In this document: positions 1-64,000 of the stretch, piece by piece
Position numbering within the stretch: the first letter of the stretch is position 1
How the letters are laid out: every line of letters begins with the position of its first letter
Assembly: GCA_004431415.1 (NCBI GenBank)
Contig: QPMI01000542.1
Location: 62,001-126,000, forward strand
Length of the DNA stretch: 64,000 bases
DNA from: Cyanophora paradoxa CCMP329
Taxonomy: Eukaryota; Plantae; Glaucophyta
Direction of reading: 5' to 3'
Notes under the pieces: generated by a model
Told to the model about the DNA's origin: nothing
Databases searched by the model: none
The model's input: the letters and a program-made list of their open reading frames with translations, nothing else
Made by a program: the position numbers and the translations under genes

Positions 1-840
1 GCAGCTTCGCCAGCAGCGCTAATCCGCGGCGGGGAGAGCCCCTGGCAGTGGACGTGGTTAAAGGAGACGCGGCGGCGCTCGTAGCGTTCGGTCGGAAGCT
101 CATCGAGGACGGCCTGGTCCCTGACGTCCCGCCGGGTAGCGCCAGCAGGGTACCGGACAGGGTGATCCTCTGGTCGCAGACGAAGGTGGTGCCTCTGGAC
201 TGCGCGTACGTGGCGCGGCTCCGGGGCAGCGGCGAGGCGGTCGCGGCGGCGCGCGTGGTCGAGAACGTCCTGAGGAGCTTCACGGTCAACAAGTACTACC
301 TGCGGCGCGGCATCGGGCGGCAGCTCCTCGAGCACCTCGAGCTGCAGTGCCATCTCGAGTACGCTGGCGCGAAGTCCTTGAAGGTGCGCGGGGCCGGGCG
401 CCCCGAGGCCGCGCTGCCCCTAGGCCTGGCGGGTGGCCCTCGCCTATAGCTAGACAAGTCGCCGGGCGGCCCTGATCGTCGGGCGCCGGCCGGCGACGCA
501 ACTGCAACCAGGTCGCCGACCCGCCCCTCGAGCTGCAGCCTTTCTTGACTCGCATGGGCTACGTCAAGGACCCCGATTTCGACGTCGAGAAGAGCCTCGA
601 GAAACACACGGTGAATCAGCTTAAAAGCTTCTCTGCATATATTATTATAACCTTCGAGTTGCTGCCTACCTACTCAGTGACTCACAATTGATCGCTCAGG
701 TGATCCCCATACCGATCCTCGGCTACGCCTTCGCCCGGATCGACCTGGCCGCCCCTTTAAAAGAGCTGTGGCACCTCCCCTCGGCCTCCGCGAAAGTCGC
801 TCGGGCCGAGTCCCGAGCAAAGAAGCGCGCCGTGCAGTAA
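1..840 (+). CDS. GNAT-family acetyltransferase, 5'-partial, multi-exon
   Basis: Acetyl-CoA-binding motif A-like VNKYYLRRGIGRQLLEHLE. After the GT..AG intron at 384-510 the frame gives QPFLTRMGY, a motif B-like segment. Last exon ends at TAA 838-840. Paralog of the gene at 2047-3270. Confidence 0.65.
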
Positions 841-1003
841 AACAACTATATTAAAATATTAGACGGGATTTACATATGCATGCCCCGCCGGGATTAACAA
901 GGGCGCCCCCCACGGGCCACGGTAGTCCCGCGGCCGAGGGGGAGGGGGAAGCCCGAAGGCCGCACGGGGTAGCCCACACCTGCACACGTTTGCGAGCGGA
1001 AGC

Positions 1004-1628
1004 TCAAGAGAGAACCCGAATCTGCGAATCGCCGAAGCCCGGAGCGAGCGCACCGGGGGTGCGGGGCGCGCGCGTCAGCGCCGGTGACGCTCGGGGCGGC
1101 AGCGCGGCGGGCAACGAGCGAACGAAGCGCGGGATCGAATCCGGATCGAAGCTGCCTGGGGCGGGCGGGAGCCCCGGGCCCGCGCGCACCAAACAAATCC
1201 GTGATCTCAATGATGAGAGAGTCGGCGCCACCCGAGTTGGGCGGGACGGTCCCGCCGCTGAGCGACGCCGGCGAGGCGGCGGGCGGCGCGGCCGGCGCGT
1301 CGCCGGCGTAGAACAGGACCGTCCCCGAGCGCTGGCGGCCGCGGAGCCGCACCCAGAACTCGACCGCGAAAGCCGAGTCGCCGAACGGGAGTGGCGGGAG
1401 CACAACGCCCGAGGGCGGGTTCGTGGGCGTCAGCACGAGCTCGCCTGCCGGAGCGGAGCCCGCGCGGTCAGCGGGGGCGCGGGCCGGGGCCGCTAAAGCT
1501 TCGAGGGGGCAGGCGACGCGGACCTGCGGCCGGGGACGGGGCGAGGGCGAAGAGGGCGAGGCATGTGGCCAGCAGCACGGTCGCGCACCAATGCCCTCTC
1601 GCGGCTGCCATGCCGGTGGCAGCCGCAT
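1004..1628 (-). CDS. Possible short gene or fragment with a LamG/concanavalin-like segment
   Basis: Peptide LPFGDSAFAVEFWVRL...SGTVLFYAGD resembles the FTVEFWVR strand of LamG-like domains. Exon structure not resolved. Confidence 0.3.
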
Positions 1629-2046
1629 GCCGCGCCGCACCGGGCATCGTAGCTCACTTGGAGCTAGCTGCTGCTGCTGCTGCTGCACGGCCGAGCAGTT
1701 CGTTCGGGCATCGGGAAGTTTATCGGCAGGAGCCAGGCGAATGCGCCGCGCCCCGCCGTTGCACGCGAAGGCTGTCCTTATCCGGAAGCCCGAACGCCAG
1801 CAGGTGCCACGAAAGGCGCTATCAGTGCCTATCACAGTGCTGGCTAGCTCCGCTGGTGCGCCCGGGGCGCGAATCACAACAGTGGCACTTCCCCAGACGG
1901 GTACAACGGCCTTGCCCTCGAGCACTGGCGTTCGGTCGCTGTCGAGCGGCTGTTCGAGGTTGGCGTCGCCGAGGCGGATCCGGTGCGTGTGCGTCCGCCG
2001 CCGGAGCCGCTCGGGCGCTCATCGCGCGTCGCGCTCGCAGGATGCG

Positions 2047-3270
2047 ATGTCGCGCGCCGCGCACGTTCTCCGCCTGGCGGGCTCGGCGGGAAGGAGTGCA
2101 TCTACATTACCTCGTATTCAGGCATCCAGGCTCGCAGCTCGTTTCGGTTGCGCCGCGCCGGCGGTCCAGCCAGCGGCCTTGAAACGATGCGCGGCGGCCG
2201 TGCGCGGCGGCTGGAGCGGAGCGCTGCGGTTCAGCAGCACCTCGCGACCAGCACCGCCGGCCCTCGCATCGCGGCGCCTGCACGTCACAGGCCCCAGCAC
2301 TGCGGAGGCGGCGCGGGCGGCGCCGCCGGATTCGCGCAAGCCTGACGAGGAGGTCGAGGAGGAGGAGGAGGAGAAAGAGGCGGAGAGCTCGGAGGCTCGT
2401 GAGCCCCTGGAGGTCGACGTGCTTTGGATGGACGGCGACGCGCTCGTGGACTTTGCGCGAAACCTCTACGAGATCGACCCCAAGAGCCCCTTCTTCGACT
2501 TTCCGAACCACCCCTCCGGCATCGCCGTCTGGCCCGAAGAACCCGACGAGATGGACGACTTTGAGCTCGAGATGACGCTCACGGATCTGGTACCCCTCCA
2601 CTGCTACTACGTCGCCCGACTCCGGCCGAAGCCGAAGACGGGGGGGAAGAAGAAGGAGGAGGGGGAGGAGGAGGAGGAGGAGGGGGGGGAGCCGACGGTC
2701 GCGTGCGCCCGCGTTGTTGGCAACATTCTCAGGAGCCTGGACGTGATCGAGGGCTTCCGGGGCCGCGGCATCGGCAAGCAGCTCCTGGAGTACGTCGAGA
2801 AGCAATCCATAGAAGATTACGATCTGCCCTTGATGGTGCGCGTCGCTGATTTCTCTTCAAGTCTCGCGCGCGCGCGCGTTTCTCCGAGTCTGATCTGATC
2901 TGATCTGAGTCTGAGCATTGGATCGTCAGATTGGGGACCCTCGCGAGGACCAGAAGCCCTTCTTCACGCACATGGGGTACGAGAAGAGACCCGACTTCGA
3001 CCCCAGCTCGCCCGAGTTCGTGAAGCGCAAGAAGCAGGTACCTCCTACCCCCCCACCCCCGGCCCTGTAATCTCTCCCCCTCTGAGAAGAATCGATCTCG
3101 CGCAGTTCGTCGGCTTCGAGATCTTCGGGAAGAAGTTCGGGTACGATGGCCTCGACGTCTCCGTACCCGACCGGGAGATCTGGTGGCGCCCGGCCGCCTA
3201 TCAAGGCGTCGATCTCGAGGAGGGGGAGGAGGGCGAGGACGAGGAGGACCGGCCGCGTCGCCTCCCGTGA
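2047..3270 (+). CDS. GNAT-family acetyltransferase with Arg/Ser-rich, organelle-presequence-like N-terminus, 3 exons
   Basis: VACARVVGNILRSLDVIEGFRGRGIGKQLLEYVE (motif A) and QKPFFTHMGY after the intron. Introns at ~2836-2929 and ~3038-3105. Stop TGA 3268-3270. Confidence 0.7.
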
Positions 3271-4132
3271 CCGAGCTCGAGGCCCGAGGGGGAGCCCGCG
3301 GGCTCGGCGGCTCCGGATCCCCCGCCCTGCTAGCGCTCGCGCTTCATGATTAGGCTAGCGCTCCAGACTAGTATTTCTGCAGCTAGGCGCCAGCTTGTAG
3401 CTAGCTATAGGAACCTATAGCTAGACCCAGCACCCAAGGACAGCGCTCGATCGCGAATCGGCGAATCCGAATTCGATCAATATCGGCGACTTGTATTATT
3501 TACGCACATGCCAGCGCGCGCCACGCCCCGGCCCGGCCCGGGCGCCGGCGCGGGCTGCGAACGCGCGTGTACATGTGCATATGCATGCACGTGGCGCGAT
3601 TGACCACATGCACGGACATCAATTCGAAGGCCGGAACCAGAGATACTACTCGGATAAATTTTACCGTAGTGCATTTGTTCGTCGACATGTTAACGTTACA
3701 AGGCAGGAGCTTGCCGCGCTGAAGCCTTACATTAAGAGCTCAGAGAAAGTCCTGCACGCATGGGGAAACCGTGGCCGGGGGCCGGCTTGAAATGGGCGGC
3801 GCGGCACGAGGCATATTTACAGGAGAAGGAAAGAAGAGAGAACATGTTTATGTTTACATGCGGGCTTTGCTGCGGAAAGAGGTATTCAGCCGGAAACAGC
3901 TAGCTAGCCACTCACCCCTTCTACAAACGAAGCCCGAGATTTTACAGGAGGAAAATTGGTCCGTACGAGTACAACAACGGTGTTTTGAAAGTAAAGTTAT
4001 AAAGCATAGCAAGCAGGATAGAGAGGTCGGTCTGTACATTTAGGAACGAAACGATGCGGGCATTACAGGGATTCACAACTGGCGCTAGCTACAGCTAGGA
4101 AAGAAGCGTTCGCGAAGAGGAGGGGCTACCTA

Positions 4133-5776
4133 TCACTGGCCCTTCTTCTTCTTGCGGCGGGCGGCCTTGCCGAGGGGCGCGGCGGGCGCCAGGACAGCCT
4201 CGTCGGCCTCCTCCGCGGCCGGCGTGAAGGCGGAGCCGGCGCGGAGGCTGTCCTCCTCGCCGCCCGACGTCGACGGGCCGCCGGCGCCGCCGCCGCTCGA
4301 GGGTGCCCGCCGCTCCTCCTCCGACGCCGAAAGGAAGGGCGAGGTCGAGGCCGAGAGGCCCGGCGAGGCCGCCGGCGCCGGCGACGGGGCCTCCTTGAAG
4401 GGGGCCACGCGGGGCGCGCGGGGCGCCGGCGCCGGCGCGATGCCCTCCAGCTGGGCCAGGCACGCGTGCAGCGCGCTCACGTCGGGCGCCGGCGGCGAGG
4501 CGAGCGGCAGGCGCCGCGGCGAGATCGCCGAGAGGGCCTCGCCGATCGACGGGCGGGCGCCGGGGTCGCCCCGCGGGGAGAGGTCGACGGGCGAGAAGGC
4601 GCGCGGGTCGGCCGCATCCAGCGCCGCCGCGAGGCCGTCCGCCGCCGCCCCGGCCCGCCCCACGAGGCCGGCGGCGTCAGGTCCGGCGGCGAGCACGCGG
4701 CCGCCCGCGAGGCGGCCCCGTCGGCCGACGCCCGCCGCGGGATAGGCGCCGCCGCCGAGCGCGGCACGGAGGACGGCGGGAGGCTCCGGCCGCCGTGGAG
4801 GGGGGGAGGGGAGACGGTCGGGGTCGCCCCCGGCGCGCTCGGGAGCCACCCGCCGACCGACGGCGCCTCCGAGGGCGTAGGCGAGTGCGATTGCCAGCGG
4901 GCTCCGGAGGGCGCCCCGCCGCTGACGGCGAAGGGCGTGCTGCCCTTCTCAAAGTGGACGCTGACCGCCGGCCGCAGGGCGTTGCAGCGCTCCACGAGCA
5001 GATTAACGAGCTCCTCCAGACGCGCGCACTGAAGGTGCTCCGGCGCAGCTCCGTCGAAGAAGCTAGCGGGGCAGGGGTCAGAAGCGGCGCGGAGCGAGCG
5101 AGCGAGGCCGGCCGCGCACTGTATGGACACTTTCCGCCCTCGGGTGTCGACGTCGAGCCTCTTTACGTTCGCATAAGAGTAAACAGCGCGTACGTCTCCC
5201 CTCCCGCCCTGCGGGTTGACTCTGCGCGGCCCATCAGTCACACGAACGACAGAAAGATAGGGAAAAGGAGGGAGTGCCTGTAGAAGAAAGAAGAGCTGAA
5301 GCAAAGAAGCCGGTGCTGTGATATGTTTGCCCAGTTCGTCCTGTAGATTGGAATGACAATGTCATCCTCCGCACGCGCCACTTTCAGCTGCGCGCGAGGA
5401 ACAGGCACAGCGCTTGAGCCGCGGAACTTGATTAAAGAAGCATTGAGTGCAGCGTACCGATGCCGAAGGACTGGCCCACAGACGAGTCGCCGATTTGTCG
5501 GCCAGAGAGGCAACAAGTCCGCCGACGGCGCCAAGAAGAGTGGCGGCGCCCGAAAGGGCCGACGAGGTCCAGTCGCTCGCTGAGGAGCCGGAATCTGTGA
5601 TGGCACGCAGCATGAGCGGCCGGCCCCCCGCGCAGAAGATTTGAAGCAACGCCTGCACCGGATGCGGCAGCCGACATGTCTCCGTCGCGGGGGCTAGTAT
5701 TATAAGATGATGAATCTGAAGCTACTGCTTGAGCTGTCCTGCAGAACGCCGTACGCGTGGCGGCTGCGAGAGACAT
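4133..5776 (-). CDS. Uncharacterised multi-exon protein (possible PH-like beta domain; Pro/Ala-rich tail ending RRKKKKGQ)
   Basis: Coherent exonic peptides (DDIVIPIYRTNWANISQHRLL; VRAVYSYANVKRLDVDTRGRKVSIQ; PDVSALHACLAQLEGI). The 3' part is conserved in copies at 35, 53 and 59 kb. Start and internal frame uncertain. Confidence 0.5.
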
Positions 5777-6023
5777 GTTCCCGCACTGCTGCGCGCCGAA
5801 GCTCTCAGAAGCCGCGGGACAGGAAACCCTCAAAGAGCCCTATGGCACCTCCTTCTCTCGCCGTAGAGGCTATCTCCGCATGGCTGCTGTGGCTGTGGCC
5901 TTATAACCGGGCGGCGGTCGCTTTGTAGGGGTAGAGCGAATCTTCAACAAAGGCGGGCACACGACGAGGGCGCGGCGAGTACGAGGAGGGAACGCGTGAC
6001 CGACATCGCACGGGGACGGGGAG

Positions 6024-7300
6024 ATGGTAGATTGGCTGACCAACGAGTGCGTTGTTCGAACCTCGTTCGAACCGCCTGTTCGGGCCGCGTCCGCGCGACC
6101 GACGCCGCGCAGTTACCGGCCCTTGACGGCGATAGATGGGGAGAAGGTCCTGATCGTCCTCCTCTCCGGCGTCTTCTGGGGGTTTGTCTCCTCAACCGAG
6201 CCGCGCAACGCACGGCCGCTGAGAGGCGCACGGCGCGCAGAGGGCTATACATGTTCCATGATCTCGTGTACAAAGCGCTTCCCGGGCGAAAGGCGTTCGC
6301 GGCGCTCCTCACGGAGGAGGACAAGGTGGAGTGGAGGAGTCGGTGCGATCTGCGGCCTGCTGCGGGCGCCGCGGGCCGTGACGCGCGTCCCCGGGCGCCA
6401 GGGTGATCTCGAACGTGCATGCGGCGGTGACCTCGGCCGTCTGCGTGTATTCCCTCACGCAGGAGGACTGGGGCGATGCGTTCCTCGCGCACCCGCCCGT
6501 GGCGACCATCGCGATGCTCGTCTCGTGCGGTTACCTCATCTACGACGCGCTTCTGGTCGTGCTGCACCACAAGCAGCTCGGCGGCGGCGGCTCCACGCTC
6601 GCGCACCACATCTCTGGCATCTTTTCCGTCGCCATCTCGCACTCGTACGGGGCCGGAAGCGTCTGCATCATCGCGTACTTCGGGACGGAGCTCACGACGC
6701 CCTGCGTCAACAACCGCTGGTTCTTCGAGAAGAGCGGCATGAAGAGCTCCAACGCGTACAAGGCGCGCCCGCCCGCGCCGCGCCCCCGCTCTCAAATCTC
6801 ACTCGACCCGCACCGCAGTTTAACGGCCTCGCGATGTGGTTCGGGTTCCTTCTCATCCGCGTATCCATCGCGCCCTGCCTCGGCTTCTACCTGTACACGT
6901 GCGCGCCGTACCCCGGCCCCTTTGCCCCCCTCCGCCCCGCCGACGCCCGCGCGGGAGCAGCCACCGGGACCAGATGATGGCGGTGCCGGTCCTCCTCTCC
7001 GCGTTCACGCTCCTCCTCTTCTTCGTCATAAACTCCCTGAACCTGTATTGGTTCTTCTTGATAACCCGCGGCATGCTCCGGCACGTCTTCCCGAAGGTAC
7101 GAATTTGATCTCTGATTTGATCCGTGTGCGGCGCGTGATTCTTGGAGCAGGCCGCGAAGGGCGAGCGGCCGGCGAAGGTGGCCAAGGAGCACAAGAGCGC
7201 GGCGCCGCCGGGGCGGGCAGCCCCTCGGGGAAGCCAGGAGTCGGGCTCGGACACCCCAGCGAAGGCCGCGCCGAAAGCGAAGGCGTCCCACAAGGACTAA
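6024..7300 (+). CDS. TLC (TRAM/LAG1/CLN8) domain membrane protein, TMEM56/TLCD-like, multi-exon
   Basis: EWRSR|VISNVHA, GYLIYD, LAHH, ELTTPCVNNRWFFEK, NGLAMWFGFLLIR and LNLYWFFLITRG are TLC hallmark motifs. Ends KASHKD*, an ER-retrieval-like tail. Confidence 0.85.
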
Positions 7301-7830
7301 TCTTAGGCTTAGCTTTTGCTTGCTTTTCGCGTGCGTAGGTAGCGCTTGCGCCCGGCCACAGGGCCGTTTTATTAATTTCGAGCCTAGGAACCTGCATGCC
7401 GGCGCGGCGGCGAGCTCAAGCCTGCGGCAGGTCGCGGGCGGCTGGGGCACTCGGCCGCGGCTTGACTATGACGTGGGCGTTTCAGCCGCTGAGCCCTAGC
7501 TACTATAGGCCTCCGCTTCATGATCAGGGCTGGCCGTTAGGGGGCTAGCTAGCGCTATATATAGAGCGCGGGGTGGCCGGATATCGATCCCCGGAGGACG
7601 CGTTCGGCGGAAGCTTGAAGCTCAAGCCCCTAAGGCCTCTAGATCTACAGCTAACAAGTTCGAAGCTGTACATCACAGGGCATGTATACGTACGTATACT
7701 AGATCGATCCCATTTCGCATTCGCTGTACATGTACATGCGAGCCGCATGCCCCACTAATTAAATATTTATAACTATGCCCTAGAGGCCCCGGCTATAGCT
7801 AGGGTGGGCCCCGGGGACGGTCCGAGCGGG

Positions 7831-8739
7831 CTAGAGGAAGCCCAGGGCGAGGTCGGCCTCGGCGGCCTCGAGCTCGCCGTCGAGCCCCGCGAGCTCGAGC
7901 TCGAGCTCGAGCTCGAGCTCGGGGCCGAGCTCGAGGGCCGCCGGGTCGACGTCGATCTGGGCGCTGCTCGAGGTCATGTTCTTGAGGAACTCCTCGAGGT
8001 TGACCTGCCCGTCCCCGTCGAAGTCCGCCTCCCGAACCATCTCGTCCAACTGCGCATGCATATGCGCTTCCCTATCAGACCGGGCCGGGGGGCCGGGGGG
8101 CCCTAGATCGGGTCCGGGAGCAGGTAGCGGGCGCACCTCTTCGGTTGTGAGCCGCTCGCCCAAGTTAGTCATCACGTGGCCGTACTCGCTTGCCGAGATG
8201 TAAGAATTCTGCGGGCGGCCGCAGGTACCCGGTGCTCGCCAATGAGGGCGGGCAGGCGGATTCGGGGCCGCGCATGCCTATGCGCACCCCGTCTTTATCG
8301 AACACTTTGAAGGCTTCCACAAGCTCGTCCTCGACATCCGTATCCATCATTTCGCGTCCCATGAGCACAAGGTACTGAAAGCGCGCGGAGCGAGCGCGCC
8401 GCGGCACGGTTCGCGGGTCAGAGCGCGGCGATCAACTGCAAAGGTTAAAAGCTTACCTCCGGGAAGTCAACGGTGCCGTTCCCGTCTGCGTCGACGCGGT
8501 TGATCATGTCCCTGGTCGCGGCCCAGTAAGCGATTGGAGAGCCACGCGTACGCGTGCGAAATACGATCTATATATATGTGCACGTACTGGAGCTCAGCCG
8601 CCGTCGGATTCTGGCCGAGAGACTGCATGAACGCGGCGAGCTCCTTCGAAGTGATTGTCCCGTCGCCGTCCTGATCGTACTGGTCGAACGCCCTTCTGAA
8701 CTCCGCAATATCCTCCTCCCGAAGTTCCTCCGATGCCAT
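7831..8739 (-). CDS. Calmodulin-like protein, 4 EF-hands, with acidic C-terminal extension, ~5 exons
   Basis: [26 protein letters not shown]...LGQNPT; [18 protein letters not shown]; [10 protein letters not shown]; [13 protein letters not shown]; [20 protein letters not shown]. Colinear with calmodulin but divergent. Confidence 0.9.
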
Positions 8740-9080
8740 CTGCGCACGAAACGCATCAGTCTACGTCTTCAGAGAACGCTAGGCCTAAGCCGCCCGCCGC
8801 CGGGCCGGGCAGATGCAAAGCCACCGTACGGCGCCGCGTCAGATCCAGCGGACTGTGCGCGTCCGGGCGGCGTCCACGCACCGGTTCAAAAGATCGCTAG
8901 CTGATGAGACTTTGGATAAGCGCTGAGGGTTGCTGGCTGAGGGGCGGCGAAGAGGTCGGAGACAGATTGTACCCCGGCGCCAGCTGGATTCCCCGGTCGA
9001 ATCCGTCCTACCCCTGCGTGAGACAGCGCAGGCGCGAGCGGCACACGCGCACTAGGCGCGTTACATCAGGCACGTGCCCG

Positions 9081-11867
9081 ATGGCCCCGGCGCTCCTCAC
9101 GAGCGGCAGCTTTCACGCCATCGACGCGGCGTGGTTTGCGCAGCGTACGTGCGCGCGCGGGAGCGCGCTCGAGCGGCACTCATCCTGCTCATTCTCAGAC
9201 AAGGATCTGTGCCTGCTGCAGCGGGTCGCGGAGCACGCGGCGGCGGATGACAAGGCTGTCGCCATCGCCTGCGGGGCGAGCGGGCGCGACTGGACCTTTG
9301 CCGACGTCTTGCGACACGCCGCGCACGTCGCGAGGGAGCTCGGGTGCGCCGGCGGCCGTACGGTGGCGCATACTTCGCTGACTTCGATTCGGCGTCCGGC
9401 AGGGCGCTGCAGCTAACGGAGGGCGCGACGGACGATGCGCCTGAGCCCAGAGTGGCGTTCCTGTACGGTCTGAGCTTCGACTACGTCGCAGTGCAGGTCT
9501 GTCCTAGTCGCCCGTCAGCGCGCACGCGCCCTCGCACGCTCACGCGACGCGACGCGCAGTTCGGCATCTGGCACGCGGGCTGCGTCGCCGTACCCCTGTG
9601 CGACTCGCACCCCGCCCCGGAGGTGCTCGCGCCCCGGCGCCGGCGCCGCGACCACCCGGTAACCCGGGGGGGCGGAGCGCAGCTGGAGTACTACATCGCG
9701 GACTCGGGGGCAAAGGTCGTCCTCTGCGAGCCTGTACGCCCCTCTCACCCCCCCCCCACTCTCCCCCCCCCACCCCTCTGACCCGAGTGCAGCGGTTCGG
9801 AGCACTGCTGCGGCCCGTCTGCGCGAAGCTGGGCGTACCCCTCCGCGAGCTGGAGCCCCGGAGTCTGGACCCGGCGCCGGAGGCGGGCCGCCCGCCCGCC
9901 CTGGGCGCCTCGCGGCGGGCGCTGGTCATCTACACGAGCGGCACGACCGGTCGCCCGAAGGGCGCCGTCCACAGGCGCTTACGCGTACCCCCCCCCATCT
10001 GACATCTGCTAACCAGCTTGCTCAGGCACGGGGGCCTGCGGGCGATGGCGGCGTGCCTTGCCGGCGGCTGGCAGCTCTCGCCCCGGGACCGGACTCTTCA
10101 CTCCCTACCCCTCCACCACATCCACGGTGGGCGCTCTTCGCCCGAGCCTTCCCCCCCCCCCCCGCTCCCCCCCCTTCTCCCTTACCCCCCGCCCCCCCTT
10201 CTCCCTTACTCCTCCCCCCCTGCCCAGGCATCGTGGCGAGCCTAAACGCGTCGCTGTGGGCCGGCGCCGCCGTGGAGATGGTGCCCCGCTTCTCCCCCGC
10301 TGCCGTCTGGGGCGCGATCTCCCGCCCCGCCGCCGCCGCCCCGCCCACCGTCTTCATGGCGAGTCCCCCCCCCGCTCCGCCTTCCCTCGCCTAGTAACCG
10401 GGGTACGCAGCACGTACCGGCGGGGTACGCGAAGCTGGTCGAGGCGCACGCGGCGATGCCGCCGGCCGAGGCGGCCGCGTGCGCCGCCGCCGCCGCCCGG
10501 CTCCGCCTCTTCGTCAGCGGCAGCGCCGCCATGGCCCGTGCGCATGTACCCCCTCTCTCCCATCCACTCGTCTACCCCGCCGCGGTTCATTCCCCCCCCC
10601 CTCGTCGCTTCTGCAGAGCCGCTGGCGGAGCGGTGGCGGAGCATCTCGGGCCACGACATTCTTGAGCGCTGGTACCCCCCTCCCCTTCATCTGGACCTGT
10701 ACCCCGCGCCCCTCACCTGTACCCCCGCGCTTTGCAGGGGCATGACCGAGGTGCGAGGCTAGGGGCCTGGTCCCAGGCCCAGCGGCGGGGTACAGGCCCG
10801 TGAGCGGCGGCTCGGGGCGGGGTACAGGTCGGGCTCGCGATCTCGAACCCGTTGAACGGCCCGCGCACGCCGGTGAGCATGCGCGCGCGCCCCGCCCCGC
10901 CCCGTCCCGTCCTGACAAGAGCGCAGGGGGCCGTCGGCCGGCCGCTGCCGGGGTACGAGGTTCGGCTGGTGCGGGGCGGCGCGGGCGAGGGGGAAGGGGG
11001 GAACGCCGGCGGCCATGGCGAGGAGGTGGAGTGCGGGGAGGAGGGGGAACCCGGCGAGATCCGCGTCCGGGGCCCCCAGGGCGCGCCCCACCGCCCGCCC
11101 CCATTTCCTTTCAATTCGATGGCTCGCTGATTCGATCCGCAGTCTTCGGGGAGTACTGGGGCCGTCCCGCGGAGACGGCGGCCGCGTTCGATTCCCAGGG
11201 GTTCTTTAAAACGGGGGATACCGGAATCGTGGAGGGCGGCCTCGTCCGCATCCTCGGCCGCACCTCCGTCGACATCATCAAGTCGGCGGGGTACAAGGCG
11301 CGCCGCCGCCTCCCTCCGCCCGCCCGCTCCGCGTACCCCCCTCCCCTCCGCTCTCATACACTTTACCCCCATCCACCACAGATCAGCGCGCTGGAGGTGG
11401 AGCGGGTCCTCCTGGCGCACCCCTCCGTCCTCGAGTGCGCTCTGCCCGCCCCCCCCCCCCCGCCCCCCCCCCCCCTCCCCCAACTTCTTCCAGGGGTACA
11501 CGTTGGCCCCGCTTCGCTCCCTCCCTGAGCGGGCGGGCCCGGCCCGTCCCGCAGGTGCGCCGTCATCGGGCGCGACGACGCCGTCTACGGCCAGACTGTT
11601 GCCGCCGTGGTGCGCGCGATCCATCCAGCGCTACCCTTCCAAATTACCGCTTTGCCGCCACGATCGATATCGCCCTGGTCCTGACGGCTCGGCGAAGGTC
11701 GTGTGGCGGCCGGGGGCGGCGGTGCCGAGCCTGGAGGAGGTGCGGGCGTTCTGCCGGGGGGAGCTGGCGCCCTACAAGTGCCCGCGGGAGGTCCTGGCGG
11801 CCGGCGAGCTGCCCCGCAACGCCATGGGCAAGGTCAACAAGACGGAGCTCGCCCGGCTCTTCGAGTA
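9081..11867 (+). CDS. ACSF3: AMP-binding acyl-CoA synthetase, malonyl-CoA synthetase (ACSF3/AAE13/MatB) type, many exons
   Basis: [12 protein letters not shown]-loop, [39 protein letters not shown]|[25 protein letters not shown]. Confidence 0.88.
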
Positions 11868-12192
11868 GTTATATGTAGAAGAACGTACACAGAAGCTGTA
11901 GAGCTTTCAAACCCGTGTGGAGCTCAGCGGCTTGCGGGCAAATGGCAGTGTCGTACTCGAACGCGCGCGTGTGCACTGCGCGCGGCATGAGTGACAGCGC
12001 GAGGAGCGCGCACACATGTACAGCGTCGCATCTGATGATAATGGCATGCGCATAGCGAACAATCGATGCGCCGGCCGGCTGCAGATGCGCATGCGGCGCC
12101 AAGCACGCTTGCCGAGTTGCGCTGTACCCGTCCGTCAGTCATTAGATCTAGAAAGCCTCGGCAGTTACACCGGCAGTTAGGACACAGGTGAC

Positions 12193-14448
12193 ATGGAGAC
12201 ATCTGAAGGCGAATGCGAGCGTGCGGCGAAGCGGGCGCGGGCGGGGGAGACGCCGCCTGCCACAGCCGGTCCGGACCCGCCGCGCCCGCATGACTCGCTG
12301 GGCGTTGCTGATTTGCGTTCAGACGGTGACATCTCGGCTGCAGAAGCGTCCGCGTCGAGCGTGGCCATGGATCTTGCAATTGATGGCCAAGGTGCGCCGG
12401 AGCTCCCAGGATTCGGCATGTGCCGACGCCACGCGCCGCCGCGCCGCCACGGCGCCGGCACCGCAACTGCCTGGCCGGTCGTAATCGGAGCGTGTGCGCA
12501 GCCTCCGCGGCGGCGCTCTCGGCCGTGGCGGCGGCGATGGCGGCCGGCGGCAGCCCGTTCGACGCGCTGCCCGACGAGCTCGTTGTCCGTATCATGGAAA
12601 AGGCGTCGACACAATCTTACTATGAACCCGCAACGGGCGCGGTGCCGCTGCCGTCTGGCCGTCTTTGCTTCGATCAAGTTCTCGACCAGCTCACGCAGCT
12701 CAGCCACGTCTCCCGCCGCTTTCGCAGTCTCGCCCGTCAGCCGAGCTTTTGGGAGCGCATATATGTATCGATTGGACCATCTGGAGTTAGCGATGAGGCC
12801 ATCGATGCGCTCATCAGCAGGCCAGAAGAGCAGCGGGAAGCTCTGCGCTCGCTCTGCATGAAGCTAGGCAGCTTAAGCACCACTTCGTTCATCAAGCTGT
12901 GCAAATGCTTCAGCACGCAGCTTCAGCAGCTATCGATGGTATACCAGCGTGAGGTCTCCCCTGGCGTGCTCGCTGCCGTTCAGCATTTCTCGAAACTTGA
13001 GCAGGTGGCCTTTGTTTCTGCAGTGTGCATTATCGCGATTAATATTCTAATGATACCTGTCTTTCTCTGTCAGCTGCACATCTCGTGCTCTGAAGAATGG
13101 ATCCAACAGAACATTCAGATGCTGACGGGACCACTTGTCCAAGGACCCCTACAGGCGCTGGCATCGCTTCCGTTGCAGGCTCTTTCGATGGGGTGAGAAT
13201 TATGATCACATATGCATGACCAATCCGGGATTTTCTTCGCAAGTTTATATTCAGACACCTTGGCGCAGCATGCCAATGACTGTGGAGACGCTGCAAGCTC
13301 TTGCGCCGCTCGCCCCCACACTCAAGCGGCTGGAATGTTGCTTCATTCTTGATAGCCTTTCGAGCTCGCCGCTTCCACTCTTCTCTGCGGTCGCCGCTTT
13401 CCAGCAGCTGGAGCGTCTGTCCTTCGGTCAGCCAATTTATTTGGACTCTTGAAAGATTAGCTGGGGTTGACTACTCTACTCAGAAACTCTCCATCCTGAG
13501 AAAGGCACCAAGACACATTATCTGGTTTCCGAGGAAGAATTATATCCGCTGTCCAGCCTGTCTTTGCTCCGGGGTGAGCGCATATATCGCTTTGCAATCG
13601 CACTTTTACAAATTTTTATTTCGCTTCAAGGCTTTTCTAGATTTTGATCTAACAGCGTTTGGTTACCGGCGCAGTCTACGACGCCTCTGCTCTTCACAAA
13701 CACACCAGCTTTCTTTCGGGTATGCGAAAACTCGAGTACGTCAGGCTAGATGTGTCGGAAGATTGCGACATCTCGCCGCTCGCGTCCATCGCCGACGGGC
13801 TCCTTGTCGCCACCTTGCACGCCCCGTTTGGTATCGATGCGACAAAAATCCCGTCGTTCGCTGCAACGGTATCAAAGCTCACCGGAGTGATGGTGAGCTT
13901 TTGCTTTCATATTCAATTTAATTTGCCCCTTCTCGAGTTTATTTGCGCTGATCATGAGCACAGAACCTTGAGCTGTCGGTCCACTTCAATGTCCTCGAGG
14001 CTCTGGCTCAGCTTTCTTTGAAGCAGTGGAGCAATCTCTGGTGTCTCACTCTCCGCCACAAGAATCTTCGCGACCCCCGTGACGTTGCCTATGCGGTCCG
14101 GGTACCGCCCGCATTCTTGAAGGTCAGCCCGCTGCATCAAAAGACGCAAATGCAGTGCAAGTTGCAACAGCAAGCGTGAAATGAAACTGACGTTCGTCTG
14201 CCACTGTGCAGCGGCTGGTGGCCGACGTGCCCTCTTTGGAGAAGCTCATCACCTACTCCCCACTTCCTCTCGACTCGGCGGGCGGCTTCGTCGCTGTCTC
14301 TGCCCTCAACAACCTCAAGCTCCTCCGCCACCTGGAGATCAGGCAAACAGATGCGCAGGAGGCCGCTTTCGATGCAGCCTCGCGGGAAGTGCTGCAGGCC
14401 GCACTCCTGAACGTCGAAATAGAGTACAGTCGTGTAATTTATGTTTGA
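12193..14448 (+). CDS. F-box / LRR-like (RNI-like) protein, copy A, multi-exon
   Basis: N-terminal AAKRAR (NLS-like). F-box [15 protein letters not shown]...[24 protein letters not shown]-like LRSLCM, LKRLEC, LERLSF, LEYVRL. Confidence 0.8.
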
Positions 14449-14742
14449 ATTTACCCCCCGTCGTGTCTTACTCTAGATCGATAGCTAGGTCTGTCCTTAT
14501 TTGGGGGCCCGAATGAGTTTTTCTCGCTAGCACTGATTCTAATTACGTATTCACTCTATAGCTAGAGTCGCCAGATCTCTAGACTTCTCCTCCCCCCCCG
14601 GGTTCCCCTGTACCCCCTTCCCCCTTCCCGAGTCCCCCTTGACCATCATCACCCAGCCTCCCCCAGGGCCACCGGATCCCACCGCAATAGTTCCGATGCA
14701 CAATTGCTGAGCTCGAGTGTCTCAGTACTCATTCTAATTACG

Positions 14743-16170
14743 TTAATGTTTACACTCTAGATCTCTATGGCTAGCTAATAAGGCGGGCGACACCGTCGAC
14801 GTCGGTACGCTTACACCGGCGAAGAGGGATGCCGTCGGGTGCACAGGGACGGAGCGCTGGGCGGAGTGTAGCACGCGACGGCCCACGGAGCACCCGACGG
14901 GAGAGAGGGGCCGCGGACGGGGAGGGGGGGGGGGGGGGGGGGGGATGAAGGGGGAGCGGATCCGGAGGCAGGCCGGCCCCGCATGGGTACTGGTCCCGGC
15001 CAAGGGGAGAAGGGGGATTGGGAGAAGGGGAAGAGGGGAAGGGGAAGAGGGGAAAGGGGGGGGGGGGGGGCGGGGGGTGGGGAGGGGGGGGGGGGGGGGC
15101 GGCAGACCGAAAGGGGAACTCGGGTACGCCGTTGGTGCCCTCGCGGTTCCAGACAGTGAAGAAAGGGGAAGTACGGAAGTACAGCGGATGGGGGTACGGG
15201 AAGTCAGCTGGGGTACTAGAAGGAATTGGGGTCTCAGTAGCACGGTAATAGAGCGGAGGGGGTGGGGGCTGGGGGACGGAGTGAGGAGGGGGGAGGAGGG
15301 GATGGGGGTTGGAGGGGGGGTGGGTGGGGTGGGGGGTGGGGGGTGGGGGGGGGGGGTGGGGGGGGGGGGGCGGGGGGGGTTGGAGGGAACGGGGACGACG
15401 TGCGCGGAGGAAGGAGGACGTTGTGAAGCACGGGGGTACAGCTGCTAGGGCTCTGCCGCATCGGCGGGGGGGCGGGGGGGGGAGGGCGGAGGGGGGGGGG
15501 GGGGCGGGTACGAAGGGCACGCAGGTGGGGGGGGGGGGGGGGGGGGAGCTGAACGCGCGGCGGGGCCAGTGGTGGACAGCCGCAAGAAGAAGGCGCGCGC
15601 GGTACCCGCCTGCCAGTGGGGTACAGCCGCCTGCCCAGCAGGACGCCCCGCCGCCGCGCCATCAAATCCATCTGCGGGGGAAAGGCAGCGGGCGCGCGGG
15701 AAGGCGGGGCTCGGACCGTCGGACAGTACTGGAGTGGCGGCGGCGGCAGCGGCGGCGGCGGCAGCGGAGACGGCGGCAGCGGCGGCAGCAGCGGCGGCGG
15801 CGGAGGCTGCGGCGGCGGCGGCGACGGCGGCGGCGGCGGCGCGGGGCGCGATGTGAAAGCTGGAGGCTGAAGAAGACTTGAGCCGCTTCTCGGATGCTCA
15901 GCTGCGGGCGACGGGGGCCGTCGGGACGAGGGTATCGCGGCCCGCCGGCACGGCTGCTTGGGGGGAGGGCCGCCGACGGCCGCAGTGACGCCTGTGGCCC
16001 AGTGGCTTTGCCGGTTCGCGGCCCGCGCAGCCGCCCCATCGCCGCGGTACGGGCCCGGGCCCCACGCGTCGCACGCACGCTCGCGGCAGCCCAGCGGGGC
16101 GCCGCGCCGCTGCGCCATGGACCCCGCCTGCGATCCGGCCCGCCGGCGGTCAGAGATCCCACTTGACTGC
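14743..16170 (-). CDS. Proline/Tyr-rich multi-exon 'partner' gene, divergent from F-box copy B
   Basis: Shares GTGGGATCTC.ACCGCC at its 5' end and the GCAGAGCCC.AGCAGCTGTACCCC exon motif with the partner genes at 34.7, 50.6, 56.5 and 62.4 kb. C-rich introns. Exon chain not resolved. Confidence 0.35.
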
Positions 16171-16675
16171 GGGTTGGCGTGCGCCGCGCGGGGAGGGGCG
16201 GGGCGGAGGGCGGGTGCTTGACTGCCGGCCTTCTCGCAGGGGAGCCGGGAGATAGGCTGGAGCTCGATGAATCCGGGGCCTGCGGGGAGCCTCGGAGGCC
16301 TTGGGCGGAGCGAGAAACAGGCCGCAGCTACGAGCTACGAACAACAGGCCCTTCAGCTTGTTGTGAACTTGTTGCCGCAGCTACGACTTGCTACCGCAGC
16401 GACCCACTCGAGCAACTTCTTATGACCGCCGTTTGGACGCAACAGCGCGCTAATGCACGCGCGGCCCGCGTCGAATCATGTACATGCCCCTTCAAGATAG
16501 ACGAGCCTGTCGCACTGCACTGCGGCACACAGCATCCGGCAACTGCAGCAACGGTTGCAGCTGCGGCTGCAGCTGCGGCGCCCGGCCGAAGCGCGCTGCC
16601 AAGTTGCGCTGTACCCGTCCGGCAGTCATTAGATCTAGAAGGCGCCGGCAGTTACACCGGTTAGGACACAGGTAC

Positions 16676-18914
16676 ATGGCGACATCTGCAGAAGGCGAAT
16701 GCGAGCGTGCGGCGAAGCGGGCGCGGGCGGGGGAGACGCCGCCTGCCACGGCCGGTCCGGACCCGCCGCGCCCGCATGACTCGCTGGGCGTTGCTGATTT
16801 GCGTTCAGACGGTGACATCTCGGCTGCAGAAGCGTCCGCGTCGAGCGCGGCCATGGATCTTGATGGCCAAGGTGCGCCGGAGCTCCCAGGATTCGGCATG
16901 TGCCGACGCCGCGCGCCGCCGCGCCGCCGCGGCACCGCAACTGTCTGGCCGGTCGTAATCGGAGCGTGTGCGCAGCCTCTGCGGCGGCGCTCTCGGCCGT
17001 GGCGGCGGCGATGGCGGCCGGCGGCAGCCCGTTCGACGCGCTGCCCGACGAGCTCGTCTCGCGCATCATGGAACAGGCGTCGATGTGCTGTTATCGTGAG
17101 CCTGGATCGGTTGCTCGGCTGCCGTCTGAGAGTCTTTGCTTCGATCAAGTTTTCGACCAGCTCACGCAGCTCAGCCGCGTCTCCCGCCGCTTCCGCAGCC
17201 TCGCCCATCAGCCGAGCTTTTGGGAGCGCATATACGTATCGATTGGGCCATCTGGGGTTAGCGATGAGGCCATCGATGCGCTGCTTAGCAAGCCAGAAGA
17301 GCAGCGGGAAGCTCTGCGCTCGCTCTGCATGAAGCTAGGCAGCTTAAGCACCGCTTCGTTCATCAAGCTGTGCAAATGCTTCAGCACGCAGCTTCAGCAG
17401 CTATCGATGGTATACCAGCGTGAGGTCTCCCCTGGCGTGCTTGCTGCCGTTCAGCATTTCTCGAAACTTGAGCAGGTGGCCTTCAAAGCTTTCTTTCTGC
17501 AGTGTGCTTTATCGCAATTTTAATGATACCTGACTTTCTCTGTCAGCTGCTCATCTCGTGCTCAAAAGACTGGTTCAAGCAGAACTTTAAGATGCTGGCG
17601 GGACCACTTGTCCAAGGCCCTCTACAGGCGCTGGCATCACTTCCGTTGCGGGCACTGAAGATAGAGTGAGAATTATACCTGCGCTAAATATACACTTGGC
17701 GCTTACGATTCAGACACCTTGGCGCAGCATGCCGATGACAGTGGAGACGCTGCAAGCTCTTGCGCCGCTTGCCCCCACACTCAAGCGGCTGGACTGTCGC
17801 TTCATCCCAGATGGCCCCTCGCTGCTCCCCCTCTTCTCAGCGGTCGCCGCTTTCCAGCAGCTGGAACACCTGTCCTTCGGTCAGCCGTGCATTTCCCTGC
17901 TCGTGCACTCACTTTGGCTCACCCGGCCCTGCGGTTTGCTCTCTTCAGAATTGTACAATGAGGAGGGCGACAGGATCCTCGAGCTCGAGAGAGTTGCGGA
18001 TGATGAGTTGCATCCGCTCTCCAACCTTTCTTCGCTCCGGGGTGAGCAATTGCAATTGTGTCGCTTTTCAATCGCGCCGGCCGCGGGTATTGTGCTATTC
18101 CGAAGTTCTTGACCCCATCCCCACGCAGCCTACAGCGTCACTGCCCTTCACAGACAGGCCGGTTTCCTCTCGGGCATGCGACAGCTCGAGTACCTCCGCC
18201 TGCATATGTCGGAAGATTGCGACATCTCTCCGCTCGCGTCCATCGCCGACGGGCTTCGTGTCGCCATCTTGAACGCCCCTGTCGGTTTGGACGAGGCCAA
18301 CGTCCGGTCGTTCGCTGCAACGGTATCGAAGCTCAGCAGAGTGGTGGTGAGCGTTTGATTTCATATTCAATTTATTATTTGCTCCAATGCCGAGCATTAT
18401 TTCCGCTATCCGCTAATTACTGAGCACAGAATCTTGATCTCATCATCCAGTCCAATGTCTTTGAAGCTTTGGCCCAGCAATCGTTGAAGCAGTGGAGCAA
18501 TCTCAGGTGTCTCAGCATCTGTCACAAGATTGTTCGCGAACCCCCTGTCGCTTACGATGCGGTCCGGATCCCGCCCGCGTTTTTGAAGGTCAGCCCACTG
18601 CATCAAAAGACGCAAATGCAGTGCAAGTTGCAACAGCAAGCGTGAAATGAAACTGACGTTCGTCTGCCACTGTGCAGCGGCTGGTGGCCGACGTGCCCTC
18701 TCTCAAGAAGCTCATCACCTACTCCCCGCTTCCCCTCGACTCGGCGGCCGGCTTCGTCGCGGTCTCCTCCCTCAACAACCTCAAGCGGCTTCTCAAGCTC
18801 GAGATCAATCAAACGGCCGAGCAGTCCGCCGCTTTCGATGCGGCTTCGCGGGAGGTGCTGCAGGCCGCTCTCCTCAACGTCGGAATAACATATCATAGTA
18901 TTCCGGATCCATAG
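16676..18914 (+). CDS. F-box / LRR-like protein, copy B, multi-exon
   Basis: Close paralog of copy A ([15 protein letters not shown]..., [24 protein letters not shown]). Upstream region also duplicated. Confidence 0.8.
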
Positions 18915-19219
18915 TATTGCCGCTTCCAGTTAGTAGCTTGTGATAGTATTTTCCCTCCGGCGTATTGTTTTCCCTCCCATTTTTCTCTGAGCTCTATTAA
19001 TTTGTTTCTTTTGTGAATTAAAAAGCTTCCCCGTGCCCGCCTTCCCTCCCCACTCCCCCTCCCGGCCACGGCCACTCTAGGCCCACGCCTCCCGCGCCGC
19101 CGCAACCACTCAACTTCTCTTCAATCTGGTCTGGGTGCAACATGCATATAAAGAGGGGTGTGGCATGGAAGGCTTAGGGGCGGTCTGCAGCTGTCTAGTA
19201 GCTGTGCTGGAGCTCGAGG

Positions 19220-19790
19220 CTAGCGGGGCGGGGCGGGGCGGTGGACGCCTGCATGGGGGCAGCGGCGAGGTCCGACGGTCCGGGGCGCCGGTGGGCGTCG
19301 CGGTGGAGGGATCGTCCGACGGTCGGGCTGGGGAGCCACTCGGCAGGCGGGGGCGGACTCCGGGAGGGATGGAAGAAGGTCAGACGCAGCGGTCTTGGAG
19401 GTACTACGGTACGAGGCTACAAGTGTGGGAGACGAGCTATATATAGAGGCAGGCGAAGGAAAGGAGGGGCCCGGGGGTCAGGCGCGTTGGAGCTCGAGGC
19501 CATCTCAGAGTCTCAGAGTCTTGTAATTTATAATGAGGTTTAGGTGCCTCGCTTGGCGGGCGCGGAGCTCGAGGGAGGAGGGAAGGAGGGGGGGTGTTGG
19601 GGGGGGGGGGGGTACGCCAGCATCGGGGAGGGGGCGCTGATGTCGGATGACAGGATGATAGGGGTACAGCTGCTTGCAATTGAGCTCCGCAGCACCAGTG
19701 ATCTTGCAAGGGGAACTACAGATGTCCCGGCAGCCGCCCCAGCGCTAGCGCCGTCGCCCCGTGAATGATGAACGGCATAAGGACTCATGA
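19220..19790 (-). pseudogene. Degenerate partner-gene remnant fused to a copied WDPCP exon fragment
   Basis: The reverse complement of ~19660-19695 matches the partner motif GCGGAGCTC...AGCAGCTGTACCCC. The reverse complement of ~19220-19345 matches the WDPCP exon at ~24003-24095. Confidence 0.45.
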
Positions 19791-19933
19791 TCAATTAGTA
19801 CAAGTGGGTGTGGGTGTCAAATCCGCGCGGATGCGCGAGCAAGGGCGCGGTACGGTACAAACTGGCTGTGGCCCCTAGCGCTGCGTTGGGCGCTCCCGGG
19901 CCGGCTGCGGCCGCAGCGCCAGCGCCCGGCCGC

Positions 19934-20617
19934 TCAGCCGAACGTCCTCCCGTTCCAGCCCCAGTCGCCGCCGGCGGGATTGTGAAGCTGGAGGCGGAGA
20001 CGACGGGTCAGGGAGGCGCGGCGCGGCGCGGCGGAAGTCTATAGCCAGCTGCGGGGGGCGCGCGGGCGGGCGGGCGGGCGACGCGGGCGCACGTTGATGA
20101 AGAAACGCGTCTGCGGGACGCCGAGCTCCTTCTCCAGCAGCTCGCCGACCTTCTGCGTGAATGGCACGTGCATGTCCGGCCTCAGGCCGATGGAGTACGC
20201 GTCCGCGAACTGCAAAGCGGGCCGGGCCGGGCGAGGTTAGCGGTGCGGCTTCGCGGCCGCCGCTGCAAAGCGGCGCGGCAGACCGCTGCAGGCTCCTCGG
20301 TGTCCTTGTAGCGGATCGCGACCTCGCGGATGATGGCCTGCACATACTGCTCCGGCCTGCAGCGATTGGCATGAGCGAGGACACGAGTGACGCAACGCAC
20401 TAGCTATATAGAAAGCCTCAAATGGGCCGTCGATCGGGAACGAGCGATCGGCGCGTCGGCCGCGGGTCTGGGCCTGCAGCTGGAGAAGCGAGCGCGGCGC
20501 GTTGGGACCGACGCACTTGCCGGTGATCTCAACCGCGATCTTCGACAGCCCCAGCGTCACCGCCTCCTGCTTCTTCGCATCGCCCGGGGCGTTCGTAAGG
20601 ACCTTGATGAGCGGCAT
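19934..20617 (-). CDS. MIF: Macrophage migration inhibitory factor (MIF) / tautomerase family protein, 4 exons
   Basis: Starts M-P-LIKVLTN (catalytic Pro1). ITGK|PEQYVQ, EPAA, YSIG, ELGVPQTRFFIN. Ends LHNPAGGDWGWNGRTFG*, the MIF C-terminal signature. Confidence 0.9.
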
Positions 20618-21012
20618 CTCCCGCGCTCGGCGGCCTTTCGAGTTGAGCCGGTTTCTCGGCGAGCCGATCGAAGACGTGTGTCTGCTGCGTCGCTGAGCGG
20701 CAGCTGGTTCAAGCCGCGGAACAAGCCGCGTTACAAGCGAGCTTCCAGGGTACGCTGCGTTCCTGGGCTCCACCGTCCCGAAGCTCGAGCAGCGAGAGTA
20801 GAAACATTCCTAAAGCTTCGATCGCCGTCTCTCGAATCTTCGGCGTTCGCGGAGCGTCTCGGGCCGGACTTCCCGCGCTTTGGCTCGGCGCCGACTCGGC
20901 CACACACGGCGCGTCGCGGCGGCTAGCTACGCTTAGGAAACGAGCACTTCCGAGCCAGGATGAGTCCCTCCGCCAGCTGAGAAGACCTCGCTCCATCGTT
21001 TGAACGCGCGCA

Positions 21013-24000
21013 TGGCGCTCGAGGCGCGGGCCGTGATTTACACGCTGCAGCGCGCCCTCGGCCAGTTCAGGTGCGCGATGCCGCTCGGCCTCGTCCGCGC
21101 GGTCCGCCCGTCCTCGCTCGACACGCGGCGCAGCGAGCGGACGCGCTCGTACCACGCGAGCGATGGGCCCTACCGGAAGTACATCGCCCAGCAGCTGGAG
21201 GCGCAGGGCGCGACTCCTACGCTCGAGAAGAACGCGCGGCTGCGGGCCCAGCTCGAGCTGGCCGAGAACGCGCTCTTCAGCCAGCGGCCGGTCTTCCTCC
21301 TGCCCCGCTCCGGCCGCTCGCTGAGCGTGCGCGCGCGCTCTCTGGCCCCTCTCCCTCCTTTTCCGCTCCGGTTCGAGCTTGAAGCGTTCAAATTTGAACA
21401 GGTGGTGCTGGGGAACGCGGACGTGCTGACCGTCGACGTGAATCCGGCCACAGCTGACCTGGCGGGAATCGCCGCCGAGAGCCTCGTGGGCAGCCAGTCC
21501 TTCTCCTTCTCCGCCTGGGCGGGTACGCGCCTCTTCCTCCCGGAATTCGATCCGATCCTGATTCGATCTGGCCCGAAGGCGCCGCCCGAGGATCCCTGTA
21601 CGCCCTCCTCCTCACATCCTCCCAGCTCCTCGTCGTCCAGGACAGACGCGTACCCGGCAAGCGCAACGCCATCCTCGTCGACCTCCCCGTCCCGGTACCC
21701 GTACCCCCCGCCGTCCCACCGAGTACCGCGTACCCCCTCCTCAAGGACCGCGTACCCCCAGGCACCCGGCGTGACGCAGGCCGGGGCGAGGGCGTACCTC
21801 GACGTGAACCAGAAGATGGACTCGATCGTCGTCGCGTTCGACAAGAACGTGCGGCGTACCCCCCTCCCCCCGCGGAGGCTTCCATACCCCCTCCAACCTC
21901 TTCCCCCCGCCCGAACAGGTCCTCGTCTACTCGGTGACCTACGACCCGGGGTGCACCCGCCTGCCCACCCGCCCACCCACCCCTCCCCCTCAACTACTAC
22001 CCCCCTCAACTCCTCCCCCCCTTAGGGGCCCCGCGGTGCTTTCCGTGGAACTGGCGAAGCACCTTCGGGTCAAGGGCACGGTCGTTGCCTGCGAGTTCCG
22101 GCGCAAGCACGCCGCCCAGCTCTTCTGGTCCGCCCCGCCCCCCCTACACCCGCCCTCCCTCGCCCCGCCCGCCCGCCCGCCCGCCCTCGCAGCGCGCGCA
22201 CGTGCCTTTGAGCGACAGCCGGATACTACCTAAGAGCCGCGCCATAAGAAGCCACCCGCCCCGCCCTACACCCGCCCCGGGCTCAACAACGCTCCCGCCT
22301 GACGCGTACCCCGGGGCGGGGCGCGGCGGGCAGCGCGCAGGAGCGGGGCCCCGGGTCGGAGAGCGCGGGGGGGCCGGGCCCCGGGGGCGAGCCGGCGGAC
22401 GACTCGCGCCGCGTCGAGCTGCTGAACCTCGAGATCGCCGCCGCCGCCGTGCGCCCCGCCCCCCCCCTCCCCCCCCCCCCCCCCCCCCCCCCCCCGCCCG
22501 CCCGCCCTCGACGACGTCGCCTCCCCCTCCCATCCTCTCGGAGCGGCGGAAGGGCCTTTAGAATCCGGGGGGCGGGCTCGCGGGCGGGGCGAGGCGGGAG
22601 GGGCTAGCGGGGGGGCGATGCGGGGCGGGGGGGCAGGGGGGCGAGGATCGCATAGACGAGCGGGCGAGCCGCGCAGGCGCCCCGGCTCGTCCCCCTCCGC
22701 TCCGTCCCTAGGATCGTGCCTCCGTCCCTAGGATCGCGCAGGCTCGCCGGTTGGCCGTAGACGCCCCGTCCGCTCACCGCCGCCCGCCGCCCGCAGGAGC
22801 CCGTGAAGCGCCGGGAGGTCGCCAAGGCGCGTACCCCCCACCCCCCCCCCCCCCCCCCGGAAGGGCCGGGAGCCTCCCCGAGGCCCTCGCACGAGGGGCC
22901 GGGCCGGGCCGGGCCGGGCCGGGCTGAGACGGGGCGGGGGCCTGCAGGTTCGGGTGCCGGCGGGGGTGCGCGCCGTGGCGCGCAGCGAGGACGAGACCCT
23001 CGTCGCCATCGGCTGCGAGGCGAGTACCCCCTCCCCCCCCCCCCCCCCCTCCCGCGATTCCCCTTCCCCACTCTCGCTCGGGCTTTCCTCACCCTCTTCC
23101 CCCTTTCCTTAACTCTGTACCCCCCTCCCTCTTCTTACTCTACCCCCCGCAGGACGGGACGCTGCTGGCGTACAACGCCCTCTCGGGGGCCCTCTTCTCC
23201 CGCCCGGGGCCCTTCGCGGTACCCCCTACCCTTCCTTCCCCCCCCTAAAGCCCCCCTAGAGCCTCGACGACGGCCCGTGCTCGACGACCGCTGCGCTTTT
23301 TAGGATCTGAACCCCTTAATCTCGTATCCCGCCCCCTGGAGACCTCCCTGAGCCCTCTGGGGGCGCGCGCAGCAAGTGAGCGTGATGCGGTGGCACCCCG
23401 GGGGGCGCCCTCTAGGATCTAAACACCTTCATATCTTAACCCTCTAGGATCTAAACCCTTGCATCTCTTAAACCGCTAGGATCTGAACCCTTTTATCTCT
23501 TAACCCTTCAGGATCTTGACTCTTTCATATCTTATCCCTCTAGGATCTAAACCTTTTTATCTCACGCAGCAAGTGAGCGTGATGCGGTGGCACCCCGGGG
23601 GCGCCCTCCTCCTCGTCGGCTTCGAGAACGGCGCCCTCTGCTTCGTCGATCCTGCGCTGAACGCGCGTCGCGTACCCCCCCTACTGATCTGATCCGATCT
23701 GATCTGATCTGATGTGAACGCTCCGCAGGTGGTGCCGGGACCGGGGGGTGGCCCTGAAGTGCTGCGCCTCACGGAGCACCTCTCCTACGCCGCCCGTATG
23801 GTGCGGGAGGGGTGGGCGGAGGGGCGGGGGTGATAGACCCTCCCTAGGGACGGGATCGTGACCTCCGCCTGACCGCCGCGCCTGACCCCCCTCCTGGCCT
23901 TCCCTATGCCTGCCTATCTAGCTCGTATCCTACCCTTATTCCTCCACCGCGCCTGACCTTCTGCCCTCCCCCGCCCCCGCCCCGCCCCGCGCAGGTGGCC

Positions 24001-27000
24001 GTGGAGTGGCTCCCGGACGACCCCTCCGCCGCGACGCCCGCCGGCGCCCCGGACCCCGCCGCCGCCCCCAGGCGCCCCCCGCCCCGCCCCGCCCCGCCCC
24101 TATCCTCCTCATATCTAATCTGATCTGATCTGCAGCCGGATCGCGGTGGTCGCGTTCGACCGGGGCCCCCTGGCGGCGGTGCGCCGGGGCTGCTGGGCTG
24201 CCGGCTCCCTTCCCATAAAGCTTTTAAGAGGCGCCGCAAGATCTGAGCTGAGCTGAGCTGAGCTGCGGGCGCGAGACAGGCTGAGCTTAAAGATACTTAA
24301 CAGTCTTGAAAGCTCAGCTTAAGGCTTAAGCTTAAGCATCTGAGCGGCGCCTCTTAAAAGCTCGCTGAGCTGCGGGCGCCTTTCAGCTTAAGCTGTAGCC
24401 GAAGGAGGCGCCTTAAGCCTTTCAGCTTAAATTCAAGCTCACAACTACACATTAAGCTTAAACCGAACTTAGAGGAGACCCGTTAAGCTTGAGCTGAGCC
24501 AAGAGAGCCGAGCCGAGCCGAGCTGACCAGGGGCCGGCCCAACAGGTGCGGGCGGAGCTGGGGGCCCTCTCGCGGGGGGTGGCGCGCCCCGCCGAGCTCC
24601 TCTGCTCCTACCTCGCCTCCGGCCTCCACGCCCAGGTGCGCCCCAGCCTCAGGGAAAGCCCAGCCTCCAGGTGCGGGGCGGGCTGGCGGACCGGCTAGCC
24701 GGCGGGCCCCCTCCGGGCCGGCTAGCTGCAGGTCATAGAGGCGCACAAGATGCCCGCCCCGCCCCCACCCTGCCCCGCCTCCGCCTCCGCCTCCCCCACT
24801 CCCCCCCCCCCCCTCCGCCCCGCCCCGCTAACGCTGGGCCAGGCGGGGGAGCTGTGCGCGGCGGTGGCGGGCCCCGACGAGGCGGCCCTCTGCGCCTCAA
24901 TCCTCGCCGACTCCGTGCGCCCTCATTCTAAGGCGTCTCTTATTCTAAGATGCCTCTTATTCTATGATGGATCTTAGAGTATCTGAGGTATCTCCGCCCT
25001 TTATTCTTAGATACCTCGTAGAATCGCCGGCGCCGTGCGCCCTGTCAGAGATCCTTAGAGATACTTAAAGACAGAGTCTTAGAGACATTCTTAGAATCCT
25101 AGATCTAGACACTCTTAGATTATATGTGCCCGGAGGGCTGCGCACGCCCCCAAACAGAGCCTCTGGACCTCCTCAGAGATCCTTAGAGATACTTGAAGAT
25201 AGAGTCTTAGAGTGTCTAAGGTGAGGAGAATCTTAGAATTAGACCTCCTCCATAGATCCCTCTGCGCCTCCATCCTCGCCGATCCTTAGAGATACTTCGG
25301 GATGGAGTCTTAGAGCATCTAAGATATCCCCACCCTTGGGGCTCGATGCTCTCAGGAACTGCTCTTAACTGCGCCTCCGGTCTTGCCGACCCCGTGCATG
25401 CGCCCCGCGATCTTAGTCTTAAACCTTGAAGCCAAGGCTTGGAGGATTAGGAAATTGCTTTTAGCTTTGGAGATTCTTAGAGATCTGCTTCACGTGAGCC
25501 GAAGCATTAGAGACCCTCCCCGGCGGGCCCGGGCCTGCTGAGCCCCTCCCCTCGCGCCTCCCGCGGCGGAAAGATATAGTCTCAGAGTATCTTAGCCCGC
25601 CCGCCCGCCGCGCCCGCCCGCCCGCCAGCCAGCCAGCCTGCCCGGCGCACCGCCCGAGCTGAGCCCAGGCCGACTCCCTCCCGCGCCTCCCGCGGCAGAT
25701 CCTGGCGGGCCCGGCGCCGCTGCCCGAGGCGGCGCGGGATCGGCTGTCCCGCGCCATCCGCCACGCCCTCGCCGCCGCCCCCAGCGAGGTCCGCCCGCGC
25801 CCCTCCTTTCCCCTCTCCCGCCTAGTCCGCTCGCTAGTCTCTATTGGGAGCGCTTCTTAGGCCTTTTTTAGTCCGCCCTCCTCTCCCCACTCCCGCTACT
25901 AGGGAGAAGTGGGGCGGGGGGCCTAGTCCGGCCCTCGCTCCCTCTCTCCCCACTCCCGCCGTCGCTGGCGAGGTCGCTGGCGGAGACGCCCGAGAAGCGC
26001 CCCCCTCCTCTCCCTTTTCCTAGTCTGCGAGTACCTTCCCTAGGCGCTTCTCGGGCGTCTCCGCGCCCCACTCCTCTCCCTTTTCCTAGTCTGCGAGTAC
26101 CTAGGCGAGGACCCGCCTGCGGCGAGGGAGGACCCTCTCCCCTCTCCCGCCTAGTCTGCTCACAGCGAGGACCCTCTTTAGCTTAAGCTTCTCGGGCGTC
26201 GTTTAGAATCTCCTGCAAGTCTGCTCGCGTCGCTTCGCTCACGTCGCCTCGCTCCGCGTCGGCCAGGGGCGGGTGGCGGGGTCGCTGCGGGCTATCCAGC
26301 GCCGCTTCCTCGCCAAGCTCCTCGAGGGCCAGCAGGTGCCCGCCCGCCTGCCGCCCCGCCTCGCCGGCCCCGCCGCGCCCTCCCACTAGACCAGTACCTT
26401 CCCCCTAGCTCCGAGCTCACGCCGGCCCCCCGCCCCGCCCCGGCGCCCCGCGCAGCTGCACGATGCCTTCGACGAGGCGCACAACCTTCACGCCCCCGAC
26501 GGGTCCGCCGTACCCCCGCCCCCGCCCCCACACCCCCCGCCCTCGCCCCCCCTACCCCCCTACCCCCTCTCCTCGGCTCCTTGCCTCCGTCTGCTAGGCG
26601 GACCGCGCCCCTCCCCTCCACCCCCGCCCCTCGGGTCCGCCGTAGCCCCACCCCCGCCCCCTCCCCGATTCTCCCCCCCCCCCCCGGCCCTTCGCCTCCG
26701 CCTCCTAGGCGGACCGCCCCGCCCCCCCCCCCCCCCCCCCTCCACCCTCGCCCCTCCACCCCGCCCCTCCACCCCCGCCCCTCGGCTCTCCCCCCCCCCT
26801 TCACCCCGCCCCTCGGCGGCTGTTAGAGCTCCCCCGCCCACCTCCGCCCTCCGTCTCACCCTCCTCCCCCCCTCGCCCCCGCGCCCCGCCTCCGCCCTCG
26901 CCCGTCGGCTATGGTTAGACCCCTGCGCTCGCCCCTAGGACTAGTGATAGCCCCCGCGCCCTCTCCGGCTCCCTTCCCGCCTCGGCCCTCGCCCTTGAGG

Positions 27001-28149
27001 GACGGCCCTCCCCCCGCACCCCCGCACCCCGCCGGGCGAGCCGCCCGCTCCAGCTCCTCCGCCCCCCGCCCTCCATGAGATTTCTAATAATATTAATCTA
27101 GTTCCAGTATAGTTTTCTAAAACTAATAGTCCAATTTGTATATGCAGCTGGCAAGACTAAACTAACCGAATGACCCTCCAACCCCCCCCCCCCCTCCCAG
27201 GTACATGGACGTGGCGCGGTGGGCGTTCGCGCTGGGGGAGGGCCTCCTCGGGGAGGTCGCATGGGGCAAGGCCACCGCCCTCCTCGCCCCGCAGGTCAGA
27301 CGGAGCCCGCAGTTCTAGCGACACGCCCCGCCCCGCCCCTTTCGCTTCAAGGCCCGAACTAGCGCATTTAGGCCACCGCCCTCCTCGCCCCCCAGGCCCG
27401 CCCCCGCCCGCCCCCCACTTCTTCTTCTTCCTCTTCTTCTTCTTCGTCCTCTGCCTGACGGAGCCGCCCCGCCCGCCCTCCCGCGCAGGGGGACCTCCTG
27501 GCGATGCTCCCGCGCCCGCAGGAGGACCCCTCCCCGGACGCCCTCGCCCCCGGGTACGCATTCTCATTCTTATAGGGGCACCGGCCTTAGATAGATCCCT
27601 TGTGCCTTTATATAGCCCCTTTAGCTCCTTTAGCTGTAGCTTGTGCCTTTATTTAGCCCCTTTAGCTCCTTATAGTCATCGCTCAGATATTCCTCTAGGG
27701 CCCCTCCATCGACGCCCTCGCCCCCGGGTCCGCCCCATGCGGCTCCGCATTCAGGCTCCTTCAGCTCCTAGGCCAACCGCCCTAGGCCACCCCCATTTCG
27801 GCTCCATTAGCTGCATCTTTAGGCACCGGGCATCTCTTGATAGCCTCCCCCCCTGGAGCTCCTTATCCTATTATTAGCTCCTGTAGCTCCTAGGCCACCA
27901 CCCCCACCCCCCCCCCCGTTTTTTAGGCCACCCCCGCGCCCTCGCCCCTACGAGCAGGCTACCCCGCGGCGGCCGCAAAGCGCCGCCCCCGTCCCCGCCC
28001 CCGCCTCGACCCCGGGCCTCGCCTCACGAGCGGGCGGGCGGGCCGGCAGGCTGGCGGCGACGCGCCTGGGGCCCGGGCCGGGGTACGACGCCGCGGCGGC
28101 GGGGGGCGTGCCCCCGCCCCCCAACACGGTCATCAAGCTGCAGCGCTAG
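21013..28149 (+). CDS. WDPCP: WDPCP/Fritz (CPLANE ciliogenesis effector) homolog, many exons
   Basis: Spliced peptides SEDETLVAIGCE|DGTLLAY, WHPGGALLLVGFENGALCFVDPALN, AFDRGPL, IQRRFLAKLL...DAF and YMDVARWAFALGEGLLGEVA. These are colinear with recalled WDPCP motifs (LGCEDSSL, HPSGAILLVG..QGELQIFDMALS, FERGPL, RRFFHHLL, FMDIHYLA..GE..LAEVA). Confidence 0.78.
23410..23560. repeat. Intronic ~30 bp degenerate tandem repeat (CTCTAGGATCTAAACC...ATCTTAACC)
   Basis: About five imperfect copies, each containing TAGGATCT or CAGGATCT. Confidence 0.7.
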
Positions 28150-28722
28150 CGCTAGTGCGTTCAAGCGGGGCAGGCAAACCTGAGCGACGGCGCGCGGCGC
28201 GCGCGACCGGGACTTGCTGCCTGCAGAGAGTCTTGCTGCAATTCAAATGCAATGATTTTAAAATCGCGGAAGATGTCAGGCTGATATCGATCATATGCAT
28301 GCACTGCGGCATGAATGTCGGAAACACGTGATCATGAGCATGAGGGGCGAACAACGAGAGTGTCATCAATATCTTACCTATGATATGATTATAATTATAA
28401 TCACAGGAGACTCGGAGACTCAGAGACTCTAGGGATCATGATCACGATCAGTGCTGGCTAGTGAGCCAAACAAACGATATCAATATCGATATTTATGATC
28501 ATGATAATCAGATTACAAGAGAGATCAGCTGCAGTGCTGATTAGTGAGCCAACGAGCACCGCTCCATATCGACAACAAAAAACGAGGAGCTCCGATATTG
28601 ATCGACAGCATTAGGCTAATAAAACCAAGACACCGACTTTGGCAATACAGAGCTATGAAAATAATAAGCAAAACAAGTTTACTAGTAATTATATTAGCAA
28701 TGCTAACTATATACCTAGATAC

Positions 28723-30966
28723 CTAGATACCTACATTCGATGAAAGAGAAATGGAATCACGCGACTCCCTCATTGCAGCCGGGCGCGACATGCACAGCCC
28801 CGGCCGGGCTCCCCAGCTCGCCAAGCAACCAGGAGGCGTCCAGGGGGGTACATTGGGACAGGGGCCCCTCGTGGGGTACGTGGGAGGGGTACGCGTCCGC
28901 GACGTTCTCGGGGTCGTCGACGAGGTGCAGGTTCGATTCCAGGGGGGACATATCGAAGGGGAAGGGGATCGCTGGCGCCTGCGAACGAAGGGGTCGGAGG
29001 GGGGGGGGGTTCGCGGGGGGAGGGAGGGGTACGGCACGGTCGCACTTCGTCGGAGGGGAGCGGGGGTGCGGCGGGCAGGGGAGACGGCATCTTCTCGATG
29101 GTGAGGGGGGTACCGACAGGGCGGGGTCGCTTTCCCCCTCGCCGCTCATCGGAGGGGTAGAGCGAGGCCAAGGATGATATGGGAGACATTTGCATGCCCG
29201 TCATCGGTGCCAGGGCGAGCTGTTCAGGGGTAGCAGTTAGTTAAGAGAAGAATATTCGGAAAGGGGCGGCTGGAGATCCGAACCCGGGCCAGGACAGGAC
29301 CAGGGCCGGCCAGGACCCGGGCGATGACCTCGGCGGGTACCGCTCCCGATTTCTGCGGGACGGTCGGACTGGCGCCGCGGGGGGTACGGCGACCGCGGGG
29401 GATACGGCGACCGCGGGGGGTACGCCTCTCGGACCTCGGCGAGGACGTATTCGGAAACGACCTTACCCCGCCCGGGGCACTCGCTGTCTCCGTAGAACCT
29501 GCCGCGGGTTCGATTCCGCGATCGAGCTTCCATTTCTTCAACGTTAACGTGGTACCCCTCACCAGAACAGGTACCGGACGAACTGCTCGGGCTCGACGAG
29601 GGTCACCAGCTGCGGGGAAGAGGGGTACGGCGTCGGCGACGGCAAGGGGGTGGACGGGGGAGGGAGGGGGGTACGCACGTCCTCGTAAAACCGCATAATG
29701 GGGGCGAACATCCGCTTTAGGACCGACGAGACGCCCGAAAGCTCCCGCGACAGGCCTGCCAGAAGGAGGGGGCAAAGAGTCGTACGCCGGCGGCGCAGGT
29801 GGGGGGAAAGAAGGGGGCGCACGGTGCAAGGAGGAGAAAAGCTCCTGTTCGGACTCGAAGACGCGGTAGTTCCGCGTCAGCTGCTCCATCACGTCCGCCT
29901 GCATGCGAAACGTCACGGGGGGGATGGGGAGGGGCAGGGGATGCCGAGGCGGCTCCGGGGGTACGTCGTATCGCGCACCTTTCGCGCGGGATCGAGGGCG
30001 AGCGAGGCGCTGGCCTCAGTGGCGAGGAGCCGGGCCTCTGGGGAGTGTCGGAGGAAGAGGCCGGGCGTGCCCGACGCCTCCCGCTCCGCCTGTACGAGAG
30101 ACGATATGATCCACGAGTGGGCGAGGCGGTCCTGCGCCAGCGCGTGCGCGCGGCTTTGCTTTGAGCGGCGCGGCGCGGAGCGGCGCGCGGGGCGTCGGTC
30201 CCACCTCGGCGCATCGCATAGCCTCCGCCGCGTCCTCCGCCCAGCTGCGCGTGCATGCGCGAGGCGGCGCCGGCGTCGTCGGCGCGGCGCGGCGCGGCGG
30301 GAAGCCCGACATCAGCGCACGCACGCGAGGAGGGCGCGGGAGAACTCCAAGTCGAGGTTCCAGTAGACCTGCAGCTCGCGCCCCAGCTCCTCCGTCGGGA
30401 CGCCGCGCTGCGCGGATCCGGCCCTCAGCGCCAGCCGGCGCCGGCGCGCCTCGCTCAGAGGCGGCGCGGCGCGGACCTTGAACAGGCCGAAGAGGGAGCT
30501 GAGCCCGCCGCGCAGCGCGGCGTCCGCAGACCGTATGCGCTCGCTCGCGCAGGCCAAGGGCGCCTGACCAGCGGGCGGCAAGGGCGCGACAGCAGCTTCG
30601 TGTGAGGAGGACGGCGGCGGCTGCGTGGGAGGGCCGACCGCCGCCGGCTGAGGCCGTGTGCGCTCTCGCTGCAGCTCGACTCGGAGCTGCGCGTTCTCTC
30701 TCCGCAGCTCCGCGCATTCCTGCAAGCGAGCTGGTCAGCACGGCAGGAGAAGCGCGGGCTGAGGCTCGCGGGCGCTGCGCGACGTGCAGCGAGGCTTCGG
30801 AAGCTTTTCGCACCTCCTGGAGCCGCGCGTGCTCTGCCTGGAGGCGCTGGAACTCCTCCCGCTTCCTCGCCCGGCTGCGGCGACTCGCCTCACGCTCGCG
30901 CTCCTTCTTGCGCGCTTCGCGCTCGTCGGCGTCGTTCGTGCGGTCTTCCTCCGTGTCCGGCGGCAT
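28723..30966 (-). CDS. bZIP transcription-factor-like protein, multi-exon
   Basis: Basic region RKKEREREASRRSRARKREE followed by heptad leucines (LQAEHARLQE|ECAELRRENAQLRVEL). Downstream exons give coherent peptides. 3' end uncertain. Confidence 0.7.
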
Positions 30967-31700
30967 CGCCAAACCGTGGGCGGCCAAGAGAGACGCGTGT
31001 CGCTCGCTGCGAAGCGGGGCAGCCGCAAATGCTAAGCCCGGCGAAGCCCGCTGGCTAACGGCTGTCAAACTGCAGCTGCTGTCGTGCTCAGCTGCGGCTC
31101 AGGCTAGCAAGTGCGAGGGGTACGAGGCGAGCGCCGACGTCAATTTGATCTCGATATCATCCGAAGTAGGCGCCCCCGGCATAGATCGAGATCTGGAGGC
31201 CGCGAAGCTCGACGAAAGTGGCCACCCAGCTTTACCACAAGTCGCCCATTGCTTGTATTGGTGCGACTTGGTGCGACTTGCAATGGGCGCAGCACACATA
31301 CGCGCAACTGCATCCTTATAATATAATTGAGTATATAGCTGCATGCATATGCGGCGCCGATCGCGAGCCAACATTCTAACATAAGTACACTAGTACTGGC
31401 GCCCGGCGGACTCTCTGATCCTCTACTGCCGCAGCGCTAGCTACAGCGCTTGCTACAGCGCTTGCGGTGGCCCCGGGCCCGTGGATCGGTTACGGCCATG
31501 CGCATGCGGCTCGCTAGCGCTAAGCGGCTCGCCCGTGCGCGCGCGGAAGAGAGAAAAGATCGCAGAAGATCTAGAGACTTGAGAGACAATCGATATCGTT
31601 TCTGGAAATTAAGACGGCAGATTAAGATTAACATTAAGATCTGCAGATGAAGACGAGCCTCGGACCGGAGGGAAACGTGGCCGCGCTTTAAATTAAATGG

Positions 31701-32642
31701 CTACTTGTAAGCTATCTGCACATCTCGGAGGGCGGCCTGCAGCGCCCTGCGCCCGTCGTCCCCGAGATCGGCCGCGTCGCCCTCGATCACGAGGCGGCGG
31801 AGGCGCTTGAGGGCCGAGACGGCGACGAGGCCGCCCGCAGAGCTGAGGGGGAGCGGCGACTTGACCGTGAGATTCTGGAGGGAGGGGACGTCCGAGGCAA
31901 GCCGCTGCGCATACGGACGCAGAGCATATGCATAATTATAAGCTCACGTCGCACGTGCACGGCACAAAATGCGACGGGCGTCAAGAATTCGATTGCTGAC
32001 CTTGAAAAACGCGCCCGGAATTTCTGCATCGCCCTCCATGCACTCCAGGGTGAGGGACTTGAGGCTCGTCCACTGCTGCAAGGAGAGCTGCGCGAAGGTC
32101 GAGAAGGCCCTCGATGGCAGCATGAGATGTAGACTCTGCAGACGGCCGCGGAGTTATGGGAAAGTCATGGGATCGCGATGTATATGCATATGCAAGCGGA
32201 AAGGGCGCCTTCAACGTTAACCCACCTCCAGCGCAACCAGCTTTGAGGCGCCTGCAGCAAACGACGCGGAAGCCGCTTCGTCGAGGTTTTCGTGTGTGAT
32301 GATGGCACTTTGGAGGCTGCCAGCAAGGGGCAGGAGCGCCGAGATGTCCGCTGGACCCCTCATGTTCAGGCAGATGAACTCCAGCTGCCGCATACCGCTG
32401 AGGAAGCCGGTGTGCATGTGATAAACAAGTACAGCGTATGCTAATCGAGGAGGTTGTCAGTACTAGTACAGGTAATGTTGATTAGAAGCTTTGCGATCGT
32501 CTCTCACCGCGCAGCGAGGAGAGGCCGGAGAGCGGCTGCAGGTCCGCTTCAGAAGCTCTTGGCCAGATTTGCGATCCCTCCTCGTCGAAGCATTCTGAGG
32601 ACCGTGCTCGATCATGAGCTTGAGGTTGTCGACTAGAAATCG

Positions 32643-32738
<96 letters not shown>

Positions 32739-34070
32739 ATATCGATTTGAAATCAGTGATCCACCTATTTTTAGCTGCTCCAGTTTCTGGAAAGCAGCGA
32801 TCGACGAGAAGATGGGAAGCAAAGCGCCAGTGGCGAAGATGCCACACCGCAGCCGCTTGAGTGTGGGAGCCAGCGGTGCGAGGGCTTGCAGGGTCTCCAG
32901 GGTCATCGACATGCTGCAAGAACACGTGTATACGTACATGTGGTCTAAGAAATATGAATGAACAAATTTATATTAGGCAGATGTGGCGCACTACGAAAAC
33001 TCCAGAGCCTGCAACGGGAGCGATGCCAACATTTGCACTGCGCCCTGAACCAATGGCCCAGCCACCGGTACCAGTTCAAGGTTATCTTCCAGCGGTATAC
33101 AGTCGCTTGAAATGCGCGCAATATACACCTGCAGGGACGACATTGGTGTGCAGATCTAGAAGCGTGCTGTTAACCTCGAGCTCCCATGTACATGTGCACC
33201 TGTTCCAGTCGCGAGAAGTGCTGAATCGTTGGCAGAATGCCCGGGGATACAACGCTCTTGAAAGCGATTCTGAGCTCCGTTAGTTGCATGCCAAACATTT
33301 TGCTCAACTTGCTGAAATGAGAATCGCTGAGATCGCCGTCTTCCAGACAAAGCGAGCGCAGCGCTTCACGGCGTGCTTTCGGCTGATCATGATTGAGAAG
33401 CGCATCAACGACTTTATCGCTGGCTGGTCTGATGAATATGCGCTCCCACAGGCTGGGCTGCAGTGCGAGGCTGCGGAAGCGGCGGGAGACGTGGCTCAGC
33501 TGCACGAGCTCGCAGAGGTCCTGATCGGTAGAGCGACTGGAGCCAGAGTACGCTTTGATTGACCCGATCTCGGTGTAGCTAGTCTCCGACGCTTTCGCGA
33601 TGATGCGCGCGACGAGCTCGTCGGGCAGCGCGTCGAACGGGCTGCCGCCGGCCGCCATCGCCGCCGCCACGCGCGAGAGCGTCGCCGCGGACGCTGCGGG
33701 CAATATATATACGTCAGAGGTTTGACTCGCGAGAGAGCTCTAGATCTGATAAGCGCGAGCAGGCGGAAGCGGCCGCAGCTGCGGCAGACAATGCAGGAGC
33801 AGGCGGAAGCGGCCGCAGCGCACCCTGCAGCTGGCCGGCCGCGGCCGCGGCGCCGGCCGACGTCGACGGTACCGGCCGCGGTACCGGTGTGGCCGCGCTC
33901 GCGATCGACGAAGACGAGCCCGCAGAGACGGTACCGCCTCCTGCTCACGCAGGTCAGCGAAGGGACACGCGAAGCTCGAAACGCGGCGGCGTGGCTCAAG
34001 CTCGCTGACCTGCCGCCGGCGCATCTCCCGCGGCCGCCCTCGCCCGCTTCGCCGCCCGCTCGCGCGCCAT
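31701..34070 (-). CDS. F-box / LRR-like protein, copy C, multi-exon
   Basis: [11 protein letters not shown] start, [15 protein letters not shown]...[41 protein letters not shown]. Stop at 31701. Confidence 0.8.
32645..32736. repeat. (AT)n microsatellite in an intron of F-box copy C
   Basis: About 90 bp of pure AT dinucleotide repeat. Confidence 0.98.
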
Positions 34071-34719
34071 CTGCCCCGAGAGCAATCCAGCTGCAGGTAC
34101 GCACGAGAGCGTGGCCTGCGATGGTGGTCAGCGGCGGAGCGGCCGAGCCGATCTTCGCCAAAACAGCACACCTTGCCAAGCGACCACCCTGCTCGCACTC
34201 GCACTCGCGTCGCCGCGCTCCCTCCGGGTAGCGCGGTTGTTGCGGGACCAAAGCAGCAAAGCAGCTGCCAAAGCTGGTCGTACGGGTACAGTGCCGAATC
34301 GCTGGCGAGCTTGGAGCGCAGACAACCGGCTCGACACCGTGCAACACCGTGCTCCCGCGGGAAATCGATAGCTGCAGCTCGTGCGGCGCCAGCGCGTTCT
34401 CGTCGCGCTGCCACATTGTGTTCCCCTCACGCTGCCTCGAGACATTGCCAGCGGGAAGAGGGCCTCGTGCGTCGTTGAGGTCCGGATGCGCGGTGTTGCA
34501 GCGCGCCGCTTCCTGCCCTCGCCCACCTTCCCCGCAGACTTTGCCCTCGACGCAGCAGGCAGCCGCCGCTGCGTGCCGGTCGCGCTCGTGCAGTGCGGCG
34601 CAGCGAGCTGCCAGCGCTAGCGCGCCGTGCCACCCGAGACGTCGCCGCAGGCCTCCCCTCCCCGCTCCAGCTCCGCCCGCGAGCCGCCGTAAGGCAAGCG
34701 GCCACCCGCCCGCCCCGCC

Positions 34720-35719
34720 CCAGGGGATCGGTGGGATCTCTTACCGCCGCCGGGCCGGGCCGCAGGCGGGACCGATGGCGCGGCGGCGCGTGGGACCGGG
34801 GCGCCGGGGCGAGCCGCACCTTCGCAGCGAAGGCGCAGCGGCTGCTCCCGGGGTCGTGCTCCGGCGCGGTCAGGCGAGGGGTGAAGCTCCCCCCGTACCC
34901 CCCGTACCCCCCCAGCTCGCAGGCGGCGTGGGCGTCGGGGCGCCCTCCGGAGCCCGCTGGCAATCGCACTCGCCTACGCCCTCGGAGGCGCCGTCGGTCA
35001 ACGGGTGGCTCCCGAGCGCGCCGGGGGCGACCCCGTCCGTCTCCCCTCCCCCCCTCCACGGCGGCTGGCGCCTCCCGCCCTCCTCCGTGCCGCGCTCGGC
35101 GGCGGCGCCTATCCCGCGGAGGGCGTCGGCCAACGGGGCTGCCTCGCGGGCGGCCGCGTGCTCGCCGCCGGACCTGACGCCGCCGGCCTCGTGGGGCGGG
35201 CCGGGGACGGCGGCGGACGGCCTCGCGGCGGCGCTGGAGGCGGCCGGCCCGCGCGCCTTCTCGCCCGTCGACCTCTCCCCGCGGGGCGACCCCGGCGGCC
35301 GCCCGTCGATCGGGGAGGCGCTCTCGGCGATCTCGCCGCGGCGCCTGCCGCTCGCGTCGCCGCCGGCGCCCGACGTGAGCGCGCTGCACGCGTGCCTCGC
35401 CCAGCTGGAGGGCATCGCGCCGGCGCCGGCGCCCCGCGCGCCCCGCGTGGCGCCCTTCAAGGAGGCGCCCTCGCCGGCGCCGGCGGCCTCGCCGGGCCTC
35501 TCGGCCTCGCCCTTCCTTTCGGCGTCGGAGGAGGAGCGGCGCGCGCCCTCGAGCGGCGGCGCCGGCGGCCCGTCGACGTCGGGCGGCGAGGAGGAGAGCC
35601 TCCGCGCCGGCTCCGCCTTCGCCCCGGCCGCGGAGGAGGGCGAGGGCGACGAGGCCGCCCCGGCGCCCGCCGCGCCCCCCAGCAGGGCCGCCCGCCGCAA
35701 GAAGAAGAAGGGCCAGTGA
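34720..35719 (+). CDS. Chimeric partner gene (5' partner sequence plus 3' end copied from the 4.1-4.9 kb gene)
   Basis: From ~34937 the sequence is a near-identical inverted copy of 4133-4915 and ends RRKKKKGQ*. Start uncertain. Confidence 0.5.
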
Positions 35720-36001
35720 TAGGTAGCCCCTCCTCTTCGCGAACGCTTCTTTCCTAGCCTTAGCTAGCTAGTTGTGGATCCCTGTGATGCCCGCATCGTT
35801 TCGTTCCTGGGTGTACAGATCGACCTCTCTATCCTGCTTGCTATGCTTAATAACTTCGCTTTCAAAACATCGCCCTCGGCCTCGCCGGGCCTCTCGGCCT
35901 CGCCCTTAGCTTCCTGTCATTGTTTCACTAGCACTCGAGCTCGTTCAAACCAATTTTCCTTGCTGTAAATTGCAGGCTTCGTTCTTCACAAAATGTGAGT
36001 G

Positions 36002-36007
36002 GCTAGC
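36002..36007. repeat. Left target-site duplication GCTAGC
   Basis: GCTAGC flanks both element ends. It occurs once at the empty paralogous sites (...GTGAGTG-GCTAGC-TTCATG at ~53371 and ~59238). Confidence 0.95.
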
Positions 36008-36440
36008 AAAAAATGAGAGTACCCCCATCAGGGTGGGCCCGCCCTCTTTGCCACCCTCACCCCTCCAAAACCACCCCATCCCACCCACTCCAGCGCCTTC
36101 CCAGCCCTCATTCTTTCCCACTCTCTCGCTACGTCTACCGCCCTTCTCTCCCTCTGGTCTACCTCCCCTTCCATCCAGCAACCGCTAGGTAGTATCTAAC
36201 GTCTACTCCAATCGATCTTGCAAAAGATATAGCAGTGATTTGAGACGGGCCCCCAACGCGACGGTCTGCAGAGATAGCTTAATCAGCAGCTAGGCGTTAA
36301 TACTGTGTTCTTCCTATCTAAATAGCGGAGAGGTTTCCAGGTTCTAGCTAGACGATAAAACTATATAATCGAAGCTGATTGCATATGCGAGTTTAGGTTC
36401 TAGTTAGTCAATAATACTGTGTGGATGATAGCGCCGGTCT
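36008..36440 (+). repeat. Left terminal inverted repeat (433 bp)
   Basis: AAAAAATGAGAGTACCCCC...GCGCCGGTCT is the reverse complement of 47086-47518. No mismatch seen by eye. Confidence 0.96.
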
Positions 36441-36564
36441 TTGAATCACCAACGGGTCACCGCAATTGAGGTTTCTCTTATTTTGTCTTAAAGAGATCCC
36501 TTTCCAATATTGCTATGTGAAGTTGCGTTTGGAACAAGCAAAAAAATTGTGATATATACTTCCA

Positions 36565-39500
36565 ATGGACGTTACCCAGAATAATGCAGCGACTCGGCGC
36601 TTCCGGTTGGCCAGAATCAAAGACCAGATCGAAGCGCTCGCGATATCATTGTATAATCGACGCGTCATACATTGGGCCTTCAAAAATAAATTGATTAGAA
36701 TTTCAGCACAAGGCTCGAGAACACGTTTTGCAACGTTGGAAAAGTACGCTTCACTCTTGAACGAACTTGCAAGACTTCCTAGGTCAGCGCGTCCTGTGTC
36801 AGGTCGTCGACTAGAGCTAGCGATTGCTGAGGGCCAGGCCGACATTGTTCGAGGGTTCTCAGAATTACCTGAGGTTGACGGTGGAGATGATGTTCAAATC
36901 AATGACAGCAATACGACTACAGCGCTTGACGGGCGATATGCGGAGTGGAAATACCAATTGCCTCGCGGTTCTGGCCGCGTAACCTCGATGCAAGCCCGAT
37001 TTGAGAACAACGAACTTTTCAAACAGAACGCAATAGCATTCGTTAGCGCCCAGGTAAATCTTGCAGAGGCGGTAAGAATGGGCATTGCACTACAAATCTC
37101 TGGATTAGCGGTATACAGAAAGCCAGAGACTGATACAACAATTGCAATCATTATTGAGCATCGCCGTTTCGATCGCATCGAGCCAGGGGCAAGCATCGAG
37201 ACTGCTCTGCGCTCACAGCTGGAAGAACTAGACATTCTTGCGACAGAGAAAAGCAGGGATTCCTCAGTTTTCGACACATGGATACATCTGGTCTTTAAAA
37301 CTGTGCGATACTTCCGCCGCATGGGTGGTCGTGGACGTAGGTTCACACTCCCGCGGTGGCTTGTGGAGAAGCAGGCACTCATCAATATCGATGCTCCGAA
37401 CAATGAATGCTTCAAGTATGCTGTACTTGCAGCTCAGCACGCGCTACGACCGGGCCAGGATTCACGTAGTGCTTGTCATTATCGACCGTATGAGAGCTCT
37501 TTGGACTGCACTATGCTCACATTTCCCACCCGCTAGATTCAAAGGTTTTCAAAAAGTTCGAGCAGGCTAACAACGTAAACCTATGTATTTATACGACAGC
37601 ATTAGATGAACAGGACATTGTACCAATCCATATCAGCGCAGCAAAAGACGCAATACCAATCTTGTATGTACCTGCAGGCAGCGACAATGATGTAGGGCAT
37701 TATCTCTGGATCAAGAACATCTCACGTCTGTTTGGAAAACATGATTCTCCCGCCAAACACTATTGTCTTGCGTGTCAAACAGGTTTTAGCTCAGGTGCTG
37801 CGTTTGAAAATCATCTTAAATATGACCGTTGCCTCGATCGAGACGAGCATGCGAGAGATGTTCTGCCGAAAAAAGGAGCCCACATCCAGAAGTTTATTAA
37901 CTATGAGTACTCAATCCGGCAACGTCTGGTCGGATATGCTGATTCAGAGACGATTACAATGCCAATTCCCTGCATTAGTGGAAAGACCGAAAAGAAAGGT
38001 GTGCATGTGATTGCTTCAGTCGGCTGTCTGGTTGTATCTTCGAAAGGTGAACAGTTTTGTTTCAAATACATGGGTTCGGAGAGCGAGGACTGCGCTGAGA
38101 AGTTCGTGCAATGGTTGGACGAAATGGAACCACAATTTCGAGAGCTCTTGCGAGAGACTGCACCAATCCAGATTACTCAGGAAGAGGAGCAGCGTTTTCA
38201 AACGACGACCGAGTGCTACATGTGCAAGAACACGTTCAAGGATGCGAAAGACAAGCACCGTGATCACTGCCACGAATCTGGCCGATATTTCGGGGCTGCC
38301 TGCAGAGCTTGCAATCGACGCCGCGCGAAATCAGCTGCTGTTCCATTATTCTGGCACAACGGTCGAGGATTTGACTTCCACCTGCTCGTACGTGCTCTAG
38401 CATCTGGCTATAACCGTCGTTTAGCAGCTTGGAAGGAGTTTCAAGCGCATGTCGAAAGCGAGTTTGAAAGCAAGTACGGTGGACGTGAGATGACCCAGAG
38501 CAGAAAAAGAAGGCGAAGAAGGGGCTCGAACGCCGACTCCGCCCACAGAGTCTCCTTTCGATAAAATTCGATCAGGTCTTTCAGAATAGCGAGCGAATTT
38601 CGCAGTTCAAGTATGGAATTTACGTTCTACGGGACTCGGCTCAGCACTTGAATGCGAGCTTGGACGACCTTGCAAAGGCTCTGCCCGCGGAAAAGAAGAA
38701 GATCACGCGCTCGCTGTATCTGGACGAGACTCGGTTCAAGCTGATGACTAGCAAAGGGATTTACCCTTATGATTACATGACGAGCTGGGCTCGCTTTCAG
38801 GAGTCTAAACTGCCTGCACGTCGTTATTTCAAAAATCAGCTTAAACAGAAGAAATGCACGAAAGATGAGTACGCACATGCGAAGGCTGTTTGGCGAGAGC
38901 TCGGCTGCAGAACGCTATCAGGCTATACAATGGAGTATATGATGACAGATATCGCGTTACTAGCTGACGTGTTTGAAAACTATCGTGATACGTGTATTGA
39001 AACGTATGGCCTAGATCCTAGCTATTTTATGTCATCGCCGGGATTTGCTTGGCAGGCAGCACTTAAGCACACTGGAGTGAAGCTCGAGCTCTTTCACGAG
39101 GGGCAGCAGGATATGCACAGATTTATAGAATCCGGGATCAGGGGCGGAATCTCAATGATCTCAAAACGCTACGCACGAGCTGAGAACAAATATTTGAGCA
39201 TAAAGTTCAACAAGTACACCCACGCTGTTGAGCCTACAGTCTCACAGTCTACATGCATGTCTAACTACTACCGAACACACAAGGAATCGTGGCTCATGTA
39301 CCTCGATGCAAACAACTTGTACGGCGTCGCAATGAAGCGCAAGCTACCCACAGGAGATTTCCGCTGGATAAACTAGATCAAGACGTTGATGTAATGCAGT
39401 ACGTTGCAAGCCTTGACGCGGATGGAGCTCGTGGCTATGCTCTCGAAGTCGATATGTACATGCCTGAGCATCTCCATGACGAGTTCTCAGACTATCCGCT

Positions 39501-40620
39501 GGCCCCTGAACGGATGTGTGTGTCCAAGGAACACCTATCAAAGCGACAACAGGATATGATTAACGACGAGAAGCTTACCTCAGTTGAACGAACTCCAAAG
39601 CTCGTTCCGAATCTGCTTCCAAAAAAGAATTATGTTGTTGATGGACGCTTGCTTCAGCTCTATACGTCACTGGGAATGATAGTAACCAACATCCATCGGG
39701 TCCTATCGTACGAACAAAGCGCATGGCTAGGGCGTTTCATAGATCTCAATACTCAAAAACGTAAAGAATCGCAGTTCACATACCAGAAGGACCTTTACAA
39801 GTTGATGAACAACAGTGTCTTCGGAAAGACGATGGAGAACGTGAGAAAGCACTGCTTTTCAGAGCTTGTGACTTCGGGAGACCGTCTGGTGAAGATCAAC
39901 AGCGAACCAAATCGGTTGAAGCAGGTGGTGATGTACGAAGAGAACCTTGTATTCGTTTCCAAGCGCAAAAGTGAGTACAATCTGAACAAACCTATCTACT
40001 GCGGGTTCGTCATCCTCGAACTTTCCAAGCTGCACATGTACCGCTTTTACTACCAGGTGCTCAAGCCGCTTTGGGGCCAGCGGCTGACACTATTAGGTAC
40101 GGATACTGACAGTCTCATCATCGAGGTTCGCACCAAAGATATCTATGCTGATTTACGCTCAATCAAGCATGAGCTGGATGTTAGCGACTACCCAGAGACA
40201 CATCGATTCTTCGATGGCATGACAGCCGATGAGGTTCGAGCTCTACGATCGATGGGGAAAACTCCGGGATTATTCAAGGATGAGCTCCATGGTCTGCAAA
40301 TGACAGAGTGGATCGCTAACCGGCCGAAATCTTATTATTATTCGCGTGAAGATTCCACGGACAAGCAGGTATGCAAGGGTATTCAAAAGACGTACTACAA
40401 CAGACTCACAAGGGATGTATTCTTCCGGTGCGTCTGTCCTAAAGAGGGAGAAAAGCAATCGTATGACATCAAAGGAATTCTCGGTTTCCGCTCGAAACTA
40501 CATGAGATTTATTTACAACGAACCTCGCGTCAGGCTCTTCATCCCCTTGATACCAAACGCTTCCTCGAGACTGACGGGATCAACACCCGAGCGATTGGAC
40601 ATTATAAAAATCGCGCCTGA
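36565..40620 (+). CDS. polB: Protein-primed family B DNA polymerase polyprotein (~1350 aa), split here by three -1 frameshifts
   Basis: Exo I DSET, Exo II HNGRGFD, Exo III YMMTD; SKGIYPYDY; Pol A YLDANNLYG, Pol B KLMNNSVFGKT, Pol C TDTDS. Four ORFs join into one frame by adding one base at CCC 37529-31, CCC 38494-96 and AAA 39370-72. Confidence 0.95.
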
Positions 40621-40629
40621 TTTACAAAG

Positions 40630-41532
40630 ATGTACCAGATTACTGCGCCACCGGGTGTCTGGCAAATTGACGTATTATTTATTGGGAGATTTCGCTTGTT
40701 TGCAGGAGTCGAGATTGCAACCCGCTTTGCTGTCGTGCGCAAGCTCGAGACCTTTAAGCAGCTTCCAAAAATGATTGCACAGCTGCCTGGAATCTGGGGT
40801 TTTTCTGGAGACAACGGTTTTAACACAGCAGCGATTCGGGCAATGGCTGCAGAGAACTCGTTAAAAATGCACACTGATGTGGCTAAGGATGATCACATTT
40901 CAAAAGGAAACAAGCTGGGAATTATTGACAGGTTTGCGCGGACATTGCGAGCGTTGATCCAGGCAGACACCGAAGCACGTGGCTCACCGCATTTTCTGTC
41001 ACGTTTGCCGGCAATTATTAAGGCGTACAATGAAACAGCCCACAGCTCTTTCGGCGGAGAGCACTCCCCAACATGGATGCGGGAAAACTCGCAGGTTGCC
41101 GAGCAGTTGCATCAAGTGCGACAGCGACAGAACGATATCGAACGAGAGAATGCTAACTTGCCTAGACCAGGAACCGAAGTGCAAGTCCTGGAGCCGAAGC
41201 CAAGCGTGTTTGCAAAGGGTGTGGCGAAACCAAGCAAAGAGACGTATGTTGTTGCTGGCGCTGATAGAAATCGCATAAGGCTTATCACTAAACAAGGCGT
41301 GGAGATTTCTAGACGCGTTAAACCATCGGAAATACGTCAGCCGCGTGAGCGTGCGCCTCAAACACGAATCGAAAAAGAAGAAGCGCAAATGCGACAGCAG
41401 AGGCAATTGAGGCGTGAGGGATTGATCGAAATGAAAAAATACAGCGGCCAGAGCCGGCAGTATCGAGAGCTCAAGAAGCTCGAAGTGGATGCTGAGCCTA
41501 AGCTGCGAGCGGGCGCTAAGCCACTTCTTTAG
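40630..41532 (+). CDS. Retroviral-like (rve) integrase, Polinton type
   Basis: GVWQID (D1), SGDNG (D2), GIIDRFARTL (third acidic residue), YNETAHSS. Consistent with the 6 bp TSD. Confidence 0.88.
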   Translation: MYQITAPPGVWQIDVLFIGRFRLFAGVEIATRFAVVRKLETFKQLPKMIAQLPGIWGFSGDNGFNTAAIRAMAAENSLKMHTDVAKDDHISKGNKLGIIDRFARTLRALIQADTEARGSPHFLSRLPAIIKAYNETAHSSFGGEHSPTWMRENSQVAEQLHQVRQRQNDIERENANLPRPGTEVQVLEPKPSVFAKGVAKPSKETYVVAGADRNRIRLITKQGVEISRRVKPSEIRQPRERAPQTRIEKEEAQMRQQRQLRREGLIEMKKYSGQSRQYRELKKLEVDAEPKLRAGAKPLL

Positions 41533-41824
41533 CAAGGCATCTGCGTGCAATGTATGCTTTATGATATTCCCGGATCCGATCAGGATTCTCAACCCGATAC
41601 TTCGCTGTAATAGCAAGCTGTTTCAAACGGTATGTTTCATTTGTATGACGAAGCTTTCGATTACGCTCGGCATTTTTCCTTCTGCGTTCTGCTAGAATAT
41701 CTGGGGTAATCTCGATCGGTTTTGGTCCCTTCTTCTTCGGTTCATATGGCTCCATTGTCAACAGTCTCACTTTGGGCGGACGCCCACGACCACGCTTTAC
41801 AGCAGTACAATCTGCAGAACTCAT
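41516..41824 (-). CDS. Small basic DNA-binding protein with AT-hook (102 aa from first ATG)
   Basis: KRGRGRPPK AT-hook, second KKKGPKP motif, Arg/Lys-rich helix. Confidence 0.7.
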   Translation of the reverse strand: MSSADCTAVKRGRGRPPKVRLLTMEPYEPKKKGPKPIEITPDILAERRRKNAERNRKLRHTNETYRLKQLAITAKYRVENPDRIREYHKAYIARRCLAKEVA

Positions 41825-41901
41825 TATTCGCTTATCTCTCAATAATAAGAGGCATAAATCCTTTTAAGACAAATTAGCGCGACTTTTGGACCTTAAAGAT
41901 A

Positions 41902-42465
41902 ATGCAATCTGTAGATGTAACGAAAAAGAAGATGGAGGTCGTCATTTCTGATGTACCAGAGGGTGCTGCGTTGATTCCGTTAATGGGCATTCGCAATCGA
42001 CGCAAAGTCATCGTCGCCTACGCTCTTGTGTCACAGGATGATGCTGAGCGTGTGCTCGGGTTCCGCTGGAGTTTGAAAAAGGGATATGTCAGAGCCAAGA
42101 TCAATGGAAAAACCGTGTATTTGCATAATTTCATTGTTGGGAGACTTGAGAATGGGTTGACCGTTGATCATATTAATAATAACAAACTTGATAATAGACG
42201 CAAAAATTTGCGGCTTGCAACAGCTCGTCAGCAGAATCTTAACCGTGGTCAGCTGCGAAACAACACATCGGGTTTCATTGGTGTTTACTTCGATCAGCGA
42301 GATGGTAAATGGAAGGCAGAATATCATCTAAATGGCCGCAAAAAGACCATCGGTCGGTTTCAAACAGCAGAGGCTGCAGCTCATGCACGCGATGCATATG
42401 CCTTAGAACACACCAGCGAAGAGGACAAGCCATTCTTGCGGCTGAACTTCCCAGTTACCGTTTAA
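41902..42465 (+). CDS. HNH-AP2 homing-endonuclease-like protein
   Basis: HNH: TVDHINNNKLDNRRKNLR. AP2: NTSGFIGVYFDQRDGKWKAE...IGRFQTAEAAAHARDAYA...LNFP. Confidence 0.92.
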   Translation: MQSVDVTKKKMEVVISDVPEGAALIPLMGIRNRRKVIVAYALVSQDDAERVLGFRWSLKKGYVRAKINGKTVYLHNFIVGRLENGLTVDHINNNKLDNRRKNLRLATARQQNLNRGQLRNNTSGFIGVYFDQRDGKWKAEYHLNGRKKTIGRFQTAEAAAHARDAYALEHTSEEDKPFLRLNFPVTV

Positions 42466-42498
42466 ATGAACGTCTTAAATGGCGTCATTATTTTTTAA

Positions 42499-42759
42499 AT
42501 GGAACTCGAATTCGAAACGGTAGAGGAAGAGTTGGATCTTGAAAATCCATGGCCTGGTAGGACTCAACTCTCACCAAGTCACTGCATCAGCTTCGGCATT
42601 TTCAAGGGCGCAAGCTATCTGTGGATCGCATCAGCACGTCCAGAATATACCGCTTGGTTGCTCAGACAGTCTTGGCTACCGGCTTTTGATCGCGCTGCTT
42701 TTTTACGCGCACAAAGCGCAATAGAGCCGAAGTCGTTCCAGAAGCTTTGTACAGAATAG
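42499..42759 (+). CDS. Small orphan protein with FGxxKG...P.Y..WL motif (DUF3820/exonuclease X C-terminal-like)
   Basis: ISFGIFKGASYLWIASARPEYTAWL. AT-rich leader before the ATG. Overlaps the ATPase 3' end on the opposite strand. Confidence 0.5.
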   Translation: MELEFETVEEELDLENPWPGRTQLSPSHCISFGIFKGASYLWIASARPEYTAWLLRQSWLPAFDRAAFLRAQSAIEPKSFQKLCTE

Positions 42760-43364
42760 ACGCGGTCCGCGGTCGCGGCTTCATAAACAAGGACCTGAAA
42801 CGAATGATTCAATTCAACGAAAAGACGCATTAGATCTGCTCGAGTCGCTCCGCCATTGTATTCGTCAAAAACGCAGTTGAACTCTTTGACATTCGAGAGG
42901 ATCGACGAAAAGCATACATATTCGCAATTACGCCGAATCGTAGGACTGATTCCACAAAGACGTTGAGTGGTTATAAAAAGGCTGATGTTATAATGACGCC
43001 CACTAGTAAAAAGCTTTCGCATTAATCGGTCGCTGTGGACGTTCACAAGGTCATTATCGAGCAAATCATCTAGAACGATTGCAATCTTGCGCTCATCTTT
43101 CTTGCGTCGTCTTTCTTTTTGTCGCTCTAGAAGACGCTCAACCAAAACTGAATCCCATTCTTCCTGGATATTGCTTGAGTGAGTCGTGTCGTTCCACTGT
43201 TCTGTAAATGCTGTTGTGCTGAAGACGTAAATATCGTCTAGCTGCGGAGCTACTGCATTTAATACATGTTTAACGTAGGTGCTTTTGCCCGAGTTGGTGG
43301 GGCCGACAAACAAGAACCGTTTAGGCAGTTTTATTTCTGTAGGATCAAACAGTTTGATATCCAT
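42615..43364 (-). CDS. A32-like (FtsK/HerA) genome-packaging ATPase
   Basis: Walker A GPTNSGKS, Walker B IVLDD, GRHYNISLFITTQ, ISPTIRRN. The C-terminal ~45 aa may be out of frame (an LYKA-containing alternative frame exists). Confidence 0.95.
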   Translation of the reverse strand: MDIKLFDPTEIKLPKRFLFVGPTNSGKSTYVKHVLNAVAPQLDDIYVFSTTAFTEQWNDTTHSSNIQEEWDSVLVERLLERQKERRRKKDERKIAIVLDDLLDNDLVNVHSDRLMRKLFTSGRHYNISLFITTQRLCGISPTIRRNCEYVCFSSILSNVKEFNCVFDEYNGGATRADLMRLFVELNHSFQVLVYEAATADRVYSVQSFWNDFGSIALCARKKAARSKAGSQDCLSNQAVYSGRADAIHR

Positions 43365-44594
43365 CTAGAAGTTACTTACCTTTAGAGTTGACATTTGATA
43401 CGAGTTAATTACGAGAACATTGTGGCGCAGGACGTGGAAGTCGACAACTGCTGGCGCTGCGTTTGTGCAGCCGGTTACAGTTAGCGAGCAGTAGCTGCTG
43501 CTGGAATTAAAGAAGTCTGTGTAGCCGAGGACAGCGTTATGCAGTGAGTCTTTGCCAGATTTCGAAAGCACAATCCCATAGACATTTCCGTCCTCGAAGC
43601 CAAGGGCTGAATTACCAGTGGTTGCACCGCGGTATTGAGTTGGAATGTGATAGCACGATGATACAAACCCAGAGATTGGCTTATTGCTGATGTCGAGAGT
43701 TCGGTTGTTGTGCATGATCTCAAACGAATCGATTTTCAGCGCATTTCCGTTGCCAGCAAATGAATTGTGATTGCGAGTGCCCAGGTGATTCGCATTACGC
43801 ACTGTCATCAGGATCGCGTGCACAAGGCCGCTGACGTTGGCAAGGGAGATTTCGACTGCATTCCCCGCGTCGTCAGTCTTTAACTGCCTCGAGCGCTTTG
43901 AAATAATCTCGGTGAAAGGAATTCGAATACCACCGCTCTCGTTTGCAGATTTAAGCATAGACTCAGCCTCTTCGCTAGGGATATTCACGAACTGGCAAAC
44001 CAGGGCACAATCCGTTAGAGTTGCAACAGCACTAGCGACAGTTCCAACCACGCCAGCCGAACGGAAGTCAATTTCGACGGTTGGCATGTCAGCCAGTGCG
44101 AGCAGCGGGAAGTACGAATTGTCCCAGAGCTGGGAGGGGATCTTTAGTACGTACTCGCGACTCGCATCGAGAATCTCAAGAGCCGCGTCCTTTCCAAAGC
44201 CGTAGCTGCTAGCAAAAGCCTGGGCGGACGCAACGCTATTATCAATGAGCGCGTTCACAGTGAGCCAGTCTCCAGGGATCACCATCTTGAAGGATCCATG
44301 AACAAAGCGCACGTTTTCAATAAATGCACCAGCGCCATTAGGCAGCACCGAGGCGGCAGCTCCGCCAGCGACGCTGACCTTAAAGTATAGCGAGACACCG
44401 TTTAGAAGCTGCTTGCGCGGAAGGTCGAAAGCGGCAGTCTGCGCGAAGCCGTACGAGTTGCCTCGCGGACGGATCGTTTCAAGGAAAGGCTTGAACTTGG
44501 GGCTGACACCGACAGTGAGACCTGGGGATAAATAAAGTTCGCTTGAACCTTTGGTAGTGAGGAGCTCCTTTAGAGTTGTTCCTGCTTGCGCCAT
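43365..44594 (-). CDS. Major capsid protein (double jelly-roll), putative
   Basis: 409 aa, beta-strand-rich. N-terminal FAQTAAFDLPRKQLLNGVSLYFKV resembles the DJR capsid FG...F.IPR..LL...YL pattern; FPLLAL...VEIDF. Flanked by the ATPase and penton genes. Confidence 0.8.
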   Translation of the reverse strand: MAQAGTTLKELLTTKGSSELYLSPGLTVGVSPKFKPFLETIRPRGNSYGFAQTAAFDLPRKQLLNGVSLYFKVSVAGGAAASVLPNGAGAFIENVRFVHGSFKMVIPGDWLTVNALIDNSVASAQAFASSYGFGKDAALEILDASREYVLKIPSQLWDNSYFPLLALADMPTVEIDFRSAGVVGTVASAVATLTDCALVCQFVNIPSEEAESMLKSANESGGIRIPFTEIISKRSRQLKTDDAGNAVEISLANVSGLVHAILMTVRNANHLGTRNHNSFAGNGNALKIDSFEIMHNNRTLDISNKPISGFVSSCYHIPTQYRGATTGNSALGFEDGNVYGIVLSKSGKDSLHNAVLGYTDFFNSSSSYCSLTVTGCTNAAPAVVDFHVLRHNVLVINSYQMSTLKVSNF

Positions 44595-44638
44595 TTGCTA
44601 TTATAGACCAGAAAATTTTCATGCATATTGTTGTAAAG
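44595..44638. promoter_or_regulatory. 44 bp bidirectional intergenic region with central palindrome GAAAATTTTC
   Basis: Palindrome at 44611-44620, 16 and 18 nt from the divergent MCP and mCP ATGs. Function inferred. Confidence 0.5.
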
Positions 44639-45516
44639 ATGAAGCTCCGCGTAAATGTCGATTCTAGGGACCGGTTCGAAGGCACGTCCTCGAATTTCAA
44701 GATCAATCTCCCAAGGCCCCTCGTTAATGTAAAGTCGGTGCGAGTTGATTCGCTAGAACTGTTTCATAACATGTTCAACCTGTCCACACAAGCCGCAATT
44801 ATCACCGGCACCCTTGATCCCTCTGGCGTTGAGAAAACACGTGCCAACACTTTCAAGCCCGGAGTCTATACGCCAACCTCCCTTGCAAACTATCTAAGCA
44901 CGCTTCTTAAAACCCAGCAGTATAGTTACGGCGGAACTACTTATCAGCGCAAGTTCGTCGTTCAGTTCGAAGAGATCTCAATGCGGCTTAGGTTCCTGTG
45001 TGAAGCGGACTTTATTTTGAGCTTCACATCGGCCGAACTATCGAACCTGCTCGGGTTTGCGAAGACTCTCAGTGACCTTTCCAGTGAGCTTGACACACCT
45101 GAGACAATCGATGGCGTACAATATTCGTACGAGCTGTTCAGCGATATGCCAGTTGATCTACTTTATCACACGTATTTGTTCCTGTACATTCAGCAGATCA
45201 AAGGCCCGATCTTGACACTTAACCCCTATACAACGGGCTCGATCGCAAAGATTCACATCGACTCAAAATTCGGGAGCTCATCAAGTTCACATCTGAGGAT
45301 CGTGTTCCCGTCACAGGCTTCGATCGAAACGCTGAGCTGTCTGAACTTGACATATCGCTGCGCTATCATAATGGAACAGACGCTGTCACAAACACAGAGT
45401 TCTCGTTCGTGCTAGAGTTCGATATCGAGGATGTCTCTTACACGTCTGCTGCTGCTAAATCCGCAATTAAGAATGCAGCCAGCGAGTACGTCCCCTTCGA
45501 CAGATCGTTCGCATAA
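44639..45516 (+). CDS. Minor capsid protein (penton, single jelly-roll), one -1 frameshift
   Basis: N-terminal VDSRDR...SNFKINLPRPLVNVKSVRVDSLE. Adding one G at 45272-74 restores the typical C-terminus LSELDISLRYHNG...EFSFVLEF, ending at TAA 45514-16. Confidence 0.82.
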
Positions 45517-45542
45517 GTTTTTTCCCACTGCTTAGTTAAAAG

Positions 45543-46190
45543 ATGCCTCCGCGAAAGAAGTCGACAGACATGCAGTCTCGGCTGCGCACTCCGCAGCTTG
45601 AAGTCGCTTCCAGCCCTACTAAGAAGAATCACATCGAGTTCTTGAGTGGTGATACTGGTGCTTACCCGCTAGTCCGTCGCGCTGGTGGCGGTGAGGGTGC
45701 ATCCATCGATTACGCTCTTACCGCCGACGAGAACGCTATTCTTGATAAGATCCCGAATTCGCGGACTAAGAAGACCAAGACTAGCAAGCTAAAGGATACT
45801 GACGATGGGCCGCTGTACATCTCAGAGACGGCTAATCGTAGCAGGTATTTCATTAAAACTGTGACCGGTCTTAAGACAGTTTCAAAGAAGCGAGCTAGTG
45901 ACCTTATAGCTGGCATCGCGGCTGAGACTAAGATGGAAAACAAGATTTTAAATGAACCGATCACGAAGACAAAGATCGAGAAGAAGGTTGCCCCTCCTGC
46001 AGCTGCTGTTCCTGCCAAGACGATCGTTGCGATCCCTGAGGTCGATGAGAATGCTAGCGAGCTGCCTGTAGCTAACGCATCGATCCTGCGCATCGCCTCT
46101 AGCAGTGCTGATCCTGTCGGGCCGGCGATCGAGTACAAGCCAATGCTGAGCGGCTTCACTAAGCTAGGGCTCCGGCATCGCTGGGAGTGA
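45543..46190 (+). CDS. Orphan Lys-rich protein (215 aa), possible virion core / DNA-binding protein
   Basis: Clean ORF with AAAGATG start context shared with other element genes. Basic, low-complexity. No recognisable domain. Confidence 0.6.
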   Translation: MPPRKKSTDMQSRLRTPQLEVASSPTKKNHIEFLSGDTGAYPLVRRAGGGEGASIDYALTADENAILDKIPNSRTKKTKTSKLKDTDDGPLYISETANRSRYFIKTVTGLKTVSKKRASDLIAGIAAETKMENKILNEPITKTKIEKKVAPPAAAVPAKTIVAIPEVDENASELPVANASILRIASSSADPVGPAIEYKPMLSGFTKLGLRHRWE

Positions 46191-46244
46191 CCGAGTGGCG
46201 CAGAGAAAGTCTTACCCGAAAAATGGTCGAATTACAGTAAGCTA

Positions 46245-46361
46245 GCATAAAAGTGAAGTATTAGTTTCTAAACTTCTATGCTGGCATAAAAGTGAAGTAT
46301 TAGTTTCTAAACTTCTATGCTGGCATAAAAGTGAAATATTAGTTTCTAAACTTCTATGCTG
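46245..46361. repeat. 3 x 39 bp tandem repeat
   Basis: GCATAAAAGTGAAGTATTAGTTTCTAAACTTCTATGCTG at 46245, 46284 and 46323. Confidence 0.95.
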
Positions 46362-46394
46362 GCAATGTCCAGAAGTATTAATATATATTAAGTA

Positions 46395-46600
46395 ACTTCT
46401 GGGCAATGCCCAAAGGTAATATCTATTCTTTTAATACTTCTGGGCAATGCCCAAAGGTAATATCTATTCTTTTAATACTTCTGGGCAATGCCCATAGGTG
46501 ATATCTATTCTTTTAATACTTCTGGGCAATGCCTATAGGTAATATCTATTCTTTTAATACTTCTGGGCAATGCCCATAGGTTATATCTATTTTTTAAAAA
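46395..46600. repeat. 5 x 41 bp tandem repeat containing the palindrome TGGGCA-A-TGCCCA
   Basis: ACTTCTGGGCAATGCCCAAAGGTAATATCTATTCTTTTAAT units at 46395, 46436, 46477, 46518 and 46559. Confidence 0.95.
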
Positions 46601-46619
46601 ACTTCGAGGCATGTCCACA

Positions 46620-47035
46620 AGTACTTTGGACAAATGTTCACGTCCAGAGGTCGCTAAGCGACTTTGGACAAAAGTTCACGTCCAAGATCCTCAACCCTGC
46701 TGGCACATCCCAACGCATGTTTTGCACAATCCAACCTCTAGTATAGCCTCGTTTGCACTATTGGAGATGTCTGCACGAGTTGCTAGCTGACTTGGGTGTC
46801 GTTCTGGAGTTCGTGACTTTGGACAAAAGTTCACGTCCAAGATCCTCAACCCTGCTGGCACATCCCAACGCATGTTTTGCACGATCCGACCTCTAGTATA
46901 GCCTCGTTTGCACTATAGGAGACGCCTGCACGAATTGCTAGTTTACTTGGGTGGCGTTTTGGAGTTCGTGACTTTGGACAAAAGTTCACGTCCAAGGTCG
47001 CCTAGTGACTTTGGACAAAAGTTCACGTCCAAGAT
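46620..47035. repeat. Five copies of a hairpin motif plus a 2 x 155 bp duplication
   Basis: ACTTTGGACAAAAGTTCACGTCCAAG (TTGGAC-N10-GTCCAA) at ~46623, 46661, 46816, 46971 and 47009. 46660-46814 is repeated at 46815-46969. Confidence 0.9.
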
Positions 47036-47085
47036 CTCCAAGCTTCTAGGCAACCTCACTCATAGGTGTCAGATCGCTGATTCAC

Positions 47086-47518
47086 AGACCGGCGCTATCA
47101 TCCACACAGTATTATTGACTAACTAGAACCTAAACTCGCATATGCAATCAGCTTCGATTATATAGTTTTATCGTCTAGCTAGAACCTGGAAACCTCTCCG
47201 CTATTTAGATAGGAAGAACACAGTATTAACGCCTAGCTGCTGATTAAGCTATCTCTGCAGACCGTCGCGTTGGGGGCCCGTCTCAAATCACTGCTATATC
47301 TTTTGCAAGATCGATTGGAGTAGACGTTAGATACTACCTAGCGGTTGCTGGATGGAAGGGGAGGTAGACCAGAGGGAGAGAAGGGCGGTAGACGTAGCGA
47401 GAGAGTGGGAAAGAATGAGGGCTGGGAAGGCGCTGGAGTGGGTGGGATGGGGTGGTTTTGGAGGGGTGAGGGTGGCAAAGAGGGCGGGCCCACCCTGATG
47501 GGGGTACTCTCATTTTTT
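47086..47518 (-). repeat. Right terminal inverted repeat (433 bp)
   Basis: Ends ...GGGGGTACTCTCATTTTTT. Confidence 0.96.
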
Positions 47519-47524
47519 GCTAGC
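47519..47524. repeat. Right target-site duplication GCTAGC
   Basis: Followed by TTCATGTTTTAAGG, as at the empty sites. Confidence 0.95.
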
Positions 47525-47621
47525 TTCATGTTTTAAGGAGTGCGAGTCACTGAGCGGCTGAACACCTTATCCTGTTCGAATTCGAATTCCTTGAACGCCT
47601 GAATGGATCCGAGGTGCTACA

Positions 47622-49916
47622 CTACCCGTAGAAAATCCGGGTGCGAAGGAGGGTGGCCTTCAGTTCTCTACGGCTGTCGTCGTCAAGCGCAGCGGCCGCC
47701 TTATCCGTGATTACAAGCCGCCGGAGATGCTTCAGGGAGGAGACGGCGACGAGTCCGCTCGCAGAGCCGAGGGGGAGCGGCGACTGGACGGTGAGCGTCT
47801 GGAGGATGGCACATCGGACGCAAGACGCTGCACATGCAGCAGAGGATCAGAGGCCACCTGCCACGTGCACAAGCAGATCGATCAATCAGTCAATATATAT
47901 TAGCTCACCTTCAGGATAGCGCCCGGGAGTACAAGTTCTGTGCCGCGATCGTTGCCAGTACCTTTACAATGCAGGGTGAGGGTCTTGAGACGCGTCCACT
48001 GCTTCAATGAGAGTTCGCTGAAGGCTACGAGAGTTCCAGGCTGTACGCCGAGAAAGAGATTCTGCTGAGAGAGTAAAGGGTGTGGCGAAAGCTGAGAGGG
48101 TGGAGGGCCAGGCCCTCACCGTGAGGGTGGGAAGGTTCGAAACTGCAGCAGCAAAAGATGTCAATCCGGCTTCGCTGCGATCATAGTAATTGAGAACAGC
48201 TGCCCGCAGGCTGCCAGCAAAGGACAGCAGCGACGACACGTCTGCCGGGCCTCTCATGGACATATTCAGGCAGATGTACTCGAGCTGCCGCATGCCGCTG
48301 AGGAAGCTGGTGTGCTTGTGCCATAATTGGACAGCGTACGCTGCGCATGCCGATCGCCAGAGAGACTGTGAGTTTAGATGCGCGCAAGCATCGTCAACAT
48401 AAATCAATTTTCTTACCGCGCAGAGAAGAGAGGCTGGAGAGCGGCTGCAGGTCCGCTTCGGAAGCTTTTGGCCAGGATCTCGAAACCACACCAGTACTGT
48501 TGTAAAATTCTGTTGTTGAAGTTGTGGATTGCAGTATTGGCGGGTTATTTATAGATGCCCCTTCTATCCAGCATAATATTGTTTTACACGTAACCGAGGG
48601 CCGCGGGCCAGAGACTCTGTTGTTTTTTCCTGTTATCGTTTTTTATCTATAAGACTATATCGAAAGATCTAGAAGATTATATTGTGAGTTTGGACTCACC
48701 TAGTTCGAGTTGCTCCAGCTGCAGGAAACCAGCGATCGAAGAGCAGACGGGAAGGAGAGGGCCATCAATAATGACGCCGCAACTCAGCCGCTTCAGCGTG
48801 CGGGCCAGCGGTGCGAGGGCCTGAAGAGTCTCAAGGGTCATCGGCAGGCTGTAGAATTGCGTCAGTCAGAAGTACGGATACGGGAGTCCGGTTTGCGCAT
48901 GCTCGGCCCACTTGTTGATTTCCAGAGCTTGCAGTGGAAGCGACGCTAAAGCTTGCAATGAGCCCTGCACAAACGTCCCCGTCACCCGCCGCGCATTCTG
49001 CTGAAGCCAATCGTCTGATTCTCCTTTCAGGAGCAGCTACAAGAGCAGTTAAAAACCAGGAAAATAGAAAATAGAGGATAGAGATAAATAAATGATTACC
49101 TGCTCAAGATTAGAAAAATGATGAAGCGCAGGAAGTATGCCCGGGGGATGTCGCCTTCAAACATGATGCTGAGCTGCGTGAGCTGCATTCCAAAAGCTTC
49201 AAACAGCTTCTTGAACGAATGACTGCTGAGCTCGCCGTTCGCCAGAAAAAGAGAGCGCAGAGCTTCCCGTTGCTTCTCTGGCTGATCGAGGAGCGCTTGA
49301 ACAGCTTTGTCACTGGCTGGCTGGATGCGAATGCGCTGCCAGAGGCTGGGCTGCTGAGCGAGGTGGCGGAAGCGGCGGGAGACGTGGCTGAGCTGCACGA
49401 GCTTGTCGAGATACTGATCGGTGCAGCGGCGGGAATCAGAGTAATCTCCGATTGACCCGATCTCGATGAAGATCCACTCCGACGCCTGGCCGATGATGCG
49501 CGTGACGAGGTCGTCTGGCAGCGCATCGAACGGGCTGCCGCCGGCCGCCATCGCCGCCGCCACGCGCGAAAGCGCCACCGCGGAGGCTGCGGATCGGGAA
49601 GAGATGTCAGAGGTTCAGGTTCGTCTTGCGAGAGAACTCGGATAAGCGCGAGCAGGCCTAAGCGGCCGCGGCCGCGGCAGCCGAGACTTCGAAATTCGAA
49701 TGCGCGCGCACCCTGCAGCGCTAGCTGGCCGGCCGCGGCCGACGCTGTGGCCGCGCTCGACGAAGACGAGTCCGCAGAGACGGTACCGCCTCCTGCTCAC
49801 GCAAGTCAGCGAAGGGCCACGCGGAGCTCGAAACGCGGCGGCGTGGCTCAAGCTCGCTGACCTGCCGCCGGCGCATCTCCCGCCCTCGCCCGCTTCGCCG
49901 CCCGCTCGCGTGCCAT
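47622..49916 (-). CDS. F-box / LRR-like protein, copy D
   Basis: [15 protein letters not shown]...[21 protein letters not shown]. Apparent frameshifts at G-runs (~49143, ~47801) relative to copy E. Confidence 0.78.
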
Positions 49917-50639
49917 CTGCCCCGAGAGCACTCCAGGTACGCACGAAAGCGTGGCCTGCGATGGTCGTCAGCGGCGCGCGGCAGTCGAGCGGGCGAGTCG
50001 GACGTTGCCAAAACAGCACACCTTCACCAAGCGAGCGCCTACTCGCACTCGCGTCGCGGCGCTCCCTCCGGGTAGCACGGTTGTGGCGGGACCAAGCTGG
50101 TCGTACGGGTACAGTGCCGAAGCGGACTGCGCAAGGGATCCCAGGATTCCCAGCTTCTCCTCGCGAGTCGCGACTCCCGCCGAACATGCGGTGCAGCGAA
50201 TCTCGATCGGAGCGCAGGCGATCGGCTCAAAACGTGCTCGCGTGGCGAATCGATAGCTGCGGCTCGTGCGGCCCAAGCGCGTTCTCCTCGCGACATCGGC
50301 AGGGGGCGGTCCCGGCCGCGGTAGCGGTCGGTGGGAAAAGGGCCTCGCGCTTCGTTCATGATCAGGTCCGGATGCGCGGCGTGCAGGGCGCCGCTTCCTG
50401 CCCTCGCCCACCTTCCCCGCAGACCCGGTGTTGACAGGACCGTCGTCAGGCAACCGCTCGCCAGGGGCGCAGCGGCTGCGAGGGCCGCCGGTTTCCGATC
50501 GGCGGCGCAGCGAGCTGCCAGCGCACCGCGCCGCCCGAGGCCTCCCCGCAGGTTTCACGCACCCGTGGCTCGGCAAGCCTCCCCGCTCCGGCTCCGCTAG
50601 CGAGCCGGCCGTCAGGCAAGCGGCCACCCGCCCGCTCCG

Positions 50640-53088
50640 CCCCAGGGGATCGGTGGGATCTCTCACCGCCCCGGGGCCGGGCCGCATGCGAGCTTAGGGC
50701 GCGGCGACGTAGCGCCCGGCTGGGGCCAGCGGCCGCTCGGACCACGGCGGTGGAGGCGAGGGGCGATGGCCGCGCGCGGGCCGACCCCGCCCCGGGCTCG
50801 TCCTCTCTGCACCGCGGCCGCGGTACCCGACCCGCCAGCGCGGCTCCTCCTCTGCCCCGCCGCGGCGCGGCCGCGGGACCCGACCACCAGCTCCACGCCG
50901 GCGCCCTCGCAGCCGCCCCTCGCGCCCCGCTCTGCCCCGCTGAAGGCTGTGCTGCTTCATGACCCCGCTCCCCCATGCCCTTGGCGGCCCCCCGTCCGCC
51001 GGCCGGCCCTTCCGGGCTGGGCCCTCCTCCCTTACCCCCCCCTCATCCTATCCTCGTACCCCCGCTCTCCGCCCGCCCTCCACGCCCGGCCCTCTGGCGC
51101 CCCCGCTGACCTCTTCCTCCCCTCGCAGGGTCGCTGGTGGGGCGGAGCCCGAGCAGCTGTACCCCCACCCTCCTCCCGAACTCGGAGGACCCCGGCATCA
51201 GCGGCCCGGCGGTTCCGCGCCCGCGTTCCCTTTGTGCCAGGCGCCAAGGCGTATCCCACCCAGGACTTCTCGTACCCCTACCTACCCACCTCCAGCATCC
51301 CTTCTTCCCCCCCCCCCTCCAGCTCGGTCGCGGTCAGGCGAGAGGCGAAGGTCGCGCAAGCTCCTTCTCCCGGGCCGGGCCCCTCCGGCCCCTCCCCTTG
51401 CGCGAAGGCGGAAAGCCCATGTATCCCCCATCACTTCCCCGTCCGCCGCCACCCTTTTTTAAGCTGCGCGAGGATGGTGCGCTCCCCGCTCTCCGCTACC
51501 CGCCCCCGCCCCCTCCCCCACCCCCCACCCCTTCCTAATCTCATCTAAGCTGACCCCCAAATCTGACCCCTCTTTGCGCGCCCCAGTTCTTCTCTGACCT
51601 CTCTTTCCCCTCGCAGAGGATCGCCGGTCCCGGAAAGCTGTACCCCGGCATAAACGGCTCCGAGCGGCGTACGTACACCCCTGCGCTCGATCTTGTCGGA
51701 GGGCGCCAGCGCCGGCGCCGGCCGCGCGCTGGCGTGGCCAGGGGGCGTCGGTGTACCCCCCCCCCTAGTGCCCTCGCCCGAACTCTCGAACGCACCACTC
51801 TGCATGAAGGCGGTGCGTACCCCTCCCCTCCACCATCCCCCCCCCCCCCGCTCCCTGCCCTCGTACCCCCGCTCTGCGCCCGCCTTCTACCCCGGCCCTC
51901 CGCTGATCTTCCTCCCCTTGCAGGGTCGCCAGTCCGCTGCGGCGGAGCTCGAGCAGCTGTACCCCCACCGTCCTCCCGACCTCGGAGGACCCGGCATCAG
52001 CAGCTCCGCGAGGCGTACCCCAGGCCCCGGGTGCCAGGTGCCGGCGTACCCCCCACCCCACCCAACGGCTTGGCGGCCCCCGTCCCCCTCCCGGCCCCTC
52101 CCGGGCTGGGTCCTCCTCCCTTACCCCTCTCCCCCCCCTCTCATCCTATCCTCGTACCCCGCTCTCCACCCGCCCTCTACTCCCCGCCCTCCGGCGCCTC
52201 CGCTGACCTCTTCCTCCCCTCGCAGGGTCGCTGGTGGGGCGGAGCCCGAGCAGCTGTACCCGTACCGTCCTCCCGAACTCGGAGGACCCCGGCATCAGCG
52301 GCTCCGCGAGGCGTACCCCAAGCACCAGGCGCCAGACACCGGTGTACCCCTGTACCCCCCACCCACACCCCGACTCTGGCGTACCCCCCCCCCACGCCGG
52401 GGCGTACACCACCCTCAGGGCTTCTGGTTCTCTCCGGCCTCCTCTGCTTCTCTCCTCCCCGCCCTCCTCTGTGCCGCGCTCGGCGGCGGCGCCTATCCCG
52501 CGGTGGGCGTCGGCCGACGGGGCCGCCTCGCGGGCGGCCGCGTGCTCGCCGCCGGACCTGACGCCGCCGGCCTCGTGGGGCGGGCCGGGGACGGCGGCGG
52601 ACGGCCTCGCGGCGGCGCTGGAGGCGGCCGACCCGCGCCTTCTCCCCGTCGACCTCTCCCCGCGGGGCGATCCGGCGCCCATCCCGCGGCTCTCGGCGAT
52701 CTCGCCGCGGCGCCTGCCGCTCGCGTCGCCGCCGGCGCCCGACGTGAGCGCGCTGCACGCGTGCCTCGCCCAGCTGGAGGGCATCGCGCCGGCGCCGGCG
52801 CCCCGCGCGCCCCGCGTGGCGCCCTTCAAGGAGGCGCCCTCGCCGGCGCCGGCGGCCTCGCCGGGCCTCTCGGCCTCGCCCTTCCTTTCGGCGTCGGAGG
52901 AGGAGCGGCGCGCGCCCTCGAGCGGCGGCGCCGGCGGCCCGTCGACGTCGGGCGGCGAGGAGGAGAGCCTCCGCGCCGGCTCCGCCTTCGCCCCGGCCGC
53001 GGAGGAGCTCGAGGGCGACGAGGCCGCCCCGGCGCCCGCCGCGCCCCCCAGCAGGGCCGCCCGCCGCAAGAAGAAGAAGGGCCAGTGA
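50640..53088 (+). CDS. Proline-rich partner gene with internally repeated exons (AEPEQLYP..PPELGGPRHQ), ending RRKKKKGQ
   Basis: Three repeats of CAG|GGTCGC...GAGCAGCTGTACCC at ~51130, ~51923 and ~52225, each preceded by a C-rich acceptor-like tract. Start uncertain. Confidence 0.45.
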
Positions 53089-53473
53089 TAGGTAGCCCCT
53101 CCTCTTCGCGAACGCTTCTTTCCTAGCCTTAGCTAGCTAGTTGTGGATCCCTGTGATGCCCGCATCGTTTCGTTCCTGGGTGTACAGATCGACCTCTCTA
53201 TCCTGCTTGCTATGCTTAATAACTTCGCTTTCAAAACATCGCCCTCGGCCTCGCCGGGCCTCTCGGCCTCGCCCTTAGCTTCCTGTCATTGTTTCACTAG
53301 CACTCGAGCTCGTTCAAACCAATTTTCCTTGCTGTAAATTGCAGGCTTCGTTCTTCACAAAATGTGAGTGGCTAGCTTCATGTTTTAAGGAGTGCGAGTC
53401 ACTGAGCGGCTGAACACCTTATCCTGTTCGAATTCGAATTCCTTGAACGCCTGAATGGATCCGAGGTGCTACA

Positions 53474-55770
53474 CTACCCGTAGAAAATCCGGGTGCGAAG
53501 GAGGGTGGCCTTCAGTTCTCTACGGCTGTCGTCGTCAAGCGCAGCGGCCGCCTTATCCGTGATTACAAGCCGCCGGAGATGCTTCAGGGAGGAGACGGCG
53601 ACGAGTCCGCTCGCAGAGCCGAGGGGGAGCGGCGACTGGACGGTGAGCGTCTGGAGGGATGGCACATCGGACGCAAGACGCTGCACATGCAGCAGAGGAT
53701 CAGAGGCCACCTGCCACGTGCACAAGCAGATCGATCAATCAGTCAATATATATTAGCTCACCTTCAGGATAGCGCCCGGGAGTACAAGTTCTGTGCCGCG
53801 ATCGTTGCCAGTACCTTTACAATGCAGGGTGAGGGTCTTGAGACGCGTCCACTGCTTCAATGAGAGTTCGCTGAAGGCTACGAGAGTTCCAGGCTGTACG
53901 CCGAGAAAGAGATTCTGCTGAGAGAGTAAAGGGTGTGGCGAAAGCTGAGAGGGTGGAGGGCCAGGCCCTCACCGTGAGGGTGGGAAGGTTCGAAACTGCA
54001 GCAGCAAAAGATGTCAATCCGGCTTCGCTGCGATCATAGTAATTGAGAACAGCTGCCCGCAGGCTGCCAGCAAAGGACAGCAGCGACGACACGTCTGCCG
54101 GGCCTCTCATGGACATATTCAGGCAGATGTACTCGAGCTGCCGCATGCCGCTGAGGAAGCTGGTGTGCTTGTGCCATAATTGGACAGCGTACGCTGCGCA
54201 TGCCGATCGCCAGAGAGACTGTGAGTTTAGATGCGCGCAAGCATCGTCAACATAAATCAATTTTCTTACCGCGCAGAGAAGAGAGGCTGGAGAGCGGCTG
54301 CAGGTCCGCTTCGGAAGCTTTTGGCCAGGATCTCGAAACCACACCAGTACTGTTGTAAAATTCTGTTGTTGAAGTTGTGGATTGCAGTATTGGCGGGTTA
54401 TTTATAGATGCCCCTTCTATCCAGCATAATATTGTTTTACACGTAACCGAGGGCCGCGGGCCAGAGACTCTGTTGTTTTTTCCTGTTATCGTTTTTTATC
54501 TATAAGACTATATCGAAAGATCTAGAAGATTATATTGTGAGTTTGGACTCACCTAGTTCGAGTTGCTCCAGCTGCAGGAAACCAGCGATCGAAGAGCAGA
54601 CGGGAAGGAGAGGGCCATCAATAATGACGCCGCAACTCAGCCGCTTCAGCGTGCGGGCCAGCGGTGCGAGGGCCTGAAGAGTCTCAAGGGTCATCGGCAG
54701 GCTGTAGAATTGCGTCAGTCAGAAGTACGGATACGGGAGTCCGGTTTGCGCATGCTCGGCCCACTTGTTGATTTCCAGAGCTTGCAGTGGAAGCGACGCT
54801 AAAGCTTGCAATGAGCCCTGCACAAACGTCCCCGTCACCCGCCGCGCATTCTGCTGAAGCCAATCGTCTGATTCTCCTTTCAGGAGCAGCTACAAGAGCA
54901 GTTAAAAACCAGGAAAATAGAAAATAGAGGATAGAGATAAATAAATGATTACCTGCTCAAGATTAGAAAAATGATGAAGCGCAGGAAGTATGCCCGGGGG
55001 GATGTCGCCTTCAAACATGATGCTGAGCTGCGTGAGCTGCATTCCAAAAGCTTCAAACAGCTTCTTGAACGAATGACTGCTGAGCTCGCCGTTCGCCAGA
55101 AAAAGAGAGCGCAGAGCTTCCCGTTGCTTCTCTGGCTGATCGAGGAGCGCTTGAACAGCTTTGTCACTGGCTGGCTGGATGCGAATGCGCTGCCAGAGGC
55201 TGGGCTGCTGAGCGAGGTGGCGGAAGCGGCGGGAGACGTGGCTGAGCTGCACGAGCTTGTCGAGATACTGATCGGTGCAGCGGCGGGAATCAGAGTAATC
55301 TCCGATTGACCCGATCTCGATGAAGATCCACTCCGACGCCTGGCCGATGATGCGCGTGACGAGGTCGTCTGGCAGCGCATCGAACGGGCTGCCGCCGGCC
55401 GCCATCGCCGCCGCCACGCGCGAAAGCGCCACCGCGGAGGCTGCGGATCGGGAAGAGATGTCAGAGGTTCAGGTTCGTCTTGCGAGAGAACTCGGATAAG
55501 CGCGAGCAGGCCTAAGCGGCCGCGGCCGCGGCAGCCGAGACTTCGAAATTCGAATGCGCGCGCACCCTGCAGCGCTAGCTGGCCGGCCGCGGCCGACGCT
55601 GTGGCCGCGCTCGACGAAGACGAGTCCGCAGAGACGGTACCGCCTCCTGCTCACGCAAGTCAGCGAAGGGCCACGCGGAGCTCGAAACGCGGCGGCGTGG
55701 CTCAAGCTCGCTGACCTGCCGCCGGCGCATCTCCCGCCCTCGCCCGCTTCGCCGCCCGCTCGCGTGCCAT
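53474..55770 (-). CDS. F-box / LRR-like protein, copy E
   Basis: As copy D; the F-box exon frame is intact (GDIPPGILPALHHFSNLEQ). Confidence 0.8.
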
Positions 55771-56499
55771 CTGCCCCGAGAGCACTCCAGGTACGCACGA
55801 AAGCGTGGCCTGCGATGGTCGTCAGCGGCGCGCGGCAGTCGAGCGGGCGAGTCGGACGTTGCCAAAACAGCACACCTTCACCAAGCGAGCGCCTACTCGC
55901 ACTCGCGTCGCGGCGCTCCCTCCGGGTAGCACGGTTGTGGCGGGACCAAGCTGGTCGTACGGGTACAGTGCCGAAGCGGACTGCGCAAGGGATCCCAGGA
56001 TTCCCAGCTTCTCCTCGCGAGTCGCGACTCCCGCCGAACATGCGGTGCAGCGAATCTCGATCGGAGCGCAGGCGATCGGCTCAAAACGTGCTCGCGTGGC
56101 GAATCGATAGCTGCGGCTCGTGCGGCCCAAGCGCGTTCTCCTCGCGACATCGGCAGGGGCGGTCCCGGCCGCGGTAGCGGTCGGTGGGAAAAGGGCCTCG
56201 CGCTTCGTTCATGATCAGGTCCGGATGCGCGGCGTGCAGGGCGCCGCTTCCTGCCCTCGCCCACCTTCCCCGCAGACCCGGTGTTGACAGGACCGTCGTC
56301 AGGCAACCGCTCGCCAGGGGCGCAGCGGCTGCGAGGGCCGCCGGTTTCCGATCGGCGGCGCAGCGAGCTGCCAGCGCACCGCGCCGCCCGAGGCCTCCCG
56401 CAGGTTTCACGCACCCGTGGCTCGGCAAGCCTCCCCGCTCCGGCTCCGCTAGCGAGCCGGCCGTCAGGCAAGCGGCCACCCGCCCGCTCCGCCCCAGGG

Positions 56500-58956
56500 G
56501 ATCGGTGGGATCTCTCACCGCCCCGGGGCCGGGCCGCATGCGAGCTTAGGGCGCGGCGACGTAGCGCCCGGCTGGGGCCAGCGGCCGCTCGGACCACGGC
56601 GGTGGAGGCGAGGGGCGATGGCCGCGCGCGGGCCGACCCCGCCCCGGGCTCGTCCTCTCTGCACCGCGGCCGCGGTACCCGACCCGCCAGCGCGGCTCCT
56701 CCTCTGCCCCGCCGCGGCGCGGCCGCGGGACCCGACCCACCAGCTCCACGCCGGCGCCCCTCGCAGCCGCCCCTCGCGCCCCGCTCTGCCCCCGCTGAAG
56801 GCTGTGCTGCTTCATGACCCCGCTCCCCCCATGCCCTTGGCGGCCCCCCGTCCGCCGGCCGGCCCCTTCCGGGCTGGGCCCCTCCTCCCTTACCCCCCCC
56901 CTCATCCTATCCTCGTACCCCCGCTCTCCGCCCGCCCTCCACGCCCGGCCCTCTGGCGCCCCCGCTGACCTCTTCCTCCCCTCGCAGGGTCGCTGGTGGG
57001 GCGGAGCCCGAGCAGCTGTACCCCCACCCTCCTCCCGAACTCGGAGGACCCCGGCATCAGCGGCCCGGCGGTTCCGCGCCCGCGTTCCCTTTGTGCCAGG
57101 CGCCAAGGCGTATCCCACCCAGGACTTCTCGTACCCCCTACCTACCCACCTCCAGCATCCCTTCTTCCCCCCCCCCCCCTCCAGCTCGGTCGCGGTCAGG
57201 CGAGAGGCGAAGGTCGCGCAAGCTCCTTCTCCCGGGCCGGGCCCCTCCGGCCCCTCCCCTTGCGCGAAGGCGGAAAGCCCATGTATCCCCCCATCACTTC
57301 CCCGTCCCGCCGCCACCCTTTTTTAAGCTGCGCGAGGATGGTGCGCTCCCCGCTCTCCGCTACCCGCCCCCGCCCCCCTCCCCCACCCCCCACCCCTTCC
57401 TAATCTCATCTAAGCTGACCCCCAAATCTGACCCCTCTTTGCGCGCCCCCAGTTCTTCTCTGACCTCTCTTTCCCTCGCAGAGGATCGCCGGTCCCCGGA
57501 AAGCTGTACCCCGGCATAAACGGCTCCGAGCGGCGTACGTACACCCCTGCGCTCGATCTTGTCGGAGGGCGCCAGCGCCGGCGCCGGCCGCGCGCTGGCG
57601 TGGCCAGGGGCGTCGGTGTACCCCCCCCTAGTGCCCTCGCCCGAACTCTCGAACGCACCACTCTGCATGAAGGCGGTGCGTACCCCTCCCCTCCACCATC
57701 CCCCCCCCCCGCTCCCTGCCCTCGTACCCCCGCTCTGCGCCCGCCTTCTACCCGGCCCTCCGCTGATCTTCCTCCCCTTGCAGGGTCGCCAGTCCGCTGC
57801 GGCGGAGCTCGAGCAGCTGTACCCCACCGTCCTCCCGACCTCGGAGGACCCCGGCATCAGCAGCTCCGCGAGGCGTACCCCAGGCCCCGGGTGCCAGGTG
57901 CCGGCGTACCCCCCACCCCACCCCAACGGCTTGGCGGCCCCCGTCCCCCTCCCGGCCCCTCCCGGGCTGGGTCCCTCCTCCCTTACCCCTCTCCCCCCCC
58001 CCTCTCATCCTATCCTCGTACCCCCGCTCTCCACCCGCCCTCTACTCCCCGCCCTCCGGCGCCTCCGCTGACCTCTTCCTCCCCTCGCAGGGTCGCTGGT
58101 GGGGCGGAGCCCGAGCAGCTGTACCCGTACCGTCCTCCCGAACTCGGAGGACCCCGGCATCAGCGGCTCCGCGAGGCGTACCCCAAGCACCAGGCGCCAG
58201 ACACCGGTGTACCCCTGTACCCCCCACCCACACCCCGACTCTGGCGTACCCCCCCCCCACGCCGGGGCGTACACCACCCTCAGGGCTTCTGGTTCTCTCC
58301 GGCCTCCTCTGCTTCTCTCCTCCCCGCCCTCCTCTGTGCCGCGCTCGGCGGCGGCGCCTATCCCGCGGTGGGCGTCGGCCGACGGGGCCGCCTCGCGGGC
58401 GGCCGCGTGCTCGCCGCCGGACCTGACGCCGCCGGCCTCGTGGGCGGGCCGGGGACGGCGGCGGACGGCCTCGCGGCGGCGCTGGAGGCGGCCGACCCGC
58501 GCCTTCTCCCCCGTCGACCTCTCCCCGCGGGGCGATCCGGCGCCCATCCCGCGGCTCTCGGCGATCTCGCCGCGGCGCCTGCCGCTCGCGTCGCCGCCGG
58601 CGCCCGACGTGAGCGCGCTGCACGCGTGCCTCGCCCAGCTGGAGGGCATCGCGCCGGCGCCGGCGCCCCGCGCGCCCCGCGTGGCGCCCTTCAAGGAGGC
58701 GCCCTCGCCGGCGCCGGCGGCCTCGCCGGGCCTCTCGGCCTCGCCCTTCGCGTCGGCGTCGGAGGAGAAGCGGCGGACGCCCTCGAGCGGCGGCGCCGGC
58801 GGCCCGTCGACGTCGGGCGGCGAGGAGGAGGAGAGCCTCCGCGCCGGCTCCGCCTTCGCCCCGGCCGCTGAGGAGGGCGAGGGCGACGAGGCCGCCCCGG
58901 CGCCCGCCGCGCCCCTCGGCAGGGCCGCCCGGCGCAAGAAGAAGAAGGGCCAGTGA
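56500..58956 (+). CDS. Proline-rich partner gene, next array copy
   Basis: Near-identical to 50640-53088, with a few true substitutions near the 3' end (FASASEEKRRTP). Confidence 0.45.
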
Positions 58957-59341
58957 TAGGTAGCCCCTCCTCTTCGCGAACGCTTCTTTCCTAGCCTTAG
59001 CTAGCTAGTTGTGGATCCCTGTGATGCCCGCATCGTTTCGTTCCTGGGTGTACAGATCGACCTCTCTATCCTGCTTGCTATGCTTAATAACTTCGCTTTC
59101 AAAACATCGCCCTCGGCCTCGCCGGGCCTCTCGGCCTCGCCCTTAGCTTCCTGTCATTGTTTCACTAGCACTCGAGCTCGTTCAAACCAATTTTCCTTGC
59201 TGTAAATTGCAGGCTTCGTTCTTCACAAAATGTGAGTGGCTAGCTTCATGTTTTAAGGAGTGCGAGTCACTGAGCGGCTGAACACCTTATCCTGTTCGAA
59301 TTCGAATTCCTTGAACGCCTGAATGGATCCGAGGTGCTACA

Positions 59342-61632
59342 CTACCCGTAGAAAATCCGGGTGCGAAGGAGGGTGGCCTTCAGTTCTCTACGGCTGTCGT
59401 CGTCAAGCGCAGCGGCCGCCTTATCCGTGATTACAAGCCGCCGGAGATGCTTCAGGGAGGAGACGGCGACGAGTCCGCTCGCAGAGCCGAGGGGGAGCGG
59501 CGACTGGACGGTGAGCGTCTGGAGGGATGGCACATCGGACGCAAGACGCTGCACATGCAGCAGAGGATCAGAGGCCACCTGCCACGTGCACAAGCAGATC
59601 GATCAATCAGTCAATATATATTAGCTCACCTTCAGGATAGCGCCCGGGAGTACAAGTTCTGTGCCGCGATCGTTGCCAGTACCTTTACAATGCAGGGTGA
59701 GGGTCTTGAGACGCGTCCACTGCTTCAATGAGAGTTCGCTGAAGGCTACGAGAGTTCCAGGCTGTACGCCGAGAAAGAGATTCTGCTGAGAGAGTAAAGG
59801 GTGTGGCGAAAGCTGAGAGGGTGGAGGGCCAGGCCCTCACCGTGAGGGTGGGAAGGTTCGAAACTGCAGCAGCAAAAGATGTCAATCCGGCTTCGCTGCG
59901 ATCATAGTAATTGAGAACAGCTGCCCGCAGGCTGCCAGCAAAGGACAGCAGCGACGACACGTCTGCCGGGCCTCTCATGGACATATTCAGGCAGATGTAC
60001 TCGAGCTGCCGCATGCCGCTGAGGAAGCTGGTGTGCTTGTGCCATAATTGGACAGCGTACGCTGCGCATGCCGATCGCCAGAGAGACTGTGAGTTTAGAT
60101 GCGCGCAAGCATCGTCAACATAAATCAATTTTCTTACCGCGCAGAGAAGAGAGGCTGGAGAGCGGCTGCAGGTCCGCTTCGGAAGCTTTGGCCAGGATCT
60201 CGAAACCACACCAGTACTGTTGTAAAATTCTGTTGTTGAAGTTGTGGATTGCAGTATTGGCGGGTTATTTATAGATGCCCCTTCTATCCAGCATAATATT
60301 GTTTTACACGTAACCGAGGGCCGCGGGCCAGAGACTCTGTTGTTTTTTCCTGTTATCGTTTTTTATCTATAAGACTATATCGAAAGATCTAGAAGATTAT
60401 ATTGTGAGTTTGGACTCACCTAGTTCGAGTTGCTCCAGCTGCAGGAAACCAGCGATCGAAGAGCAGACGGGAAGGAGAGGGCCATCAATAATGACGCCGC
60501 AACTCAGCCGCTTCAGCGTGCGGGCCAGCGGTGCGAGGGCCTGAAGAGTCTCAAGGGTCATCGGCAGGCTGTAGAATTGCGTCAGTCAGAAGTACGGATA
60601 CGGGAGTCCGGTTTGCGCATGCTCGGCCCACTTGTTGATTTCCAGAGCTTGCAGTGGAAGCGACGCTAAAGCTTGCAATGAGCCCTGCACAAACGTCCCC
60701 GTCACCCGCCGCGCATTCTGCTGAAGCCAATCGTCTGATTCTCCTTTCAGGAGCAGCTACAAGAGCAGTTAAAAACCAGGAAAATAGAAAATAGAGGATA
60801 GAGATAAATAAATGATTACCTGCTCAAGATTAGAAAAATGATGAAGCGCAGGAAGTATGCCCGGGGGATGTCGCCTTCAAACATGATGCTGAGCTGCGTG
60901 AGCTGCATTCCAAAAGCTTCAAACAGCTTCTTGAACGAATGACTGCTGAGCTCGCCGTTCGCCAGAAAAAGAGAGCGCAGAGCTTCCCGTTGCTTCTCTG
61001 GCTGATCGAGGAGCGCTTGAACAGCTTTGTCACTGGCTGGCTGGATGCGAATGCGCTGCCAGAGGCTGGGCTGCTGAGCGAGGTGGCGGAAGCGGCGGGA
61101 GACGTGGCTGAGCTGCACGAGCTTGTCGAGATACTGATCGGTGCAGCGGCGGGAATCAGAGTAATCTCCGATTGACCCGATCTCGATGAAGATCCACTCC
61201 GACGCCTGGCCGATGATGCGCGTGACGAGGTCGTCTGGCAGCGCATCGAACGGGCTGCCGCCGGCCGCCATCGCCGCCGCCACGCGCGAAAGCGCCACCG
61301 CGGAGGCTGCGGATCGGGAAGAGATGTCAGAGGTTCAGGTTCGTCTTGCGAGAGAACTCGGATAAGCGCGAGCAGGCCTAAGCGGCCGCGGCCGCGGCAG
61401 CCGAGACTTCGAAATTCGAATGCGCACCCTGCAGCGCTAGCTGGCCGGCCGCGGCCGACGCTGTGGCCGCGCTCGACGAAGACGAGTCCGCAGAGACGGT
61501 ACCGCCTCCTGCTCACGCAAGTCAGCGAAGGGCCACGCGGAGCTCGAAACGCGGCGGCGTGGCTCAAGCTCGCTGACCTGCCGCCGGCGCATCTCCCGCC
61601 CTCGCCCGCTTCGCCGCCCGCTCGCGTGCCAT
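59342..61632 (-). CDS. F-box / LRR-like protein, copy F
   Basis: Near-identical to copies D and E. Confidence 0.78.
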
Positions 61633-62354
61633 CTGCCCCGAGAGCACTCCAGGTACGCACGAAAGCGTGGCCTGCGATGGTCGTCAGCGGCGCGCGGCAG
61701 TCGAGCGGGCGAGTCGGACGTTGCCAAAACAGCACACCTTCACCAAGCGAGCGCCTACTCGCACTCGCGTCGCGGCGCTCCCTCCGGGTAGCACGGTTGT
61801 GGCGGGACCAAGCTGGTCGTACGGGTACAGTGCCGAAGCGGACTGCGCAAGGGATCCCAGGATTCCCAGCTTCTCCTCGCGAGTCGCGACTCCCGCCGAA
61901 CATGCGGTGCAGCGAATCTCGATCGGAGCGCAGGCGATCGGCTCAAAACGTGCTCGCGTGGCGAATCGATAGCTGCGGCTCGTGCGGCCCAAGCGCGTTC
62001 TCCTCGCGACATCGGCAGGGGCGGTCCCGGCCGCGGTAGCGGTCGGTGGGAAAAGGGCCTCGCGCTTCGTTCATGATCAGGTCCGGATGCGCGGCGTGCA
62101 GGGCGCCGCTTCCTGCCCTCGCCCACCTTCCCCGCAGACCCGGTGTTGACAGGACCGTCGTCAGGCAACCGCTCGCCAGGGGCGCAGCGGCTGCGAGGGC
62201 CGCCGGTTTCCGATCGGCGGCGCAGCGAGCTGCCAGCGCACCGCGCCGCCCGAGGCCTCCCCGCAGGTTTCACGCACCCGTGGCTCGGCAAGCCTCCCCG
62301 CTCCGGCTCCGCTAGCGAGCCGGCCGTCAGGCAAGCGGCCACCCGCCCGCTCCG

Positions 62355-64000
62355 CCCCAGGGGATCGGTGGGATCTCTCACCGCCCGGGGCCGGGCCGCA
62401 TGCGAGCTTAGGGCGCGGCGACGTAGCGCCCGGCTGGGGCCAGCGGCCGCTCGGACCACGGCGGTGGAGGCGAGGGGCGATGGCCGCGCGCGGGCCGACC
62501 CCGCCCCGGGCTCGTCCTCTCTGCACCGCGGCCGCGGTACCCGACCCGCCAGCGCGGCTCCTCCTCTGCCCCGCCGCGGCGCGGCCGCGGGACCCGACCC
62601 ACCAGCTCCACGCCGGCGCCCCTCGCAGCCGCCCCTCGCGCCCTGCTCTGCCCCCGCTGAAGGCTGTGCTGCTTCATGACCCCGCCCCCCCATGCCCTTG
62701 GCGGCCCCCCGTCCGCCGGCCGGCCCTTCCGGGCTGGGCCCCTCCTCCCTTACCCCCCCCTCATCCTATCCTCGTACCCCCGCTCTCCGCCCGCCCTCCA
62801 CGCCCGGCCCTCTGGCGCCCCCGCTGACCTCTTCCTCCCCTCGCAGGGTCGCTGGTGGGGCGGAGCCCGAGCAGCTGTACCCCACCCTCCTCCCGAACTC
62901 GGAGGACCCCGGCATCAGCGGCCCGGCGGTTCCGCGCCCGCGTTCCCTTTGTGCCAGGCGCCAAGGCGTATCCCACCCAGGACTTCTCGTACCCCCTACC
63001 TACCCACCTCCAGCATCCCTTCTTCCCCCCCCCCCCCTCCAGCTCGGTCGCGGTCAGGCGAGAGGCGAAGGTCGCGCAAGCTCCTTCTCCCGGGCCGGGC
63101 CCCTCCGGCCCCTCCCCTTGCGCGAAGGCGGAAAGCCCATGTATCCCCCCATCACTTCCCCGTCCCGCCGCCACCCTTTTTTAAGCTGCGCGAGGATGGT
63201 GCGCTCCCCGCTCTCCGCTACCCGCCCCCGCCCCCCTCCCCCCACCCCCCACCCCTTCCTAATCTCATCTAAGCTGACCCCCAAATCTGACCCCTCTTTG
63301 CGCGCCCCCAGTTCTTCTCTGACCTCTCTTTCCCCTCGCAGAGGATCGCCGGTCCCCGGAAAGCTGTACCCCGGCATAAACGGCTCCGAGCGGCGTACGT
63401 ACACCCCTGCGCTCGATCTTGTCGGAGGGCGCCAGCGCCGGCGCCGGCCGCGCGCTGGCGTGGCCAGGGGGCGTCGGTGTACCCCCCCCCCTAGTGCCCT
63501 CGCCCGAACTCTCGAACGCACCACTCTGCATGAAGGCGGTGCGTACCCCTCCCCTCCACCATCCCCCCCCCCCGCTCCCTGCCCTCGTACCCCCGCTCTG
63601 CGCCCGCCTTCTACCCCGGCCCTCCGCTGATCTTCCTCCCCTTGCAGGGTCGCCAGTCCGCTGCGGCGGAGCTCGAGCAGCTGTACCCCCACCGTCCTCC
63701 CGACCTCGGAGGACCCCGGCATCAGCAGCTCCGCGAGGCGTACCCCAGGCCCCGGGTGCCAGGTGCCGGCGTACCCCCCACCCCACCCCAACGGCTTGGC
63801 GGCCCCCGTCCCCCTCCCGGCCCCTCCCGGGCTGGGTCCCTCCTCCCTTACCCCTCTCCCCCCCCCCTCTCATCCTATCCTCGTACCCCCGCTCTCCACC
63901 CGCCCTCTACTCCCCGCCCTCCGGCGCCTCCGCTGACCTCTTCCTCCCCTCGCAGGGTCGCTGGTGGGGCGGAGCCCGAGCAGCTGTACCCGTACCGTCC
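62355..64000 (+). CDS. Proline-rich partner gene, 3'-truncated by the window end
   Basis: Near-identical to the preceding copies. Confidence 0.4.

Follow-up and report, generated by a model that had tools for sequence, protein, structure and literature searches.

The combination of a pPolB replicase, an rve-type integrase, a major and a minor capsid protein (MCP and mCP) and a packaging ATPase has been published for 28 viruses in at least eight clusters, and PolB/integrase elements with relatives in Cyanophora were already mentioned by Starrett (2021). Among the cryptophyte Polinton-like viruses (PLVs), clusters C2 and C4 use an rve integrase and a protease is found only in C3; rve integrases further produce TSDs (target-site duplications) of 6 bp (PMC12220804). 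For the polymerase, a vOTU/terminal-protein model has been set out (PMC11161782).

Cyanophora paradoxa has itself entered this record through its capsid genes. In the accessible parts of Bellas et al. 2023 (PMC10120064), 366 C. paradoxa MCP hits form two unnamed clusters (272 and 94) labelled 'new' in Table S4, five C. paradoxa locus maps are listed in Dataset S1, and row 23 of Table S2 is a confirmed MCP with an HHpred value of 96.9% to an ascovirus MCP. This row is the same protein as the MCP of the element analyzed here from residue 27 onward, over about 370 aa, as compared by eye to the end of the visible sequence cell; because its N-terminus differs, it represents another copy or gene call. 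The element, its size, its ends and its integrase are not described in the main text of that paper as far as it is accessible. Further, none of the words Maverick, Polinton and viral occurs in the C. paradoxa genome paper (PMC6704402), two 2026 classification preprints do not mention Cyanophora, and no paper devoted to glaucophyte viruses was found in the literature searched. An earlier note on this DNA had proposed a possible new lineage; that proposal is overstated, since the capsid already stands in Table S2 of Bellas et al. 2023 and both protease-less PLVs and Polinton-type gene sets have been published. The element belongs to an already known kind of virus and does not found a new one; it had not itself been described, and its lineage remains unnamed and unplaced in the literature examined. 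As endogenous PLVs are known in many protists and the capsid has been tabulated, the discovery value is modest; what is contributed is a reference element with exact boundaries, from an alga that can be cultured, for a capsid cluster still without a name. The features of interest are its small size, rare capsid, N-terminally short D-D-D integrase and internally dated insertion.

Boundaries, target site and host array

The window, i.e., the whole stretch of DNA analyzed, comprises 64,000 nt of Cyanophora paradoxa CCMP329 (assembly GCA_004431415.1, contig QPMI01000542.1, positions 62,001-126,000, forward strand). The provirus spans positions 36008-47518 of it (11,511 bp) and is delimited by the following features:

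36002..36007, unstranded: left TSD, the palindrome GCTAGC, an exact copy on both sides
36008..36440, + strand: left TIR, 433 bp, from the TIR comparison; joined to other host flanks in short-read contigs
47086..47518, - strand: right TIR, 433 bp, from the TIR comparison
47519..47524, unstranded: right TSD, GCTAGC, an exact copy on both sides
49099..49554, - strand: first exon of a host F-box gene (F-box-like, E 4.8e-7)
53371..53376, unstranded: empty paralogous target site 1, a single GCTAGC with the same flanks
59239..59244, unstranded: empty paralogous target site 2, a single GCTAGC with the same flanks

The two TIRs are identical at 433/433 bases, with position 434 being the first mismatch, and the chance of an exact 6-mer duplication is about 2e-4. 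The GC content is 47.7% within the element as against 65.8% in the remainder of the window. Inspection of short-read contigs recovers the left junction (35978-36031) without mismatch in 4/4 runs, these contigs carrying 30+24 letters across the join, which is below the 31+31 bridging rule; the right junction is likewise present in 4/4 runs, as a loose end matching the reverse complement of 47525-47548. The short-read depth of both junctions is approximately one quarter to one third of that of the host unit. Additionally, the end of the element is fixed independently because other host flanks also join the TIR at 36007/36008 in the short-read contigs.

The host F-box array has six copies within the window, and all four first exons tested pass the Pfam F-box-like model. 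In the interrupted unit, the insertion is roughly 100 bp away from the 3' end of the F-box gene, whose predicted stop is near 47622. Comparison of the filled unit with the first empty unit shows 0 substitutions over 4775 columns, which, together with TIRs and a TSD free of mutation, suggests that the insertion into this unit is likely recent; with filled and empty sites adjacent, it can be dated internally. These comparisons uphold the exact boundaries, the GC content far below that of the host, the F-box tandem array and the young insertion that had been read from the letters alone.

Gene complement

The left half of the element holds the replication and integration genes:

36565..37536, + strand: pPolB piece 1, N-terminal region (presumed terminal protein) with the vOTU Cys motif at 37402; aligns to L061 pPolB 182-264
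37494..38564, + strand: pPolB piece 2, vOTU His motif at 37695, Exo I, an endonuclease-VII-like insert (Pfam Endonuclease_7, E 1.4e-7) and Exo II; aligned with L061 255-575
38489..39376, + strand: pPolB piece 3, Exo III and Pol A (Pfam DNA_pol_B_2, E 6.4e-10)
39265..40620, + strand: pPolB piece 4, Pol B and Pol C, from the homologue search
40630..41532, + strand: rve-type integrase, triad D14-D61-D100 (Pfam rve weak, E 0.09)

As assembled, pPolB consists of four overlapping ORFs with breaks near 37530, 38493 and 39365. The pieces follow the same order as in one intact relative, each of the six exo/pol motifs is present, and the vOTU Cys and His are conserved, these being assigned in the N-terminal region by motif alignment (definition in PMC11161782). 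A search with piece 4 gives E<=1e-20 for 6126 of 7997 candidates, the best 120 at 37-42% identity; the named best matches are from molluscs, echinoderms, cnidarians and one nemertean (39-42%). In a tree of 141 sequences (the window, 120 top hits and 20 locus polymerases; 379 columns), the window sequence sits on a long branch, basal to the top hits; as the sampling is biased and includes no named references, no classification is drawn from this tree.

The integrase carries D instead of E as its third catalytic residue and lacks 65-87 N-terminal residues present in 57/58 relatives. Pfam rve matches one of its relatives at E 2.7e-5, with the rve matches of all relatives falling below the curated cut-off. 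It is in frame with pPolB with one TGA between them, but a read-through fusion was rejected, as the TGA TTT context is not known to be a read-through motif and the frames vary among relatives. An equivalent replicase-then-integrase module is carried by freshwater metagenomes. No pertinent literature on D-D-D Polinton integrases was found, as judged by title and abstract, and the accessible part of PMC13215967 covers neither the integrase nor Cyanophora.

The morphogenetic module is made up of three genes:

42615..43364, - strand: A32/FtsK-type packaging ATPase (Pox_A32 42.4 bits, cut-off 22.8)
43365..44594, - strand: double jelly-roll (DJR) MCP, from its predicted fold and the published MCP row
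44621..45516, + strand: minor capsid (penton) candidate adjoining the MCP, with one frame break near 45271

The structural model predicts a DJR fold for the capsid protein: it aligns with the PBCV-1 capsid at Z 30.6 (rmsd 2.8, 341 residues), reaches E 2e-17 in Foldseek, and has viral DJR capsid or scaffold proteins as its best 14 structural rows. NCLDV capsids score Z 22-31 as against 17.5 for Sputnik and 16.8 for mavirus, a likeness of fold and not of phylogeny; PLV or Polinton capsids are absent among the structural matches, and the best folds are those of NCLDV capsids. At the sequence level, only 4 relatives were found among 1.84 billion proteins, a word-indexed search confirmed 0/7996 candidates, PDB sequences gave no useful match, and protein sequence searches detected no similarity to Polinton capsids. 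An MCP profile run against 82 integrase loci, most of them short, likewise gave no match (best E 0.12). Single-protein scans of IMG/VR viral contigs, which detect close relatives only, confirmed none for pPolB, the ATPase, the penton candidate, P0003 or the MCP. The check on the fold thus came out in favor of a DJR protein, and the scarcity of relatives agrees with the divergent capsid claimed in the earlier note.

The penton candidate is assembled as two ORFs. Its best PDB sequence match is PBCV-1 P1v1 at only E 0.12, its model (pLDDT 42) is unusable and yields 0 Foldseek matches at E<=0.001, and its similarity to a penton-like ORF of L053 is not significant. The MCP and ATPase ORFs are unbroken; however, the full gene set once claimed for this copy is not intact as assembled, with three frameshifts in pPolB and one in the penton candidate.

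The remaining features are accessory or non-coding:

41516..41824, - strand: small basic ORF of the accessory region, 102 aa, GRGRP motif, no Pfam match
41902..42465, + strand: free-standing HNH-AP2 endonuclease (HNH_3 E 1.8e-10, AP2 E 6.7e-7)
42499..42759, + strand: small ORF, 86 aa, overlapping the ATPase 3' end on the opposite strand, no Pfam match
45543..46190, + strand: Lys/Ala-rich ORF, 215 aa, of varying length between copies
46241..46996, unstranded: non-coding tandem repeats (39 bp x3.2, 41 bp x5.0, 155 bp x2.2)

The GRGRP motif of the 102-aa ORF is presumably AT-hook-like. The HNH-AP2 gene has phage relatives at 35-44% and is missing from some family copies, as seen from a contig joint (41925-42489) in 2/3 DNA runs; it is an optional passenger. 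Its use as a lineage marker was rejected, as contigs skip it and an HNH_3-AP2 gene is also reported from a Symbiodinium PLV; with copies lacking the gene, it drops out of the defining combination in which the earlier note had included it. Pfam finds no protease family in the 13 main and 34 alternative ORFs. The sole unassigned ORF of a size suitable for a protease is that of 215 aa, which is not a cysteine protease because it contains zero cysteines. The previously claimed absence of a protease therefore stands for the adenain or capsid-maturation type, but not without qualification, since pPolB has vOTU Cys/His motifs. No tRNA genes were found in the element, and a sigma-70 scan of the tandem-repeat region gave matches at chance level only.

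Proposed cycle and competing explanations

The best explanation, to which we assign a probability of about 0.8, is that of a Polinton-like provirus, bounded by 433-bp ends that are identical and by a 6-bp TSD, which its own rve-type integrase likely placed in one F-box unit in recent time. Of this, the analysis shows both ends with their flanking duplication, the empty paralogous sites, the contigs at the junctions, the modeled fold of the capsid protein, the family to which the ATPase belongs and the motifs of the polymerase; its identity as an 11.5-kb Polinton-like provirus, taken by itself, is very likely. The accessible part of PMC12344493 reports for C. paradoxa that viral genes are methylated and that giant viruses have been endogenized, and that of 10.1101/2025.10.09.676808 giant-virus-dependent reactivation of algal PLVs. 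The provirus would normally be silent, and probably CpG-methylated like the other viral genes of C. paradoxa; the one RNA run has three short pieces at a depth of about 2 in the polymerase and integrase, plus TIR pieces, and is no evidence either way. A free linear copy would be replicated from both TIRs by pPolB, for which the terminal protein fused to it would serve as primer and then be cleaved away by the vOTU domain. The ATPase might load the genome into the DJR capsid with no maturation protease being needed, and new copies would be inserted by the integrase through a 6-bp staggered cut with little site preference. Virion production could depend on a co-infecting giant virus in a virophage-like manner, which is the single likeliest lifestyle at a little under even odds. 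A more far-reaching version is doubtful as a whole: here the provirus would be intact and near-minimal and would stand for an unnamed virus lineage of glaucophytes, combining an animal-Polinton-like pPolB with a D-D-D integrase truncated at its N-terminus and with an orphan capsid of NCLDV-like fold; it would still be integrating in Cyanophora and would defend the alga, in the manner of a virophage, against an unisolated glaucophyte giant virus.

The provirus is one copy of a multi-copy family: core family contigs reach about 1700-2200 versus 88 for the junction in X1, pointing to tens of close copies in the genome, as a rough guide and not a copy number. Such close copies within one genome could mean that the family is a self-synthesizing transposon (pPolB plus integrase) spreading only intragenomically, with the capsid module as retained baggage that makes no particles. 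The scarcity of MCP relatives, just 4 among 1.84 billion proteins and none in the IMG/VR scans, is in line with this. However, the MCP and ATPase ORFs are unbroken, C. paradoxa keeps at least one further full MCP subfamily plus other MCP types, and the replicase-then-integrase module is also found in freshwater metagenomes, making this explanation somewhat unlikely. A nuclear virus that passes through lysogeny and replicates autonomously, with no giant-virus helper, is improbable: its pPolB is complete with exonuclease motifs and one PLV is reported to replicate alone, but most PLVs tested to date need a giant virus, and C. paradoxa has the above-mentioned giant-virus endogenizations.

Improbable, too, is that the copy in the window is dead, its pPolB and penton frameshifts being real and its mobilization left to other copies. 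There are four breaks across about 9.6 kb of coding sequence, and contig assemblies drop rare variants, such that copy-specific indels could escape. All four breaks, however, are next to short C/G runs, and the same C/G-run indels recur throughout near-identical host units, two of which differ by 12 substitutions as against 32 indel events, with C/G runs holding 31 of the latter; the F-box gene is broken in some units only. Further, in-frame stops occur only downstream of the shifts, and the TIRs and TSD are without mutation. At three of the viral breaks, the high-depth contigs are one base off the window sequence in 3/3 DNA runs; these contigs represent other copies and could mask a variant present in one copy alone, such that the frameshifts may be genuine in this one. 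Among the 12 of 45 indel rows covered, the break near 37530 does not occur. On this sequence evidence, the four frameshifts are probably homopolymer assembly errors. Finally, an assembly error, or a contaminating contig fused to the array, is barely credible and largely refuted, for although the region is a near-identical tandem array in an assembly rich in indel errors, the 6-bp duplication is precise relative to the empty sites and both junctions occur in 4/4 independent short-read assemblies. If the family of this Polinton-like provirus makes particles, it would offer a handle on the viruses of glaucophytes, and its very small genome shows that a virus of this sort may get by with few genes.

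Comparison with known virus groups

The element ORFs have no Pfam match to the Mriya/Zora/Zephyr markers (Mriya48, HUH endonuclease, VLTF). With the Maverick/Polinton elements (Polintoviricetes) it shares a pPolB with vOTU, exonuclease and palm, an rve-type integrase, TIRs, a 6-bp TSD, a DJR MCP and an A32 ATPase. Unlike them, it lacks a vUlp1/adenain protease, measures 11.5 kb as against 15-20 kb or more, has an MCP without sequence similarity to theirs, and encodes a D-D-D integrase without the N-terminal domain. The mavirus-like virophages (Virophaviricetes) likewise combine pPolB and rve with TIRs and low-GC integration into a protist genome; in contrast to these, the element lacks both the vUlp1 protease and the S3H helicase, and its capsid model is much closer to PBCV-1 (Z 30.6) than to Sputnik (Z 17.5) or mavirus (Z 16.8). 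Additionally, the mavirus pPolB has lost most of its exonuclease domain (PMC11161782), whereas the element keeps the exonuclease motifs.

The protist PLVs with rve and pPolB (Bellas and Sommaruga 2021; Bulzu et al. 2025; the MELD viruses of Starrett 2021) share with it an MCP, mCP and ATPase and no protease, the mCP of the element being a candidate, as well as an rve integrase with TSDs, interchangeable replicases, optional HNH genes and a GC content far below that of the host. The element has the reduced morphogenetic module without protease that serves as a criterion for PLVs (PMC12220804). PLVs range from 14 to 40 kb (PMC10120064, PMC12220804); the element is smaller, and its capsid belongs to an unnamed cluster.

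Boundaries and age of the insertion

The element at window positions 36008-47518 is real and well bounded: each end repeats the other exactly, in inverted orientation, for 433 bases, GCTAGC lies on either side, and a single GCTAGC with the same flanks at 53371 and at 59239 marks two empty paralogous sites. Its GC content is 47.7%, as against 65.8% outside it in the window. The identical terminal inverted repeats (TIRs), intact 6-bp target-site duplication (TSD), empty sites and low GC reported in the earlier note are thus all borne out. Among the short-read runs listed, all of one organism, 19 of 24 carry at least half of the element's words. In all four runs compared, a contig runs through the left junction without a mismatch, a loose contig end identical to the right flank reveals the right one, and the empty site is also found. 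The left-junction contigs, with 30 host-side and 24 element-side letters, fall short of the 31+31 bridging rule, as expected because repeats lie on both sides; their depths (88, 40, 92 and 75) are about one-quarter to one-third of those of the host unit (344, 110, 264 and 245), consistent with three or four units of which one is filled. Further, other host flanks join the TIR at 36007/36008 in short-read contigs, fixing this end independently.

The window contains six F-box gene copies, with all four first exons tested passing the Pfam F-box-like model, and three units of ~5.86 kb come after the element. No substitution separates the filled unit from the first empty one over 4775 columns on the right side, and 2 do so within the final 500 bases of the left side. 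This near-zero divergence suggests that the insertion probably postdates the most recent duplication or homogenisation of the array, although an unequal exchange with an empty copy could leave the same pattern. The junction-bearing runs, possibly of one common strain, date from 2012 (one) and 2024 (three), and hence the insertion predates the last decade. The earlier description as very recently integrated therefore holds as far as a probably recent insertion, but not one within that decade. As to the target, a contig from X20, a presumed RNA run, covers 47519-48061 and 35978-36001 and lacks a GT-AG intron at 47828-47908 (minus strand). This spliced contig runs over the empty site, ~100 bases beyond the predicted F-box stop, so that the F-box transcript 3' end spans the insertion point, and the target was probably the 3' UTR of one F-box copy.

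Nearly all differences among the tandem units in 47519-64000 are indels of 1-2 bases in C/G runs; these disrupt host reading frames in some units, and gene models from this sequence will accordingly be fragmented. Each unit also bears the end of a second ORF, Pro/Ala-rich and with no Pfam match (52207-53088, plus strand; 35071-35719), an inverted copy of which, 91-94% alike, lies at 3981-4922. A second tandem pair of F-box paralogues, 83-88% alike, occupies 12076-14421 and 16564-18887 on the plus strand. By eye, 100-3270 and 6100-8740 presumably hold two acetyltransferase-like genes, a TLC-domain-like membrane protein gene and a calmodulin-like gene.

Gene content and reading frames

Gene order of the element
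1, plus strand, pPolB
2, plus strand (40630-41532), integrase
3, minus strand, small basic ORF
4, plus strand, HNH-AP2
5, plus strand, small ORF
6, minus strand, ATPase
7, minus strand, MCP
8, plus strand, penton candidate
9, plus strand, Lys/Ala-rich ORF
then tandem repeats (46241-46996)

The full gene set claimed earlier is recognisable for pPolB, integrase, ATPase and MCP, but as assembled pPolB is split over four ORFs and the penton candidate over two, and the penton identity is only suggested, by position and an E 0.12 match to PBCV-1 P1v1. The ATPase passes Pfam Pox_A32 and pPolB piece 3 passes DNA_pol_B_2, while piece 2 has an endonuclease-VII-like insert. In structure search, a model of the MCP built from five sequences (pLDDT 63, pTM 0.71) finds capsids of iridovirus and PBCV-1 at E 2e-17; its Z score is 30.6 against PBCV-1 (rmsd 2.8 over 341 residues), 17.5 against Sputnik and 16.8 against mavirus. 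The predicted fold is thus the double jelly-roll that the capsid assignment implied. The non-coding stretch before the right TIR is filled by three tandem-repeat arrays (units of 39, 41 and 155 bp), a possible regulatory or origin region.

The four frame breaks are, with good confidence, assembly errors. All exonuclease and polymerase motifs of pPolB are present, and pieces 1-3 align in order with an uninterrupted relative (L061, one of the integrase loci below), pieces 1 and 2 switching at adjacent residues. Short C/G runs adjoin all four breaks, and two near-identical host units differ by 32 indel events, 31 of them in C/G runs, versus 12 substitutions. At 38493, 39365 and 45271, high-depth contigs are one base off the window in all three DNA runs; the break near 37530 is absent from the 12 of 45 indels listed between such contigs and the window. 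These contigs derive from other element copies and do not prove the frames of this one. Passages of Bellas 2023 (PMC10120064) describe the same artefact in such elements.

In X1, a short-read run, core-gene contigs reach a depth of 1700-2200 versus 88 for the junction, which suggests tens of close copies, depth being no copy number. The short-read contigs also reveal divergent subfamilies and an accessory slot. The region 41283-42760, from integrase to ATPase, shows a depth of ~260 in X1 versus ~1700-2200 for the core genes, with several joints, and looks like a variable accessory slot. The HNH-AP2 gene, with clear HNH_3 and AP2 domains (AP2 scoring under its cut-off), had been counted in the defining combination; it is present in this copy, but some copies skip it (joint 41925-42489, two of three DNA runs).

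The claim of no protease stands for a maturation protease: no protease family was found in the 13 main and 34 alternative ORFs, and the one unassigned ORF of a fitting length lacks cysteine. However, the pPolB N-terminal region bears motifs, Cys and His, of a putative vOTU protease domain as described in part of PMC11161782.

The integrase module

The usual catalytic triad has Glu as its third residue. The integrase has five relatives at 27-30% identity among 1285 candidates, which match Pfam rve weakly and have D14, D61 and D100 in common with it, the third residue being Asp. Asp occupies this place in 5/5 phmmer matches, and in 79/79 matches to a motif pattern, itself partly selective for Asp, in the 82 loci recovered by integrase alignment scans. 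This D-D-D subfamily is widespread across the window and those loci. The integrase directly follows pPolB in many loci (23 of 82 are matched by pPolB piece 4) and an SF1-helicase replicase in L001, L002, L009 and L075, and thus forms a mobile module of PLV-type elements. The contigs of L001 and L002, where the replicase is HNH-SF1-helicase and no capsid gene was recognised, are filed in a giant-virus genome bin; they may be passengers of that bin, PLV-like or transpoviron-like.

Of 58 measurable relatives, 57 carry 65-87 residues ahead of the first Asp motif, versus ~11 in the window integrase. At this spot a high-depth contig from a divergent subfamily runs through without a gap, which makes the short form look like a trait of the family. 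From the exact TSD, we infer that the integrase is functional.

Lifestyle and placement

Beyond the established ends, TSD, empty paralogues, gene families and modelled capsid fold, the integrase would insert the element via a 6-bp cut and the ATPase would package the genome. Going by family knowledge and excerpts of PMC11161782, replication would be protein-primed from both TIRs, the vOTU domain then releasing the terminal protein. By sections of PMC12344493, the provirus may be silenced by CpG methylation, and a past giant-virus infection of this alga may be envisaged. The likeliest single lifestyle (roughly 0.45), by analogy with Tetraselmis PLVs as partly described in 10.1101/2025.10.09.676808, would be giant-virus dependence. 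Transposition confined to the genome ranks behind it as rather unlikely, and an autonomous virus is the least probable.

Among 1.84 billion representatives, 4 are related to the MCP at E<=0.001, one of them labelled Cyanophora paradoxa. Bellas et al. 2023 (PMC10120064) list in Table S2 a C. paradoxa MCP, a paralogue and four more distant MCPs; by eye, the former matches the window MCP from residue 27 over ~370 residues. The portions consulted also place 366 hits of this species in two clusters labelled "new", and Dataset S1 contains maps of five of its loci; these maps, like Table S5, may already show the element's layout. Section 3.4 of Starrett 2021 (PMC8502044) mentions that Cyanophora contigs contain relatives of PolB+integrase viruses, and parts of Bulzu 2025 (PMC12220804) report clusters that use rve but have no protease, as well as a PLV carrying an HNH_3-AP2 gene. 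The main texts of two 2026 PLV-classification preprints (10.64898/2026.06.19.733378; 10.64898/2026.10.13.758929) leave Cyanophora unmentioned, though supplements may include it, and literature searches found no paper devoted to this element. The proposed new virus lineage is accordingly narrowed: the capsid had already been catalogued and precedents exist for the gene combination, which leaves the small size, the orphan status of the capsid and the short D-D-D integrase as the features undescribed in the literature examined. The element works like a Polinton but lacks the protease that is one criterion for that class, and fits best among the unplaced PLVs.
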